From Malacoraja senta (lineage: Eukaryota): a stretch of 64,000 bases of DNA. Below the pieces are notes generated by a model. It searched no databases and was not told the origin of the DNA. It was given only the letters and a program-made list of their open reading frames with translations. Positions 1 through 64,000 of the stretch are shown here, piece after piece. How positions within the stretch are numbered: the stretch's first letter is position 1; every line of letters starts with the position of its first letter. The position numbers and the translations under genes are program-made. Location of the stretch: contig CM075987.1 of the NCBI GenBank assembly GCA_038087875.1, positions 28,398,001 to 28,462,000 on the forward strand. The letters run 5' to 3'.

Positions 1-139
1 GACAGGTTAACCTTGCAAGGAAGAGACACCAGAATAAGTCTGTGATAGGAGCAGGATTAGGCCATTTAGCCCATTGAGTCTACTCTGCCATTCAATCGTG
101 ACTGCTCTCAACCCCATTCTACTGCCTTCTTCCCATAAC

Positions 140-1990
140 CTTTGGAGTTCCGCAGGGGTCGGTGCTGGGGCCGCTGCTCTTCATGTTGTGTATTAATGAT
201 ATGGAAGAGGGGATTGAAGGCTTTGTGGCAAAGTTTGCGGATGATACAAAAATAGGTGGAGGGGAAGGTAGTGTAGAGAAAGCAGGGACTCTGCAGTAGG
301 ACTTAGCAGGTTGACAGTGGGCAGAGAAAGTGGCAGATGGAATATTGTGTAGCAACATGTGGAGGCATGCATTTTGGTAGTAGGAATAAAGGCGTAGACT
401 ATTTTCTAAATGGGGAGAGAATCCAGAAATCGGAGGTGCAAAGGGACTTGAGTGCTGGTGCAGGATTTCCAAAAAGTTAATCTGCAAGTCGAATCAGCAA
501 ACTCAATGATAGCATTTATTTCAAGAGGGCTTGTATACAAAAACAGGGATGTAATGTTGAGGCTCTATAAGGCACTGGTAAGGCCGCATTTAGAATATTG
601 TGAGCAATTTTCAAGTCAAGTCAATTTTATTTGTCACATACACATACAAGATGTGCAGTGAAATGAAAGTGGCAATGCCTGCGGATTGTGCAAAAACTAC
701 AGAACAGAATCAGTATTTACATGTTAGAATAAAAAATAAAAAAAAGACACAACACAACAGTAAATTAGTACAGTAAATTAGTCCCTGGTGAGATAAGAGT
801 TTACAGTCCTGATGGCCTGTGGGAAGAAACTCCGTCTCATCCTCTGTTTTCACAGCATAACAGCGGAGGCGTTTGCCTGACCGTATCAGCTGGAACAGTC
901 TGTTGCTGGGGTGGTAGAGGTCCCCCATAATGTTGCTGGCTCTGGATCTGCACCTCCTGGTGTATAGGTCCTGCAGGGGGGCGAGTGTAGTTCCCATAGT
1001 GTGTTCAGCCGAACGCACTACTCTCTGCAGAGCCTTCCTCTCCTGGGCAGAGCTGGTCCCAAACCAGTTTGTGATGTTGCCGGACAAGATGCTTTCTACA
1101 GCCCCAGAGTAGAAGCACTGAAGGATCCTCAGAGAGACTCTGAATTTCCTCAGCTGCCTGAGGTGGTAAAGGCGCTGCCTTGCCTTATTCACCAGTGCGG
1201 CAGTTTGTGTTGTCCATGTCAGATCCTCTGTGATGTGGACTCCCAGGTATTTAAATCAGCTCACCCTGTCCACAGTAGTCCCATTTATCTCCAGTGGCGT
1301 GTACGTCCTCGGATGTTGTGCCCTTCTAAAATCCACAATCCTTAGTTTTTGTGACATTCAAGAGGAGGCTGTTGTCCTGACACCAGAAGGCCAGATCAGC
1401 CACCTCCTCCCGGTAGGCCTTCTCATCGTTATCAGAGATCAGGCCCACCACCAGTGTCATCACAGTTTGGGCACCATATCCGAGGAAAGATGTGCTGGTT
1501 CTGGAGAAGGTCCAGAGGAGGTTTACAAGAATGATATCAGGAATGAGTAGGTTAACCTATGATGAGCATTCGTTGGCACTGGGCATGTACTCGCTGGAGT
1601 TTAGAAGAATGAGGGGGGACCTCATTGAAACATACAGAATAGTGAAAGGCTTGGATAGAGTGGATGCGTAGAGGATGTTTCCACTAGAGGGAGAGTCTAG
1701 GGCTAGAGGTCATAGCCCCAGAATTAAAGGTTCTTTTAGGAAGGAGATGAGGAGAAATTTATTTAGTCAGAGGGTGGTGAATCTGTGGAATTCTTTTCCA
1801 CAGAAGGCTGTGGAGGCCAAGTCAGTGGATATTTTATGGCAGAGATAGATTCTTCATTAGTGCAGGTGTCAGGGGTTATGGGGAGAAGGCAGGAGAATGG
1901 GGTTAGGAGGGAGAGATAGATTAGCCATGATTGAATGGTGGAGTAGACTTGATGGGCCGAATGGCCTAATTCTACTCCTGTTCCTTATAA
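140..1990 (+). mobile_element. CR1 LINE 3' fragment (interrupted)
   Basis: [14 protein letters not shown] and LVRPHLEYC motifs, plus a CR1 3' UTR. Confidence 0.85.
611..1460 (-). mobile_element. Rex1/Babar-type LINE 3' fragment inserted in a CR1
   Basis: ORF KARQRLYHLRQLRKF...VESILSGNITNWFG; short tandem-repeat tail at 611. Flanking CR1 sequence resumes at ~1465. Confidence 0.8.
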
Positions 1991-2617
1991 CGCTCCCACT
2001 TATCACAAACCTGTCAATCTTTAGAAATACTCGATGATTTGGCCTCCACAGCCGTGTGTGGCAATGGCATTTCTCCGCATCTTTCTAAAGGCATGTCCTT
2101 TTATCTGAGGCTGGTCCCATGGTTCTAGATTCTCCCACTTGTGGTCCCCCCTCATTCTGCAAAATACCAACAGCATTACTCTTACCAGACTGAGCAATCT
2201 GTCACACCACACCTTCACAGGAAGCTCCGCACAGATGAGATGTCCCTGCCATTCCTCAGCTGTTAATTAGGGCAAAAGGCTAAAGAAGAGAAAGGTCAAA
2301 TGCTCTGATGGTTTACGCAAGGGCAGGGTGTGCGGCCCCGTGTAATCCTCTGGCCCATGAGCACTTCCCATTGAGACTTCAGAAACTTCCAAAAGATTCT
2401 TCCCATGAACAGCACCACCTCCTAGCAAGAGTGCTTTGACGCAGTATACAAGCCTGTCGTCGCGATCAAACCTGCTAGTCATGCATGTTGAGGATGGGGC
2501 ACAGCAGCTGCATGGCGGTCGGATGGGGGGGGGTCACCCGAGCCCAACGGGGATCACGAGTCAGCGCCATCCCAGTGTATTTGGACCGATTCAGCAACAG
2601 TTATAGCCCACACTCAC

Positions 2618-2742
2618 CATGGAGTATCCATACACGTGTATATTCTTCTCTTGCTTATCGTGCCTGATGCGGCCCCCACCCTGGCACTCACAGTACAGAC
2701 CTTGCTGCTCAATCTCTGCCGACACCTGGTCGTAGATATCAG
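2618..2742 (-). CDS. PHPT1: PHPT1 coding exon 2
   Basis: CAG acceptor and GTGAGT donor; 125 nt, phase 1 to 0. Encodes (A)[41 protein letters not shown]. The last exon was not found and probably lies left of the window. Confidence 0.95.
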
Positions 2743-2844
2743 CTGTGACAGGAAGAAATACAACTACTTCAGTAATAAGGATATCTGATCAACCAGTGCA
2801 CCGAAAACATGCCTAATACTAATCACAAGGCCCGTCACAGTATC

Positions 2845-3415
2845 CCTCCTCCCACACACCCCCTCCCCCCTCCTCACCGCCTCCCCACCGCCTCCCTCAC
2901 CTCTCCCTCACCCCTCCCCACCCCCTCCCTCACCCCTCCTCCCCTCCCCACCCCCTCCCTCACCCCTCCTCCCCTCCTCCCCACCGCCTCCCTCACCTCT
3001 CCCTCACCCCTCCTCCCCTCCCCACCCCCTCCCTCACCCCTCCTCCCCTCCCCACCGCCTCCCTCACCTCTCCCTCACCCCTCCTCCCCTCCCCACCCCC
3101 TCCCTCACCCCTCCTCCCCTCCCCACCGCCTCCCTCACCCCTCCTCCCCTCCCCACCCCTCCTCCCCTCCCCACCCCCCTCCCTCACCCCTCCTCCCCTC
3201 CCCACCCCCTCCCTCACCCCTCCCCACCCCCTCCCTCACCCCTCCTCCCCTCCCCACCCCCTCCCTCACCCCTCCTCCCCTCCCCACCCCCTCCCTCACC
3301 CCTCCTCCCCTCCCCACCCCCTCCCTCACCCCTCCTCACCCCTTCCCCTCTCCCCATCCACCTCCCCCCTCCCCCTCCCCCCTCCCCTACCCCTCACATC
3401 CCCCACCCTCCATTC
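2845..3415. repeat. Polypyrimidine (C-rich) low-complexity repeat filling PHPT1 intron 1
   Basis: CCCTCCCTCACCCCTCCTCCCCTCCCCAC-type units. Confidence 0.9.
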
Positions 3416-3424
3416 CCCGGTTAC

Positions 3425-3566
3425 CGTGGTATTCGGCAGACGCCCACCCCCGCACCACGTCCTTCTCGGGGCCGCCGTCCTGCCCGACCCGGATCAATAT
3501 GTACTTGAAGACGCCGCTCGGGTCGATCACAACCGCGGGAACCCGCGCCAGCGCCGCCGCCGCCAT
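3425..3566 (-). CDS. PHPT1: 14 kDa phosphohistidine phosphatase, coding exon 1
   Basis: Manual translation [47 protein letters not shown] matches the PHPT1/Janus N-terminus (GVFKY.LIRV...VRG...AEYH with the catalytic His). ATG is in an AAGATGGCG context, with a GTAA donor at 3424 (phase 1), inside a CpG island. Confidence 0.95.
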
Positions 3567-3690
3567 CTTGTCCCAGGCGTGCGCGCTCCCACCCGGTCCT
3601 GCGTCAGCGTGCGCGCTCCCACCCGGCCCTGCGTCAGCGAGCGCGGCCCCGCCAGCCCCAGTCCAACGTGCGCGTCCCCGGTCATTTCAC
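3567..3690 (-). promoter_or_regulatory. PHPT1 CpG-island promoter with 30-bp tandem duplication
   Basis: GC/CpG-rich; repeated GCGTGCGCGCTCCCACCCGG(T/C)CCTGCGTCA containing NRF1-like GCGTGCGC and CRE/AP-1-like TGACGCA motifs, plus a GC box. Confidence 0.6.
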
Positions 3691-4089
3691 GCCAACTCTC
3701 CATCCTCATTAACCCTCCCCACCTTGAATGGCAGAGTAGACTTGATGGACCGAATGGCCTTATTCTGCCCTGCCCTGCCCCCCCCCCCCCCTCTCCCAGC
3801 CCAACAGCTACCACCGGGCGTGGCGGGTGAAGTTTCCTTTTGATAAATGCACAAGTGAAGTTATGAATAAACGAGGGAAATGTATTTAGATTGTATCCAT
3901 GGATTATGTGAAGGCTGTGTATCTTGTTCACTAATCACAAGTCTGTGGGAGAGCAAGGATTTGTCTTGTTTATCAGTTACAAATCTGCAGGATGGTGAAA
4001 AGCTGTTTAAACTTGTTCATTGGTTAATTATCTGCTAAAGCTACTAATTAGTAACAAATTAATGGTGAACAAGCTCTTTAAGTTGTTTA

Positions 4090-4313
4090 CGAAAGAACTG
4101 CAGATGCAGACTTAAATCGAAGATAGACACAAAATGCTGGAGTAACTCAGCGGGACAGGCAGCATCTCTGGAGAGAAGGAATGGATGACGTTTTAAGTCG
4201 AGACCCTTCAGACTGGACTGAGTCTGAAGAAGGGTCTCGACCCGAAATGTCACCCATTCCTTCTCTTCAGAGATGCTGCCTGTCCCGCTGAGTTACTCCA
4301 GCATTTTGTGTCT
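4090..4313. mobile_element. Palindromic Penelope-derived repeat pair with 19-bp target duplication
   Basis: Two ~90-bp arms in inverted orientation, flanked by AAGCTCTTTAA(G/C)TTGTTTA at 4071-4089 and 4314-4332. Confidence 0.8.
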
Positions 4314-5761
4314 AAGCTCTTTAACTTGTTTATTATCATCTTAGGTGGATGAAGGTATTTAAGTTCTTTAATAGTTATAAATCTATGGAGTGTTGGTAAT
4401 CTATTTAACTCCATTGCTTATGTTCCATCAAGTCTCTCTGCATCTCCCCACTGGAACCTGTGTGGGCAGAGGTCTACTCCAGGGCAAGAAAGAACAAGCA
4501 TAGAGATGGAGAGAGTGGTGTGAATGTGTGCACAGAAAGAGCGATAGATTGAGACAGAAAGATGAAGAGAGGGAGAGAGAGAGAGAGAACGAGGTATTTA
4601 GACTCTCAGACCTGCCTGCTGTTGGATGAGATCGTGCCTGATCCATGTATCTGTGTTTTTCTCATGTCATTCAATCATTCGTCCCATCATCAAGAGTTCC
4701 CCAGACTAATGGCAGCCCCCCACTGGGCCTGTGGACTGGGGGTTCTGCCTCCACCAGCTCTCTGGGGCAGTGAATTCAACACCATCCACCCCACATTCCC
4801 TCATCTCCCGCGAATCCACCCATCAACCGTTGTACACAGGGCAGCACCTGACAGAGGTCCCGGCCTATCGCAGCAGTGCCCGGGGCACGCCAGCCACAAA
4901 ATGTCACCCTTCTTCAGTCTGAAGGGTCTCAACCCGAAATGTCACCCATTCCTTCTCCCCAGAGATGCTGTCTGTCCCGCTGAGTTACTCCAGCATTTTA
5001 TGTCTATGATCGATGTAAACCAGCATCTGCAGTTCCTTCCTCACACAATAACCTCTCCCCACTCTGCCAGTCTGCAGTTTGGCACATTGCCAGGTATTTG
5101 ATGATGTTTTAAGGGTCTATCGAGATGGACCAAGTCTCCCTGGAGTCGCACTCTTCCTTCCTTCAATCAATACTCTAAGGATGACCTCACACTTGTCTGG
5201 GCAGAAATCCAGTTTCTGAAGTGGTTCCTTTCACCATCTTTCAGTATCACTTAGTTTCCATCATATAATTACCACAATTGCTACACTGAGCTTTTATCAG
5301 CTGATGGTCAGAAGATGGGTCTATTGCTGCCCCAGGAAAGACAAGGTAGAAATAACCAGAGAAATATATGAAGTGAGAATTGAGAAAGAGAGAGGGGAGA
5401 AGAGAGATAGAGAGAGTCAGAAAGAAAGAGATACATAGGAGAGAAGGACAGAGAGGGTAGAGAGATAGATGGATACACACAAAAATGGAGAGCAAGGTAG
5501 ATTGAAGGAGAGAGAGAGAGAGAGGCAGCAAGAGAGAGAGCAATAGATTGAAGGAGAGAGAGGAGATGGTGACAGCTGAAACTAGTAACACGGTGGGCAA
5601 ATATACAGACAGGAAGAGCCAGTGAGTAAAAGACCAACAAGCATGGAGGCAGAGATATGGAAACAAGATGAGACCAAGAGAGATTGCCAGAGACTGAGAA
5701 AAACAGATGGAGCGTGTGAGAGGGAGAGGAGGTGGGGGAGAGTGTGTGAGAATGTGTATGT

Positions 5762-5961
5762 NNNNNNNNNNNNNNNNNNNNNNNNNNNNNNNNNNNNNNN
5801 NNNNNNNNNNNNNNNNNNNNNNNNNNNNNNNNNNNNNNNNNNNNNNNNNNNNNNNNNNNNNNNNNNNNNNNNNNNNNNNNNNNNNNNNNNNNNNNNNNNN
5901 NNNNNNNNNNNNNNNNNNNNNNNNNNNNNNNNNNNNNNNNNNNNNNNNNNNNNNNNNNNNN
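5762..5961. other. Assembly gap (200 N)
   Basis: Run of N. Confidence 1.
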
Positions 5962-7698
5962 GCCTGGGGGACAGGCAGAAATAGGTGAATTTATAATGGG
6001 AAACAAGAAAATGGCAGACCAGTTGAACAACTGGTTCTTTCTTCACTAAGGAAGACACAAACAATCTCCCAGAAATACTAAGGAACCGAGGATTTAATAG
6101 GAGGGAGGAACTGAAGGGAATCCACATTAGTCAGGAAATGGTGTTAAGTAAACTGTTGGACTGAAGGCAGATAAAATCCATAGAGCCTGATGGTCTGCAT
6201 CCCAGAGTACTCAAGGAGGTGGCCCTAGAAATCGTGAATGCATTGGTGATCATTTCCCAATGTTCTATAGACTCCGATTAGTTCCTGTGGACTGGAGGGT
6301 AGCCATTATAACCCACTTTTTAAGAAAGGAGGGAGAGTTAGCCATACATCGGTAGCGGAGAAGATACTTGAGCCGATTATTAAAGATGTTATAGCAGCGC
6401 ATATGGAAAGCAGTGACAAGATCGGTCAAAGTCAGCATGGAGTTATGAAGGAAATCATGCTTGACTAATCTCCTAGAATTTTTTGAGGTTGTAACAAGTA
6501 GAATGGATAAGCGAGAGAGCCAGTGGATGTGGTGTATCTGGACTTTCAAAAAGTCTTTGACAAGGTCCCACTTAAGAGATTTGTGTGCAAAATTGGAGTA
6601 CATGGTATTGGGGGTTGGGTATTGACATGGATAGAGAACTGGTTGGCAGACAGGAAGCAAATAATAGGAATTAACGGATCCTTTTCAGAATGGCAGGCAG
6701 TGACTAGTGGGGTGCCGCAAGGCTCAGTGCTGGGATCCCAGTTATTTACCATTTATATGAATGATTTAGATGAAGGAATTAAATGTAACATCTCCAAGTT
6801 TTTTGATGACACAAAGCTGGGTGGCAGTGTGAGCTGCGAGGATGCTGTGAGGCTGCAGGGTGACTTGGATAGGTTGGGTGAGTGGGCAGATGCAGTATAA
6901 TGTGGATACATGTGAGGTTATCCCCTTTGGTAGCAAGAACAAGGCAGATAATTATCTGAATGGTGTCAGATTAGGAATAGGGGAGGTGCAATGAGACCTG
7001 GGTGTCTTTGTACACCAGTCACTGAAAGTAAACATGCAGGTACAGCAGGCAGTGAAGAAAGCAATTGGCATGTTGGGCTGCATAGTGAGAGGGTTTGAAT
7101 ATAGGAGCAAGGGTCCTGTTCTACAGGACCCTGGTGAGACCACACCTGGAGTATTGTGTGCAATTTTAGTCTCCTAATTTGAGGAAGGACATTCTTGCTA
7201 TTGAGGGAGTGCAGCGCAAGTTCACCAGGTTAATTCCCAGGATGACAGGACTGACATGATAAAAGAATGGGTCGACTGGGCTTGTAGTCATTGGAATTTA
7301 AAAGGATGAGAGGATATCTTATAGAAACATAAAATTTTTAAGGGATTGGACAGGCTAGATGCAGGAAAAATGATCCTGTTGTTGGGGGAGTCCAGAACCA
7401 GGGTTCACAGTTTAAGAATAAGCGGTAGGTCATTTAGGACTGAGATGAGGAAAAACTTTTTCAGCCAGAAAGTTGTGAATCTGTGGAATTCTCTGCCTCA
7501 GAAGGCAGTGGAGGCCAATTCACTGGATGTTTTCAAGAGAGAGTTAGACATAGCTCTTAGGGCTAAAGGAATCAAGGGATATGGGAAGAAGTGGGAAACG
7601 GGGTACTGATTTAGGATGATCAGCCACGATCATATTGAATTGCAGTGCTGGCTCAAAGGGCCGAATGGCCTACACCTGTACCTATTGTCTATGTTTCT
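5962..7698 (+). mobile_element. CR1 LINE ORF2 fragment with 3' tail
   Basis: YLDFQK.FDKVP and [12 protein letters not shown] motifs; frameshifted. Confidence 0.9.
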
Positions 7699-7739
7699 GA
7701 CACGTCCATGACGCCCACAGTACACATGATGCTGCAAGG

Positions 7740-7765
7740 GCGTGGAGGTGAGAGGGGTGGACAGG

Positions 7766-7796
<31 letters not shown>

Positions 7797-8995
7797 TGGG
7801 GAGGAAGGGGGTGGGGGAGAGAAGGGGAACGGGGAGATGATGGGGAGGGGAGAGGGATAGAGAGTGTGAACAAGAGACTTTTGGACAGGTACATGAGGGG
7901 AGTGGGGAGTGAAGGGAGCGGTGGGTGGAGAATGTGGGTGGGGTGGTAGTGAGGGAGGGGGAAGAGAGGGAGGGGGAGAGAGGGAGAGATGTGTGATGGG
8001 GAGGGTGGAAAGGATGTAGGAATATACAGGGTGAACGTGAGAAGGAGGGAGGGGTGGATGGGGGTGAGTGTGGGAGGATGAGGGGAAGGGGGTGAGGAGG
8101 TTCGCGGGAGGGGGTGAGGAGGGGGGAGGGGGAGGGGGAGGGGGAGGGGGTGAGGAGGGGGAGGGGGTGAGGAGGGGAAGGGGGTGAGAATGTTCGCGGG
8201 AGGGGGTGAGGGGAGGGCGAGCGGACCGGTCCCCGCTGTTGCTATAACCCGCGCTCTCGACTCTCACCTGCCGCCGCCCTGTCATTCCCCGCTCGTTCTC
8301 CGCCCGATCCCTGGTTGCCGGCCCCGGCCCCGACACCCACAGCCGCTCCGTCTCCTCGCTCCCTCCGCCCCGAACAAGCGCCAGTGCCCCGGGAACCGGC
8401 GCCAGCCCAGCCCAAAGCTATCCGCCCCCGCCCGCTACATGGAGCGGAGGCGGGGGTGGGGGAGTAGTGAGGGTGGGTGGTGGGTGGGGGAGAGACGCAG
8501 AGGGGAGAGAGGTTGGGGAAGGCAATGGATGAAGGGAGAAAAGGAGAATGGGGAGAGGGAAATTTAGTAAAATGGATGGGGAGAGTGTGATAGAGAGAGG
8601 GGTTGGGAGAGCAGGGGCCAAGAGGGGGGAGAGAGAGGGGAGAGAAGGGGAGGGGGGAGAGAAGGGGAGGGGGGAAGGGGAGAGGGGGGGGAGGGGAGCG
8701 GGGGGGGAGGGAAGCGGGGGGGAGAGAAGGGAAGGGGGGAGAGAGAGGGGAGGGGAAGGGGGGTGGGGGGGAGAGAAGGGGGGGAGAGAAGGGGAGGGGG
8801 GGAAGGGGAGAGGGGGGGGAGGGGAGGGGGGGAGAGAAGGGGAGGGGGGGAAGGGGAGAGGGGGAGGAGGGGAGCGGGGGGGGAGAGAAGGGGAGGGGGG
8901 GGAAGGGGAGAGGGGAGCGGGGGGGAGAGAAGGGGAGGGGGGGGGGAGAGAAGGGGGGGGGAGAGAATGGGAGGGGGGGGGGAAGGGAATGAATT
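7740..8995. repeat. Polypurine (G/A) tracts flanking a CpG island
   Basis: [24 protein letters not shown] units at 7740-8200 and 8450-8995. Confidence 0.9.
8200..8450 (-). promoter_or_regulatory. CpG island with candidate first exon (CAG|GTGAGA donor near 8267)
   Basis: CpG-rich unique sequence between polypurine tracts, with GC boxes and an X-box-like GTTGCTATAAC. The host gene was not identified. Confidence 0.5.
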
Positions 8996-9796
8996 GGAGA
9001 ATTTTGCGCGACGCGGATTAGCGGCGACAATCCTCAGGCCGCTTTACCTGCAGATGACTCCAGCCCCGGTCGAGTTTGCAGTAAATCTCCAGTTTGGATT
9101 AACATAGAATCTTGCAAGCGCGGATAAAATGAACGATCATCTCCCCGCTACAGTGGTAAACAGCTCGTCCTCCGCCTTCAACCGGAGAGATTCCGATCGC
9201 CGAATGAAACTGTTCAGAATATTACATTCAGGATTAATCTGTTAAAATATCCCATAACCTGTGCTCAGGCTCGGCTCCAACATTAAATTGGGAAAAAATA
9301 CATTCCCTGTGTCTCACTGTAAATGTATTAACATAAAATCATGTGATGCTCAGATACACCAGTAAAATCCCACTCCTACATTAAACGGTAACAAATCTGA
9401 TCTCTGGATTAAATGTTAAAGATTCCACTGTAAAATCCCATTCCCGGATTCAATGTCAACGATCCACCCTCAGACCGCCCAATCTACACCAGTCCCACCT
9501 GCCCACATTTGGCCCATATCCCTCTAAACCTTTCCTGTCCATGTACCTGTCCAAATATCTTTTGAATTTTAATGTACTGGCCTAAACTACCTCCTCGTTT
9601 CAAACACCCACCACCCTCCCCTGTGAAAAGCAGCGCCTCTTGCTTCTCTTCAATTCTTCCCCTCTTACGTCATTCTTTAACCGCTCATGAAAGGTCACCC
9701 CGACCATCCCAGGATTGAGTCTCGAGAACCTGTCCCAGACTTCCTTCACTGAAAGCGTATTGTTCCTTTCACAAGGAGACCAGAACTGGGTGGGCC

Positions 9797-11020
9797 CTCA
9801 CTGTGTCCCCACCGTGTGACTGGGTCCCCACTGTGTCCCCACCGTGTGACTGGGTCCCCACTGTGTCCCCACCATGTGACTGTGTCCCCACCATGTGACT
9901 GGGTCCCCACCGTGTGACTGTGTCCCCACTGTGTGACTAGGTCCCCACTGTGTCCCCACCGTGTGACTGGGTCCCCACCGTGTGACTGGGTCCCCACTGT
10001 GTCCCCGCCGTGTGACTGGGTCCCCACTGTGTCCCCACCGTGTGACTGGGTCCCCACCGTGTGACTGGGTCCCCACTGTGTCCCCACCGTGTGACTGGGT
10101 CCCCACCGTGTGACTAGGTCCCCACTGTGTCCCCACCGTGTGACTAGGTCCCCACTGTGTCCCCGCCATGTGACTGTGTCCCCACCGTGTGACTGGGTCC
10201 CCACCGTGTGACTGGGTCCCCACTGTGTCCCCACCATGTGACTGTGTCCCTACCGTGTGACTGGGTCCCCACTGTGTCCCCACCATGTGACTGTGTCCCC
10301 ACCGTGTGACTGGGTCCCCACTGTGTCCCCACCGTGTGACTGGGTCCCCACCGTGTGACTGGGTCCCCACTGTGTCCCCGCCATGTGACTGTGTCCCCAC
10401 CATGTGACTGGGTCCCCACCATGTGACTGGGTCCCCACTGTGTCCCCACCATGTGACTGTGTCCCCACCATGTGACTGGGTCCCCACTGTGTCCCCACCG
10501 TGTGACTGGGTCCCCACCATGTGACTGGGTCCCCACTGTGTCCCCACCATGTGACTGTGTCCCCACCATGTGACTGGGTCCCCACTGTGTCCCCACCATG
10601 TGACTGTGTCCCCACCATGTGACTGGGTCCCCACTGTGTCCCCACCGTGTGACTGGGTCCCCACCATGTGACTGGGTCCCCACTGTGTCCCCACCATGTG
10701 ACTGTGTCCCCACCATGTGACTGGGTCCCCACTATGTCCCCACCATGTGACTGGGTCCCCACTGTGTCCCCGCCATGTGACTGGGTCCCCACTGTGTGAC
10801 TGGGTCCCCACTGTGTCGCCAATGTGTGACTGGGTCCCCACTGTGTCGCCAATGTGTGACTGGGTCCCCACCATGTGACTGTGTCCCCACCGTGTGACTG
10901 GGTCCCCACTGTGTCGCCAATGTGTGACTGTGTCCCCACCATGTGACTGGGTTCCCACTGTGTCGCCAATGTGTGACTGTGTCCCCACCATGTGACTGGG
11001 TTCCCACTGTGTCCCCTACC
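9797..11020. repeat. Compound GC-rich minisatellite
   Basis: Interspersed units CCCCACC(G/A)TGTGACTG(G/T)GT and CCCCACTGTGT over ~1.2 kb. Confidence 0.95.
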
Positions 11021-11929
11021 ATGGTTACACTTCCTTGTTTCTAAACCCTCACACAATGATCACCCTCTCCCCCACCCCTCATTCCCACCCCAACCCTCAC
11101 CCACCCTCACCTCACTCTCCCCCACCCTCACCCTCACCCCCACTCTCCCCCACCCTCATCCCCACTCTCCCCCACCCGCACTCTCCCCCACCCTCACACA
11201 ACAATGGCCTCACTACAGGGAGAAGGCAGCAGAATGGGGTTGAGAGGGAAAGATAGATCAGCCGTGATTGAATGGTGGAGTAGTCATGATGGGCTGAATG
11301 GCCTACTTCTACTAGTTATGCTGGCTGTGTTAGTTACATTTCTCCTTTACGCTTTATGCGGTTTAAATTGAATCCAATGTTTCTACCTAGCGGTCCCCCT
11401 CATGTCCACTCTGGCACATTTCTCAGGCCACTATAACCCGCCGGGTTGGAGACCAGCCCTTTCTGGAAAGATTTTAAAATCCCTGTACCTGACCTCTGTC
11501 CTTTGGCATTATGGCTTCAATACTTATTTTCTTTTCCCAATCTTTGATCTTCTGTTGATCAATTATTAGCCTATCTTTAAATTTGTACAATCACTTTACC
11601 AACTGCTGGATTACCCCCAAAACTCGTTCCCTTCTATTACAAAGCCCTGCTTATTTACAGTGTCTCCTGCTAGGTTCAGTGCTTCTCCTGACGTGCTAAC
11701 CCTGGCTGGTATTGTTTTCACTGACTGCGGTATATTAACTCTTCCCTGTCCAGTCTCAGCTAATGCTTTAGTTAGATTTAAGTATCCCATTCATTGGCTC
11801 TCATGGTGGGGAATGTGAAATCACTGTGTCTCCCCTAACAAGGCACAGGCTTCCTTCATCATTTTGCTGGGCAATCTAGTTAAAACTAAACAGTCAGGGG
11901 ACGGCGAGAATGCTGGTCTGAAGAAGGTG

Positions 11930-12765
11930 AGAGGCTGGAAGTCAGTGGAAGGTGATGACAGAAAGTTCAGAGGTTGAATAGTATGCAGCAGCAGTTCACG
12001 GACCGAGGAAGGACTGTTGGATTTAATGTATTTTAATGCGAGGAGCCTGACAGGTAAGGCAGATGAAATTGCGGCGTGGATAAGTACGTGCGACTGGGAT
12101 GTTGATGTTGTTACGGGCACCTAGTTAACAAAGGGTCATAAATCATAGGAGCAGAATTAGGCCAATCGGCTCATCAAGTCTACTCCGCCATTCTATCATG
12201 GCTGATCTATCTCTCCCTCCTAACATTCTTCTGCCTTCTCCCCATAACACCTGACACATGTACTAATGAAAGGGATAAGACTGGCACTGGAGGAATAAAG
12301 TGCAGATTAAAGAGGAGGGGGTGATGTTTTATAGATTAAGTAGAATGTCGCAGCAGTTGTCTGAGATAACATTACTGATAGTTCATCCAGCCAGTCTGTA
12401 TGGGGATGATGACAATGTTGGGAGTGTAGAACAATTAGAAGAACAAATATGCCAGGAGATAGCAGGCAGCTGTCATAATAAGGTTGTCATAGTAGGAGAT
12501 TTTAACTTTCCCAATATGGACTGGGACTGTCATAGTGCCAGGGGCTAGGACGGAGTGGCAATTGTTATTTATGTTCAGGAAAGTTTCCTCAACAATATGT
12601 AGAGGGCCCTACCAGGGAGAGGAAAAGATTGGTCTACTCTTGAGAAATTGAGAAGAGCAAGTGCGTGAAAAGTGGGCGGACGAGCCTTTGAGATCAGCGA
12701 CCACTGTTCTATTAGTTTTAAAATAGTAAAGACAGGCGGGCCCACAAGTTAAAATTCTGAATCTG
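11930..12765 (+). mobile_element. Old CR1 endonuclease fragment
   Basis: YFNARSL and VIVGDFNFPNMDW motifs. Confidence 0.7.
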
Positions 12766-12769
12766 AGGG

Positions 12770-13003
12770 ATGGCGCAGTGGTGCAATAGTAGAGTTGCTG
12801 CCTTACAGCGCCAGAGACCTGGGTTCAATCCTGGCTACTGTCAGGTGCTGTCTGTATGGAGTTTGTACGTTCTCCCCGTGACCGCGTGGGTTTTCTCAGA
12901 GTGCTCCAGTTTCCTCCCACACTCCAACGGTGGGCAGTTTGTAGATTAATTGGCTTTGGTAAGAATTGTAAATTGTCCCTCATGTGTTGGATAGTGCTGG
13001 TGT
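12770..13003 (+). mobile_element. V-SINE (HE1-like), 3'-truncated
   Basis: Same head and core as the 34 kb copy. Confidence 0.8.
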
Positions 13004-13436
13004 ACCTGGACTGTGTGTCGTGGGCAGTGGACGTCTCAGAACCCAACACACTGAGGGGGACTATAGTTTTGCACTCCCCCCATAGAGCAGGGGAGTTAAC
13101 CCTGGTCAGAGTTCATCTGAAGAGTCCCCCCCACCTGAGTGCTACAGTTCCAACCGAACAATCTCGGCATGGGAATGCCTCTGCCCAGCGGAGTCATCAA
13201 TCAGTAACTGATCGGTAACTTTTATTTTGAGACTAGTGCAAGGGTCCTATGAAATCTACCCATATATGTTTGTCAACACGCAGTACATACTCTACCATTT
13301 TGCTCATCAACTAACTGATACTGCCCTTAACTCCCCTGCTCTAAGACACGCACTGTTCTATGGGGACAGTGGAAAACTATAGTTCCCCTCACTGTGTTGG
13401 GTTGTAAGACATACACTGCCCACGTCACAGTCAAGT
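13004..13436. mobile_element. Foldback/MITE-like element with ~100-bp imperfect inverted repeats
   Basis: GACTGTG..CGTGGGCAGTG...AACCCAACACA.TGAGGGG.ACTATAGTTTT...AGAGCAGGGGAGTTAA is mirrored at 13326-13436. Confidence 0.65.
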
Positions 13437-15893
13437 GCTTAAGCACATCAGTGCAGCCCAGCTACCACTGGACTTTGCCTAGTTGAATAGTATGCAACTG
13501 GCCTCATTCTGTCTCCATGGTTTTGTGATACAACTGCTGTATAACGTCCTCTCTCATTAGTACAGTACAAACGGGAGGATTTAGTCAACTCTGGGAGTCC
13601 CAGAGGTGGGGGAGGAGGTCAGGGCTTGCTGGATTTTTGCATATCCCCAAGTTTGTTGACCCCTCCAAGTCTACTTTCTTGAATGTTTGCCTCTTTTGGT
13701 GATTTTTTCTCAAAACCTTTTTTGTAAGAAATAATCTGACCTAATCAGTATTGCATGGGTGCTCATTTGCATTTTACCAGACACATGCTGAACTTCAAGC
13801 ACTTACATATTTGCATTTGAGGAGACAGGAACCTGGTTACACTGATTACATCAAAACAAGCTTTCCCAAAAGAACTAAAATACTGAAAATCAGTGATCCA
13901 TAACTCGAGCAATATCTTTAAATCTGTTGGTAATGCATTGTTGTTAAAAAAAAAAGCAATGTTTAAGATGACTCCAAATTGTTCCAATCTATCTCCCAAA
14001 ATACCAAATTTAAATTTTCAGTATAAATGTATACTAATCACATTTCCCCAAATGCCAGTATATTTCTGAAGTTTTGGCATCCCATGTCTGGAAAAGAGAC
14101 ACTCATATTCCTAACACGTTAACCTGGATTCCATGTGGAATCAGGCTCTCTCTTTGAAATCAATTCAAAAGGAAAGAAATAGAAAAAGAAAACAAAACCA
14201 AGTGAAAAGATGGATAGGACAAAATAAAACTGAATGCTTGCACATCTCCATCATTAAAACCTTTGCAAAAAAAAAATGTTGGCAGTTAATTTCAGAAATG
14301 AAAGAGTTAATTTCTACACTGAAAGCTTCAAACAATAAAAATAAATAGGTTAGAGCTCCCTCCACCTCCCACAACTCTTAAAACAACACTGCCTCGTCTG
14401 AAGAAGGGTTTCGGCCCGAAACGTTACCTATTTCCTTCGCTCCATAGATGCTGCTGCACCCGCTGAGTTTCTCCAGCATTTTTGTGTACCTACTGCCTCT
14501 TTAATCACTGGAGTTACTGCCAATTTATTTCACATGCATGGTCAGAATTATTCAGTCCATGGGTTTATCCATCTATTCCATTCTCCCAGAAATGATTTAA
14601 CAAACAAGTAACATCCTTTTTGCTCACTTCATGTTTCTTTCATTTCTTGTACAAATCACGTTGCCACAAGGCCTGCTGTATGCTGAATCTCACAGACCAT
14701 TCCCTGACCTCAAATGCAAGATAACTTTCACTCAAAAATCCAAAGAGTAAAACACAATCACACATACAAGAAATCATTCAAACCTTTCAGGCTTTGATAT
14801 TTCAGAATATTGCAAGATATTGTTTATGCAAACATACATTTAAACCTCCCCACATCAACCCAGAACCCATCAGCTTCCAAGAAGGCACACCAACACCTCT
14901 ACCTCCTGTGGAGACTGAGGGAATTTGGCATGTCTCCAGTGACCCCTACAAACTTTTACAGATGCATCATAGAAAGTACACTGCTGGGCTGCATCACAGA
15001 TTAGTTTGGGAGCAGCTCTGTTCAAGGCAGCAAGAAATTCCAGAGAGTTGTGGCTGTAGCCCAGTCCATCACACAGACCAGACTTCCCATTAACTCCATC
15101 TACATTTCACGCTGCCAAAGTCGGCATTGAACAGGGATGTGGGGGACTTGTTGTTAGCAATGCTACCCACCTTTACTTTGTAGCCCGTTATAACCTGCAA
15201 GCTTTGCCACAATCTATGGGTATCCGTGTCATTGCCTAACAACTCCTGTTTGGTCCAGAATTGCCTCTTGGCATTCTTAATGGCTCTGCAAAGGTTGTAG
15301 TTAGATTTCTTGTACTCCTTGGGATAGTTTGAGTTGAATGCTGCAGACTTGGACTCCACCTCAGAGTGGAACTGGCGGTATATCCATGGTTTCCAATGGG
15401 GGAATACATATAGAGGTTGGAGATAGAGGATATATAGCAGATGGTAGATTGTAGTTAGTAGATAGTATTTAGTAGATAGAAGATAGGTAATAGATAAAAG
15501 ATAGATAATTGTAGATAGGTCAAGGGTGGGTCGTAGATAGGTCATGGATAGAAAGATGGTAGATACATTTCTGATACAACTTAGGATGGTTTGAGTTAAA
15601 TGCTACAGACTTGGACTTCCCCTCAGTGGACCTCGCGATACATGCGTGGTTTTCAATTGAGGAATACATGTATCTTTTTTGGCCTTCATTAGTCAGGGTA
15701 TTGAGTGAAAAAGTTGGGACATTATATTACCATCGTGCAAGGCGTTGGTGTACCATCCCGAACGGTTAACTTACACACATGCATGCCAGCATCTTACACA
15801 CATGTGTGCTGGGATCTTACGTGTATGAGCACGGGGTCTTACACACATGCAACATACGTGTAATAGCACCAGCATCTTAAACACATGCATCTT

Positions 15894-16877
15894 ATAGACA
15901 ACAGACAATAGGTGTAGGAGTAGGCCATTCGGCCCTTCGAGTCAACCCCGCCATTCAATGTGATCATGGCTGATCATCCACAATCAGAACTCCGTTCCTG
16001 CCTTCTCCCCATATCCCTTGACTCTGTTATCTTTAAGAGCTCTGCCTAACTCTCTCTTGAAAGTATCCAGAGGACCAGCCTCCACCGCCCTCTGAGGCAG
16101 AGATTTCCACAGACTCACAACTCTGTGAGAAAAAGTGTTTCCTCGTCTCCGTTCTAAATGGCTTACCCCTTATTTTTAAACTGTGGCCCCTGATTCTGGA
16201 TTCTCCCAACATCGGGAACATGTTTCCTGCCTCTAGCGTGTCCAAACACTTAATAATCTTATATGTTTCAATAAGATTCCCTCACATCCTTCTAAACTCC
16301 AGTGTATACAAGCCGAGTCGCTCCATTCTCTCAGCATATGACAGTCTCGCCATCCCGGGAATTAACCTTGTGAATCTACGCTGCACTCCCTCAATAGCAA
16401 GAATGTCCTTCCTCAAATTTGGGGACCAAAATTGCACACAATACTCCAGGTGTGGTCTCACTGGGGCCCCATACAACTGCAAAGGACCTATTTGCTCCTA
16501 TACTCAACTCCTCTTGTTATAAGGGCCAACATGCCATTTGCTTTCTTCACTGCCTGCTGTACCTGCATGCTTACTTTCATTGACTGATGAACAAGGACCC
16601 CCCCAGATCCCGTTGTACTTCCCCTTTTCCCAATTTGACACCATTTAGATATATTAATCTGCCTTCCTGTTCTTGCCACCAAAGTGGATAACCTCACATG
16701 TATCCACCTTAAACTGCATCTGCCACGCATCTGCCCACTCACCCAACCTGTCCAAGTCACCCTGCATTCTCATAGCATCCTCCTCACAGTTCACACTGCC
16801 ACCCAGCTTTGTGTCATCTGCAAATTTGCTAATGTTACTTTGAATCCCTTCATCTAAATCATTGATGTATATTGTAA
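15894..16877 (-). mobile_element. 5'-truncated CR1 LINE
   Basis: [12 protein letters not shown] and [14 protein letters not shown] motifs, 3' tail at 15894. Confidence 0.9.
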
Positions 16878-16879
16878 TT

Positions 16880-17380
16880 GTGCTCTTGGAGCTGGAATTA
16901 CTGCGGCTGCGGGCACCAGACGCCCTCCAATGGATCCTCGTTAAACTCATTCCAATTCCAGGACCTGGAAACAGCCCGGTATTATTATTTCATATCACTA
17001 CCTCCCCAAGGCAGGAGTGGGAGATTTGTGGCTTCCTTGAATGTGGAGCCGTTTCTCTGGCATTGTGCCCGATTCCTGTTGCCAGCGGTTACCATGGCTG
17101 GCAGATAGTACCATCGCAGTTGCCAGGGCAAACATTCAACATTGGGAGAACCGGCCATCGGTCTCGAGTCACCACAGTCGCATGGTCCAGTTGGTTTGGT
17201 TCCCTAAATGGATTCATCCCTTCCAATAGGACGTTGGTCTGTTAAATGCTCAGATCCTCCCGAACGGGATAGACACAAAATGCTGGAGTAACTCAGCGGG
17301 ACAGGCGGCATCTGTGGAGAGAAGGAATGGGTAAGGTTGCGGGTCCAGACCACGTTGGTCTGCTAAATGCACGCATCCCC
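16880..17380 (-). pseudogene. Degenerate 18S rRNA fragment
   Basis: Colinear antisense matches to conserved SSU motifs: TTGGAGCTGGAATTAC(T)GCGGCTGC.GGCACCAGAC, CCTCCAATGGATCCTCGTTAAA, CACTACCTCCCC, CCGTTTCTC, TAAATGCACGCATCCC. Many deletions; a repeat is inserted at ~17270-17350. Confidence 0.85.
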
Positions 17381-18927
17381 TGCAACTGACCCAGCATTGA
17401 CAGAACCTTGGCAAAATCCAGTCAGATGAAGGGTCTCGATCCAATACGTCACCCATTCCACAATCACAATCACAATCAATTTTATTCATCACATTGCCCA
17501 TAAAGTGCAAGTGAAATGAATTTGCCAGCAGTGGTACAATGATAAAGAACACACAAAAACACACTAAAAATTGAACACAAACATCCACCACAGCATTCAT
17601 CATTGTGGTGGAAGGCACAAAATTTGGCCAGACCTCTTCCAGAGATGCTGCCTGACCTGCTGAATTACTCCAGCATTTTGTGCATCTTATTCTGAAAAGT
17701 TAGTGAAATGTATGAGTAAAATCGTATTTACTGCAAATCTGTGGATTTGAACGCAGAATAACTGTTTCATCAACTGCCATTAAGTAAAAAGAACTTTGAA
17801 ATAACTAGTTGTAAAACACTTTAATATAATGCAAAGCATGCTCTTGAATCCATTGGAAATATGTATTTGATTTCGGTGAGACAGGCGGCTCTCACGGTCT
17901 CTTAGTCTGTGTCAACATTCCTGGCCTTTGGGTGCTTTTGAATGAGCTGTCTGTCAGGCTGACAAAAAAGAACAATTCATTTAGTCAATTTTCACTCTAA
18001 TTATGATTTCAGAGTCATTTTCTTTTCTTGCTGTAGTGTTCAAGCAAAGACAAATGCTAAAAATTAGGTTTGAAATTTAGTCTATTTGAGCTAATCTAAA
18101 TCAAAATAGTGTAAAATGCATTTTTATGTCAGTATTTTGTTGGCTTAGCAAAATATTGCATGTAAATAAAAGGATTCCAATCAGCACTTTAACCCAAAGT
18201 GAATCACATTATTTTCCAATTAAATATTTTCAAATTCCCACGTGATTTTCCCACCAATGCTGGATGTTGCTCAATTATAATCTCACTATTTTAGAATTTA
18301 CTGAAAAATGAAAAGTAACTGAAATGGTTACCTAATCTCCAAAGTTAGTGACTCAGCGCGTGCAACATTACACTGAGACTAGCATGGACATGATGGAGAG
18401 ACCATGGACAGGCTATTCTGTCCAGGCACAGATCACTTTCCATGAGCTCAGCAGCAAATGTAGAGCACTTTTAAGGAGGTTAACATTTAAAAAATCTAAC
18501 CATGATAATATAACATTTAATATCTTTAAGGACATGGCAAGGCCATAGATGTCTACACAGACTTCAGCAAGGCCTTGGTTCTGGTTCTGCATGTTCGGCT
18601 ACCCTGGAAGTTTAGTTCCCATGGGATCCAGGGAGAGCCAGCCAACTGGATTGAGAAACAAGGAACTGCAGATGCAGGTTGACAAAAACAGATGCAGGTT
18701 TTTTGTTTTCAGTTTTTTAAAATAAGAATGCGGCTGCGTGCGTCTTGTGCAAATGATCAAAGAACAAGCTGAGGTAGATCGCAGGGTGAATGGGGAAATT
18801 AAAGAGGTGAGAAAGTTCCTAGTTTGAGACTGGGTTGAATGAATTTGAATGGAAAACCAAAACTGATATCTGGAACTTTGAAATAATATCAGCCTACTTG
18901 GCACTACTCAGAAAGCCAGCACATCAC

Positions 18928-19070
18928 CTCTGCTGAAACACCCTTGGGATTAGTGGTACAGCTGTCTGCAGGCTGGCGTTTAGCTTTGATCTTGCACATT
19001 CAACAACCTTGCTGGCCATGATCTCATCCATTGATTTTCCAGGGAATAGGTGCGTTAGAAGAGGAATAAT
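18928..19070 (-). CDS. TTC16: TTC16 exon (post-TPR)
   Basis: [50 protein letters not shown] acceptor. The 3' boundary (GTGATG donor) is less certain. Confidence 0.8.
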
Positions 19071-22000
19071 CTAAATAGGAAATAGAGAGTAGACCATAAG
19101 TTTCCTTCCAGATCACCACAACCCTGTCATGACCCCTCAGGATTCTAGATATGTTTAAATCTAGTTGCTTCTCTCTCTTGTAAACACCAGCTTGTCTAAC
19201 TTTCCCTCATAAGACAACTCATCCAACCCAGGATTCAGTCCAGTGAACTTCCCTGAATCGCTTCAATGCTTCTATGTCCTTTGAATAAGTCCCAACACTA
19301 TGGGTCTGCTATTCATTCTTGGGAATCACAGTCAGGACCATTGCCTTCATACTGTACCAGTGTCCACTGTTTCTGTTCCCTGGTTCAGTTGTAAGGCTGG
19401 GGCCCCAAACCCACTGACTCAGAGTTGATGACAATCAAGGACAAGAAAGCTCCCCTGAAACAAGGTGACAATATTAAATGCCTCAATCAACCTAATTTGG
19501 GCACAGTGGCGCAGCGGTAGATTTGCTGCTTCATAGCTCCAGAGACCTGGCTTCCATCCTGACTACGAGTGCTGTCTGTACAGAGTATGCACATTCTCCC
19601 TGTGACCACGCAGGGTTTATCCGGGTGCCCCAGTTTCATCCCACACTGCAAAGACTTGTGGGTTTGTAGGTTAATTGGTTTCTGTAAATTTTCCCCAGTG
19701 TGTAGGATAGAACTAGTGCACAGCTGATCGCTGGTCAGCATGGACTCGGTGGGCTGAAGGGCCTGTTTCCAGGTTCCACCTTTAGCTGGCTAGCAGATTG
19801 TGATTTGTCAGCAGTCCTTCTGTGCCACACTCCCATTACAACATTGTCTACTCCTTATAACAAACGTACACCATGGAATGACTTTGAAGACATCCTCGAC
19901 ATGAACATTAAGGGACATCCAAGGCATTAATAACAAGCTATTTAATGATCTAATTCAGAACAATGGATGTTACAAAATTCTTAAGGGGTTGGACAGGCTA
20001 GATGCAGGAAGATTGTTCCCGATGTTGGGGAAGTCCAGAACAAGGGGTCACAGTTTAATGATAAGGAGGAAGTATTTTAGGACCGAGATGAGAAAAAAAA
20101 ATTTCACACAGAGAGTGGTGAATCTGTGGAATTCTCTGCCACAGAAGGTAGTTGAGGCCAGTTCATTGGCTATATTTAAGAGGGTGTTAGATGCGGCCCG
20201 TGTGGCTAAAGGGATCAGGGGGTATGGAGAGAAGGCAGGTACAGGATACTGAGTTGGATGATCAGCCATGATCATATTGAATGGCAGTGCAGGCTCGAAG
20301 GGCCGAATGGCCTACTCCTGCACCTATTTTCTATGTTTCTATGTTTCTATTTATTAGATCCGACCTGCATTTTTACCTGTTTGTTTCTTATGTCCAACAA
20401 CAATGAGGTGACTGCGTCTTCCTGGGACCCAGTGACCTGCATCAGTACCTCCCGTGTTTTTGCCCGGTGAAGATAGTACTGTGACATGTATGGGTTTCCT
20501 TCAATGGCTGTCGTAAATCGTTTCTCTGCCTGCTGATATTTCCTGGGAAAAGTAAACAAAAGGAGATCCGATCAGTATAAAACAAGATGCCTGCCCCGCT
20601 GATCATTATTCTTGTTTTCAAGTACAATGGAGAGACAGGAATTTCAACATTTGTTTAGTGTAAAGATGTGATTTTCCATACATTTGTAGTTTGTAGATCT
20701 AAATGTGGCAGAGATTGGGACTTCTGCTTTTCTACCATGAGTGTTCTAAACATCAGGTCACCTGTGGGGCCTCAACTCTCAGGATCCTTATTACAGTTTG
20801 CTTCTGCAGCACAGTTAGTTGCAGTTCTGCTGACTGAGCAGAGTGCAGGTTTAAGTCTGACCCGTGCCCATGTGCTACTGAAGGAATGCCATCATTTGGA
20901 TGAGAATTAAAATTGAGGCTACTGTGGATGTAAAAGATCATGTGCTTTTATTGTGAAAGGAAAGCAGAGCAGTTATTCCCCGAGTCTCTTGTGGTACCAA
21001 TGTCCCACCTGTTGTGATGGTCCAAAAGTCCCTTCTCATTGTTGATTGCTGCAATGCGAATCTGTATGTGCCAGTCATCAGGATCTAACTCCTGAGCTTG
21101 TTCGTAGTCCAATAGTGCAAAGTCCAGACGACATTGCCTGAGGAAACAATCTGAATCAAATGGAACCGGACACCTCATTTAAAAAAATAATTTGACATAA
21201 TCGAATAACATTTACATTTAAATGCATGCATTAATATTAATGAATGCTCTGAACATAGAACATAGAATAGAACAGTGCAGGAACAGGCCCTTTGGCCCAT
21301 GTTTGTGCTGAACATGATGCTAAGTTAAACTGATCTCACCTGCGTGGACATGATCCATATCACTCTACTACCTGCAAATCCATGTGCCTATCTAAAAGCT
21401 TAAATATCACCATTGTATCTGCCTCCTCCACTACCCTGGCAATGTGTTCCAGGCACCCACCACACATCTCCATTAAACTTTCTCCCTCTCACCTTACACC
21501 TCTAATGTTGGACATTTCCACCCTTGGAAAAAGGCTCTGACCGTTTACCCCATCTATGCCTCAACTGAACTTCTTTTAGTCTCCACTCAGCCTCCGACAT
21601 TCACACATTCTTTGTATTGGCCTCGCTCTGTTCAACTGTGCAACACATGTTGTGGCGAGAACCCCTCAATCTGTTGGCAGTGGTGATGTCACCATTAGCC
21701 ATGGCTGATGTCATTTGGTGTTGCCAGAGATTTATGATCAATGGTTACATGTGTGTTTATCAGTTGCATTGTGTTACTCCGTATGGGCATACCCAATCAC
21801 CTGAGATTAATGGATAGCCTTTACCATGGACGATGGGCAACTCTTTAATCATTTTACTCTCATGAAAGAATTATCAAAATAACACATACTTCAAAACCTG
21901 CTGAGCATGACATCCAAGGTCTTTACTGTGTCTTCAGACTTTTTGAATGAAACAAAGGGGGAGAAATGTATCTTTGGTTCCCATTGCCAAAACCATCCCC

Positions 22001-25000
22001 TTACCTCCCACCTTCAGATCAATAGGACCAAGACTCCGGAGGTACATGCAATTGGCAGTCTTTGGGTTTATGCTAATTGCCTGAGATATCTCTTGATGTT
22101 TGAAATGACCAATTTATATCATAACATTAGGCAGCGCAGAGCTGAGCATGAATGTGTTAATGTAGACATAGAATGTCAGGCAGATGATATTGTGCCACCC
22201 ACTTTGTGACTTTCCATTGTTCTAACATCCAAATAATATTGTTTCCTTTACAACTCTGAACACTTCTAGTAAATCTCCCCTAATTTTGTGCAATCTAATG
22301 TAACGAGCCCCACCTCACAATGGTATCAACTCAATCAAATGTGAACCTCTGTCTCACTTGGAAGGACTGCTGGGCTCCCTGGATGGAGGTGAGGGAGGAG
22401 GTATCGGAGCAGGTGTTACATCGTCTGCAGTTGCAGGGGAAAATACCTGGGGAGGGGGTGAGGGAGGAGGTAGAGGGGCAGGTGTTACATCACCTGCAGT
22501 TCCAGGTGAGACAGGGGTTCACGTGCACCTTCTCTAACCTCATCTGCTGAAACCGGTGTTCCCAATGTGGCTGCCTATATATCGATGAGACGCCATTGCC
22601 AGAGTGAGGCCACACGCAATCTGGAGGAACAGCACCACATATTCCGGTTTGGTAGCTTACAACCCAATGGTATGAACATTCATGAATTCTGCTGTTCAGC
22701 CAATCCATGCTTGTATCTTGCCTCAAATACCATGGTCTCTTATCTCTTAAAGGCTTTCTGAAAATCTAACAACATCCACTGACTCTCCTTTGTCTATCTT
22801 GCTACTTATATCCTCAAAAACGCCAACAAATTTGTCAGCAAGGTCACCCTTTCACAAAACCATACTGACTTTGGTCAATTTTATCATCTGTTTCCAGGTA
22901 CCCCCAAAATCTCATCCTTAATAATGGACTCTTCACTCCAACAGGAACATGCATCATTCTTTTAAAAGTATCCCACTTTCCAGACTTCCTTTGCCCATTT
23001 GCTACTTGACTTGTTGAGTATTCCCAGCATTGTCTTTTTTTTTGAAAAAAATCAAATTACTTGCAAGTGGATAAGAAAAGTTTTACACATAAATGTCAGG
23101 GTGGCACAACAGATGGTGGAGCTACCGCCTCACTACTCTAGCAACCCAGGTTCAATCCTGACCTCTGGTTCTGTCTGTGTGGAGTTTGTACGTTCTTCTT
23201 GTGACTGCCCACATCCCAAAGCTTCTGGGTTAGTAACTGTCAGCAGGTGGGTTACTGGTAGAGTTGTGAACTGATACGGCGTTTTCCTTCTGTATAACTA
23301 TATGATGAAAGCCACATTCTTTCCTTGACTCGATAAGGCAGGCACACCCCTGGCACAAACACGTACCATTAACACAAATGTTAGAAATACATGTACTCTT
23401 ACCCCCTCGGTTAATGTACAACCCTTTTTCCTGCTTCTCTTCCTTAATACTCTGGTTTAAGAGAAGGATTGCCTCCTCATAAAAGCCTTTGTGGTAGCAG
23501 TGCACTGCAAAGTCATTGTAGGTGAGAAGGAGCTGCCTCTGGGTCTCCAGGTAGGTCTCACTTTGCTTCATGTTGCTGACTTTATTTAAGACGTGGAGGT
23601 AGTCATCAATGGCTGCATTAAAATTCTTGCGTCTTCTGAATACGGTCCCCCTGAAAATGTGGAGGAAAATGAAGACTAAGTGAAGGTATTAGAATGTAAA
23701 AGAATAAATAATCAACAATGAGTGTTCAAATTAAAGTGGGATTGGGATTTGCAGGATCTTGCTCACTATTCTATGTTACAAGACCCTTGGATTCATAAAT
23801 CTAATTCCCATCGGAATATTCATACAGAGTGCTGAACTCCCATAATTTCCACAAGTTTGCAGAGATAATAAAATAACAAAAACACATTGTTACAACAAAA
23901 TGGATAAAGTTCCTGAAATACTCAGAAGATCAGGCAGCATCTCTGGAGAATATGGATAGGTGACGCTTCACATCAAGACCCTTCTTCAGGCTCTGATAAC
24001 CTTTCGATGACTTTCCATTAGAACCTTTCATTTGATGCCATAAGAATGTATTGTATGCAAATTTGATATCATTTGAAGTGCTGCATTAAAACGTGGACCT
24101 CAGACAGAGCCAGGAGCAACCCAACCTGCCAGTCCTTTCCAAATCAATAAAATGGGATGATGGAGGACTGCGGTGAAGGAATAATTTTGGTCTTTGGTTT
24201 TTCCTCCAGCACTTTTGTACTATTGCCCATTTTCAGTTCTGAATTAATTGGGTCAGCATGGGCAAGCTAGGCTAAAGGGCCCGTTTCCATGCTGTATGAC
24301 TCTGTGACTCTAACTGAAGTCTTGAATATGCTATGCTGGAAAATGTTGCTTGTGCTTTGATTTGATGTCCATTATTTAATGATTCACTGTGGAATGGATC
24401 AGGAAGGTCATGGACAGTGTTTGTGTGTGTGTGTGTGTGAAAAAACATATTAGAATTAGAATGCTGTTTATTGTCATTTAAACATACAATGTTCAAACAA
24501 AATTACATTCCTGCAGTCATAACAGCAAAACACACAATTAACAACAATCCACACAACCATCCATCACAGTGAATCGCCAAACACCTCCTCACTGTGATGG
24601 AAGGCAAAAGTCTTATCTCTTCCCTGTTCTTTATTCTTATTCTGGCAAGTCGTGTGTGTGTGTGTGTGTGTGTGTTCCGGTTGGAGGCCGCCAGCTCCAC
24701 GATGTTAGGCCCCAACAACAACGGAGACTCGACAGGGAAAAGGTCGTGTCCCTGTGCAGGGAAGAGATTAAAAAGTTTTCCGCCCCGCCCCCCACATATA
24801 CACAACTAAAAATAAAATAAAACTAAAACCAAAAACATACACCCTAACAGGACAAAATGAAAGAAGACAGACGGACTGCAGTCGAACCGCTGCCACACTC
24901 TAATATATATGTGTGTGTGTGTACCTGTGAGCGTGTGTGTGTGTGTGTACCTGTGGGTATGTTATATGTGTATATATATACACACACACATATATATACA

Positions 25001-28000
25001 TATACATACACGTATATATATATACACACACATATATACATATATATACACACATATATAGATACTCAAAAAACATATATGTGCGTGTACCTGTGTGTGC
25101 GTGTACCTGTGATTATGTGTGTATGTATATATACATATACTCAAAAAAATTGTGTGTGTACCTGTGAGTATGTGTGTATGTATATATACATATACTCAAA
25201 AAACATATATGTGTGTGTGTACCTGTGAGTATGTGTATATATACACACTGAACTTTCTCTCGTTTATCATATTGTTTGCAGTGTACTGTGTTTACATATT
25301 CTGTTGTGCTGCAGCAAGTAAGAATTTCATTGTTCTACCTGGGGCATATGACAATAAAACACTCTTGACCCTTGAACTTCCCACGGGCAATATGGGCAAT
25401 ATCACTGGTTGCTTCCTAATGTGGAGAACTTTTACACCCCCGATTCCCATTCCCTCACCCTGCTTCAAGTTGTGATGAGTTAGAAGAATGAAAGGTATCA
25501 TTAATTATTAATAATTATTAAGCTGCAAGCACTGTGGGTTGTTCTTTACATGCAGAGAAACAGAGAATTGTAGAGGAGAAAAAAGATTTGAGAAAAAGGA
25601 ATCTGAGCACACAATCATTCAATACCAGCTGACGGGAGTAAAGGGATCAAAAGGTCTAATGAAGTGTCCGTCTTCATCTCTACAGAGGGGAAGGCAGTCG
25701 GGGCAAATTAAACATAGAAGGAAGCTAGACTTCAATTGTGCAGACTTTGCGCAAAATCTGACATTTGATTCCTCAACACAAGTTACATGAACTAGCTCTT
25801 GTGTATGAATTACAGCAGATGGTCGATTGAGTCAGTTAGAATGCTAAACGGGATTGAAATGGAGCAAAACTGTGTGAATCAAGAATGGAGGGGATATACG
25901 TGATCAGGAGGATATTCAGCTTCTCAAACTCTGCCTCTCATCAGAATTGTGGCTGATCCATTCACCAACTACTCTAGCTCAGGGATGCCCTGGTGCGCTG
26001 AATGAAAAAAAAGTTCGGTCTCAATCTATGTGCAGATTGCTCTGTCACTACTGCCCTTAATGAGAATTACAGATTTCCTTTACGTGAAAAATTGTTCCCT
26101 GATTTCCCTCCTTTAGTTGGAAGTGCAGAAGTCAATCAGTGGTAGTTTTTGAAGCGTCCATCCTTTGTCCATGGTCACTGCTGTCGTGTTGCCAAGGAAC
26201 ATAGCAAAATATATTACAATCACTAATAAGTGATACCTGCAAAAAAATGTTGTGTTAGAGAAATAACACCCTTCAATCATTGGACATCATGGCCCAAATC
26301 ATCAACTAATTAGACTAATCATCTCCAGATTTTTCATAACCGGTCACTGTGGACACAATCTGAGCCTCATGGATAAAGCCACAGGAGGCTGCTTCACCAA
26401 AGTGGACATAGGCGGAGTAGTGCTTGAGTTAAAAATTGTAAGTTTGTTGAAAGTGTCAAATTAGGACAAGAAAGCAAATTACAGTAATTGATGGAAAATG
26501 GCTTTGCCTTCATAACATTTACAGCAGATTAAAATGATGTAGTTAATGCACATGTAAGCAGTGGATCATAGGGAAACATCAGTATTTTTATTTGTAACAG
26601 AAAATTAAATTAGGAAATAAACATTTCTCTTCAAGCCACTTAAATGCTTCACCTTCTTGGTATTTATCTAATTGACCTCTTATGATGGATGCAATAGTCT
26701 ATCGTTAAATCTGAGGGAACTGTAGATGATGGTTTACCAAGGAAAGCCACAAGATACTGGAGTAGCTCAGCGGATCACACAGCATCTCTGGAAAACATAT
26801 AGGTTTTGGGTCAGGACCCTTTTTCAGTTTAAACTTCAGCATGCAACAAATTATTTATGCTAGAAATAATGGCTTGACATAACCTGAAAATTAACTCTGA
26901 TGTTCTGAAACATGAACTCTGTTCTCCTCTCTCTCCCCACTGTTGCTGTCTGACCTGCTGAATCTTTCTAGAACTCTTGATCCTGTTTCAGACTTACAGC
27001 ATCTGCAGCTTTTGGATTTTATCTTATCTGCAGTTTGTTGACTTTACCTGAAGATGTAATAGCCAAGTTCATTGGGATTGTTGTCTATTGCCTGATTAAT
27101 GCAATGGAGTGCACCATTCATATTGCCTTGCAGAGCCTTATTCACTGCACCAGCCTTAGCCTCTTCAGCTCTCTGCACCAGTGTCTGCATTAACGACACA
27201 GCCTCTTGATGGGAGGGATCCATGGTCAGAGCACGACTGACATCCTGGTAACAACTAACTACCTGTTGATGAGACGGTGAGAGATAAAATGAACAAATAT
27301 AGCACATGCCCCATGCTGAGAATCACCTCAGGAATTGGTCAACCTCTCCATTCATCTATCCTGCTTCCACATGGCTTCATATCCTTGGCTAGCAAAATTA
27401 ATTAATCTCAGATTTTAAATAATTAATTGAGCTAATATCAATTGCTTTATGTGAGAGAAAGCCAGATTTCTACCAGTAACAGGCCAGAGGCTGAGTATTT
27501 GTGATTCACATCCCCAGAATCTTCCCCTGGCTGCATAGCTGATCAGGAATGTGATGGAATACCAATACTCACCCACGTTACTTCAACAAACCTGTGATTG
27601 ACCTGTTTAATGAACATGGAAAATTAACCATCTTCAAGTTTCCCCTCAACTTGTACTTTATCCTGACTTGGGAAATACGCTCCCTCTTTCAAAGTCGTTG
27701 CGTGTACATCTAGGAATGAGCTACCCAACACATGTTGCAGGCTTTTTCACTAGATGGGACTAGCAACTTCTCAATGCCAATTCGAGTTGACAATAAACAC
27801 CCAGATGTCACAAGACAAGAACAAAATCCCTATTCCATGCCATTTCATCTTCCTGCATTGCTCTCTATTTCCTTTGAATATTACAGACCTTTTAAAGTTG
27901 TTGAACTTTTATTATTGGGAGATTGATGAAAAAAATTCAAAGGATAACATTCAAAATCTAGATTAATTGGGGAATCCGACAATCCTAATATGAGTTTCGA

Positions 28001-31000
28001 TTGAAGTAACAGTAACCATCCAATTGCACAACTTATTTCTTTAAAGCAAAAATTAAATGTTATAACCATAAAACACAAAGATATGAACCATGAAGAAGTA
28101 ATGAGCTGTCTTACATTTGAAAAGTGGTCATGCAGTCTTGCTCGGAGGATGTAGAGCTCTGGATTAGAAGTCACAACCTCAAGTTGCTTGGTGACATATT
28201 GGAGGCAATCTTCAAGTCTTCCTAATGCAAGCAAGGTGGCAATGCTGGGAAACAATTTTCAACTTGCAATTAATAACATTTGCTGTGCTTGTTTTTTGCT
28301 CTACTTCAACACATGGCTAGCATTGAGCTTGTAAACTGTACTCAACGAGGTTTGTGGAGGACATTTAATCACACAGTGTATCTTGTAGATAATTGAATGG
28401 TATTGCAGATGTGAATATCAATCTGCATCTGTTGATTTATGGATTTCTCTCCTGCAAATCAGTAGATATTGAAAAGTGAAAGGTCGATGTACTTTGGCCA
28501 GCCAAGGTTATTGAGAGTGTTGGAATACCATCAACGCTACGGAACCTTATTGTGAGAATTTTCTGTCTGAAGATTGGGACATATAAGATGAGGAGGACAT
28601 TACAGAGAGAATATTGTGTATTTGAGGCCACATGTTCAATGGGAAAAACCTGCAATCTCCTCAAGGCAAGTAATTCTTGACAGTAAGCATTCAGGAAGTG
28701 TGTGTTGTCTGAACCTTGTTACAGGAAGTGTGTGGTGTAGTCTGAACCTTGTTACACTGAAAGCTCAACACTGTACCTCTGTACACATGAAAATGATAAA
28801 CTAAACTAGCCCAACCATGACAACAACAAATTGACATACATTACAGCAATGTCTTTGACTCTTAGCTGCCCTCTGAAGTAACCTAGCAAGCTACAGTGTG
28901 TGAGTAAGAGGGTCTTGGCATTAAATTCTGACCTGCCAGCACTAACCACCAGCTTTCTGCTCCTGCCAAAGGCAAGTAGCAAATCATGTTCATAACTTCA
29001 TGTCACAGGAGCAGCATGAGGCCATTCGGCCCATCAAGTCTACTCCACCATTTAATCTTGGAAACATAAAAACATAGAAAATAGGTGCAGGAGTAGGCCA
29101 TTCGGCCCTTCGAGCATTCAATATGATCATGGCTGATCATCCAACTCAGTATCCTGTACCTGCCTTCTCTCCATACCCCCTGATCCCTTCAGCCACAAGG
29201 GCCACATATAACTCCCTCTTAAATATAGCCAATGAACTGGCCTCAACTACCTTCTGTGGCAGAGAATTCCAGAGATTCACCACTCTCTGTGTGAAAAATG
29301 TTTTTCTCATCTCGGTCCTAAAAGATTTCCCCTTTATCCTTTAACTGTGACCCCTTGTCCTGGACTTCCCCAACATCGGGAACAATCTTCCTGCATCTAG
29401 CCTGTCCAACCCCTTAAGAATTTTGTAAGTTTCTATAAGATCCCCCCTCAATCTTCCAAATTCCAGCGAGTACAAGCCGAGTCTATCTAGTATTTCTTCA
29501 TATGAAAGTCCTGCCATCCCAGGAATCAGTCTGGTGAACCTTCTCTGTATTCCCTCTATGGCAAGAATGTCTTTCCTCAGATTTGGAGACCAAAACTGTA
29601 CGTAATACTCCAGGTGTGGTCTCACCAAGACCCTGTACAACTGCAGTAGAACCTCCCTGCTCCTATACTCAAATCCTTTAGCTATGAATGCTAACATACC
29701 ATTCGCTTTCTTCACTGCCTGCTGCACCTGCATGCCTACTTTCAATGACTGGTGTACCATGACACCCAGGTCTCGTTGCATCTTCCCTTTTCCCAATCGG
29801 CCACCATTCAGATAATAGTCTACTTTCCTGTTTTTGCCACCAAAGTGGATCACCTCACATTTATCAACATTATACTGCATCTGCCATGCGTTTTCCCACT
29901 CACCCAGCCTATCCAAGTCACCTTGCAGCCTCCTAGCATCCTCCTCACAGCTAACACTGCCCCCCAACTTCGTGTCATCCGCAAACTTGGAGATGTTGCA
30001 TTCAATTCCCTCGTCCAAATCATTAATCTATATTGTAAATAGCTGGGGTCCCAGCACTGAGCCTTTAAGTACCCCACTAGTCACTGCCTGCCATTCTGAA
30101 AAGGACCCGTTTACTCCTACTCTTTGCTTCCTGTCTGCCAGCCAGTTCTCTATCCACATCAATACTGAACCCCCAATACCGTGTGCTTTAAGTTTGTATA
30201 CTAATCTCCTATGTGGGACCTTGTCGAAAGCTTTCTGAAAGTCCAGATATAACACATTCACTGGTTCTCCCTTATCCACTCTACTAGTTACATCCTCGAA
30301 AAATTCTATAAGATTCGTCAGACATGATTTACTTTTTGTAAATCCATGCTGACTTTGTCCAATGATTTCACCACTTTCCAAATGTGCTGCTATCCCATCT
30401 TTAATAACTGACTCTAGCAGTTTCCCCACTACCGATGTTAGACTAACTGGTCTGTAATTCCCCGTTTTCTCTCTCCCTTCCTTTTTCAAAAAGTGGGGTT
30501 ACATTAGCTACCCTCCAATCCTCAGGAACTACTCCAGAATCTAAGGAGTTTTGAAAAATTATCACTAATGCCTCCACTATTTCTGGGCTACTTCCTTAAG
30601 TACTCTGGGATGCAGCCTATCTGGCCCTGGGGATTTATCGGCCTTAAATCCATTCAATTTACCTAACACCACTTCCCGGCTAACCTGGATTTCACTCAGT
30701 TCCTCCATCTCATTTGACCCGCGGTCCCCTGCTATTTCCGGCAGATTATTTATGTCTTCCTTAGTGAAGACAGAACCAAAGTAGTTATTCAATTGGTCTG
30801 CCATGTCCTTGTTCCCCATGACCAATTCACCTGTTTCTGACTGTAAGGGACCTACATTTGTTTTAACTAATCTTTTTCTCTTCACATATCTATAAAAACG
30901 TTTGCAGTCAGTTTTTATGTTCCCTGCCAGTTTTCTTTCATAATCTATTTTCCCTTTGCTAATTAAACCCTTTGTCCTCCTCTGCTGGACTCTGAATTTC

Positions 31001-34000
31001 TCCCAGTCCTCTGGTAGGCTGCTTTTTCTGGCTAATTTGTACGCTTCATCTTTTGTTTTGATACTATCCCTGATTTCCCTTGTTATCCACGGATGCACTA
31101 CCTTCCCTGATTTATTCTTTTGCCAAACTGGGATGAACAATTGTTGTAGTTCATCCATGCAGTCTTTAAATGCCTTCCATTGCATATCCACCGTCAACCC
31201 TTTAAGAATCAATTGCCAGTCAATCTGGGCCAATTCACGTCTCATACCCTCAAAGTTACCTTTCTTTAAGTTCAGAACCCTTGTTTCTGAATTAACAATG
31301 TCACTCTCCATCCTAATGAAGAACTCAACCATATTATGGTCACTCTTGCCCAAGGGGCCACGCACAACAAGACTGCTAACTAACCCTTCCTCATTACTCA
31401 ATACCCAGTCTAGAATAGCCTGCTCTCTCGTTGGTTCCTCTACGTTGGTTTAGAAAACTATCCCGCATACATTCCAAGAAGTCCTCTTCCTCAGCACCAC
31501 TGCCAATTTGATTCACCCAATCTATATGTAGATTGAAGTCACCCATTATAACTGTTTTACCTTTGTTGCACGCATTTCTAATTTCCTGTTTGATGCCATC
31601 CCCAACTTCACTACTACTGCTAGATGGCCTGTACACAACACCCACCAGCGTTTTCTGCCCCTTAGTGTTTCGCAGCTCTACCCATACCGATTCCACATGC
31701 TCCAAGCTAATGTCCTTCCTTTCCACTGCGTTAATCTCCTCTCTAACTAGCAACGCTACCCCACCTCCTTTTCCTTTCTGTCTATTCCTCCTGAATATTG
31801 AATATCCCTGGATGTTCAGCTTCCAGCCTTGGTCACCCTGGAGCCATGTCTCCGTGATCCCAACTATATCATAATCATTAATAGCTATCTGCACATTCAA
31901 CTCATCCACCTTATTACGAATGCTCCTTGCATTGAGACACAAAGCCTTCAGGCTTGTCTTTACAACGCTCTTACCCCTTATACAATTATGTTGAAAAGTG
32001 GCCCTTTTTGATTTTTGCCCTGGATTTGTCTGCCTGCCACTTTTACTTTTCACCTTGCTACCTATTGCTACAACCCTCATTTTACACCCCTCTGTTTCTC
32101 TGCTCACACATTTAAGAAACCCACCACCTCTTATTCTCTGTTTATTATTTTTTTCTTCTTTCCCCCCTACATGTTGGGTCTGAGTGCTTCCCTTCTCTGC
32201 CTCCTGCCTCACACACTGTCTACTAGCTTTCTCTATTTGAGTCCCTCCCCCCAACCATTCTAGTTTAAAGTCACCACAGTAGCCTTTGCAAATCTCCCCG
32301 CCAGGATATTGGTCCCCCTCGGGTTCAAGTGCAACCCGTCCTTTTTGTACAGGTCGCACCTTCCACAAAAGAGGTCCCAATGATCCAGAAACTTGAATCA
32401 CTGCCCTCTGCACCAGTCCTTCAGCCACGCATTTATCCTCCACCTCGCTCCATTCCTACTCTCACTGTCGCGTGGCACAGGCAGTAATCCCGAGATTGTT
32501 ACCTTTGCGGTCCTTCTCCTTAACTCTCCTCCTAACTCCCTAAATTCTCCTTTCAGGACCTTTTCTCTTTTTCTACCTATGTCATTGGTACCTATATGTA
32601 CCACGACATCGGGCTCCTCTCCCTCCCATTTCAGGATATCTTGGACACGTTCAGACACATCCCAGACTCTGGCACCAGGGAGGCAAACTATTGTCAAGCT
32701 GGAAATGTTACAGAGAAGATTTATGAGGATGTTGCCAGGACTCAAGTGTCTGAGCTATAGGGAGAGGTTGAGTCAGCTGGGACTCTATTCCTTGGAGCGC
32801 AGGAGGATGAGGGGTGATTTTATAGAGGTGTATAAAATCATGAGAGTAATAGATCGGGTAGACGCACAGAGTTGTGGAATCGAGGACCAGAGGACATAGA
32901 TTCAAGGTGAAGGGGAAAAGATTTAATAGGAATCTGAGCGGTGACTTTTTCATACAAAGGTGTTGGGTGTATGGAATGAGCTGCCAGATGAGATAGTTGA
33001 AGCAGGGACTATACAAATGTTTAAGAAACAGACAGATACATGGATTGGACAGGTTTGGAGGGATATGGGCCAAACACAGGCAGGTGGGACGAGTGTAGCA
33101 GGGAAATGTTGGGCCGTAGGGCCTGTTTCCACTCATTCCACTGTATGACTGTATAATGAATCACCTGCGCATGTGGTAATGTTGATTTGCAGGTCTCAGT
33201 TCTGAAGCCAGTGCAAAAATTTCCAAGGCCTCGCCATACATGTTGACTTCAAACAGGTACTGACCCTAAAGAACAAAATCCCGTCACAGCTGGTTAGTGT
33301 CCATTGTGAACCTTGTACACAAAGTGGACAGAAAATCATGCATTTACTTCAGCGTTCCATGCCAACAATGACATTACAACAAAGACTTATAAAGTTGATT
33401 GCAGCAGATTGTTTATGGGCAAAGGGACATCCAGAAAGTGAGAAGTTTTGAAAAGTGTGGTAGTGAGAATTTAAGACATACATGCTCCCGTTAGAATGAA
33501 GGGCAAGGCAGGTAAGGAACCCTGGATGATGAGAGAAAATGAAGGTCTTGTCAGGAAATAGAAGGACTCAGAGGTCGGTGGATGCTGGTTCTCTGGATAC
33601 TTTCAAGAGAGAGCTAGATGGGGCTCTTAAAGATAGCGGAGTCAGGGGATATGGGGAGAAGGCAGGATGGGGTACTGATTGGGGATGATCAGCCATGATC
33701 ACATTGAATGGCGGTGCTGGCTCGAAGGGCCAAATGGCCTACTCCTATACCTATTGTCTATTGACATGTGTCAGGTATAGGCCATTGCAATTGTGTATCC
33801 CTGGAGGACTTTGGAGGGTTGTGGGGGCAGGTGATAGATCTGGAGATAAGATTATCAAAATCCAAATGTATTTTATGTATATTAAAGGACAAAGGTAACT
33901 AGAGAGAAAATAATACCCCTCAGAAACCTAAGTGGTCATCTATGTGTGGAACCACAGGAGATGGGCAAGGCCCTTGATGAATATTTCTCCTGGTTTTACC

Positions 34001-37000
34001 ACCGAGAAAGATATGAAGAGTTATCTGGGCGGCACGGTGGTGTAGCAGCAGGGTTACTGCCTTACAGCACTTGCAGCGCCGGAGACTCGGGTTCAATCTT
34101 GACCACGGTGCTGTCTGTACGGAGCTTGTACGTTCTTCCTGTGACCGCATGGGTTTTTTCCGAGATCTTCAGTTTCCTCCCACACTCCAAAGACGTACAG
34201 GTTTGTAGGTTCATTGGCTTTGGTTTGAATACTTGGTATAAGTGCAAATTGTTCCTAGTGTTTGTAGGCTTGTCTTAATGTGGGGATTGCTGGTCGGTGC
34301 AGATTCAATGCGCCGAAGGGCCTGTTTCTGCACTATATCTCTAAACTAAACTAAAACTGAACTAGGGAACTTTGGACATTTAATGGCGATGTCTTAAGGA
34401 CATTCCATATTGCAAATGAGGAGGTGCTTAACGTTGTAAGACATGAAGGAAGATAAATCTCCTGGGCCTGATCAGATGTATCCAAGGACACCGTGGGAAA
34501 CTGGATAAGAAATTGCAGGAGCCTAGCTGAGATATATGAATCATCATTAGACAAGGGGGGGGGGGGGGGTGCTGGAAGACTGGAGGGTGACTATTGTTTG
34601 TGCTTCTATTTAAGAAGGGCTAAAAAGGAAAACCTGGGAACTGTAAGTAAGCCTAATATCTGCGGTAGGAAAGTTACTGGTGATGATTCTCAGAGAGAAG
34701 ATATACATGCATTTAGATAGACAGAGGTTGATTATGCATAGTCAGTATGGTTTTGTATGTGGGAGATTGTATCTCACAAATTCTATTATGTTTTTTGAAT
34801 AAGAAACCAAGAAAGCTGATATAGGCAGGGTTGTAGACATAGTCTATTTGGATTTCAGCAAGTGTTTTGATATGTTTTCACATGTTAGGCTAGTCTGGAT
34901 TGCAAGGGATCCTGGGAGAGATAGCCGACTGGATATGAAATTCATATCAGTGAAGAAAGCGAATGGCATGTTGGCCTTCATAACAAGGAGAGTTGAGTAT
35001 AGGAGCAAAGAGGTACTTCTACAGTTGTACAGGGCCCTAGTGAGACCACACCTGGAGTATTGTGTGCAGGTTTGGTCTCCAAATTTGAGGAAGGACATTC
35101 TTGCTATTGAGGGAGTGCAGCATAGGTTTACAAGGTTAATTCCCGGGATGGCGGGACTGTCATATGCTGAGAGAATGGAGCAGCTGGGTTTGTACACTCT
35201 GGAGTTTAGAAGGATGAGAGGGAATCTCATTGAAACATGTAAGACCATTAAGGGTTTGGACACATTAGAGGCAGAAAACATGTTCCCGATGTTGGGGGAG
35301 TCCAGAACCAGGGGCCACAATTTAAGAATAACGGGGAAGCCATTTAAGGGGGTATGTTATAGACTTACATTAGGTCTTCCTCCAGCCTCGACTTCTCCAA
35401 GGAAAACAGCCCCAACCTCTCCAACCTGTTCATATAACCGAGGTTTCTGAGCCTAGGAATCATTCTTGCATATCTTGTCCTCAGACCCATCACATCCTTT
35501 TGATCATAAGGGGCAGGAGTTGAACACAATAATTCAGTTGAAGCTGGGGCAGGACTGAATCCTAACATGTAGCACTGATTAGATTATACAGTGTGTGCAA
35601 AAAGTCCATTCAAATGAACAGATCTATGCTCGCATGATAGAATTTTCTTTCATCCTATTCCATCTAATTTTTACTCTAATTTAAACAGCAATTAAACAGA
35701 GCATACACAAAAGAAAGACAAACATACTTGGATGTACAAGGTGTGGCCTATCTGGGTCACAACTGCATCATCTGAAGGGTCCAAGTTGCTGGCCAACCTG
35801 TGGTTGAGGACAGAAGACTGGAAATCGCCAAACATCAGATATGCCTCGGCCCTTCTCAGATAAAACTCTTTCTGCAATGTAAGGCAATTAAAACACGATT
35901 TTCTTCAACCAATCGGTATTTTGCCAGACTTACAATGAACATTATATGTATTTAGTTTAGTTTAGTTTACGGATACAGCATGGAAACAGGCCCTTCGGCC
36001 CACTGAGTCTGCGTTGACCAGTGATCCCTGCACACTAGCACTATCCTACACACACTAGGGACAATTTACAATTTTACAATTTTACAAACCTGCACGTCTT
36101 CGGTGTGTGGGAGGAAACCGAAGCAGCTGGCGAAAACCCACGCAGTCACATTAATAACGTATAAACTCCCTACAGACAGCATCCGTAATCAGGATGGAAC
36201 CCGGGTCTCTGGCACTAAGGCAGCAACTCCACTGCTGTGCCACTCCATGTATGTCAAATCAAAATAAGGAAAATACAGACAAATATATCTGTACTGCAGT
36301 TATTCATGCAAGTCCATAACTCCCTGAAAGTAGCAACACAAATAGAGTGGTAAAGAAGGCATATGATATGGCGAAGGCATATGATTTGGCGAAGGCATAT
36401 GATATGCTTGCTTTCATTGTTCGGGGCATTGAGTATAACAATTAGGAAGTCATGATGCAGCTTTACAAGACTTTGGTTAGGACACATTTGGAGTATTGCG
36501 TGCAGTTCTGGTCATCCCTTTACAGGAAGGATGTGAAGGCTTTGGAAAGGAGGTTTACCAGAATGATGACTGGGCTAGGGACTATTAGCTACAGGGAGAG
36601 GTTGGAAAGAGCTGGATTGTTTTCTCTGTAATTCTGGAGTTTGAGGGGAGATCTGATAGTCAAGTCAAGTCATATTTATTTATATAGCACATTTAAAAAA
36701 CAACTCTCGTTGGCTAAAGTGCTTTACATTTGTTATAAGAATAGCACAAACAAAACAAACTACATACATATATACATGTAGTCCTCACTCAAAGTACGTC
36801 AGGAAAGGCTTGGGAGTATAGATAAGTCTTTAGTCTTGACTTAAAAGAGTCGATGGAGGGGGCAGTTCTGATGGGAAGGGGGATGCTGTTCCACAGTCTA
36901 GGGGCTGCAACCGCAAAGGCGCGGTCGCCCCTGAGCTTATGCCTAGACCGTGGGATATTCAGCAACCCCAAGTCGGCCGATCTGAGGGGCCTGGAGGTGG

Positions 37001-39570
37001 AGTGGTGGGTGAGAAGACTTTTTATGTAGGTGGGGGCAAGCCCATTGAGGGCTTTGTAGACATGGAGGAGGATCTTGAAGTTTATACGGAACCGCACATG
37101 GAGCCAGTGGAGAGAAGCCAGGATCGGGGTGATGTGGTCCCTTTTTCGGGTGCCCGTCAGGAGTCTCGCTGTGCCGTTTTGGACCAGTTGCAGGCGGGAC
37201 AGGGAAGATTGGCTGATGCCAGTGTAAAGGGAGTTGCAGTAATCTAGGCGGGAGGAGATGAATGTGTGGATGATCTTTTCGAGGTCATCAAACTGGAGGA
37301 ATTGTTTTATTTTAGCTATCGTCCGAAGCTGAAAGAAGCTAGCTTTTACCACGGCATTGACTTGTTTGTCAAATTTCAGTGCTGAGTCAAATATCACGCC
37401 AAGGTTTTTGACGTGAGGTTTGAGTAGTGGGGTAAGGCTTCCAAGGCTGCCTGCTATCATTTTGATTGAGTCCGAGGGGCCGAGAAGGATGACCTCAGAC
37501 TTACTCTCGTTTAGTTGGAGGAAGTTCTGGGCCATCCAACACTTTATATCCTCGAGGCAGTGGGTAAGGTTAAACAGATTTGATTGGTTTTTGGGCTTCA
37601 GGGGGAGATAGAGTTGTGTATCGTCTGTGTAGCAATGAAAGGAAATGCCTGCCTTTCAATGACTTGGCCTAAGGGGAGCATATACAGGGAGAAGAGAATG
37701 GGGCCAAGGATGGAACCTTGTGGAACCCCACAACAGAGATTAGCTGGGGAGGAGAAAGAGTTGCCTATGTTAGTCGAGAAACTCCGATAGAAGCATATAA
37801 ATTTATGAGAGGCATTGATAAGGTAGACAGTCAGAACCTTTGTCCTAGAAAGGAAATAACACATACTAGAGGGCATAGCTTTAAGGTGAGAGGGGCAAAA
37901 TTTAAAGAATGTATACGAGGCAAATGTTTTACACAGAGTGGTGAGAGCCTGGAAGGGGTGGTGGAGGAGGCAGCTACAATAGTGGCATTTAGGAGGCTTT
38001 TAGATAGGCACATGGAGGCACAGTTGGAGTATTGTGTCCAGTTTTGGTCACCCTGTTATAGGAAAGATGTTGTTATGCTGGAAAGTGTGCAGAGAAGATT
38101 TACGAGGATGTTGCCAGGACCCGAGCTATAGGGAAAAGTTGGGCAAGCTAGGACTGTATTTCCTGGAGCATAGGAGGATGAGAGGCTCAGTTCAGAGGGA
38201 AATGGGCCAAACGTAAGCAGGTAGGTTAAGTGTAGATGGGGCACCTTTGCCGGCAGGGGCAAGCTGGGCCGAAGGGCCTCTTTGGGCTGCACGACTCTAT
38301 GACTGACTCCATGAACATCTTCTTTGTATTGCAATAGAGCCTGTGACCTTGACTGCCACTGCACCAAGGAGAAACTAATCTTACCTGCTGAGGATCCAGA
38401 GTAAGGGCTTTATTGAATGAAATTACTGCTTCCTCCAAAAGACCCCTGTTCAGGAGAATCTTGCCTCGTTCATAGCTGTAGAAAAGATGTGAACAGTAAA
38501 TCAATGTCTGAGATACAGGACCTTAACTATAGAGTGCGTTTTTGTGTAAACTATATCACAGTACGGTGGTATTTGTAAGAACAGTGTTGATAGATGACCT
38601 GTACATAAAGAACGTGCAGAAAGGGAAGCCATGATATTGAAGGGTTTCGGCCCAAAACGTTGCCTATTTCCTTCGCTCCATAGATGCTGCTGCACCCGCT
38701 GTGTTTCTCCAGCATTTTTGTGTACCCATGATATTTCTAATGGATTCTGAAGTCTCCTGGAACAGGTAAGTGATTCCCCCTGGTGGTCAAAGAAGAGCAT
38801 TGTCGAATACTCCCCCTAGGGCTTTTCCTCTTTAGTTTCGTTTAGTTTAGAGATACTGGGCGGAAACAGACCCTTCGGCCCACTGAGTCCGCACCAACCA
38901 GCGCCCACCGTACATTAACACTATCCTACACATTTAGGGACAATTTACATTGCATGCAACTTAGGGGAGGTTCTGACGGGGAGCAGCGGGTGGAATGCAG
39001 GGGCTTTGGCAATAGTCTGTATGCCTCGTGGTCATTAAACTTAAACTACTTGTTGTTATTTCCACAACTTCATACATCTGGTGCTGTAAAGCAGCAACTC
39101 TACCACTGTGCTTTTGTCTTTTATGAGCATCGGGTGCCATGTGACTCAGTTTCTCCAGTTCCATTCTTTTTGTTAGTCACAATAACATACTGTTGACGTA
39201 CCATGCTCTCTGAACTAGAGATCGCTCTTCTCCACTGAAACTCTAAAATGTGACCCATATAAATCAATGCCACAGCAATAATATTTTATATTTGCTATGC
39301 GATCATATCACTGATCACAGTGAAGAACAAACAAATTTATTTTACGTCTAAAGCCTTCTCTTACAGCATCCATGTCTGCTGTTATACTCACTGTTCTTTA
39401 GCCCGATCATTTATAATATCCGACATAACATAATTTCTCTTCTCTATGGTGTCCAGAGAAAAAATCTTACTGGATCCAAATAGATTTTGTCGTGATTCCT
39501 CTGTGGCCGCAGCCAGTTGTTCTTCAGATAATGCTGTGGGAAACACTCCTGCTTCCAACATGATTGTATC
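18928..39570 (-). CDS. TTC16: Tetratricopeptide repeat protein 16 (gene span of 10 resolved coding exons; C-terminal exons unresolved)
   Basis: Exons join in frame with GT-AG sites. Peptides such as [23 protein letters not shown]....[14 protein letters not shown] and LFPG.S..E match recalled human TTC16. Confidence 0.93.
19498..19770 (+). mobile_element. V-SINE (HE1-like)
   Basis: Same head, core and tail. Confidence 0.8.
19971..20350 (+). mobile_element. CR1 3' end
   Basis: RTRGHSL...[13 protein letters not shown] and a (TTCTATGT)n tail. Confidence 0.9.
20377..20542 (-). CDS. TTC16: TTC16 exon (TPR)
   Basis: [33 protein letters not shown]...[12 protein letters not shown]; 166 nt, phase 2 to 0. 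Confidence 0.92.
21009..21150 (-). CDS. TTC16: TTC16 exon (TPR)
   Basis: (D)[46 protein letters not shown](R); 142 nt, phase 1 to 2. Confidence 0.92.
22340..22685. mobile_element. Penelope-like GIY-YIG region fragments in inverted arrangement
   Basis: [15 protein letters not shown] and [28 protein letters not shown] on +; the preceding segment is its reverse complement. Confidence 0.7.
23403..23650 (-). CDS. TTC16: TTC16 exon (TPR)
   Basis: [18 protein letters not shown]...[46 protein letters not shown]; 248 nt, phase 2 to 1. Confidence 0.95.
24900..25250. repeat. (TA)/(CA)/(TG) compound microsatellite
   Basis: Direct reading. Confidence 0.9.
27048..27262 (-). CDS. TTC16: TTC16 exon (TPR)
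   Basis: [21 protein letters not shown]...[14 protein letters not shown](R); 215 nt, phase 0 to 2. Confidence 0.92.
28115..28244 (-). CDS. TTC16: TTC16 exon (TPR)
   Basis: [43 protein letters not shown]; 130 nt, phase 2 to 0. Confidence 0.92.
29061..32690 (-). mobile_element. Young CR1 LINE (part of esterase ORF1 plus frameshifted EN/RT ORF2) in a TTC16 intron
   Basis: ORF1 SGNH-esterase motifs ([20 protein letters not shown]), APE endonuclease (LNARSI, ITETWL, GDFN, SDH), RT motifs and 3' tail. Confidence 0.93.
32691..33150 (+). mobile_element. CR1 3' fragment
   Basis: [11 protein letters not shown]...[14 protein letters not shown]. Confidence 0.8.
33165..33265 (-). CDS. TTC16: TTC16 exon (TPR)
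   Basis: [33 protein letters not shown]; 101 nt, phase 0 to 2. Not in the ORF track; found by reading. Confidence 0.9.
34027..34360 (+). mobile_element. tRNA-derived V-SINE (HE1-like)
   Basis: tRNA-like A/B-box head, central GTTTCCTCCCACACTCCAAAGAC, CR1-derived GCCGAAGGGCCTGTTTC tail and (CTAAA)n. Confidence 0.85.
34950..35350 (+). mobile_element. CR1 fragment within an older CR1
   Basis: [10 protein letters not shown]...[13 protein letters not shown]. Confidence 0.8.
35728..35871 (-). CDS. TTC16: TTC16 exon (TPR)
   Basis: [48 protein letters not shown]; 144 nt, phase 0 to 0. Confidence 0.92.
35950..36245 (-). mobile_element. V-SINE (HE1-like)
   Basis: Reverse-complement copy with (TTTAG)n tail. 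Confidence 0.8.
36659..37783 (-). mobile_element. L2 LINE 3' fragment inserted in a CR1
   Basis: [45 protein letters not shown]; short-repeat tail. Confidence 0.9.
38385..38475 (-). CDS. TTC16: TTC16 exon (TPR)
   Basis: [30 protein letters not shown]; 91 nt, phase 2 to 0, GTAAG donor. Confidence 0.92.
39392..39570 (-). CDS. TTC16: TTC16 exon (N-terminal; in-frame ATG at 39561)
   Basis: [37 protein letters not shown]...DRAKE(H); CAG acceptor, GTGAGT donor; 179 nt, ends phase 2. Confidence 0.85.
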
Positions 39571-40854
39571 CTGTAGAAAGAGAACATTGAATCATCAAGA
39601 GCCTTTGCCAGCCGAGTGTAACAGATCATCGAGAGGGCAATCTTGAGTCATTGAAACAATTGACAAAGGTTTTTTTGTGTACAATGTTGCAGACCAGGGC
39701 AATTGTAGGGTTGGATTGTGCTAAGAAAGAGGAAGGGTTTTTTATTGATTGTTACTTTTCAATAAATAACCAGGCAATTATGACATTGGAAAAGTAAAGA
39801 CTTCCATTGGCATTAAAATATAAATGGATTCCCAAAGCTGAAATGCAGCATTGTGTGTAGCTGCCTATGGGAATGTAGTGCATGGGCCTTGTCTAGCAGG
39901 TAGTCACTTGTCATCACCTGCTGCTGCCTGGGTTTACCTGAACTAATAAACACACATCCTCCCCACACTCCACAGGGCCTGAAATAAAATGAATGGAAAA
40001 TGCTGGAAAGACTCAGCAGGTCAGGTCAGCATTTCTGAGAAAATAAATAGTCAACATTTCACATCAGAGTTAGAGAATGAAGAGGAGGGAGGGATTATCT
40101 CTGATAGGGTGAAACTAAATGAGGTAATGTGATAAGCTGAAAAATAAATTTAACCTAAAAAAATAATTTAGAGGTTTTTGTTTATCCCCTCTTACCTCAA
40201 CCAAATTTTGGCACTGATCTTCTTCCCTCTTTTCCTCCTCCTTGGGTTCCTCCATGATTCTATGGGTCTTCTAGATTCTTTGTAACTTGCCGTTCATTGC
40301 AAGGAAGGTGTGCATATCTTGTAATAAAACCTTGACCACTAAAAAAAAGGAATTCTAAATTTCCATTGTTGATGTGTCAATGTGTCCATGACGCTCCTCT
40401 AGTATCTTTGCTTGGGCCTTCAATCAAAGATTGTGCCTTCCTGTTCTGGATTATCCCACAAGTTGAAATTCAGTCAATTACCCAAGTTTATATATTTTTC
40501 AGCAACACCCTCTCATTAGAATTAACCCTAACGCTTCTGAGGGTGTGCATTCAACACAAACAAAGGTATTTTCAAAATGGGGGTGGGGGGGAGAGGCAGA
40601 ATGGAGCTGGCGGCCAACAGGCTGATGATACAGGAGCTTACCTGACTTTTTCCTGCCCCACCTCTCTCCCAGCTTTCTCCCCACCACCACAATTAACCCG
40701 AAGAAGGGTTCCCTGACCATCTGAGTTACTCCAGCACTTTGTGCTCCCCCACCACGATGCCCGCGCTGTTTTCAAGGGTGGGGTCTGAACGCTGACATTT
40801 CTCGGCGACAACGTAATGCACGGAACCGTCTTTAATAAATCACACCCTTTACCC

Positions 40855-41170
40855 ACCTACACCTTTGAGCGGGAATAGAACTGGCCACAGCGACCGCGAC
40901 CATTGACTTGTTGTTGCCGCCGCCAACTTCCGGGTCGACTTGTATCCGTCCTGTTGCTATGGGTAACACGCGTCATGTTGCTATGGGGAACCGGCGTCAT
41001 GTTGCTATGGGTAACACGCGTCCTGTTGCTATGGGGAACACGCGTCCTGTTGCTATGGGTAACCGGCGTCTTGTTGCTATGGGTAACACGCGTCCTGTTG
41101 CTATGGGTGACCTGTTGCTATGTGGAACCGGCGTCATGTTGCTATGGATGACCTGTTGCTATGGGGAACC
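40855..41170 (-). promoter_or_regulatory. Putative TTC16 promoter/first exon with tandem RFX X-box array
   Basis: CpG-rich patch 1.3 kb upstream of the first resolved exon. Contains donor-like sites near 40855, an ATG at 40903, an ETS-like ACTTCCGG and ten GTTGCTATG(G/T)NNRAC motifs. Confidence 0.7.
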
Positions 41171-41504
41171 AGCATTCAGGATTCAGGATGGCCAATGCAA
41201 AAAAAAAGACCCAGAGTGCTGGAGTAACTCAGCGGGTCAGGCAGGATCTGCGGAGAACATGGATAGGTGATGTTCAGTCCTAAGGTCATAAGGTCATAAG
41301 TAATAGGTGTAGAATTAGGCCATTCGGCCCGTCAAGTCCTCTCCGTCATTCAATCATGGCTGATCTATCTCCCTCCTAACCCCATTCAGGTGATACAGGT
41401 GAGGGAGTGAGTGGTAGATGGGTGGAGTAAGTGACAAACACTAGAGATGAAAAGGTGACAACGTGTTGGATAAATATAGGAGTGAAACGTAACCTAGAGG
41501 GGGG

Positions 41505-42320
41505 GTGTGAAGGTGATACTAGGAGACTGCAAGGTGACTTGGATAGGCTGGGTGAGTGGGCAAATGTTTGGCAGATGCAGTATAATGTGGATAAATGTGA
41601 GGTTATCCACTTTGGTGGCAAAAACAGGAAGGCAGACTATTATCTAAATGGTGGCTGATTAGGAAATGGGGAGATGCAGCGAGACCTGGGTGTCATGGTA
41701 CACCAGTCATTGAAAGTAGGCATGCAGGTGCAGCAGGCAGTGAAGAAAGCGAATGGTATGTTAGCTTTCATAGCAAAAGGATTTGAGTATAGGAGCAGGG
41801 AAGTTCTACTGCAGTTGTACAGGGTCTTGGTGAGACCACACCTGGAGTATTGCGTACAGTTTTGGTCTCCAAATCTGAGGAAGGACATTATAGCCATAGA
41901 GGGAGTGCAGAGAAGGTTCACCAGACTGATTCCTGGGATGTCAGGACTTTCATATGAAGAAAGACTGGATAGACTTGGCTTATACTCGCTAGAATTTAGG
42001 AGATTGAGAGGGGATCTTATAGAAACGTACAAAATTCTTATGGGGTTGGACAGGCTAGATGCAGGAAGATTGTTCCCGATGTTGGGGAAGTCCAGGACAA
42101 GGGGTCACAGCTTAAGGATAAGGGGGAAATCCTTTAAGACCGAGATGAGAAAAATCTTTTTCACACAGAGAGTGGTGAATCTCTGGAACTCTCTGCCACA
42201 GAGGGTAGTTGAGGCCAGTTCATTGGCTATATTTAAGAGGGAGTTAGATGTGGCCCTTGTGGCTAAAGGGATCAGGGGGTATGGAGAGAAGGCAGGTACG
42301 GGATACTGAGTTGGATACTG
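41505..42320 (+). mobile_element. CR1 3' fragment (young)
   Basis: 211-aa ORF of the CR1 ORF2 C-terminus. Confidence 0.9.
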
Positions 42321-42497
42321 AGATGGGAGATGATCTTACTGAGGAAGGGAAACCTCCCTCTTTCCCTGCACCCCCACCCTGGCATGCACTCTTCTCCCAC
42401 CACCCCAGTCACTCTGCTCCTCGCACTTCCTCTGTACGCTCATCTCCCATCTGGATTACAAGGGATCCTGGGAGAGATAGCTGACTGAATATGAAAT

Positions 42498-42865
42498 TCT
42501 CTCTCTCTACCTCTCTCTCCCCCTCCTCCCCCTCTCTCTCTCTCTCCCCCCCTCCTCCCCTCTCTCTCTCCCCCCTCCTCCCCTCTCTCTCTCTCCCCTC
42601 TATCCCTCTCTCCCCCCTCCTCCCCTCTCTCTCTCTCCCCCTCCTCCCCTCTCTCCCTCCTCCTCCCCCCTCTCTCTCTCCCCCCCTCCTCCCCTCTCTC
42701 CCTCTCTCCCCCTCCCCTCTCTCTCTCCCCCTCCTCCCCTCTCTCTCTCACTCCCCCCTCCTCCCCTCTCTCTCTCTCTCTCTCTCCCCCTCCTCCCCTC
42801 TCTCTCTCTCTCCCCCCCTCCTCTCTCTCTCCCTCTCTCTCCCCCCTCTCTCTCTTTCCTCCTTT
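42498..42865. repeat. CT-rich low-complexity repeat
   Basis: Direct reading. Confidence 0.9.
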
Positions 42866-43302
42866 TAATAAATTATTAGATTTTAATATTATTAAACAAA
42901 CTCGATCCTGGTGTTGATGTTCTGTGTTGTGTGCGGACCCCACCACAGGTCTGTGGGGGCTAGGGTGGGGAGGGGCAGTGGGTGGAGGGGGGGGGGGAAC
43001 TGCTGGTATCTGATGACCACCACACCCATGTGACCAGGTGCAGCTCCTTAAAGCCCACGTTAGGGAACAAGGAGCAGCTGGTTGACCTCAGGACCATCCT
43101 GGAGACAGAACCTCTTGGACAGGATGTGGAGAGAGGTTGTCACGTGGATGCCCAGCACGAGAGAAGGTGGTTCCTCGAGGTAGGGAATGAGACGGTGCTG
43201 TGAGACTCAAGAATGGAGGGTGATGAGGGGAAGTATAGGGGACAGAATAGGCAGCGAGGAAGGCAGAACTGCAGGTGCTGCTTAAACCGGAGACAGACAC
43301 AA

Positions 43303-43755
43303 AAAGCTGGAGTAACTCAGCGGGTCAGGCAGCATTTCTGGAGTAACTCAGTGGGTCAGGCAGCATTTCTGGAGTAAAGCTGGAGTAACTCAGCGGGTCA
43401 GGCAGCATTTCTGGAGTAACTCAGTGGGTCAGGCAGCATTTCTGGAGTAAAGCTGGAGTAACTCAGTGGGTCGGGCAGCATTTCTGGAGTAAAAGCTGGA
43501 GTAACTCAGTGGGTCAGGCAGCATTTCTGGAGTAACTCAGTGGGTCGGGCAGCATTTCTGGAGTAACTCAGTGGGTCGGGCAGCATTTCTGGAGTAAAGC
43601 TGGAGTAACTCAGTGGGTCAGGCAGCATTTCTGGAGTAAAGCTGGAGTAACTCAGTGGGTCAGGCAGCATTTCTGGAGTAACTCAGTGGGTCGGGCAGCA
43701 TTTCTGGAGTAAAGCTGGAGTAACTCAGTGGGTCAGGCAGCATTTCTGGAGTAAA
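43303..43755. repeat. Minisatellite derived from the Penelope terminal-repeat segment
   Basis: Tandem CTGGAGTAACTCAG(T/C)GGGTC(A/G)GGCAGCATTT units with an optional CTGGAGTAAAG spacer. Confidence 0.9.
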
Positions 43756-44459
43756 CGACCAGGTGATGTTTTGGGCCGAGACCCTTCTGAGGAAGGAACA
43801 TTGTTTTAACTTGGACGTACTTTAATGACGGCTAAAGCAGATGAGCTTGGGGGCATGGATAGGAACGTTGTACCTGGTTCAGGGAGGGGCAGGGCTGGCA
43901 GCTTGGGGCATGCATAAGTACATTGTACCTAGTTCAGGTAGGGGCAGGTCTGGCAGCTTGGGGCATGGATAGGTACATTGTACCTGGTTCAGGGAGGGGC
44001 AGGGCTGGCAGCTCAATGTTCCGGGGTACAGGAGCTTCTGGAGAGACAGGGGTGAGGGTAAAGGAGTGGGGGGGGGGGTTGCATTGTAGGTTAAGGAGGA
44101 TGTCACGGCTGTGTTCAGAGGTAACATTACAGACGGTTTGTCTAGAGATGCTATATGGGTGGAGCTGAGGAACAAGAAAGGGATGATCACCTTGTTGGGG
44201 GTGTACTACAGACCTCCAAATAGTCAATGGGAATTAGAGCAGATATGCCGGGAGATTGCAGGTGAAAAGTTGTTGTAGATGGGGATGTTGACGTTCCCAA
44301 TATTGACTGGGATAGTCATAGTGTGAATGGTTGTTGTAGATGGGGATCACAATATTGACTGGGATAGTCATAGTGTGAATGGTTTAGACAGGGTGAAAAT
44401 TGTCAAATGTGTTCAGGAGAGTTTTCTCCAGCAGTCAGAGCCTCACATATGAGAAGCTG

Positions 44460-44735
44460 GTCACGCTGCCTCGATCCTGACTATGGGTGCTGTCTGTACG
44501 GTGGAGTTTGCACGTTCTCCCCGTGACCTGCGTGGTATTTCTCCGAGATCTTCGGTTTCCTTCCACACTCCAAAGTTGTACAGGTTTGCAGGTTAATTGG
44601 CTTGGTGTAAATGTAAAAATTGTCCCTAGTGGGTGTAGGATAGTGTTAATGTGCGGGGATCGCTGGTTGGCGTGGACCCAGTGGGCCGAAGGGCCTGTTT
44701 CCCTGCTGTATCTCTAAACTAAAACTCCAAAACTA
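44460..44735 (+). mobile_element. V-SINE (HE1-like)
   Basis: Core and tail present. Confidence 0.8.
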
Positions 44736-45593
44736 AAACCTGATGTCGTCTAGGGACATTGGGAAGGGCAAGTGGATGAAGTGTTCATGGAGCAATAACC
44801 ACTGTTTGATTAGGTTTAAGATGGTTCTGGACAGGGCCCATGTGTTCAAATTCTAAGGTAGATAAAAATGCTGGAGAAACTCAGCAGGTGAGGCAGTATC
44901 TATGGAGCGAAGGAAATGGGCAACGTTTCGGGTCGAGACCCTTCTTCAGACTGTTCAAATTCTAAATTGGGGCAAGGCCAACTTTCTTCTTGTGTATGGC
45001 GTGCACAGCCTAAAGTTGTAGGACAACTTGTTCTATTCGATTGTGCACGCCAGGTTGATTGCATTCTGTGAAACAGGGCAGACCACGTGAAGGTTGCAAT
45101 CTCCCACCCCCAAGGCCAACTTTGAGGGGATGAGACAGGAACTCACTCAAGTTGACCGGAACAGGTTGTTGGAAGGAAAAGGAATGTCAGGGAAGAGGAA
45201 TGTTTTTAAAAGTGCTGACAAGAGTTCAGGACATACATGTCCTTGTTAGAGTGAGGGGTAAAGCAAGCTTGGCTGATGAGGGAAATTGAGGCTTTGGCCA
45301 AGAGTTAGAGTTGGGACAGCTGGGATCAGGTGCATGCCTGGAGGAGTTTTGGGAACTAAGGTGCAAGGTAAAAAAGGAAATAAGGTGATCACATATAGCT
45401 CTATAGCTTTGGCAGATGTACAAAGGACAATCTCAAGAGATTGTATAAAGGGTAGCCAGAGAGAGTCAAGTCAAGAGAGTTTATTGTCATGTGTCCCAGA
45501 TAGGACAATGACATTCTTGCTTGCTGCAGCACAACAGAGTATTTTAGGCATAAATACAGATCAGATCAGTGTGACCATATACCATACAATATA

Positions 45594-47187
45594 CAGTGTC
45601 TTGCAAAAGTATTCATACCCCTTGAATTTTTCCACATTTTGTCACGTTACAACCACAAATGTAAATATATTTTATTGGGATTTTATGTGATAGACCAACA
45701 CAAAGTGGTGCATAATTGTGAAGTGGAAGGAAAATGATACATGGTTTTCAAATTAAAAAAAAAAAAAAAACTGAAAAGTGTGGTGTGCAAAAGTATTCAG
45801 CCCCCTTTACTCTGATACCCCTAAATAAAATCCAGTGCAACCAATTGCCTTCAGAAATCACCTAATTAGTAAATAGAGTCCACTTGTGTATAATCTAATC
45901 TCAGTATAAATACAGCTGTTCTGTGAAGGCCTCAGAGGTTTGTTAGAGAACATTAGTGAACAAACAGCACCATGAAGCCCAAGGAACACACCAGACAGGT
46001 CAGGGATAAAGTTGTGGAGAAGTTTAAAGCAGGGTTAGGTTATAAAAAAATATCCCAAGCTTTGAACATCTCACGGAGCACTGTTCAATCCATCATCCGA
46101 AAATGGAAAGAGTATGGCACAACTGCAAACCTACCAAGACATGGCCGTCCACCTAAACTGACAGGCCGGGCAAGGAGAGCATTGATCAGAGAAGCAGCCA
46201 AGAGGCCCATGGTAACTCTGGAGGAGCTGCAGAGATCCACAGCTCAGGTGGGAGAATCTGTCCACAGGACAACTATTAGTCGTGCACTCCACAAATCGGG
46301 CCTTTATGGAAGAGTGGCAAGAAGAAAGCCATTGTTGAAAAAAAGCCATAAGAAGTCCCGTTTGCAGTTTGCCACAAGCCATGTGGGGGACACAGCAAAC
46401 ATGTGGAGGAAGGTGCTCTGGTCAGATGAGACCAAAATTGAAGTTTTTGGCCTAAATGCAAAACGCTATGTGGCGGAAACCTAACACTGCACATCACCCT
46501 GAACACACCATCCCCACTGTGAAACATGGTGGTGGCAGCATCATGCTGTGGGGATGCTTTTCTTCAGAGTTGATGGGAAGATGGTTGGAGCCAAATACAG
46601 GGCAATCTTGGAAAAAAACCTGTTAGAGTCTGCAAAAGACTTGAGACTGGGGCGGAGGTTCACCTTCCAGCAGGACAACGACCCTAAACATACAGCCAGA
46701 GCTACAATGGAATGATTTAGATCAAAGCATATTCATGTGTTAGAATGGCCCAGTCAAAGTCCAGACCTAAATCCAATTGAGAATCTCTGGCAAGACTTGA
46801 AAATTGCTGTTCACAGACGCTCTCCATCCAATCTGACTGAGCTTGAGCTATTTTGCAAAAAAGAATGGGCAAAAATTTCAGTCTCTAGATGTGCAAAGCT
46901 GGTAGAGACATACCCCAAAAGACTTGCAGCTGTAATTGCAGCGAAACGTGGTTCTACAAAGTATTGACTCAGGGGGGCTGAATACTTTTGCACGCCACAC
47001 TTTTCAGTTTTTTATTTCAGTAAAAAAATTTGAAAACCATGTATCATTTTCCTTCCACTTCACAATTATGCACCGCTTTGTGTTGGTCTATCACATAAAA
47101 TCCCAATAAAATACATTTACGTTTGTGGTTGTAACGTGACAAAATGTGGAACAGTTCAAGGGGTATGAAAACTTTTACAAGCCACTG
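45594..47187 (+). mobile_element. Tc1/mariner DD34E transposon, Passport (PPTN)-like, full length but inactivated
   Basis: ~215-bp IR/DR-type TIRs starting CAGTG, TA target duplications (45592-93 and 47188-89). Transposase spans 45972-46967 with [14 protein letters not shown] and [11 protein letters not shown]. Frameshift near 46470, deletion near 46567, TGA near 46714. Confidence 0.93.
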
Positions 47188-48310
47188 TATATACACATAT
47201 AACTACACAGATAAAGTGCAATAGGCTGTTATAGTTCAGAGTTTGTTTGAGGTTGCGTATAATAGACTGATGGCTGTGGGGAAGGAGCTGTTCCTGAACC
47301 TGGATGTTGCAGATTTCAGGCTCCTGTACCTTCTACCCGAAGGCAGCGGAGAGATGAGTGTGTGGCCAGGATGGTGTGGGTCCTTGATGATGCTGGCAAC
47401 CTTTTTGAGGCAGCGCCTGCGATAGATCCCCTCGAGAGTGGGACCTCTCGGGGATCAAAGCGGTCACCTCTGTGTGGAGCCACAGGAGATGGACAAGATT
47501 TTACCATGGACAGAGGAACTTGGGGCAGTCGATGGAAGTGTCTTGAGAGCTGACAGTGTTACAGTCAAAGAAGTAGTGCAGGTACTATCGTTTATGAAGG
47601 TAGAAAAATCTCGAGTCTGATCGGATATATCCGAGGACATTGTGGGAAAGTAGAAAGGAGCTAGAATACAAAAAGGATCCAAGGAGATTTACGAGAATGA
47701 TCCCAGGAATCAGTGGGTTAACTTATGATGGGCGTTTGATGGCACTGGGCCTGTACCCGATGGAGTTTAGAAGAATGAGGGGGGACCTTACTGAAATGTA
47801 CAGAATAGTGAAAGGCCTGGATAGAGTGGATGTGGAGAGGATGTTTCCACTAGTGGGAGAGTCTAGGACCAGAGGGCACAGCCTCAGAATTAAAGGACGT
47901 TCCTTTAGGAAGGAGATGAGGAGGAATTTCTTTAGTCAGAAGGTGGTGAATCTATGGGATTCTTTGCCACAGACGGCTGTGGAGGCCACAAGTCAGTGGA
48001 TATTTTTAAGGCAGAGTAGGGGAATCGAGAAGCAGAGGACATGGGTTTAAGCTGAGGGGGTGAGGGAGGGACAGGCAGGGGGTGGGTGAGGGGGGGTAGA
48101 TTTAAAGTTTCATTCATTCAAGGTGAGGGGGAACAGATTTAATAGGAATCTGAGGGGTAACTTTTCCACACAGAGGGTGATGGGTGTATGGAACGAGCTG
48201 CCAGAGGAGGTAGTTGAGGCTGGGACTATCCCAACTTTTAAGAAACAGTTAGACAGGTACATGGACAGGACAGGTTTGCAGGGATATGGACCAAAAGCGG
48301 GCAGGTGGGA

Positions 48311-48625
48311 CTAGTGTAGATGGGGCATGTTGGCCGTTGTGGGCAAGTTGGGCTGAAGGGCCTGTTTCCACACTGTATCACTCTGTGACTAGTGTAGATG
48401 GGGCATGTTGGTCGGTGTGGGCAAGTTGGGCTGAAGGGCCTGTTTCCACACTGTACCACTCTATGACTAGTGTAGATGGGGCATGTTGGTCGGTGTGGGC
48501 AAGTTGGGCTGAAGGACCTGTTTCCACACTGTACCACTCTGTGACTAGTGTAGATGGGGCATGTTGGGCGATGTGGGCAAGTTGGGCTGAAGGGCCTGTT
48601 TCCGCTCTGTATCACTCTGACTAGT
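48311..48625 (+). repeat. Four tandem 78-bp copies of a CR1 3' tail
   Basis: CTAGTG recurs at 48311, 48389, 48467, 48545 and 48621. Confidence 0.9.
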
Positions 48626-48725
48626 GCAGGGTCCAGAGGTTTACAAGATTGATTCCTGGGGTGATTGGGTTAATGTATGAGCAGTGTTCGAAGGCACTGG
48701 GCCTGTACTCATGGTTTCACCAGCA

Positions 48726-49160
48726 CTCTTATCATGGTCTCTTCTATATCCCGCAGCTCTGCTCTTACTCCCCATCCCCCTACTCGTAACAAGGACAGAG
48801 TCCCCCATGTCCTCACCTTCCACCCTACCAGCCGTCACATACAACAGATAATCCTCCAACACCAGATAATACCAGCCGCCACCTCCAACGGGACCCCACC
48901 ACTGGCCACATCTTCCCATTCTCCAATTTCAGTGGTTTCTCCCTCCTTCCCCTTCCCAGCTCTCCCACAGCCTACTGTCTCTGCCTTTTCCTTCCTTTAT
49001 CCCGCACCCCCACCCCCCACCCCAACTTCAGTCTGAAGAAGGGTCTTGACCTGAAACGTCACATATTCCTTCTCTCCATAGATGCTGCCTCACCCGCTGA
49101 GTTACTCCAGCATTTTTGTCCACCTTTGATTTTTCCAGCATCTGCAATTCTTTCTTAAAC
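48726..49160 (+). mobile_element. Penelope-like fragment (duplicate of 53294-53710)
   Basis: Same peptide and same internal junction as the 53 kb copy. Confidence 0.8.
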
Positions 49161-50040
49161 CACACGGTGGGAGTGTTGAGCACAAATTGGAGCGACCTGT
49201 TCTGTGAATTCACTGCACATTGGGAGCGCTGTCTACAAATTAGATATTGTGCTCTCTACTGCAAAATGGTTCTTTATTGCTCTGTGACCCTTTACCTTTT
49301 CCCGTAATGCACCCATTGCCCAGATGCCAAACTTAGTAAAAGCCCTGAAACCAGGGAAGATTTGGGATGAAAATTAAGGAACTGCAGGTGCTGGTTGACA
49401 AAACAAGACACAAAGTGCTGGAGTAACTCAGCGGGTCAGGTAGCATCTGTGGAGAACATGGATAGGTGACATTTCACAGAGTGCTGGAGTAACTCAGCGG
49501 GTCAGGCAGGATGCCCATAATAAAAAGTACAGCATTGAGCAGCTCAGTCAGTGAGTACACTGTTTGTGCACAGGGTTTGATGCCCAGGGTAAGAGTTACA
49601 GCATTGGGCAACTCAGTCAGGAAGTTCACTTTGTGTGAAGGTTCAATAGATATTCCTTTAAAATGCAGAGCTTGAACTGTTTTCACTCATCAAAATAATT
49701 GTGGGAAGCTAAAATGGTAATACATTGCATTCCTTCCTTGATTTGGTGCGTGTTTCAATTATCTAAATATATGATAAATGAAATATGAGATTTGAGTGAT
49801 GACATGTTGGACTAATATAAAAATAATGGATTTCAGACATCAATTCTAGTTTAAAAAAAAAGAATTTCCTTCATTCCTTCATTTCCATCAAAGGTAACGA
49901 ATTGTGATAAGCAATATATTTTGAAAAAAGTCTTTAACGCTAAATTTTAATTAACCTTAACAATGTGAGAACTTCAAACAAAAACCAAAGTGCAAACTAT
50001 TAACTTTAACATACACATGACATCTACATCCAAGAGAACA

Positions 50041-50199
50041 TCAATTATGCCCCAGGTCCATGCTGTAACCCCTCGCTGCAGAAGACGGCGTGTCTCTTGG
50101 AGGAAGCCTGTAATCAACATAATCTGAAGCTAATAAAGATAACATTGATCCAGCAGGATGGAGGTCTGTGTACGTGATTGTTGATGTCATTGACTGTCT
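50041..50199 (-). pseudogene. Candidate terminal cytoplasmic exon with ITIM-like motif
   Basis: Strong acceptor (ATCTTTTGTTTTCAG), then RQSMTSTITYTDLHPAG...SDYVDY...GYSMDLGHN*, followed by AT-rich UTR-like sequence. Confidence 0.5.
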
Positions 50200-50714
50200 C
50201 TGAAAACAAAAGATGGATTTACATGCAGAAACAATACAGACCCTCAACAGCTGCAATTGACAAAACTAAACTGGTGAAATGTTTTATGTCGTTGCGGTCA
50301 GATCATGGACGATTTTTGAAACACATAAATATTACGAATGGAAGGTGGATGAATTTAATAATCTTATAAGGGTGTGAATGACAAATAATTAAAGTCAAAT
50401 CTAAGCTCAAAATTTTCTTTTTTAAATTGTATACCTGTCTAGCCTGCAGATGTGTCTGTATCCCCATTCACATCTGTGTCTGTACCCCCATTCACATCTG
50501 TGTCTGTACCCCATTCACATCTGTGTCTGTACCCCCATTCACATCTGTGTCTGTACCCCCATTCGTATCTCCGGTGGATGTGGCCTCGACGACTGCTTTT
50601 GAAACATAGAATCATATATAAGTGGAACTCAAATGAAGTTTAAAAAATCTCACTGAGGAGTTCTGTGACAAAGGACTGCAATCATCAAAGCGTTTATTTA
50701 ATGCCTGCTCAGAA

Positions 50715-53120
50715 TAACATGGTCAGGTTTAATCTACAATTGGAGAGGGAGAAGGGTAGATTGGGGGTCACAGTGTTGCAGTTGAATAAAGGGGACTATG
50801 GGGCCATGAGGGAGGAGCTGGCCAAAGGTGACTGGAAAGATACACTAGCAGGGATGACAGTGGAACAAAAATGGCAGGTATTTCTAGGAATAATACAGAA
50901 GGTGCAGGATCAGTTCATTCCTAGGAGGAAGAAAGATTTCAAGGGGAGAAAGGGACGACCATGGCTGACAAGGGACGTCAGGGACATTATAAAAATTAAA
51001 GCGAATAAGTACAACATAGCAAAGATGAGCGGGAAGTAAGAGGATTGGGTAATGTTTAAAGAACAGAAGATAACCAAAAAGACAATACAGGGAGAAAAGA
51101 TGAGGTACGAAGGTAAGCTAGCCAAGAATATAAAGCAGGATAGTAAAAGCTTCTTTAGGTATGTGAAGAGGAAAAAATTAGTTAAGACCAAAGTTGGACC
51201 CTTGAAGACCGAAAAAGGTGAATTTATTATGGGAAACAAGGAAGTGGCAGATGAGTTGAACAGGTACTTTGGATCTGTCTTCACTAAGGAGGACACAAAC
51301 AATCTTTCTGATATAGTAGTGGCCAGAGGATCTGGGGTGACAGAGGAACTGAAGGAAGTCCACATTAGGCAGGAAATGGTGTTGGATAGACTGATGGGAC
51401 TGAAGGCTGATAAATCCCCAGGGCCTGATGGTCTGCATCCCAGGGTACTTAAGGAAGTGGACAGGAAAGGAATGGAGGGTTATGGTCTAAGTGCAGGTAG
51501 ATGGGACTAGGGGAGAATAAGTGTTCGGCGTGGACTAGAAGGGCCGAGATGGCCTGTTTCCGTGCTGTAATTGTTATATGGTTATATGGCTCTAGAAATC
51601 GTGGATGCATTGGTGATAATTTTCCTATGTTCTATAGACTCAGGATCAGTTCCTGTGGATTGGAGGGTAGCTAATGTTATCGCACTTTTTTTAAGAAAGG
51701 CAGGAGAGAGAAAACAGGGAATTATAGACCAGCTAGCCTGACATCGGTGGTGGGAAGATGCTGGAGTCAATTATAAAAGATGAAATAGCCAAACATTTGG
51801 AGAACAGTAACAGGATCGGTTCGAGTCAGCATGGATTTACGAAGGGGAAATCATGCTTGACTAATCTTCTGGAATTTTTTGAGGATGTAACTAGGAAAAT
51901 GGACAAGGGAGAGCCAGTGGATGTAGTGCACCTGGACTTTCAGAAAGCATTTGATAAGGTCCCACATAGGGAATTAGTGGGCAAAATTAGGGCACATGGT
52001 ATTGGGGGTAGAGTGCTGACATGGATAGAGAAGTGGTTGGCAGACAGGAAACAAAGAGTAGGGATTAACGAGTCCCTTTCAGAATGGCAGGCAGTGACTA
52101 GTGGGGTACCGCAAGGCTCGGTGCTGGGACCGCAGCTATTTACAATATACATCAATGATTTGGATGAAGGGATTCAAAGTAACATTAGCAAATTTGCAGA
52201 TGACACAAAGCTGGGTGGCAGTGTGAACTGTGAGGAGGATGCTATGAGAATGCAGGGTGACTTGGACAGGTTGCGGGAGTGTGCAGATGCATGGCAGATG
52301 AAGTTTAATGTGGATAAATGTGAGGTTATCCACTTTGGTATAAAAAACAGGAAGGCAGATTATTATCTAAATGGCGTCAAGTTGGGAAAAGGGGAAGTAC
52401 AACGGGATCTGGGTGTCCTTGTTCATCAGTCTATGAAAGTAAGCATGCAGGTACAGCAGGCATTGAAGAAAGCGAATGGCATGTTGGCCTTTATAACAAG
52501 AGGAGTCGAGTATAGGAGCAAAGAGGTCCTTCTGCAGTTGTACAGGGCTCAAGTGAGACCACATCTGGAGTATTGTGTGCAGTTTTGGTCCCCTAATTTG
52601 AGGAAGGACATTCTTGCTATTGAGTGAGTGCAGCGTAGGTTTACAAGGTTAATTCCCGGGATGGCGGGACTGTCATATGCTGAGAGAATGGAGTGACTGG
52701 GCTTGTATACTCTGGAGTTTAGAAGGATGAGAGGTAATCTTATTGAAACATATAAGATTGTTAAGGTGTTTGGACACGCTAGAGGCAGGAAACATGTTCC
52801 CGATGTCGGGGGAGTCCAGAACCAGGGGCCATAGTTTAAGAATAAGGGGTAAGCCATTTGGAATGGAGACGAGGAAACACTTTTTCTCACAGAGAGTGGT
52901 GAGTCTGTGGAATTCTCTGTCTCAGAGGGTGGTGGAGGCCGGTTCTCTGGATGTTTTCAAGAGAGAGCTAGATAGGGCTCTTAAAGATAACGGAGTCGGG
53001 GGATATGGGGAGAAGGCAGGAACGGGGTACTGATTGGGGATGATCAGTCATGATCACATTGAATGGCGGTGCTGGCTCGAAGAGCCGAATGGCCTACTCT
53101 GGCATCTATTGTCTATTGTC
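50715..53120 (+). mobile_element. CR1 LINE ORF2 fragment with 3' tail
   Basis: 289-aa RT ORF ([23 protein letters not shown]). Confidence 0.92.
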
Positions 53121-53710
53121 TATCACAGGTAACAGACTACTGACCGACATCTACTACAAACCCACTGATGCCAATGGCTATCTGGACTACACTGGCCACA
53201 TCTGCGCCCAGGATGAAGTGTTCCAAACCAGGGCATCGGAGATGTCCTCATTCTTTAGGGAATGGGGGTTCCCCTCTTCTACTATAGATGAGGCTCTTAT
53301 CAGGATCTCTTCTATATCCCGCAGCTCTGCTCTTACTCCCCATCCCCCTACTCGTAACAAGGACCGAGTCCCCCATGTCCTCACCTTCCACTCTACCAGC
53401 TGTCACATACAACAGATAATCCTCCAACATTTTCGCCACCTCCAACGGGATCCCACCATTGGCCTTATCTTCCCATTCTCCAATTTCAGTGGTTTCTCCC
53501 TCCTGCCCCGTCCCAGCTCTCCCACAGCCTACTGTCTCTGCCTTTTCCTTCCTTTATCCCGCCCCCCCACCTCAACTTCAGTCTGAAGAAGGGTCTCGAC
53601 CTGAAACGTCACCTATTCCTTCTCTCCATAGATGCTGCCTCACCCGCTGAATTACTCCAGCATTTTGTCAACCTTCGATTTTTCCAGCATCTCCAGTTCT
53701 TTTTTAAACC
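53121..53710 (+). mobile_element. Penelope-like element fragment (RT C-terminus plus terminal repeat)
   Basis: TDIYYKPTD..GYLDYT...RNKDRVP.VLTFH...RHLQRDPT, followed by the abundant CTGAAGAAGGGTCTCGAC repeat. Confidence 0.8.
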
Positions 53711-55444
53711 ACAGATGCTTTGTTGAACACAAATTCGAGCAACCTGTTATGTGAATTCACTGCACATTGTCTACAAATTAGATATTGTGCTCTTTACTGC
53801 AAAATGGTTCTTTATTGCTCTGTGGCCCTTTACCTTTCCCCGTAATGCACCCATTGCCCAGATGCCAAACTTACAAAAGAAGACACAAAGTGCTGGAGTA
53901 ACTCAGCGGGTCAGGCAGCATTTCTGGAGAACATGGATAGGTGACGTTTCACAGATTGCTGGAGTAACTCAGCGGGTCAGGCAGCATCTGTGGAGAACAT
54001 GGATAGGTGAGATTTTGGGTTGTGAGCCTTCAGACTGATTTCTGGGTGTAATTCTGTTTACTTCATGAAGGCAGTGGCAAGAATGAATTTGTCTCCTGGA
54101 TAGATGTCCAATTGTGTTTTAATTGGGGCACTTTATGAAGAGTGGTTTTCAGTTGATGACTAAATTGTTATGATTAAGAAGACAGCAAGGAATTTAAAGT
54201 GGATCTACATTGTACTTGGTTGAAGAAAGTTAATGTGAACTAGTTGTTAACCACTTGTGTGAAATGGTTAATGTTAACTTCCCTAATCAAACCTTGTTTA
54301 TTATGAGCTCTTATGAAGGACTTTCAGGTGAAACGAATGTGTGTATGATGTGTGGAGTGGTCATTCATTGAACTTTGGACTGGACAGAATGTTGTAGAGA
54401 TTTGTAAAGATATTTGGATGCTCTTGCTCAAAAGATAAAATGCTGGAGTAACTCAGCGGGTCAGGCAGCATCTCTGGAGAACATGGATAGGTGATGTTTC
54501 ACAGAGTGCTGGAGTAACTCAGCGGGTCAGGCAGCATCTGTGAAGAATATGGATAGGTGATGTTTCACAGAGTGCTGGAGTAACTCAGTGGGTCAGGCAG
54601 CATCTGTGGGGAACATGATGGGTACAAAGTGCCTATATCCACCTACCAGTTTCAAGGGTTTGGCCCACCTCATCTCTTCAGCATTCTCCCCATCTACATC
54701 TTCAATCTGAACAAGGGTCCTGATCTAAATGATGCTTGTCAATTCACTTTGTGGTGACAAAGATGCCACCTGATCTGCTGAGTACCTCCCGCACTTTGTT
54801 TTTAGACCTAGTTATATTCCCTAGTTGGGTCTGTCGAAGGGAAAGTAGTTTAATATTTGTGGACACTGTTTGAAGTTTACAATCTACTAATCCTGCCCCT
54901 TCTGTTCACCCTACTGTAGTTATATAGTCAGTCTGAATCTATATCTGGTTTAGTCTGAGTGTGGGAACTGCCACAATCTATTTCCTGTTCCTCTCCCTGT
55001 GAAGGGGTGACATTCAGTTTCCACCACGTATCTCCATAGACTGGGTCCCATGCTGCTGGAAGTGTCTTCTGCGGTTAGATATTCTCTTCCCATTAAGCCA
55101 AATGTTGGCAGGACATTGGGCAAAATCCTTCCCCATCGCTGTTCCTCTGACTTGAGTCATTTAATTCAAAGTATTTCTTCCAGTTGTTGAGTCTGGGCTG
55201 TGTCAAGTTCTCTAAATATTTTGAACTGACTGCATGTCCTTGTTTGTGTACAGGGTTTGATGCCCATAGTAAGAGTTATAGCATTGGGCAGCTCAGTCAG
55301 GGAGTTCACTGTTTGTGCACCGGGTTTGATGCCCATAGTAAGAGTTACAGCATTGGGCAACTCGGTCAGGGAGTTCACTGTTTGTGTGAAGTTTTAACTT
55401 AATAGCTGGCATGTTGCTGTGCCAGTTTGATCATGAAAATAGTC

Positions 55445-55720
55445 AGGGAAAGAGGGGGTTCCCATCACCAGGGTGGGGGTTCATGGAAAGAGGGGAAAGA
55501 CCCCCACCCTGGTGATGGGAACCCCCTCTTTCCCTGAACCCCCACCCTGGTGATGGGAACCCCCTCTTTCCCTGACCCCCACCCTGGTGATGGGAACCCC
55601 CTCTTTCCCTGAACCCCCACCCTGGTGATGGGAACCCCCTCTTTCCCTGAACCCCACCCTGGTGATGGGAACCCCCTCTTTCCCTGAACCCCACCCTGGT
55701 GATGGGAACCCCTTTTTTCC
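55445..55720. repeat. 37-38 bp minisatellite with an inverted first unit
   Basis: CCCCACCCTGGTGATGGGAACCCCCTCTTTCCCTGAA repeated ~6 times; 55445-55480 is the reverse complement. Confidence 0.9.
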
Positions 55721-55931
55721 CATGTGTACAGATTGGGATTTCCTGCTCCAACGTGTTGGATCATCAGATAGACGGCGTTATTCAGACGGATCTGATCAGT
55801 GTTGCTCCTCCTGTTTTGCTGAGATGAGCCTCTTGGATTCCAGTGAAGACTGACGGTATCTGGGAGTCTGGAGATGGTACAGCTGAGGGTGATGTCACTG
55901 CCCATTACTGGCCTTGGTGAGTCGGCCTCAA
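55720..55931 (-). pseudogene. Ig C2-like exon E (paralog of exon A), 3'-truncated by a minisatellite
   Basis: VEADSPRPVMGSDITLSCTISRLPDTVSLHW...NPNLYTWE, then runs into a 37-38 bp tandem repeat. No donor and no second Cys. Confidence 0.8.
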
Positions 55932-56685
55932 CTGTGGAAACAGACACATGTGGTTCAGTTCACCAGCAGCTTTCTGAACTACTGTGGGCAGAATTGTCTT
56001 TTTCCTGCAGACAGACAGTCGGCCGAATGTTGAGTTGCCGTGCTCAGTGATGTCATCAACATTTCCTGGTAGTGACCACCTGTCCCCCTCGCCCCCTCGT
56101 CTCCCACATCAACACTTCCAGGTGGGGATGTTTTTAGTATAGTAGAAACACAGAACTGCAGATGCTGGTTAATATATAAAAGGACATAAAGTGCAGCAGT
56201 GATTCAGCGGATCAAGCAGCAACTCCAGAGAACATAGATCGCTGACGTTTCAGGTCGAGACCCTTCTTCAGACTGATTATTTTCCTTGGATGTCTTTTAC
56301 TGTGGGGTGATCATAGTGGGGTGATTCATGAGAGGCATATCTATAGTAAATGCACATGGTCTTTTCCCAGGGTTGGGGAATCAAAAACTAGATAGTACAT
56401 GGTTAAGGTGAGAGGGCCAGATTTGATATACCCCTTAATATGAGGGGCAAGTTTTGACAAAGAGAGTGGTACATGAACATACTTTATGGAAAGATCGAGC
56501 AGAGGAAGTGATTGATGCAGGTACAACAACACTTAAAATACATTTAAACGGGTATATGGACAAAAGGTTTAAGGGATAAGGGCCTAATGAGGGCAAATGG
56601 GATGTTTAGATGGGTAGTTGGTCAGTATGGTTGAATTGGGCCAAAGGGCCTGTTTCAGTGCTGTGTGACATTATGACTCTATTAC

Positions 56686-57030
56686 CTTTGACCCCAAATA
56701 GTTCCCACTGTCTCAGGATTTTCCCAGCGGGCTGTGTCTGATTCCAGGTGAACAGTCCCGCAAGTTCGAATGTGGGCATCCTGATCCTCAGATTAAGGGT
56801 ACCCCAGTCCGCATGCATCCTCTGGGAGATGCCTGGTATTTGATTGTACTCATCACTCCATTGTACGGGCCACTGCTGATCTTCTCTGCGGAAAGTGGCC
56901 AATCGCTTTGTGGTTTGTTGCCCTGAGTGTGGCCTCCATTCCAAGTCAATGGGGCCATTTTCAGGACTGTCTGGTCCTTTCAATACAAAGTTGCCTTCCT
57001 GATGGAAAAAGTAAATAGAATTTCCACATC
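56686..57030 (-). pseudogene. Ig V-like exon D lacking canonical cysteines
   Basis: SIYFFHQEGNFVLKGP...IDLEWRP...LNLRIRMPTFELAGLFTW...WELFGVK; 345 nt, phase 1 to 1, open frame. Confidence 0.75.
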
Positions 57031-57743
57031 CTGTAGGAAAAGAGAAGAATCTTTACTAAGTTGTACGTTATAATTCATCATGCAGGAACTGCATGGAAAC
57101 AGGCCCTCTGCAGCAATCTGTCCACGCTGACCAGTGGGTAACCATCCATGCAGACACAAGAAAATGCAGATTCTGGAATGTTGATCAAACGCAAAGTGCT
57201 GGAGAAACTCAATGGGTCAAGCAGCATCTGTGGAGGGAATGGATTGATGACATTTTGTATCGGGACCCTTTTTCAGACTGATGTAATAGGAGAGAAAAAG
57301 CTGGGGAAGGGAAGTAGGCATGAGACAAAGCACGGTAAGTGATAGGTGGATACAGCTGGGGAATGGTGATTAGTAGATGGATGGAGATAATGACAAAAGC
57401 AAGGAGTGAAATGGAAACCGAAGGTTGTCAGATCTGCAAAAGAGGGAGGGATATGGGTGGAAATGGGGCAAGAACATAAAAGGGAAATTGTGCAATTGGA
57501 AGGGGTGGGAGATGAGTGGAAAGAGGAAGGGAATGGGGTAGCTGTGTGGTGGGATGAATGCGTGCATAATGAAGGGGGGGGGAGAAGTGGGGTTCGGGAA
57601 GTGTTATTTGAAATTTGAGAATCCATTGATCATAACATAGTTAGACCACTCACAAACCAGAAGAACATATCCTGCTTTCAAATGTCAGGACATCAAAACT
57701 CAATCATGACTCTAAGTATGAAGAACCAACCCTTATCACTTAC

Positions 57744-58004
57744 CACGGGGCTCCAGATAGTACGGGACAAAAAGCCGGGGCAGGTCTTGATGAAACAAAC
57801 CACATCTCTAGTTCCCTCTGCCTCTCTCAGCTTTCTGAATAACCAGACTCTGTGATTTCTCTTTCCCGGTCAGTGTCTTTTCTCCAACACTTTTGCCATC
57901 GCCATTGATCCAAACCAGTCTCATTGACCCAATGACGTGAGACACAGAGCAGATCAGGGTAACGTTGTCTCCCTCAGTCACTGCATCAGACGGTTCAGCT
58001 GTGA
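57744..58004 (-). pseudogene. Ig C2-like exon C with mutated acceptor and nonsense codon
   Basis: VTAEPSDAVTEGDNVTLICSVSHV...LVWIN...RGRGN*RCGLF. TAG at 57808-57810 sits where W of the WxC motif is expected, and the acceptor reads TTCCACGG rather than TTCCACAG. Confidence 0.8.
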
Positions 58005-58082
58005 CCGTGGAAACAAGCAGGTTGTTTACATTTTAAACAATAAGTTCATCAGTAAACTCAGTGGCAACATTCTGTCTCCTAC

Positions 58083-58742
58083 CTTTCACTGTGATTAGAT
58101 CAATGATGGGAAATATATTTGATACCAGAAAACATGTGTAAACTCCGGCATCTTGAAACACAACGGGGACAATCCTCACACTGAAATCCTTGCCATCGAA
58201 GGGTTTCCCTGAGGTCACCAGTCGATTCCTGAAGTCGGTCCCATTGGCATTGATGTTGGGCTGAGAACGTTTTGCAGATGCTATTTCTTTGACTTTGACT
58301 TTGACTTTGATTCCTTTATTGTCATTCAGACCTTTCTGTCTGAACGAAATTTCGTTGCCTGCAGTCATACATATAATAAATAACAAAACACACAATAAAC
58401 ACAAATTAACATCCACCACAGTGAGTTCACCAGGCACCTCCTCACTGTGATGGAGGCAAAAGTCTTAAAGTCTCTGTCTCTTCCCTCCTTGTTCTCCCTC
58501 TGCGCTGAGGCGATCCAGGCTTCTGATGTTGTGACCCCGCCGGGTGATGGTAAGTCAGTCCCGCGGCTGAATCCGTGCTCCGTCCGCGACGGGCCGGTTC
58601 AAACTCCGCTGTTGAAGGCGATGAGATGTCCAGGTCCACTCAGCACGGGAATAGCTACGACCATATCTCCCATAACAAACCAGGTGAAGTTCACTGTGAT
58701 CTGTGCTGGAGCGGTAAAGTGTGTATCTCTTCCTATATAAAT
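58083..58742 (-). pseudogene. Ig V-like exon B split by a ~318-bp LINE-tail insertion
   Basis: LYRKRYTLYRSSTDHSELHLVCYG...AEWTWTSHRLQQ // KEIASAKRSQP...DFSVRIVPVVFQDAGVYTC...ITVK. The insert at ~58291-58608 introduces an in-frame stop. Confidence 0.8.
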
Positions 58743-59790
58743 CTGTATCAGAGAGACAGAGGATAACTCCTTTCAGTATTACAGTTACCGTGCCATACAG
58801 AGATTCTCAACCGTATTCTTATAAACATTCGTGGTGTTTTGTTCAGCTGATCAAGTTTCAAATGTAACATCTTTCATGAATGCCGCACTAAACTCATCAG
58901 ATCTTTATAAAATACAATGTCCTGTACGGCAGTAAATTGCAGTGAAGTTTGGATATTCCACTCTACATTTCAACATTAGGTTCGCCCCACACCCGGACTG
59001 TCCGGGAATCTCCCGGGATGGAATGAAACCTCCCGGAGACTCCCGAGAGCGGTCTGGGAGGTGAATGTCTCTGTCAGTCTGTCTGCAGGAGGTGGTGCAG
59101 GTTCAGGCTGCGGACAGAAGCAGCCCAGAGGATGCCTGCGCGGGGACTGACCCGGACAGGTTGGCACTTCAAGTGGGTCGGGTCTTCCCATCCCTTCATT
59201 CCCATTATTCCCACCATCCCTCTCCCATTCACACCCATTGATTCCCTGTCCTTCCCTGTTCCCGGGTCCTGCTCCCAGCTGAATGCTGATCCGAAGCCCG
59301 AGTCTGCAGCAGCTGGAATCACTTCAAGCAACACCAGACTCGGGGAGAAGGGTCAGTGAGGGGCGAGGGGACGGATTGTTGTTCAGTGCTGATGTGCGGG
59401 CCGGGACCCCCAGTGTGAGTGTGAGCAGCAAGTGCTGGTGGTTGTCATGGTGACTACACTTTCTATCTGACACTGACGTGAGTCCTGTATCAGTATCTCA
59501 GTCTCAGATACTGGAGCATTGATGGCAAGATAAACTGACAAAATACTTTACTGAACAATGGTTACAGAAAGACATCCCCCTCCTGTGCTGTGTGTCTGTC
59601 ACACAGAGACAAGCAGGCAGCTGCTCCACAGAGATGCTTTCTGTAAACTTCTCCCTGACCATTGCAGCATTTTATACTGGAGAGCAGTTGGTCACTGCCA
59701 CAGTTCTTCACAGGGCGCACACGTAATATTGCAAGAAGCACCGTGATACAAGTGTCTACTTGATATCCAATGGGAGGTGTTTACACTCAC

Positions 59791-60060
59791 TGTTGTCTAC
59801 AGTAAAATCTCCGTTACTTGTGTGAACAATGTTTCCGTTTTCCTGCACATCACACACATACAGCTTCCCATCCTCCACTGTAACGTGTGGAACCATCAGA
59901 TAGAACGTGTTATCCAGGCGGATCTGATCAGTGTTGCTCCTGTTCTGCTGGGATGAGTCCATGGGTCTCCAGTGAAGACTGACGGCATCTGAGAGTCTGG
60001 AGATGGCGCAGTTGAGTGTGACGTCACTGCCCAGCAGAGGGATCTGTGGACTTGCCTCAA
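59791..60060 (-). pseudogene. Ig C2-like exon A
   Basis: VEASPQIPLLGSDVTLNCAISRLSDAVSLHW...DGKLYVCDVQENG; 270 nt, phase 1 to 1, canonical splice sites. Confidence 0.85.
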
Positions 60061-60212
60061 CTGTGAAAAACAGATCAATGAGATTCAGAGTGAGTAGTGG
60101 TTTGTACAAGTCAAGTCCCAGATAGGACAAGGACATTCTTGCTTGCTGCAGCACAACAGAATATTGTAGGCATAAATACAGAACAGATCAGTGTGTCCAT
60201 GTACCATAGAAT

Positions 60213-63200
60213 GTGACCTGTACAAAAAGGATGGGTTGCACTTGAACCCGAGGGGGACCAATATCCTGGCAGGGAGATTTGCAAAGGCTACTGCGGAGAC
60301 TTTAAACTAGAAAGGTTGGAGGGAGGGACTCAAATAGAGAAAGTTAGTAGACAGTGTGTGAGGCAGGAGGCAGAGAAGGGAAGCACTCAGACCCAACATG
60401 TAGAGGGGAAAGAAGAACAAAATAATAAACAGAGAATAAGAGGTGGTGGGTTTCTTAAATGTGTGAGCAGAGAGACAGAGGGGTGTAAAATGAGGGTAGA
60501 CGCAATAGGTAGCAAGGTGAAAAGTAAAAGTGGCAGGCAGACAAATCCAGGGCAAAAATCAAAAAGGGCCACTTTTCGACATAATTGTAAGAGCGTTGTA
60601 AAAACAAGCCTGAAGGCTTTGTGTCTCAATGCAAGGAGCATTCGTAATAAGGTAGATGCGTTGAATGTGCAGATAGCTATTAATGATTATGATATAGTTG
60701 GGATCATGGAGACATGGCTCCAGGGTGACCAAGGCTGGGAGCTGAACATCCAGGGATATTCAATATTCAGGAGGGATAGACAGAAAGGAAAAGGAGGTGG
60801 GGTAGCGTTGCTGGTTGGAGAGGAGATTAACGCAATAGAAATGAAGGACATTAGCTTGGAGGATGTGGAATCGATATGGGTAAATCTACGAAACACTAAG
60901 GGGCAGAAAACACTAGTGGGTGTTGTGTACAGGCCACCTAACAGTAGTAGTGGAGTTGGGGATGGCATCAAACAGGAAATTAGAAATGCGTGCAACAAAG
61001 GTAAAACAGTTATAATGGGTGACTTCAATCTACATATAGATTGGGTGAATCAAATTGGCAGGGGGGCTGAGGAAGAGGATTTCTTGGAATGTATGTGGGA
61101 TAGTTTTCTAAACCAACATGTAATATAATAATAGATTTATTTTTATATAGCGCTTTTCAGGACTCAAAGTCGCTTTACAATTGAGTCAGGAATAAACAAA
61201 ACAAAATAGAGCAGTAAGACAGAGGGGAGGGGAACATGGGACTAAGGGTATGCAGAGGTGAAGAGATGGGTCTTGAGGCGGGACTGGAAGATGGTGAGGG
61301 ACTCAGAATTTCGGACCGGTTGTGGGAGGGAATTCCAGAGCCTGGGAGCTGCCCTGGAGAAGGCTCTGCCTCCAAAAGTGCAGAGGTTTGATTTCGGAGT
61401 GGAGAGGAGACCAGCTGATGTGGATCTGAGGGACCGTGAGGGTTGGTAGGGGGAGAGGAGGTCAATGAGATAAGGGAGGGCCAGGTTGTTGAGGGCTTTG
61501 TAGGTGAGGACCAGGATTTTGTAGGTGATCCGGTGGGAAATGGGAAGCCAGTGAAGTTCTTTGAGAACTGGGGTGATGTGGTGCCAGGATTTGGTGTGGG
61601 TGATGAGTCGAGCGGCTGTATTTTGGACCAGTTGGAGTCGTTTGATGCTGTTGGAATTGATTCCGAAAAGAAGAGAGTTTCAGTAGTCCAGTCGGGAGGA
61701 GATGAAGGCATGGATGAGTCTTTCAGCAGCGGGGGGTGTGAGAGACGATCTGATTTTTGCAATGTTGCTGAGGTGAAAAAATGATGTTTTGACAACATGG
61801 CAGATGTGAGGCTCAAGGGAGAGGGTTGAGTCAAGGATCACGCCAAGGTTGCGTGCCTGAGGAGATGGGGAGACAGTGGTGCCGTCGATAGTGAGAGTGG
61901 GGTTGTTAATTTTAGTGAGTGTTGATTTGGAGCCAATGAGGAGAAATTCTGTTTTGCTACTGTTTAATTTAAGGAAGTTGAGTTGTATCCAAGATTTGAT
62001 GGCTGATAGGCAGGAGTTGATATGGGAGAGAGGGGGGTGGTGGGGGGACTTGGTGCTGAGATAGATCTGGGTGTCATCAGCATAGCAGTGGAAGTCCAGG
62101 TTGAAGTGACGGAGTATATGACCAAGGGGGAGGATGTAGATGATGAAGAGGAGGGGACCAAGAACGGAGCCTTGGGGAACGCCTTGAGTGACAGTGGCTG
62201 TGGCAGAGGTGTGGTTATGGAGAGAGATGAAGTGGGATCGGTTGGAAAGGTAAGAACGGAACCAGCTGAGTGCAGAACCTTCAATGCCAAGGTCCCTAAG
62301 TCTGGTGAGCAGGATGTTGTGGTTGACGGTATCGAAGGCTGCACTCAGGTCGAGGAGGATGAGGATATTGAGGGAGCCAGAGTCAGCAGAGGTAAGGAGG
62401 TCATTGAGGACTTTGAGGAGAGCAGTTTCTGTGCTATGGAGGGGGCGAAAGCCAGATTGGAGGGGTTCGAATAGGTTATACGCGAGGAGGTGGGAATGAA
62501 GTTGTGACACGACGATGCGCTCCAGGGTTTTTGAAAGAAAGGGGAGGTTTGAGATGGGGCGGTAGTTAATGAGAGAGGAGGGATCAAGACCAGGTTTCTT
62601 TAAGATTGGTGTGACAGCAGCAGTTTTGAAAGCAGAGGGGACAATTCCTTGGAACAATGAGGAGTTGAAAAGATTAGTGAGGTAGGGGCAGAGAGCAGGG
62701 AGGCAGGACTTCAGCAGGGGAGTGGGGAGAGGGTCAAGGGAGCAGGTAGTGGGTTTGGAAGAGCTGATGAGTTTGGAAATTTCTGTAGGGGTGACTGGGT
62801 CAAACTGGGAGAGGAAGCAGTGAGGGGGAGGGGTATGGAGATCAGCGGAGATGTTGAAAGGAGATGTTGAAAGATGTTGAAAGAGGAACCAATGAGAGAA
62901 CAGGCTATTCTAGACTGGGTATTGAGTAATGAGGAAAGGTTGGTTAGCAGTCTTGTTGTGCGTGGCCCTTGGGCAAGAGTGACCATAATATGGTTGAGTT
63001 CTTCATTAGGATGGAGAGTGACATTGTTAATTCAGAAACAAGGGTTCTGAACTTAAAGAAAGGTAACTTTGAAGGTATGAGACGTGAATTGGCCAAGATT
63101 GACTGGCAATTGATTCTTAAAGGGTTGACGGTGGATATGCAATGGAAGGCATTTAAAGACTGCATGGATGAACTACAACAATTGTTCATCCCAGTTTGGC

Positions 63201-64000
63201 AAAAAAAAAATCAGGGAAGGTAGTGCATCTGTGGATAACAAAGGAAATCAGGGATAGTATCAAAACGAAAGATGAAGCGTACAAATTAGCCAGAAAAAAG
63301 CAGCCTACCAGAGGACTGGGAGAAATTCAGAGTCCAGCAGAGGAGGACAAAGGGCTTAATTAGGAAAGGGAAAATAGATTATGAAAGAAAACTGGCAGGG
63401 AACATAAAAACTGACTGCAAACGTTTTTATAGATATATGAAGAGAAAGAGATTAGTTAAAACAAATGTAGGTCCCTTGCAGTCAGAAACAGGTGAATTGA
63501 TCATGGGAAACAAAGACATGGCAGACCAATTGAATAACTACTTTGGTTCTGTCTTCACTAAGGAAGACATAAATAATCTGCCGGAAATAGCAGGGGACCG
63601 TGGGTCAAATGAGATGGAGGAACTGAGTGAAATCCAGGTTAGCCGGGAAATGGTGTTAGGTAAATTGAATGGATTAAAGGCCGATAAATCCCCAGGGCCA
63701 GATAGGCTGCATCCCAGAGTACTTAAGGAAGTAGCCCCAGAAATAGTGGATGCATTAGTGATAATTTTTCAAAACTACTTAGATTCTGGAGTAGTTCCTG
63801 AGGATTGGAGGGTAGCTAATGTAACCCCACTTTTTAAAAAGGGAGGGAGAGAGAAAACGGGGAATTATAGACCAGTTAGTCTTACATCGGTAGTGGGGAA
63901 ACTGCTAGAGTCAGTTATTAAAGATGGGATAGCAGCACATTTGGAAAATGGTGAAATCTTTGGACAAAGTCAGCATGGATTTATGAAAGGTAAATCATGT
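60213..64000 (+). mobile_element. Young CR1 (same subfamily as 29061-32690) interrupted by L2; runs off the window
   Basis: Near-identical ORF1 end, endonuclease and tether sequence. Split between ...AACCAACATGTA and GAGGAACCA... Confidence 0.92.
61123..62882 (-). mobile_element. L2 LINE 3' portion with nearly intact RT
   Basis: 325-aa ORF with [34 protein letters not shown] and YADDTQIY. Confidence 0.92.

What the first reader, a model, noticed from the sequence alone, without database searches (positions are those of the whole stretch)
40913..41170. Tandem array of ten RFX X-box motifs at the TTC16 promoter
Seen: GTTGCTATG(G/T)NNRAC (best copies GTTGCTATGGGTAAC) starts at 40953, 40977, 41001, 41025, 41049, 41073, 41097, 41114, 41138 and 41155, with a 24-bp period for the first seven. 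A further GTTGCCGCCGCCAAC lies at 40913 and an ETS-like ACTTCCGG at ~40926. Spacers carry GGCGTCA (CRE half-site-like). Established: the RFX X-box is about GTNRCC-N0-3-RGYAAC and typically occurs once or twice near the TSS of ciliary/spermatid genes. Inference: a minisatellite has amplified a functional X-box into a homotypic cluster, a VNTR that could tune TTC16 expression.
Basis: partly seen in the sequence, partly recalled or inferred. Interest (0 to 1): 0.72.

Follow-up and report, generated by a model that had tools for sequence, protein, structure and literature searches.

The report
Repeated RFX sites before skate TTC16
A skate has copied the binding site of the cilia-and-sperm gene regulator RFX ten times in a row just upstream of the gene TTC16, and two related species also carry a repeat there; promoter repeats like this are a known kind, and whether the extra copies change gene activity is untested.

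Summary
The array is real: ten 15-bp boxes at 40953-41169 (periods 24 and 17 bp). All ten keep one strong RFX half-site; five fit the full X-box consensus with a 3-nt spacer. [quoted passage not shown] An RNA-like run of a relative shows an untranslated exon further upstream, so the start site is nearer, but it is not mapped. Mouse Ttc16 falls in Rfx2 and Rfx3 knockouts and has an RFX1 promoter peak. Contigs show a single locus, and an array at the same site in two related species, so it is old and not an assembly artefact. Copy-number variation is not shown: the one same-species run also fits ten copies. CRE-like linkers occur in only 2-3 of 9 linkers. The relative's RNA-like run covers the array at low depth, most likely a divergent transcript. 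Best reading: an ancestral X-box amplified by tandem duplication into an RFX platform; the neutral-extra-copies reading stays open. New member of a known kind.

The parts
40953..41169 (.). Tandem array of ten 15-bp X-box-like sites (strong half-site, 3-nt spacer, variable half-site); periods 24 and 17 bp; higher-order 72-bp and 41-bp duplications
   Evidence: strict consensus in the copies at 40953, 41001, 41049, 41073, 41097
40913..40927 (+). Single degenerate X-box-like element outside the array: one perfect half-site, second half-site off consensus
40926..40933 (-). ETS-like core (CCGGAAGT on the TTC16 strand); motif name recalled, binding untested
   Evidence: only CTTCCGG in the window
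40740..41170 (.). CpG-rich patch, likely promoter: CpG observed/expected 1.13 (40740-40952) and 0.91 (array) against 0.33 for the window
40890..40901 (.). 6-bp tandem duplication; the same-species run X1 lacks 6 letters here at its full depth (29.3 of 29.3, listed at 40887)
40642..40757 (-). Candidate untranslated first exon (inferred): ends at the best-scoring donor between the acceptor and the array (GT at 40641); lies in a fragment of a high-copy repeat; its 5' end is unknown
   Evidence: score 7.2; next best 3.9; frequencies recalled; depth of 1e4-1e5 shows the repeat
40196..40338 (-). TTC16 exon holding the start codon (ATG at 40255); splice acceptor with pyrimidine tract at 40339-40340
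   Evidence: (first 20 residues match P0002 at 19 of 20), record 17 of X21
39392..39570 (-). Next TTC16 exon, joined to the previous one in an RNA-like contig of organism B
17895..40338 (-). TTC16 gene body (12 coding exons found; TPR protein)
40950..41232 (.). Stretch covered in the RNA-like run of organism B at about 8-11x (intron contig 2.8x, TTC16 mRNA contig 37x); no cover in 40758-40949; direction unknown
41190..42310 (+). High-copy short repeat followed by a LINE-like fragment on the distal side of the array
   Evidence: depth 1e6-1e7 at 41206-41260; ORF 41659-42309 resembles the LINE ORFs elsewhere in the window; no Pfam hit

Best explanation
One ancestral X-box at the distal edge of the TTC16 promoter was multiplied, with its linker, by slippage or unequal exchange before the split of the three species examined. 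The array now works as a multi-site platform for RFX dimers (RFX2/RFX3 in spermatids and motile-ciliated cells, RFX1 elsewhere). Each unit offers one strong half-site and half of them a full 15-bp site; the 24-bp period (2.3 helical turns) leaves room for neighbouring dimers on different faces of the helix. High local occupancy helps to keep the CpG-rich patch open and activates TTC16 from a start site somewhere between about 40670 and 40950, and also a weaker divergent RNA that runs through the array. Shown: the array, the gene, the consensus match, single locus, presence in relatives, an upstream untranslated exon. Known from mouse: RFX dependence of Ttc16. Inferred: binding in skate (about 0.75), the position of the start site, the direction of the array RNA (about 0.6), and that extra copies raise or sharpen output (about 0.4).
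For: Unit fits the published ideal, an inverted GTTGCC half-site with a 0-3-nt spacer, and RFX also binds half-sites (PMC2797782 passages); 15-bp boxes are functional in C. elegans (PMC3245922 results). A random unit rarely makes such a site: 219 of 200000 shuffled units and 35 of 63677 other window 24-mers; 1 of 29 tandem loci in the window holds one. Mouse Ttc16 is down in Rfx3-/- (logFC -1.43) and Rfx2-/- (-1.22) ependymal cells and has an RFX1 peak 170 bp from its start (PMC7498320 Tables S1, S6, S8). Functional X-boxes lie mostly within 500 bp of the start site (PMC5838959 passages); the array is 311-513 bp from the candidate exon end and inside the CpG-rich patch. Organism B carries at least 210 letters of array in single-depth contigs tied to both flanks, organism D the same distal units and flank, at 4-6.5% intron divergence. 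Of 11 substitution events among the units that I could read, none hits the strong half-site (P about 0.04, post hoc); in B both distal boxes fit the strict consensus.
Against: No binding or expression test in skate. The 3-nt spacer is the edge of the tolerated range, and 5 of 10 boxes miss the strict consensus. In the held text of the mouse tables Ttc16 is listed for an RFX1 promoter peak only; the RFX3 peak is 5.7 kb away and no RFX2 peak is listed (file cut when stored). The window is rich in tandem repeats (29 loci, 8.7% of bases) and the PHPT1-type promoter also carries a duplicated motif unit, so promoter motifs get duplicated here without needing selection. The half-site statistic uses related copies and only 40 of 134 listed differences; with the window's units alone P is 0.1. 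The proximal promoter is not more conserved than introns (5.9-7.6% against 3.8-6.5%). A second X-box can repress (PMC3245922).
Confidence: 0.52

Rival explanations
1. Neutral passengers: one X-box (the first unit, or the 40913 element) does the work and the other copies are an ordinary minisatellite that happened to start on a promoter motif; output is saturated at one or two sites.
For: 29 tandem loci cover 8.7% of the window; a second promoter in the window has a 30-bp unit in 2.3 copies; half of the boxes are degenerate; RFX-bound regions average about two motifs (PMC11888390 passage); persistence across species 4-6% apart is usual for minisatellites (own knowledge).
Against: The strong half-site is unchanged in all 14 units read, while spacer, weak half-site and linker vary; weak statistics.
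Confidence: 0.3
2. The array dampens or restricts TTC16: weak boxes soak up RFX, RFX1 represses in non-ciliated tissue, or the dense cluster recruits MORC3-type silencing and acts as a switch.
For: Distal weak X-box represses in C. elegans F25B4.2, with a 'sponge' model; RFX1/3 repress MAP1A through two boxes (PMC3245922). Homotypic tandem clusters recruit MORC3 (PMC13373173 passages).
Against: MORC3 targets carry up to 61 motifs of SPI, AP-1 or SP/KLF type and RFX is not mentioned in that paper's main text. The array is CpG-rich rather than depleted and is covered in an RNA-like run in which TTC16 mRNA is present.
Confidence: 0.1
3. The array is mainly part of a transcript (an upstream TTC16 exon or a divergent non-coding RNA), and the promoter proper is the 40760-40950 stretch with the ETS-like and 40913 elements.
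For: The RNA-like run X21 covers the whole array evenly at about 8x and its distal flank at 11x, above the 2.8x intron contig, and stops at the proximal edge.
Against: The depth is far below that of the mRNA contig (37x); no usable minus-strand donor lies at the array's proximal end in the window; the strand does not fold better than shuffles as DNA (z 0.28), has no Rfam match, and the one open frame through it has no Pfam match. One run, RNA status guessed, contigs give no strand. Being transcribed does not exclude RFX binding.
Confidence: 0.07
4. Assembly artefact or dispersed satellite unrelated to the gene.
For: None found.
Against: X1 contigs tile the array and join both flanks; their ends match those predicted for a ten-copy allele with one changed letter. 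Summed depth over the array is 39-63 against about 29 for one locus and 6e5 for the neighbouring short repeat. Two related species have it at the same site.
Confidence: 0.01

Closest known systems
Promoter/enhancer tandem repeats made of transcription-factor sites: IFNB1-MRE with 45 PU.1 sites (PMC13373173, abstract and passages), MAD1L1 PU.1 eMotif (PMC11701250, passages), MNS16A with GATA1 sites (PMC5438627, search listing and start of abstract only)
   Same: A 20-50-bp tandem unit carries one factor's motif and forms a homotypic cluster near a gene; like the MRE, the cluster is found at the same place in related species.
   Different: The factor is RFX; the unit is almost nothing but the site; ten copies, not dozens; copy-number polymorphism, binding and effect are not shown here.
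RFX target promoters with more than one X-box: C. elegans F25B4.2, yeast RNR genes, human MAP1A (PMC3245922: abstract, introduction, first part of results, discussion)
   Same: Several boxes of unequal quality, including 15-bp boxes, within a few hundred bases of the gene start.
   Different: Those have 2-3 unrelated boxes; here ten come from one unit by tandem duplication at a fixed period.
Mouse Ttc16 as an RFX-dependent gene (PMC7498320, passages and rows of Tables S1, S6, S8)
   Same: Orthologous gene family; RFX site near the start expected.
   Different: Mouse evidence is a peak, not an array; I could not read the mouse promoter sequence. No divergent PTRH1-type gene was found beyond the skate array, whereas mouse Ptrh1 is listed two rows from Ttc16 in the RFX1 promoter table (head-to-head layout recalled).
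Human expression-linked VNTRs (PMC8024321, passages)
   Same: Tandem repeat within 500 bp of a start site; such repeats are polymorphic in 57% of cases and length correlates positively with expression in 65% of eVNTRs.
   Different: No length variation seen here in the one same-species run.

Membership tests
RFX X-box | Inverted half-sites related to GTTGCC with a 0-3-nt spacer | tested here: met
   5 of 10 strict, 6 of 10 loose, all with a 3-nt spacer; 10 of 10 keep one strong half-site (definition)
RFX X-box | Within about 500 bp of a transcription start site | tested here: inconclusive
   An upstream exon is spliced to 40338 in organism B, but its place and the start site are not mapped; array is 615-830 bp from that acceptor and 311-513 bp from the best candidate donor
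RFX X-box | Gene is RFX-dependent or ciliary | tested here: met
   By orthology only: mouse Ttc16 down in Rfx2-/- and Rfx3-/- cells, RFX1 promoter peak; not tested in skate
RFX X-box | Conserved at the orthologous position | tested here: met
   Present in 2 of 2 related species laid; distant relatives not tested
RFX X-box | Bound by an RFX protein; mutation changes expression | not testable with these tools
   Needs EMSA, ChIP/CUT&RUN or reporter
Minisatellite | Head-to-tail units of 10-60 bp at one locus | tested here: met
   Period 24, 88% matches, plus 17-bp variants; single-locus depth
VNTR | Copy number differs between alleles of one species | tested here: inconclusive
   X1 fits ten copies with the loop contig at 26.5x against 29-32x for its neighbours; one run only, possibly not independent of the window
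Expression-linked VNTR (eVNTR) | Copy number correlates with expression | not testable with these tools
   Needs genotypes and RNA from many individuals
X-box plus CRE composite (MHC II X1-X2 type; RFX3-CREB co-binding, PMC11888390) | A CRE or half-CRE next to each X-box | tested here: not met
   CGTCA in 3 of 9 linkers, no full TGACGTCA
Dispersed satellite or SINE | Many genomic copies | tested here: not met
   Array depth 39-63 against 6e5 for the neighbouring short repeat in X1, of which about 88% was read
MORC3-repressed tandem enhancer | Very large cluster of SPI, AP-1 or SP/KLF motifs that is opened on MORC3 loss | not testable with these tools
   Motif family and size differ; chromatin not testable

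The most novel reading that the evidence does not exclude
Skates fixed a natural X-box concatemer at TTC16: selection has kept the strong half-site in every copy for millions of years while unit number drifts between species, giving a species-specific, high-avidity RFX platform that sets TTC16 dose in sperm and motile cilia and fires a divergent RNA. It would be a natural copy-number series for how RFX site number and the 24-bp spacing translate into output.
Probability: 0.25. Interest if true: 0.62.

Novelty: new member of a known kind. Interest (0 to 1): 0.42.

Why it matters
Tandem repeats that multiply a factor's site are known, but I found no natural RFX X-box concatemer in the papers held (searches; open-access PubMed Central and bioRxiv only). 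How several X-boxes in one promoter combine is an open question: the one in-vivo study read here found antagonism between two boxes (PMC3245922). An array of ten at an RFX-dependent gene, shared by related skates, is a ready test of additivity, saturation or repression. Its reach is limited: one poorly studied gene, a non-model animal, no functional data.

Tried and rejected
Whole-genome search: no genome is held for this window, so copy number elsewhere was judged from contig depth only. Run search: no RNA holder listed on record; 24 runs listed, 4 laid; the 20 others (organisms C, E-J, further B and D runs, X22-X24) were not examined. The joint, loose-end and piece tables were swamped by the short repeat at 41190-41260, so the 30 letters upstream of the acceptor could not be placed. 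X21 has no cover at 40374-40565 and 40758-40949 and X1 none over parts of exon 39392-39570; these blanks prove nothing alone because a filter drops some records. Summed array depth relative to single-locus depth is 5.3 (A), 12.2 (B), 20.1 (D): a hint of longer or more fragmented arrays in B and D, not a copy number. My first guess of a coding first exon at 40890-40855 was dropped when the homologues' N-termini mapped to 40255. A head-to-head coding gene: 108 plus-strand frames of 34 or more codons in 41170-56000 gave only transposase and reverse-transcriptase matches above cut-off; short exons could be missed. Secondary structure (z 0.28), Rfam (2 chance-level hits elsewhere), coding frame through the array (no Pfam match): nothing. 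A two-unit pattern found nothing in metagenome or viral contigs; these collections are not expected to hold skate DNA. The bacterial promoter scan is irrelevant here. No exact copy of the unit's motifs or TTC16 in the supplements of PMC5838959. PMC2913254 (passages) gave no tandem X-boxes. Earlier scan notes: none for this genome or sequence. Supplements of bioRxiv preprints could not be read and the PMC7498320 file is cut, which may hide RFX2/RFX3 peaks at Ttc16.

Full report
Observation. Tandem Repeats Finder gives period 24 with 88% matches, and higher-order periods of 72 and 41, which points to stepwise duplication of blocks. Columns 1-9 and 14-15 of the box are the same in 10 of 10 copies; columns 10-13 vary. 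Read on the minus strand, 5 of 10 boxes fit GTNRCC-N3-RGYAAC and 6 of 10 a looser form. The linker claim is overstated: GGCGTCA in 2 of 9 linkers, CGTCA in 3 of 9. The 40913 element fails the strict consensus. Ten copies are one event multiplied, so the fair chance question is whether a tandem unit would make an X-box: 219 of 200000 shuffled units and 35 of 63677 other 24-mers of the window do, and 1 of the 29 tandem loci of period 10 or more.

The gene. One exon is 96% identical to proteins named TTC16 or TTC16-like in Rhinoraja longicauda and Amblyraja radiata and 72-83% to rays and a shark (7 hits among 52 candidates), so the window is from a skate. Eleven exons map on the minus strand from 39579 to 17895. 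The first 20 residues of P0002 match a frame starting at ATG 40255 at 19 of 20. [quoted passage not shown] No divergent protein-coding gene was found in the next 15 kb; an immunoglobulin-domain gene lies on the same strand from about 55.7 kb.

Where transcription starts. In run X21 (organism B; RNA status is the tool's guess) one 1281-letter contig at depth 37.2 joins 40340-40195 to 39569-39392. It carries 30 letters upstream of base 40338, which follows a pyrimidine tract and AG, and it alone explains the depth of that bin (18.0 expected, 18 seen). So an untranslated exon lies further upstream. Its place was not listed. The best minus-strand donor between the acceptor and the array is at 40641 (score 7.2, next 3.9, frequencies recalled), inside a repeat fragment; X21 shows no cover at 40758-40949. 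The start is thus probably between about 40670 and 40950, which would put the array roughly 0-500 bp upstream, the window in which human X-boxes cluster (PMC5838959 passages). This is inference. The same run covers the array evenly (RNA/DNA ratio 0.29, 0.27, 0.26; about 8x per copy) and its distal flank at 11x, against 2.8x for an intron contig, and stops at the proximal edge. A weak divergent RNA starting near 40950 is the simplest reading; contigs give no strand and this is one run.

Real, single-locus, old. Run X1 (organism A, 0.94 of the words) has contigs 40805-41018, 41006-41090 and 41078-41183 at depths 29.3, 26.5 and 32. A 31-mer graph of the window's allele with one changed letter at 41071 reproduces these ends exactly, and the unchanged allele does not. 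The loop contig at single-locus depth means ten copies on average. X1 also lacks 6 letters near 40887 at full depth, so it is another individual or the window has consensus errors; it may not be independent. No copy-number variation is seen. Array depth (39-63) is far from that of the neighbouring dispersed repeat (6e5). Organism B has contigs running from the proximal flank into the array, two inside it and one from the distal units into the flank, at least 210 letters of array; organism D has the same distal units and flank and a high summed depth over the array. Introns differ by 3.8-6.5%. Among 14 units that I could read, 11 substitution events fall in spacer (3), weak half-site (4) and linker (4), none in the strong half-site (P about 0.04; 0.1 with window units only; post hoc, related copies, 40 of 134 differences shown).

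RFX link. The ideal site is an inverted GTTGCC with a 0-3-nt spacer, affinity falls with departure from it, and RFX can use half-sites (PMC2797782 passages). 15-bp boxes work in C. elegans, where a second box repressed (PMC3245922 abstract, introduction, first part of results, discussion). Mouse Ttc16 is down in Rfx3-/- (logFC -1.43) and Rfx2-/- (-1.22) ependymal cells and has an RFX1 peak 170 bp from its start; the listed RFX3 peak is 5.7 kb away and no RFX2 peak appears in the held, cut file (PMC7498320 tables; passages). RFX3 and CREB co-bind in neurons (PMC11888390 passages), but the half-CRE is in a minority of linkers here.

Mechanism. Most likely (0.52) the array is a multi-site RFX platform at the distal edge of the promoter. 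The 24-bp period is 2.3 turns, about 100 degrees between neighbours, so several dimers could bind without clash and probably without direct contact (inference). The main rival (0.30) is that only one site matters: this window is full of tandem repeats (8.7% of bases), and the PHPT1-type promoter at 3577-3645 has its own duplicated unit. Repression or sponge (0.10), a mainly transcribed role (0.07) and artefact (0.01) follow.

Comparison and verdict. It works like known tandem repeats of factor sites: the PU.1 cluster at IFNB1 (PMC13373173 abstract and passages), the MAD1L1 PU.1 motif (PMC11701250 passages) and promoter eVNTRs in general (PMC8024321 passages). It meets the sequence definition of a minisatellite and, for half of its units, of an X-box; membership of the VNTR and eVNTR classes is unproven. 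Searches turned up no natural X-box concatemer and nothing on the TTC16 promoter, judged from listings and the papers opened; subscription journals are not covered. The scan had no note on this DNA and one on a TATA-box repeat in an algal promoter. Verdict: real, new member of a known kind, interest 0.42.

Noticed in passing
window 3577-3645: [quoted passage not shown] A second promoter motif duplication in the same window.
   Followed up: partly
window 8230-8430: CpG-rich patch with an X-box-like half-site at about 8238 whose flanks resemble the array unit, next to a minus-strand splice donor at about 8268; probably the first exon of another gene; no Pfam match found.
   Followed up: partly
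window 17078-17133: A strict 15-bp X-box (17078) and a near match (17119) in a mildly CpG-rich stretch about 800 bp beyond the last TTC16 coding exon; may be another RFX-controlled promoter or enhancer; gene not identified.
   Followed up: partly
window 55765-60187: Several immunoglobulin-domain exons on the minus strand, upstream of TTC16; resemblance to the CD4/LAG-3-like genes of cartilaginous fish is recalled, not tested.
   Followed up: no
window 45960-46967: Tc1/Sleeping Beauty-type transposase in pieces.
   Followed up: no
window 40640-40757: The best candidate untranslated first exon of TTC16 lies in a fragment of a high-copy repeat, which would be an exapted repeat exon.
   Followed up: partly
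window 41170-56000: No PTRH1-type gene head-to-head with TTC16 was found, unlike the mammalian layout that I recall; a PHPT1-type gene lies downstream instead.
   Followed up: partly
window 40968-41093: Four linkers hold ACGCGT within CACGCG, which resembles class C bHLH (HES) and other CpG-containing sites (recalled); no other ACGCGT in the window.
   Followed up: no

Follow-up and report, generated by a model that had tools for sequence, protein, structure and literature searches.

The window, a stretch of 64,000 nucleotides on Malacoraja senta contig CM075987.1, contains a series of five immunoglobulin (Ig) exons, all of which are on the minus strand and in phase 1, with the type order C2-V-C2-V-C2. 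These exons (A to E, with D numbers giving the matching domain of intact relatives) and the elements and lesions in and around them are as follows.

60212..64000, plus strand: LINE remnants with an endonuclease, occupying the space expected for intron 1 and D1
about 61180-62910, opposite strand: RT element nested in the LINE remnants
59791..60060, minus strand: exon A, 270 nt; D2, C2-type with a YxC F strand; has an open frame and canonical splice sites
58083..58742, minus strand: exon B, 660 nt including an insert; D3, V-type with B and F cysteines; interrupted by a repeat
58290..58607, minus strand: high-copy repeat in exon B, about 318 nt with approximate borders; it has a (TCAAAG)n end and brings in two in-frame stops
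58005..58006, minus strand: splice acceptor of exon C, GG and not AG
57744..58004, minus strand: exon C, 261 nt; D4, C2-type with a WxC F strand
57808..57810, minus strand: TAG stop at the Trp of WxC in exon C (TGG>TAG)
56686..57030, minus strand: exon D, 345 nt; D5, with which module 2 begins, a Cys-less V-type domain; open frame
55722 (approximate)..55931, minus strand: exon E; D6, C2-type with YTW replacing YxC; cut
55500-55721, no strand: tandem array of 5.9 copies of a 37-bp unit, where the gene breaks off
55442-55495, no strand: single inverted copy of the 37-bp unit (whole feature 55442..55721)

Exons A to E match an eight-domain type I receptor of skates, rays and sharks, covering its domains 2-6, and are 78-93% identical to skate proteins (88% at the amino acid level for exon A against D2, 78% for B against D3, 89% for C against D4, 86% for D against D5, and 93% for E against D6). 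The series is not a product of chance because intact skate proteins align collinearly with the exons in tblastn searches (P0002: E 1e-12 to 5e-62). Exon A also matches the Pfam ig model (4e-6), the halves of exon B on either side of the insert cover the D3 profile end to end, and the splice sites of exon D are canonical. Phylogenetic trees place exon D with batoid D5 (support 100/100) and exon E in the elasmobranch D6 clade (SH-aLRT 100), and, of 20 intact eight-domain proteins, 18 likewise have the YTW that replaces YxC in exon E. Contigs from sequencing runs guessed to be RNA stop at 59791, the end of exon A, and the C-D and D-E junctions occur at exactly these borders in contigs from two runs of related organisms, also guessed to be RNA. 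An earlier sequence-only reading of this DNA had described five phase-1 exons alternating C2-V-C2-V-C2, which the coordinates, phase and collinear skate matches confirm. Its view of exon E as a paralog of exon A agrees with 79% nucleotide identity over 191 columns (E 9e-43) and 62% amino acid identity, and the exon B motif that it listed, DFSVRIVPVVFQDAGVYTC, is present. The (W)xC pattern that it assigned to exon C is there as well, but the Trp codon itself is a TAG stop (57810-57808).

The same reading had regarded the locus as a receptor of this family, which was not borne out, as the assembly shows at least four breaks: the insert with stops in exon B, the GG acceptor, the TAG stop, and the cut exon E, from which the last ~19 codons and the donor site are gone. 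The repeat in exon B has very high contig depth in all four of four runs and diverged copies at 24467-24615 and 17522-17593. A six-frame profile search of the window found no leader, D1, membrane or tail exon (best iE 0.94-1.4) and no match to D7 or D8, and no membrane-like exon was seen by eye in a scan of splice candidates from 39 to 55.8 kb; D1 could lie beyond the window edge. Judging from these sequence features, the locus is likely a broken, displaced pseudogene fragment and not a receptor gene. It is highly improbable that the locus still functions, with exons B and C skipped or as a secreted form, or that the lesions are assembly errors, given four independent kinds of lesion, an exon E without a donor, and a window without a leader, membrane or tail exon. 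This holds even though exons A and D retain open frames and canonical splice sites, skipping would preserve the frame since all exons are phase 1, and D3-skipped forms are the commonest exception to the domain order in relatives (29 of 45 out-of-order pairs).

The neighbors of the presumed pseudogene are PHPT1, which lies near 3.5 kb of the window as previously proposed, and a TPR gene at about 23-39 kb, a candidate TTC16 recognized by TPR matches only. In each species, the intact genes are mostly found in one cluster on a large contig with consecutive locus numbers, and smaller contigs of skates carry additional copies, most of them partial. The PHPT1/TPR neighborhood is therefore most likely a secondary landing site. 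Exons A and C group with the skate copies from smaller contigs, with moderate support in the trees. The sequence-only reading placed the locus outside the expected CD4 neighborhood, but the position most likely reflects dispersal from a main cluster elsewhere.

Homology searches for intact paralogs, which that reading had suggested, recovered them from skates, rays, sharks, chimaeras and bony fishes. The first gave 51 matches among 78 candidates, representing 17 species, every one a skate, ray or shark; chimaera and eel members were also found, and two further searches (58 and 48 matches) added eels, tarpon, mormyrids, cypriniforms, characins, salmonids and mudminnow. The family is accordingly not restricted to chondrichthyans, as had been supposed, but occurs in cartilaginous fishes and early-branching bony fishes, with members in eels, mormyrids, carps, characins and salmonids. 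Searches limited to word matches or single domains found no members in tetrapods, lobe-finned fishes, neoteleosts or non-teleost ray-finned fishes. Three repetitive, unrelated sequences (P0068, P0073 and P0075) were excluded from all counts.

In the intact relatives, a module of period 4, [Cys-less V, C2, V, C2-WxC], is present in one to about four copies, and the domain order 1>2>3>4>1 holds in 529 of 574 adjacent pairs among 191 proteins, so that both the four-domain periodicity and the tandem multiplication of the cassette, as originally proposed from one locus, are supported. Most D4 (185/210) and D3 (141/183) have two cysteines only, and most D1 have none. Mean identity among the 20 eight-domain proteins is 50% for D1 and 55% for D3, versus 71% for D5 and 78% for D6. 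In the databases, members are named "uncharacterized" or bear loose automatic names, and the entries "obscurin-like" and "CD276 antigen homolog", which three members carry, were regarded as products of automatic annotation. A literature search, with subscription journals outside its coverage, yielded no description of the family and no mention of its locus or accession names, and the terms tried did not find it in the supplements of PMC3964593 and PMC10768021. The characterization of the family as poorly described and expanded is consistent with this and with its many members.

The cytoplasmic tails, as read from automatic gene models of 77 proteins binned as chondrichthyan and 114 as teleost, point to a paired ITIM/activating receptor family rather than a T-cell co-receptor. 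An I(H/Q)YxxI/V/L motif is found in 29 of the 77 chondrichthyan proteins, 25 of which add a C-terminal V/I-I/V-Yxx motif, and a YLxxKL membrane segment with a short tail is found in 10 of the 77. The ITIM-type and lysine-type are mutually exclusive, with no protein having both. A motif of the (I/L)HYA(S/T)V type is retained in 13/114 teleost proteins, YxN is common in the family tails, and an ITAM-like pair was found in none of the 191 proteins. Kindred ectodomains, tails with either an ITIM or a charged membrane residue, and clustered genes are all seen at the sequence level, and intact members are likely paired inhibitory and activating immune receptors. Familiar paired receptors of the Ig superfamily (IgSF) include LILR/PIR, CD300, Siglec, NITR and skate MDIR, and none of the homolog-search matches is named as one of these. 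Among the 135 proteins with a called membrane segment, the Cx(C/H) LCK-binding motif occurs in four, all short eel isoforms and none chondrichthyan, and the (F/Y)xxL(D/E) motif of LAG-3 occurs in two and is not conserved. By its predicted tails, the family is neither CD4 nor LAG-3.

The ectodomain, on the other hand, supports the likeness to CD4 and LAG-3 that was noted at the outset, both in profile searches and in predicted fold. With family profiles, LAG-3 is the top solved-structure match (4e-16 and 6.5e-16), three to four orders of magnitude ahead of CD22 (6e-13 and 8e-12), in an alignment that spans the V-C2 junction and WxC. Structure prediction, one of the checks proposed with the original reading, gave a D3-D4 model that superposes on CD4 D1-D2 (Z 15.5, rmsd 2.6-2.9, 173-175 residues aligned) and a D1-D2 model that superposes on rat CD4 D3-D4 (Z 15.4, rmsd 2.8, 171/177 aligned, rank 1 of 48,161), from a predictor that has seen CD4 structures. 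A rigid V-C2 rod of the CD4 type is thus predicted to be present, and since D1-D2 fits CD4 D3-D4, D3-D4 fits CD4 D1-D2, and the Cys-less V comes first, the two rods appear swapped relative to mammalian CD4. CD4 and LAG-3 have WxC in both C2 domains, a feature described as very unusual, and CD4 and LAG-3 proper are also present in sharks, where their locus is conserved (PMC10768021). In the family, this hallmark holds for D4 (209/215) but not for D2 (0/204), that is, for one C2 domain per module. The likeness could instead be generic V-C2 geometry with a convergent WxC in an unrelated paired IgSF group of the Siglec/CD22, SIRP or CEACAM type; the sequences share only 13-19% identity with CD4, for D2 the matches to CD22, titin and NCAM are as good as any, CD276 (2e-6) is just ahead of LAG-3 (5e-6) in a single-sequence search, and pIgR is first in the whole-model Foldseek list. 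Nevertheless, the rank of LAG-3 in the profiles, the first rank of CD4 for both rods with full two-domain overlap, and the rarity of WxC make this explanation improbable. The Pfam CD4-specific models are absent among the matches listed for 7, 14 and 30 proteins.

The family could instead belong inside a named group, as a cartilaginous and basal-teleost branch of DICP or G6B/G6f-like in which only the species range would be new, but this is unlikely. G6f-like resembles CD4/LAG-3, and G6B carries ITIM/ITSM motifs. A first language-model search returned generic V-set clusters only, but a goldfish member has G6B-like and g6f-like clusters as its nearest neighbors (0.96), with PF15096 in 63% of the members of the neighbor cluster, which is why such a placement has to be considered. 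The four Ig domains and the YxN motif of G6f-like (PMC3528668) are further similarities. However, the family is not G6f-like by its predicted tail, given the absence of a cytoplasmic ITAM despite YxN in many members, and Pfam G6B (PF15096) is absent among the matches listed for 7, 14 and 30 proteins (for the third set, the best 25 of 54 families). According to the accessible part of their account, DICPs are clustered, with inhibitory, charged-TM and secreted forms and D1-D2-D1-D2 variants, are MHC-linked in bowfin, and are not reported there from cartilaginous fish (bioRxiv 2021.06.11.448072). Against this, the repeat unit of the family consists of four distinct domain types and not two, most D3 and D4 have two cysteines only, and no homolog-search match bears a DICP or g6f-like name. 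The cysteine criterion is weak because, in the same part of the account, four-domain bowfin DICPs also lack most of the extra cysteines.

We favor, with a probability of about 0.7, a reading in which the locus retains only D2-D6, broken and still containing introns, of an eight-Ig gene. This gene would belong to an unnamed family of jawed fishes, the fragment would likely have been copied away from the main cluster in the skate lineage, and for intact members a CD4-like shape and a role as paired immune receptors are predicted. Each module would form two rigid V-C2 rods, resembling CD4 D3-D4 followed by CD4 D1-D2 in the models. By analogy with paired-receptor biology, the variable outer domains D1 and D3 may bind ligand, ITIM forms may recruit SHP-1/SHP-2 and dampen the cell, and short membrane-lysine forms may activate it through an associated ITAM adaptor of the DAP12/FcR-gamma type. 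Variants of 2 to 15 domains, as well as dead copies such as the skate locus, would arise as exon cassettes are duplicated and copies undergo birth-and-death evolution. A wider proposal, which we hold only tentatively and would place somewhat below even odds, is that this paired-receptor family is older than the shark/bony-fish split and has the two V-C2 rods of CD4 in swapped order, multiplied as cassettes. It would be a further CD4/LAG-3/G6f-like branch that keeps innate-style ITIM versus adaptor signaling, with D3-D6 of the eight-domain forms in the order of CD4.

How CD4 and LAG-3 originated from a V-C2 ancestor remains under debate (PMC10768021). If the proposal is true, the family may preserve the substrate from which both arose, and its members on shark leukocytes may recognize ligands that are MHC-like or come from pathogens. 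To our knowledge, few germline-encoded inhibitory or activating leukocyte receptors have been described in cartilaginous fish. A paired family with CD4-type rods ranging from shark to carp would be a concrete, testable object for both the receptor repertoire and the origin of CD4/LAG-3, and some of its members occur in cyprinids and salmonids that are tractable in the laboratory. The skate locus, itself a probable dead copy, is of value for leading to the family and for illustrating birth-and-death dispersal in skates.

Compared with known systems, the family shares with CD4/LAG-3 the V-C2-V-C2 unit, WxC in the fourth domain, one exon per domain (in the skate locus), and predicted rods that both superpose best on CD4 rods. 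It differs in a D2 without WxC, a Cys-less V first, a unit repeated up to about four times in a multigene cluster, and dual-ITIM or membrane-lysine tails in place of Cx(C/H) or (F/Y)xxL(D/E). Teleost G6f-like and tetrapod G6F/G6B are alike in four Ig domains with YxN (G6f-like) and as the nearest language-model clusters, whereas the family lacks an ITAM and, among the matches listed, Pfam G6B, and is a multigene paired family with multiplied modules. DICPs are likewise fish receptors encoded in clusters, come in inhibitory, charged-TM and secreted forms, and have tandemly doubled domain units, but as described in the accessible part of their account they are set apart by a period of 2 and extra conserved cysteines, in contrast to a period of 4 and mostly two cysteines. 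With generic paired IgSF receptors, the family likely shares related ectodomains, ITIM versus charged-TM signaling, a variable outer domain and birth-and-death evolution, and it differs from them in an ectodomain predicted to be made of CD4-type rods.

The Ig gene at window positions 55722 to 60060 is a pseudogene fragment. The explanation we favor, at a probability of about 70%, is that it is the broken D2–D6 part of an eight-Ig-domain gene (D1–D8), present as a dispersed copy, whose intact members are predicted to be CD4-shaped paired receptors. The phase-1 Ig exons proposed from the sequence alone were located as five minus-strand exons between 60060 and 55722:

60060-59791, minus strand: exon A, phase-1 Ig exon, D2
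58742-58083, minus strand: exon B, phase-1 Ig exon, D3
58004-57744, minus strand: exon C, phase-1 Ig exon, D4
57030-56686, minus strand: exon D, phase-1 Ig exon, D5
55931 to ~55722, minus strand: exon E, phase-1 Ig exon, D6

Pfam Ig matches were obtained in exons A, B, C, and E, and the Pfam scan of exon D returned no Ig match. In tblastn, intact skate proteins were collinear with the exons, which therefore represent five consecutive domains, D2 to D6, out of the eight in the full protein; the best amino acid identities to skate domains at the same position were 88% (A), 78% (B), 89% (C), 86% (D), and 93% (E), values that make a skate the likeliest source of the window. Exon E is a paralog of exon A, as had been claimed (79% nucleotide and 62% amino acid identity).

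Exon B is interrupted by a repeat of ~318 nt with two in-frame stops, which had very deep coverage in all four runs. The acceptor of exon C is GG, its WxC tryptophan codon is TAG, and exon E is cut short by a 37-bp tandem array, past which lies an inverted copy. This array and its one inverted copy (window 55442-55721) form a fold-back layout precisely at the gene break, and the unit has no further copy elsewhere in the window. The F-strand cysteine that exon E lacks does not count among the lesions: it is absent from 18 of 20 intact eight-domain proteins as well. Alignment of 51 relatives to the window gave no match outside exons A–E, and leader, D1, and membrane-plus-tail profiles found nothing there; as LINE remnants occupy 60212-64000, D1 may lie beyond the window. 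The retained introns suggest copying at the DNA level.

Contigs of two runs from related organisms, whose RNA status was guessed by the tool (one was flagged as probably DNA), join C–D and D–E at the exact exon borders and stop at the exon A donor. Splicing at these borders applies to close relatives and is not evidence of expression of the broken copy. In run X1, the non-repeat sequence of exons and introns at window 58642-59955 is covered by many different contigs, as many as 28 at a single point, consistent with many near copies of the gene segment in that organism rather than giving a copy number.

PHPT1, named in the sequence-only reading, is present in the window, and a TPR gene at least 16 kb downstream of the Ig exons on the same strand agrees with the proposed TTC16 at the TPR level:

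3390-3569, minus strand: PHPT1 (14 kDa phosphohistidine phosphatase), first coding exon
~23200-39600, minus strand: multi-exon TPR gene, 5' end approximate

Within each species, the locus numbers of most family hits lie close together on a single large contig (54-244 Mb); in two skates there are extra models besides, mostly partial, on contigs of 14-27 Mb and on small scaffolds. Since exons A and C cluster with or beside these extra copies (moderate support), the PHPT1/TPR site is likely secondary. PMC10751288 describes the MHC paralogons on chromosomes 9 and 12 as ancestrally linked, by which route an older connection may exist. The window also contains a Tc1/mariner-type transposase N-terminus (45960-46481, plus strand; HTH_Tnp_Tc3_2, 1.5e-26) within an element at ~45.8-47 kb, and a long degenerate tandem repeat (9749-11059), open in several minus-strand frames and probably a minisatellite.

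Of the 78 candidates for exon A, 51 proteins were hits, and these came from 17 species of sharks, rays, and skates. The exon D search yielded 30 representatives, with three repetitive ones removed; among those looked up were proteins of catshark, electric ray, chimaera, and American eel. An eel protein query (58 hits) and a mixed profile (48 hits) extended the family to eels, tarpon, mormyrids, cypriniforms, characins, salmonids, and mudminnow. Nearly all members are named uncharacterized or hypothetical. The nurse shark protein AGQ17915.1, named "obscurin-like", adjoins the CD8 accession AGQ17914, hinting at deposition within an immune-gene set.

The suspected period-4 module was borne out, as the cycle D1-D2-D3-D4 is kept in 529 of 574 adjacent domain pairs from 191 proteins (isoforms included), counted with four profiles derived from the family's own sequences. 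D1 is cysteine-free in 104 of 144 cases and missing in most otophysan members, and WxC occurs in D4 (209/215) and never in D2 (0/204). Proteins have from 1-2 up to 15 domains, the latter in a catshark model with a single membrane segment; a 20-domain eel model with internal membrane segments is probably a fusion of neighboring genes. In domain trees of ~90 columns with many open forks, the D6 clade joins sharks and batoids (support 100/100), so the eight-domain form predates their split; module doubling in the eel arose separately.

Search origin assigned 77 proteins to the chondrichthyan bin (about ten of them without look-up by name); in this bin, 29 carry I(H/Q)YxxI/V/L, 25 of these with a C-terminal V/I-I/V-Yxx motif. 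In ten others, a tail of 10-52 residues follows a YLxxKL membrane segment, and no protein has both I(H/Q)YxxI/V/L and YLxxKL. Eels also have short forms with membrane Arg/Lys, and the first tail motif is kept in 13 of 114 teleost proteins. In paired receptors, ITIM forms recruit SHP-1/2 and inhibit, and adaptor-coupled forms activate; by analogy, ITIM-bearing members would be inhibitory and recruit SHP-1/2, and short membrane-lysine members would be adaptor-coupled and activating. Across 20 eight-domain proteins, variability is highest in D1 and D3 (mean identity 50% and 55%; D5 and D6, 71% and 78%), which suggests a ligand-binding role for these two domains.

The literature search, with subscription journals outside it, found no description of the family; parts of PMC3964593, PMC6523485, and PMC11372145 held nothing on it, and the terms searched gave no mention in the supplements of PMC3964593 and PMC10768021. 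Among described families, G6f-like combines four Ig domains with YxN and an ITAM (PMC3528668, in part), but this ITAM is absent here, with no ITAM-like pair among the family proteins scanned. When a goldfish member served as the language-model query, the highest-ranked clusters were one carrying G6B and g6f-like ones (0.95-0.96), a lead only, and Pfam G6B was not among the matches listed for the family proteins scanned. DICPs form clusters of paired receptors, some of them doubled, but their unit is two domains against four here (bioRxiv 2021.06.11.448072, in part). Judged by motifs, profiles, and published descriptions, the family is probably distinct from G6f-like, G6B, and DICP.

LAG-3 was the top solved-structure match of the family profiles (4e-16 and 6.5e-16), followed by CD22 (6e-13 and 8e-12); its alignment covers the V-C2 junction and WxC. 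D3 matched CD4 D1 at ~1e-6, and a single-sequence search placed CD276 marginally above LAG-3. Structure prediction, proposed with the sequence-only reading, made CD4 the top match of both modelled V-C2 pairs. In a four-domain model (mean pLDDT 76), D3-D4 fitted CD4 D1-D2 (Z 15.5, rmsd 2.6-2.9, 173-175 aligned; the top 23 rows were CD4), and Foldseek with this model ranked pIgR first, then CD4 and LAG-3. For a D1-D2 model (pLDDT 82), the best of 48,161 chains was rat CD4 D3-D4 (Z 15.4, rmsd 2.8, 171/177), against Z 12.6 on CD4 D1-D2. By these fits the module resembles CD4 with its two rods exchanged in order, as judged from predicted models at 13-19% identity. Cysteine loss also differs among CD4 orthologs (PMC10768021, section 3.6, in part). 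PMC10768021 defines CD4 and LAG-3 by a WxC in each of the two C2 domains, by a tail with Cx(C/H) or (F/Y)xxL(D/E), and by a conserved locus; on the WxC and tail features the family falls outside both. The proposed CD4/LAG-3 likeness stands for the construction, yet the family should not be filed with them, and the pseudogene likely derives from a paired-receptor variant that is ancient, undescribed, and of the CD4/LAG-3/G6f-like kind.
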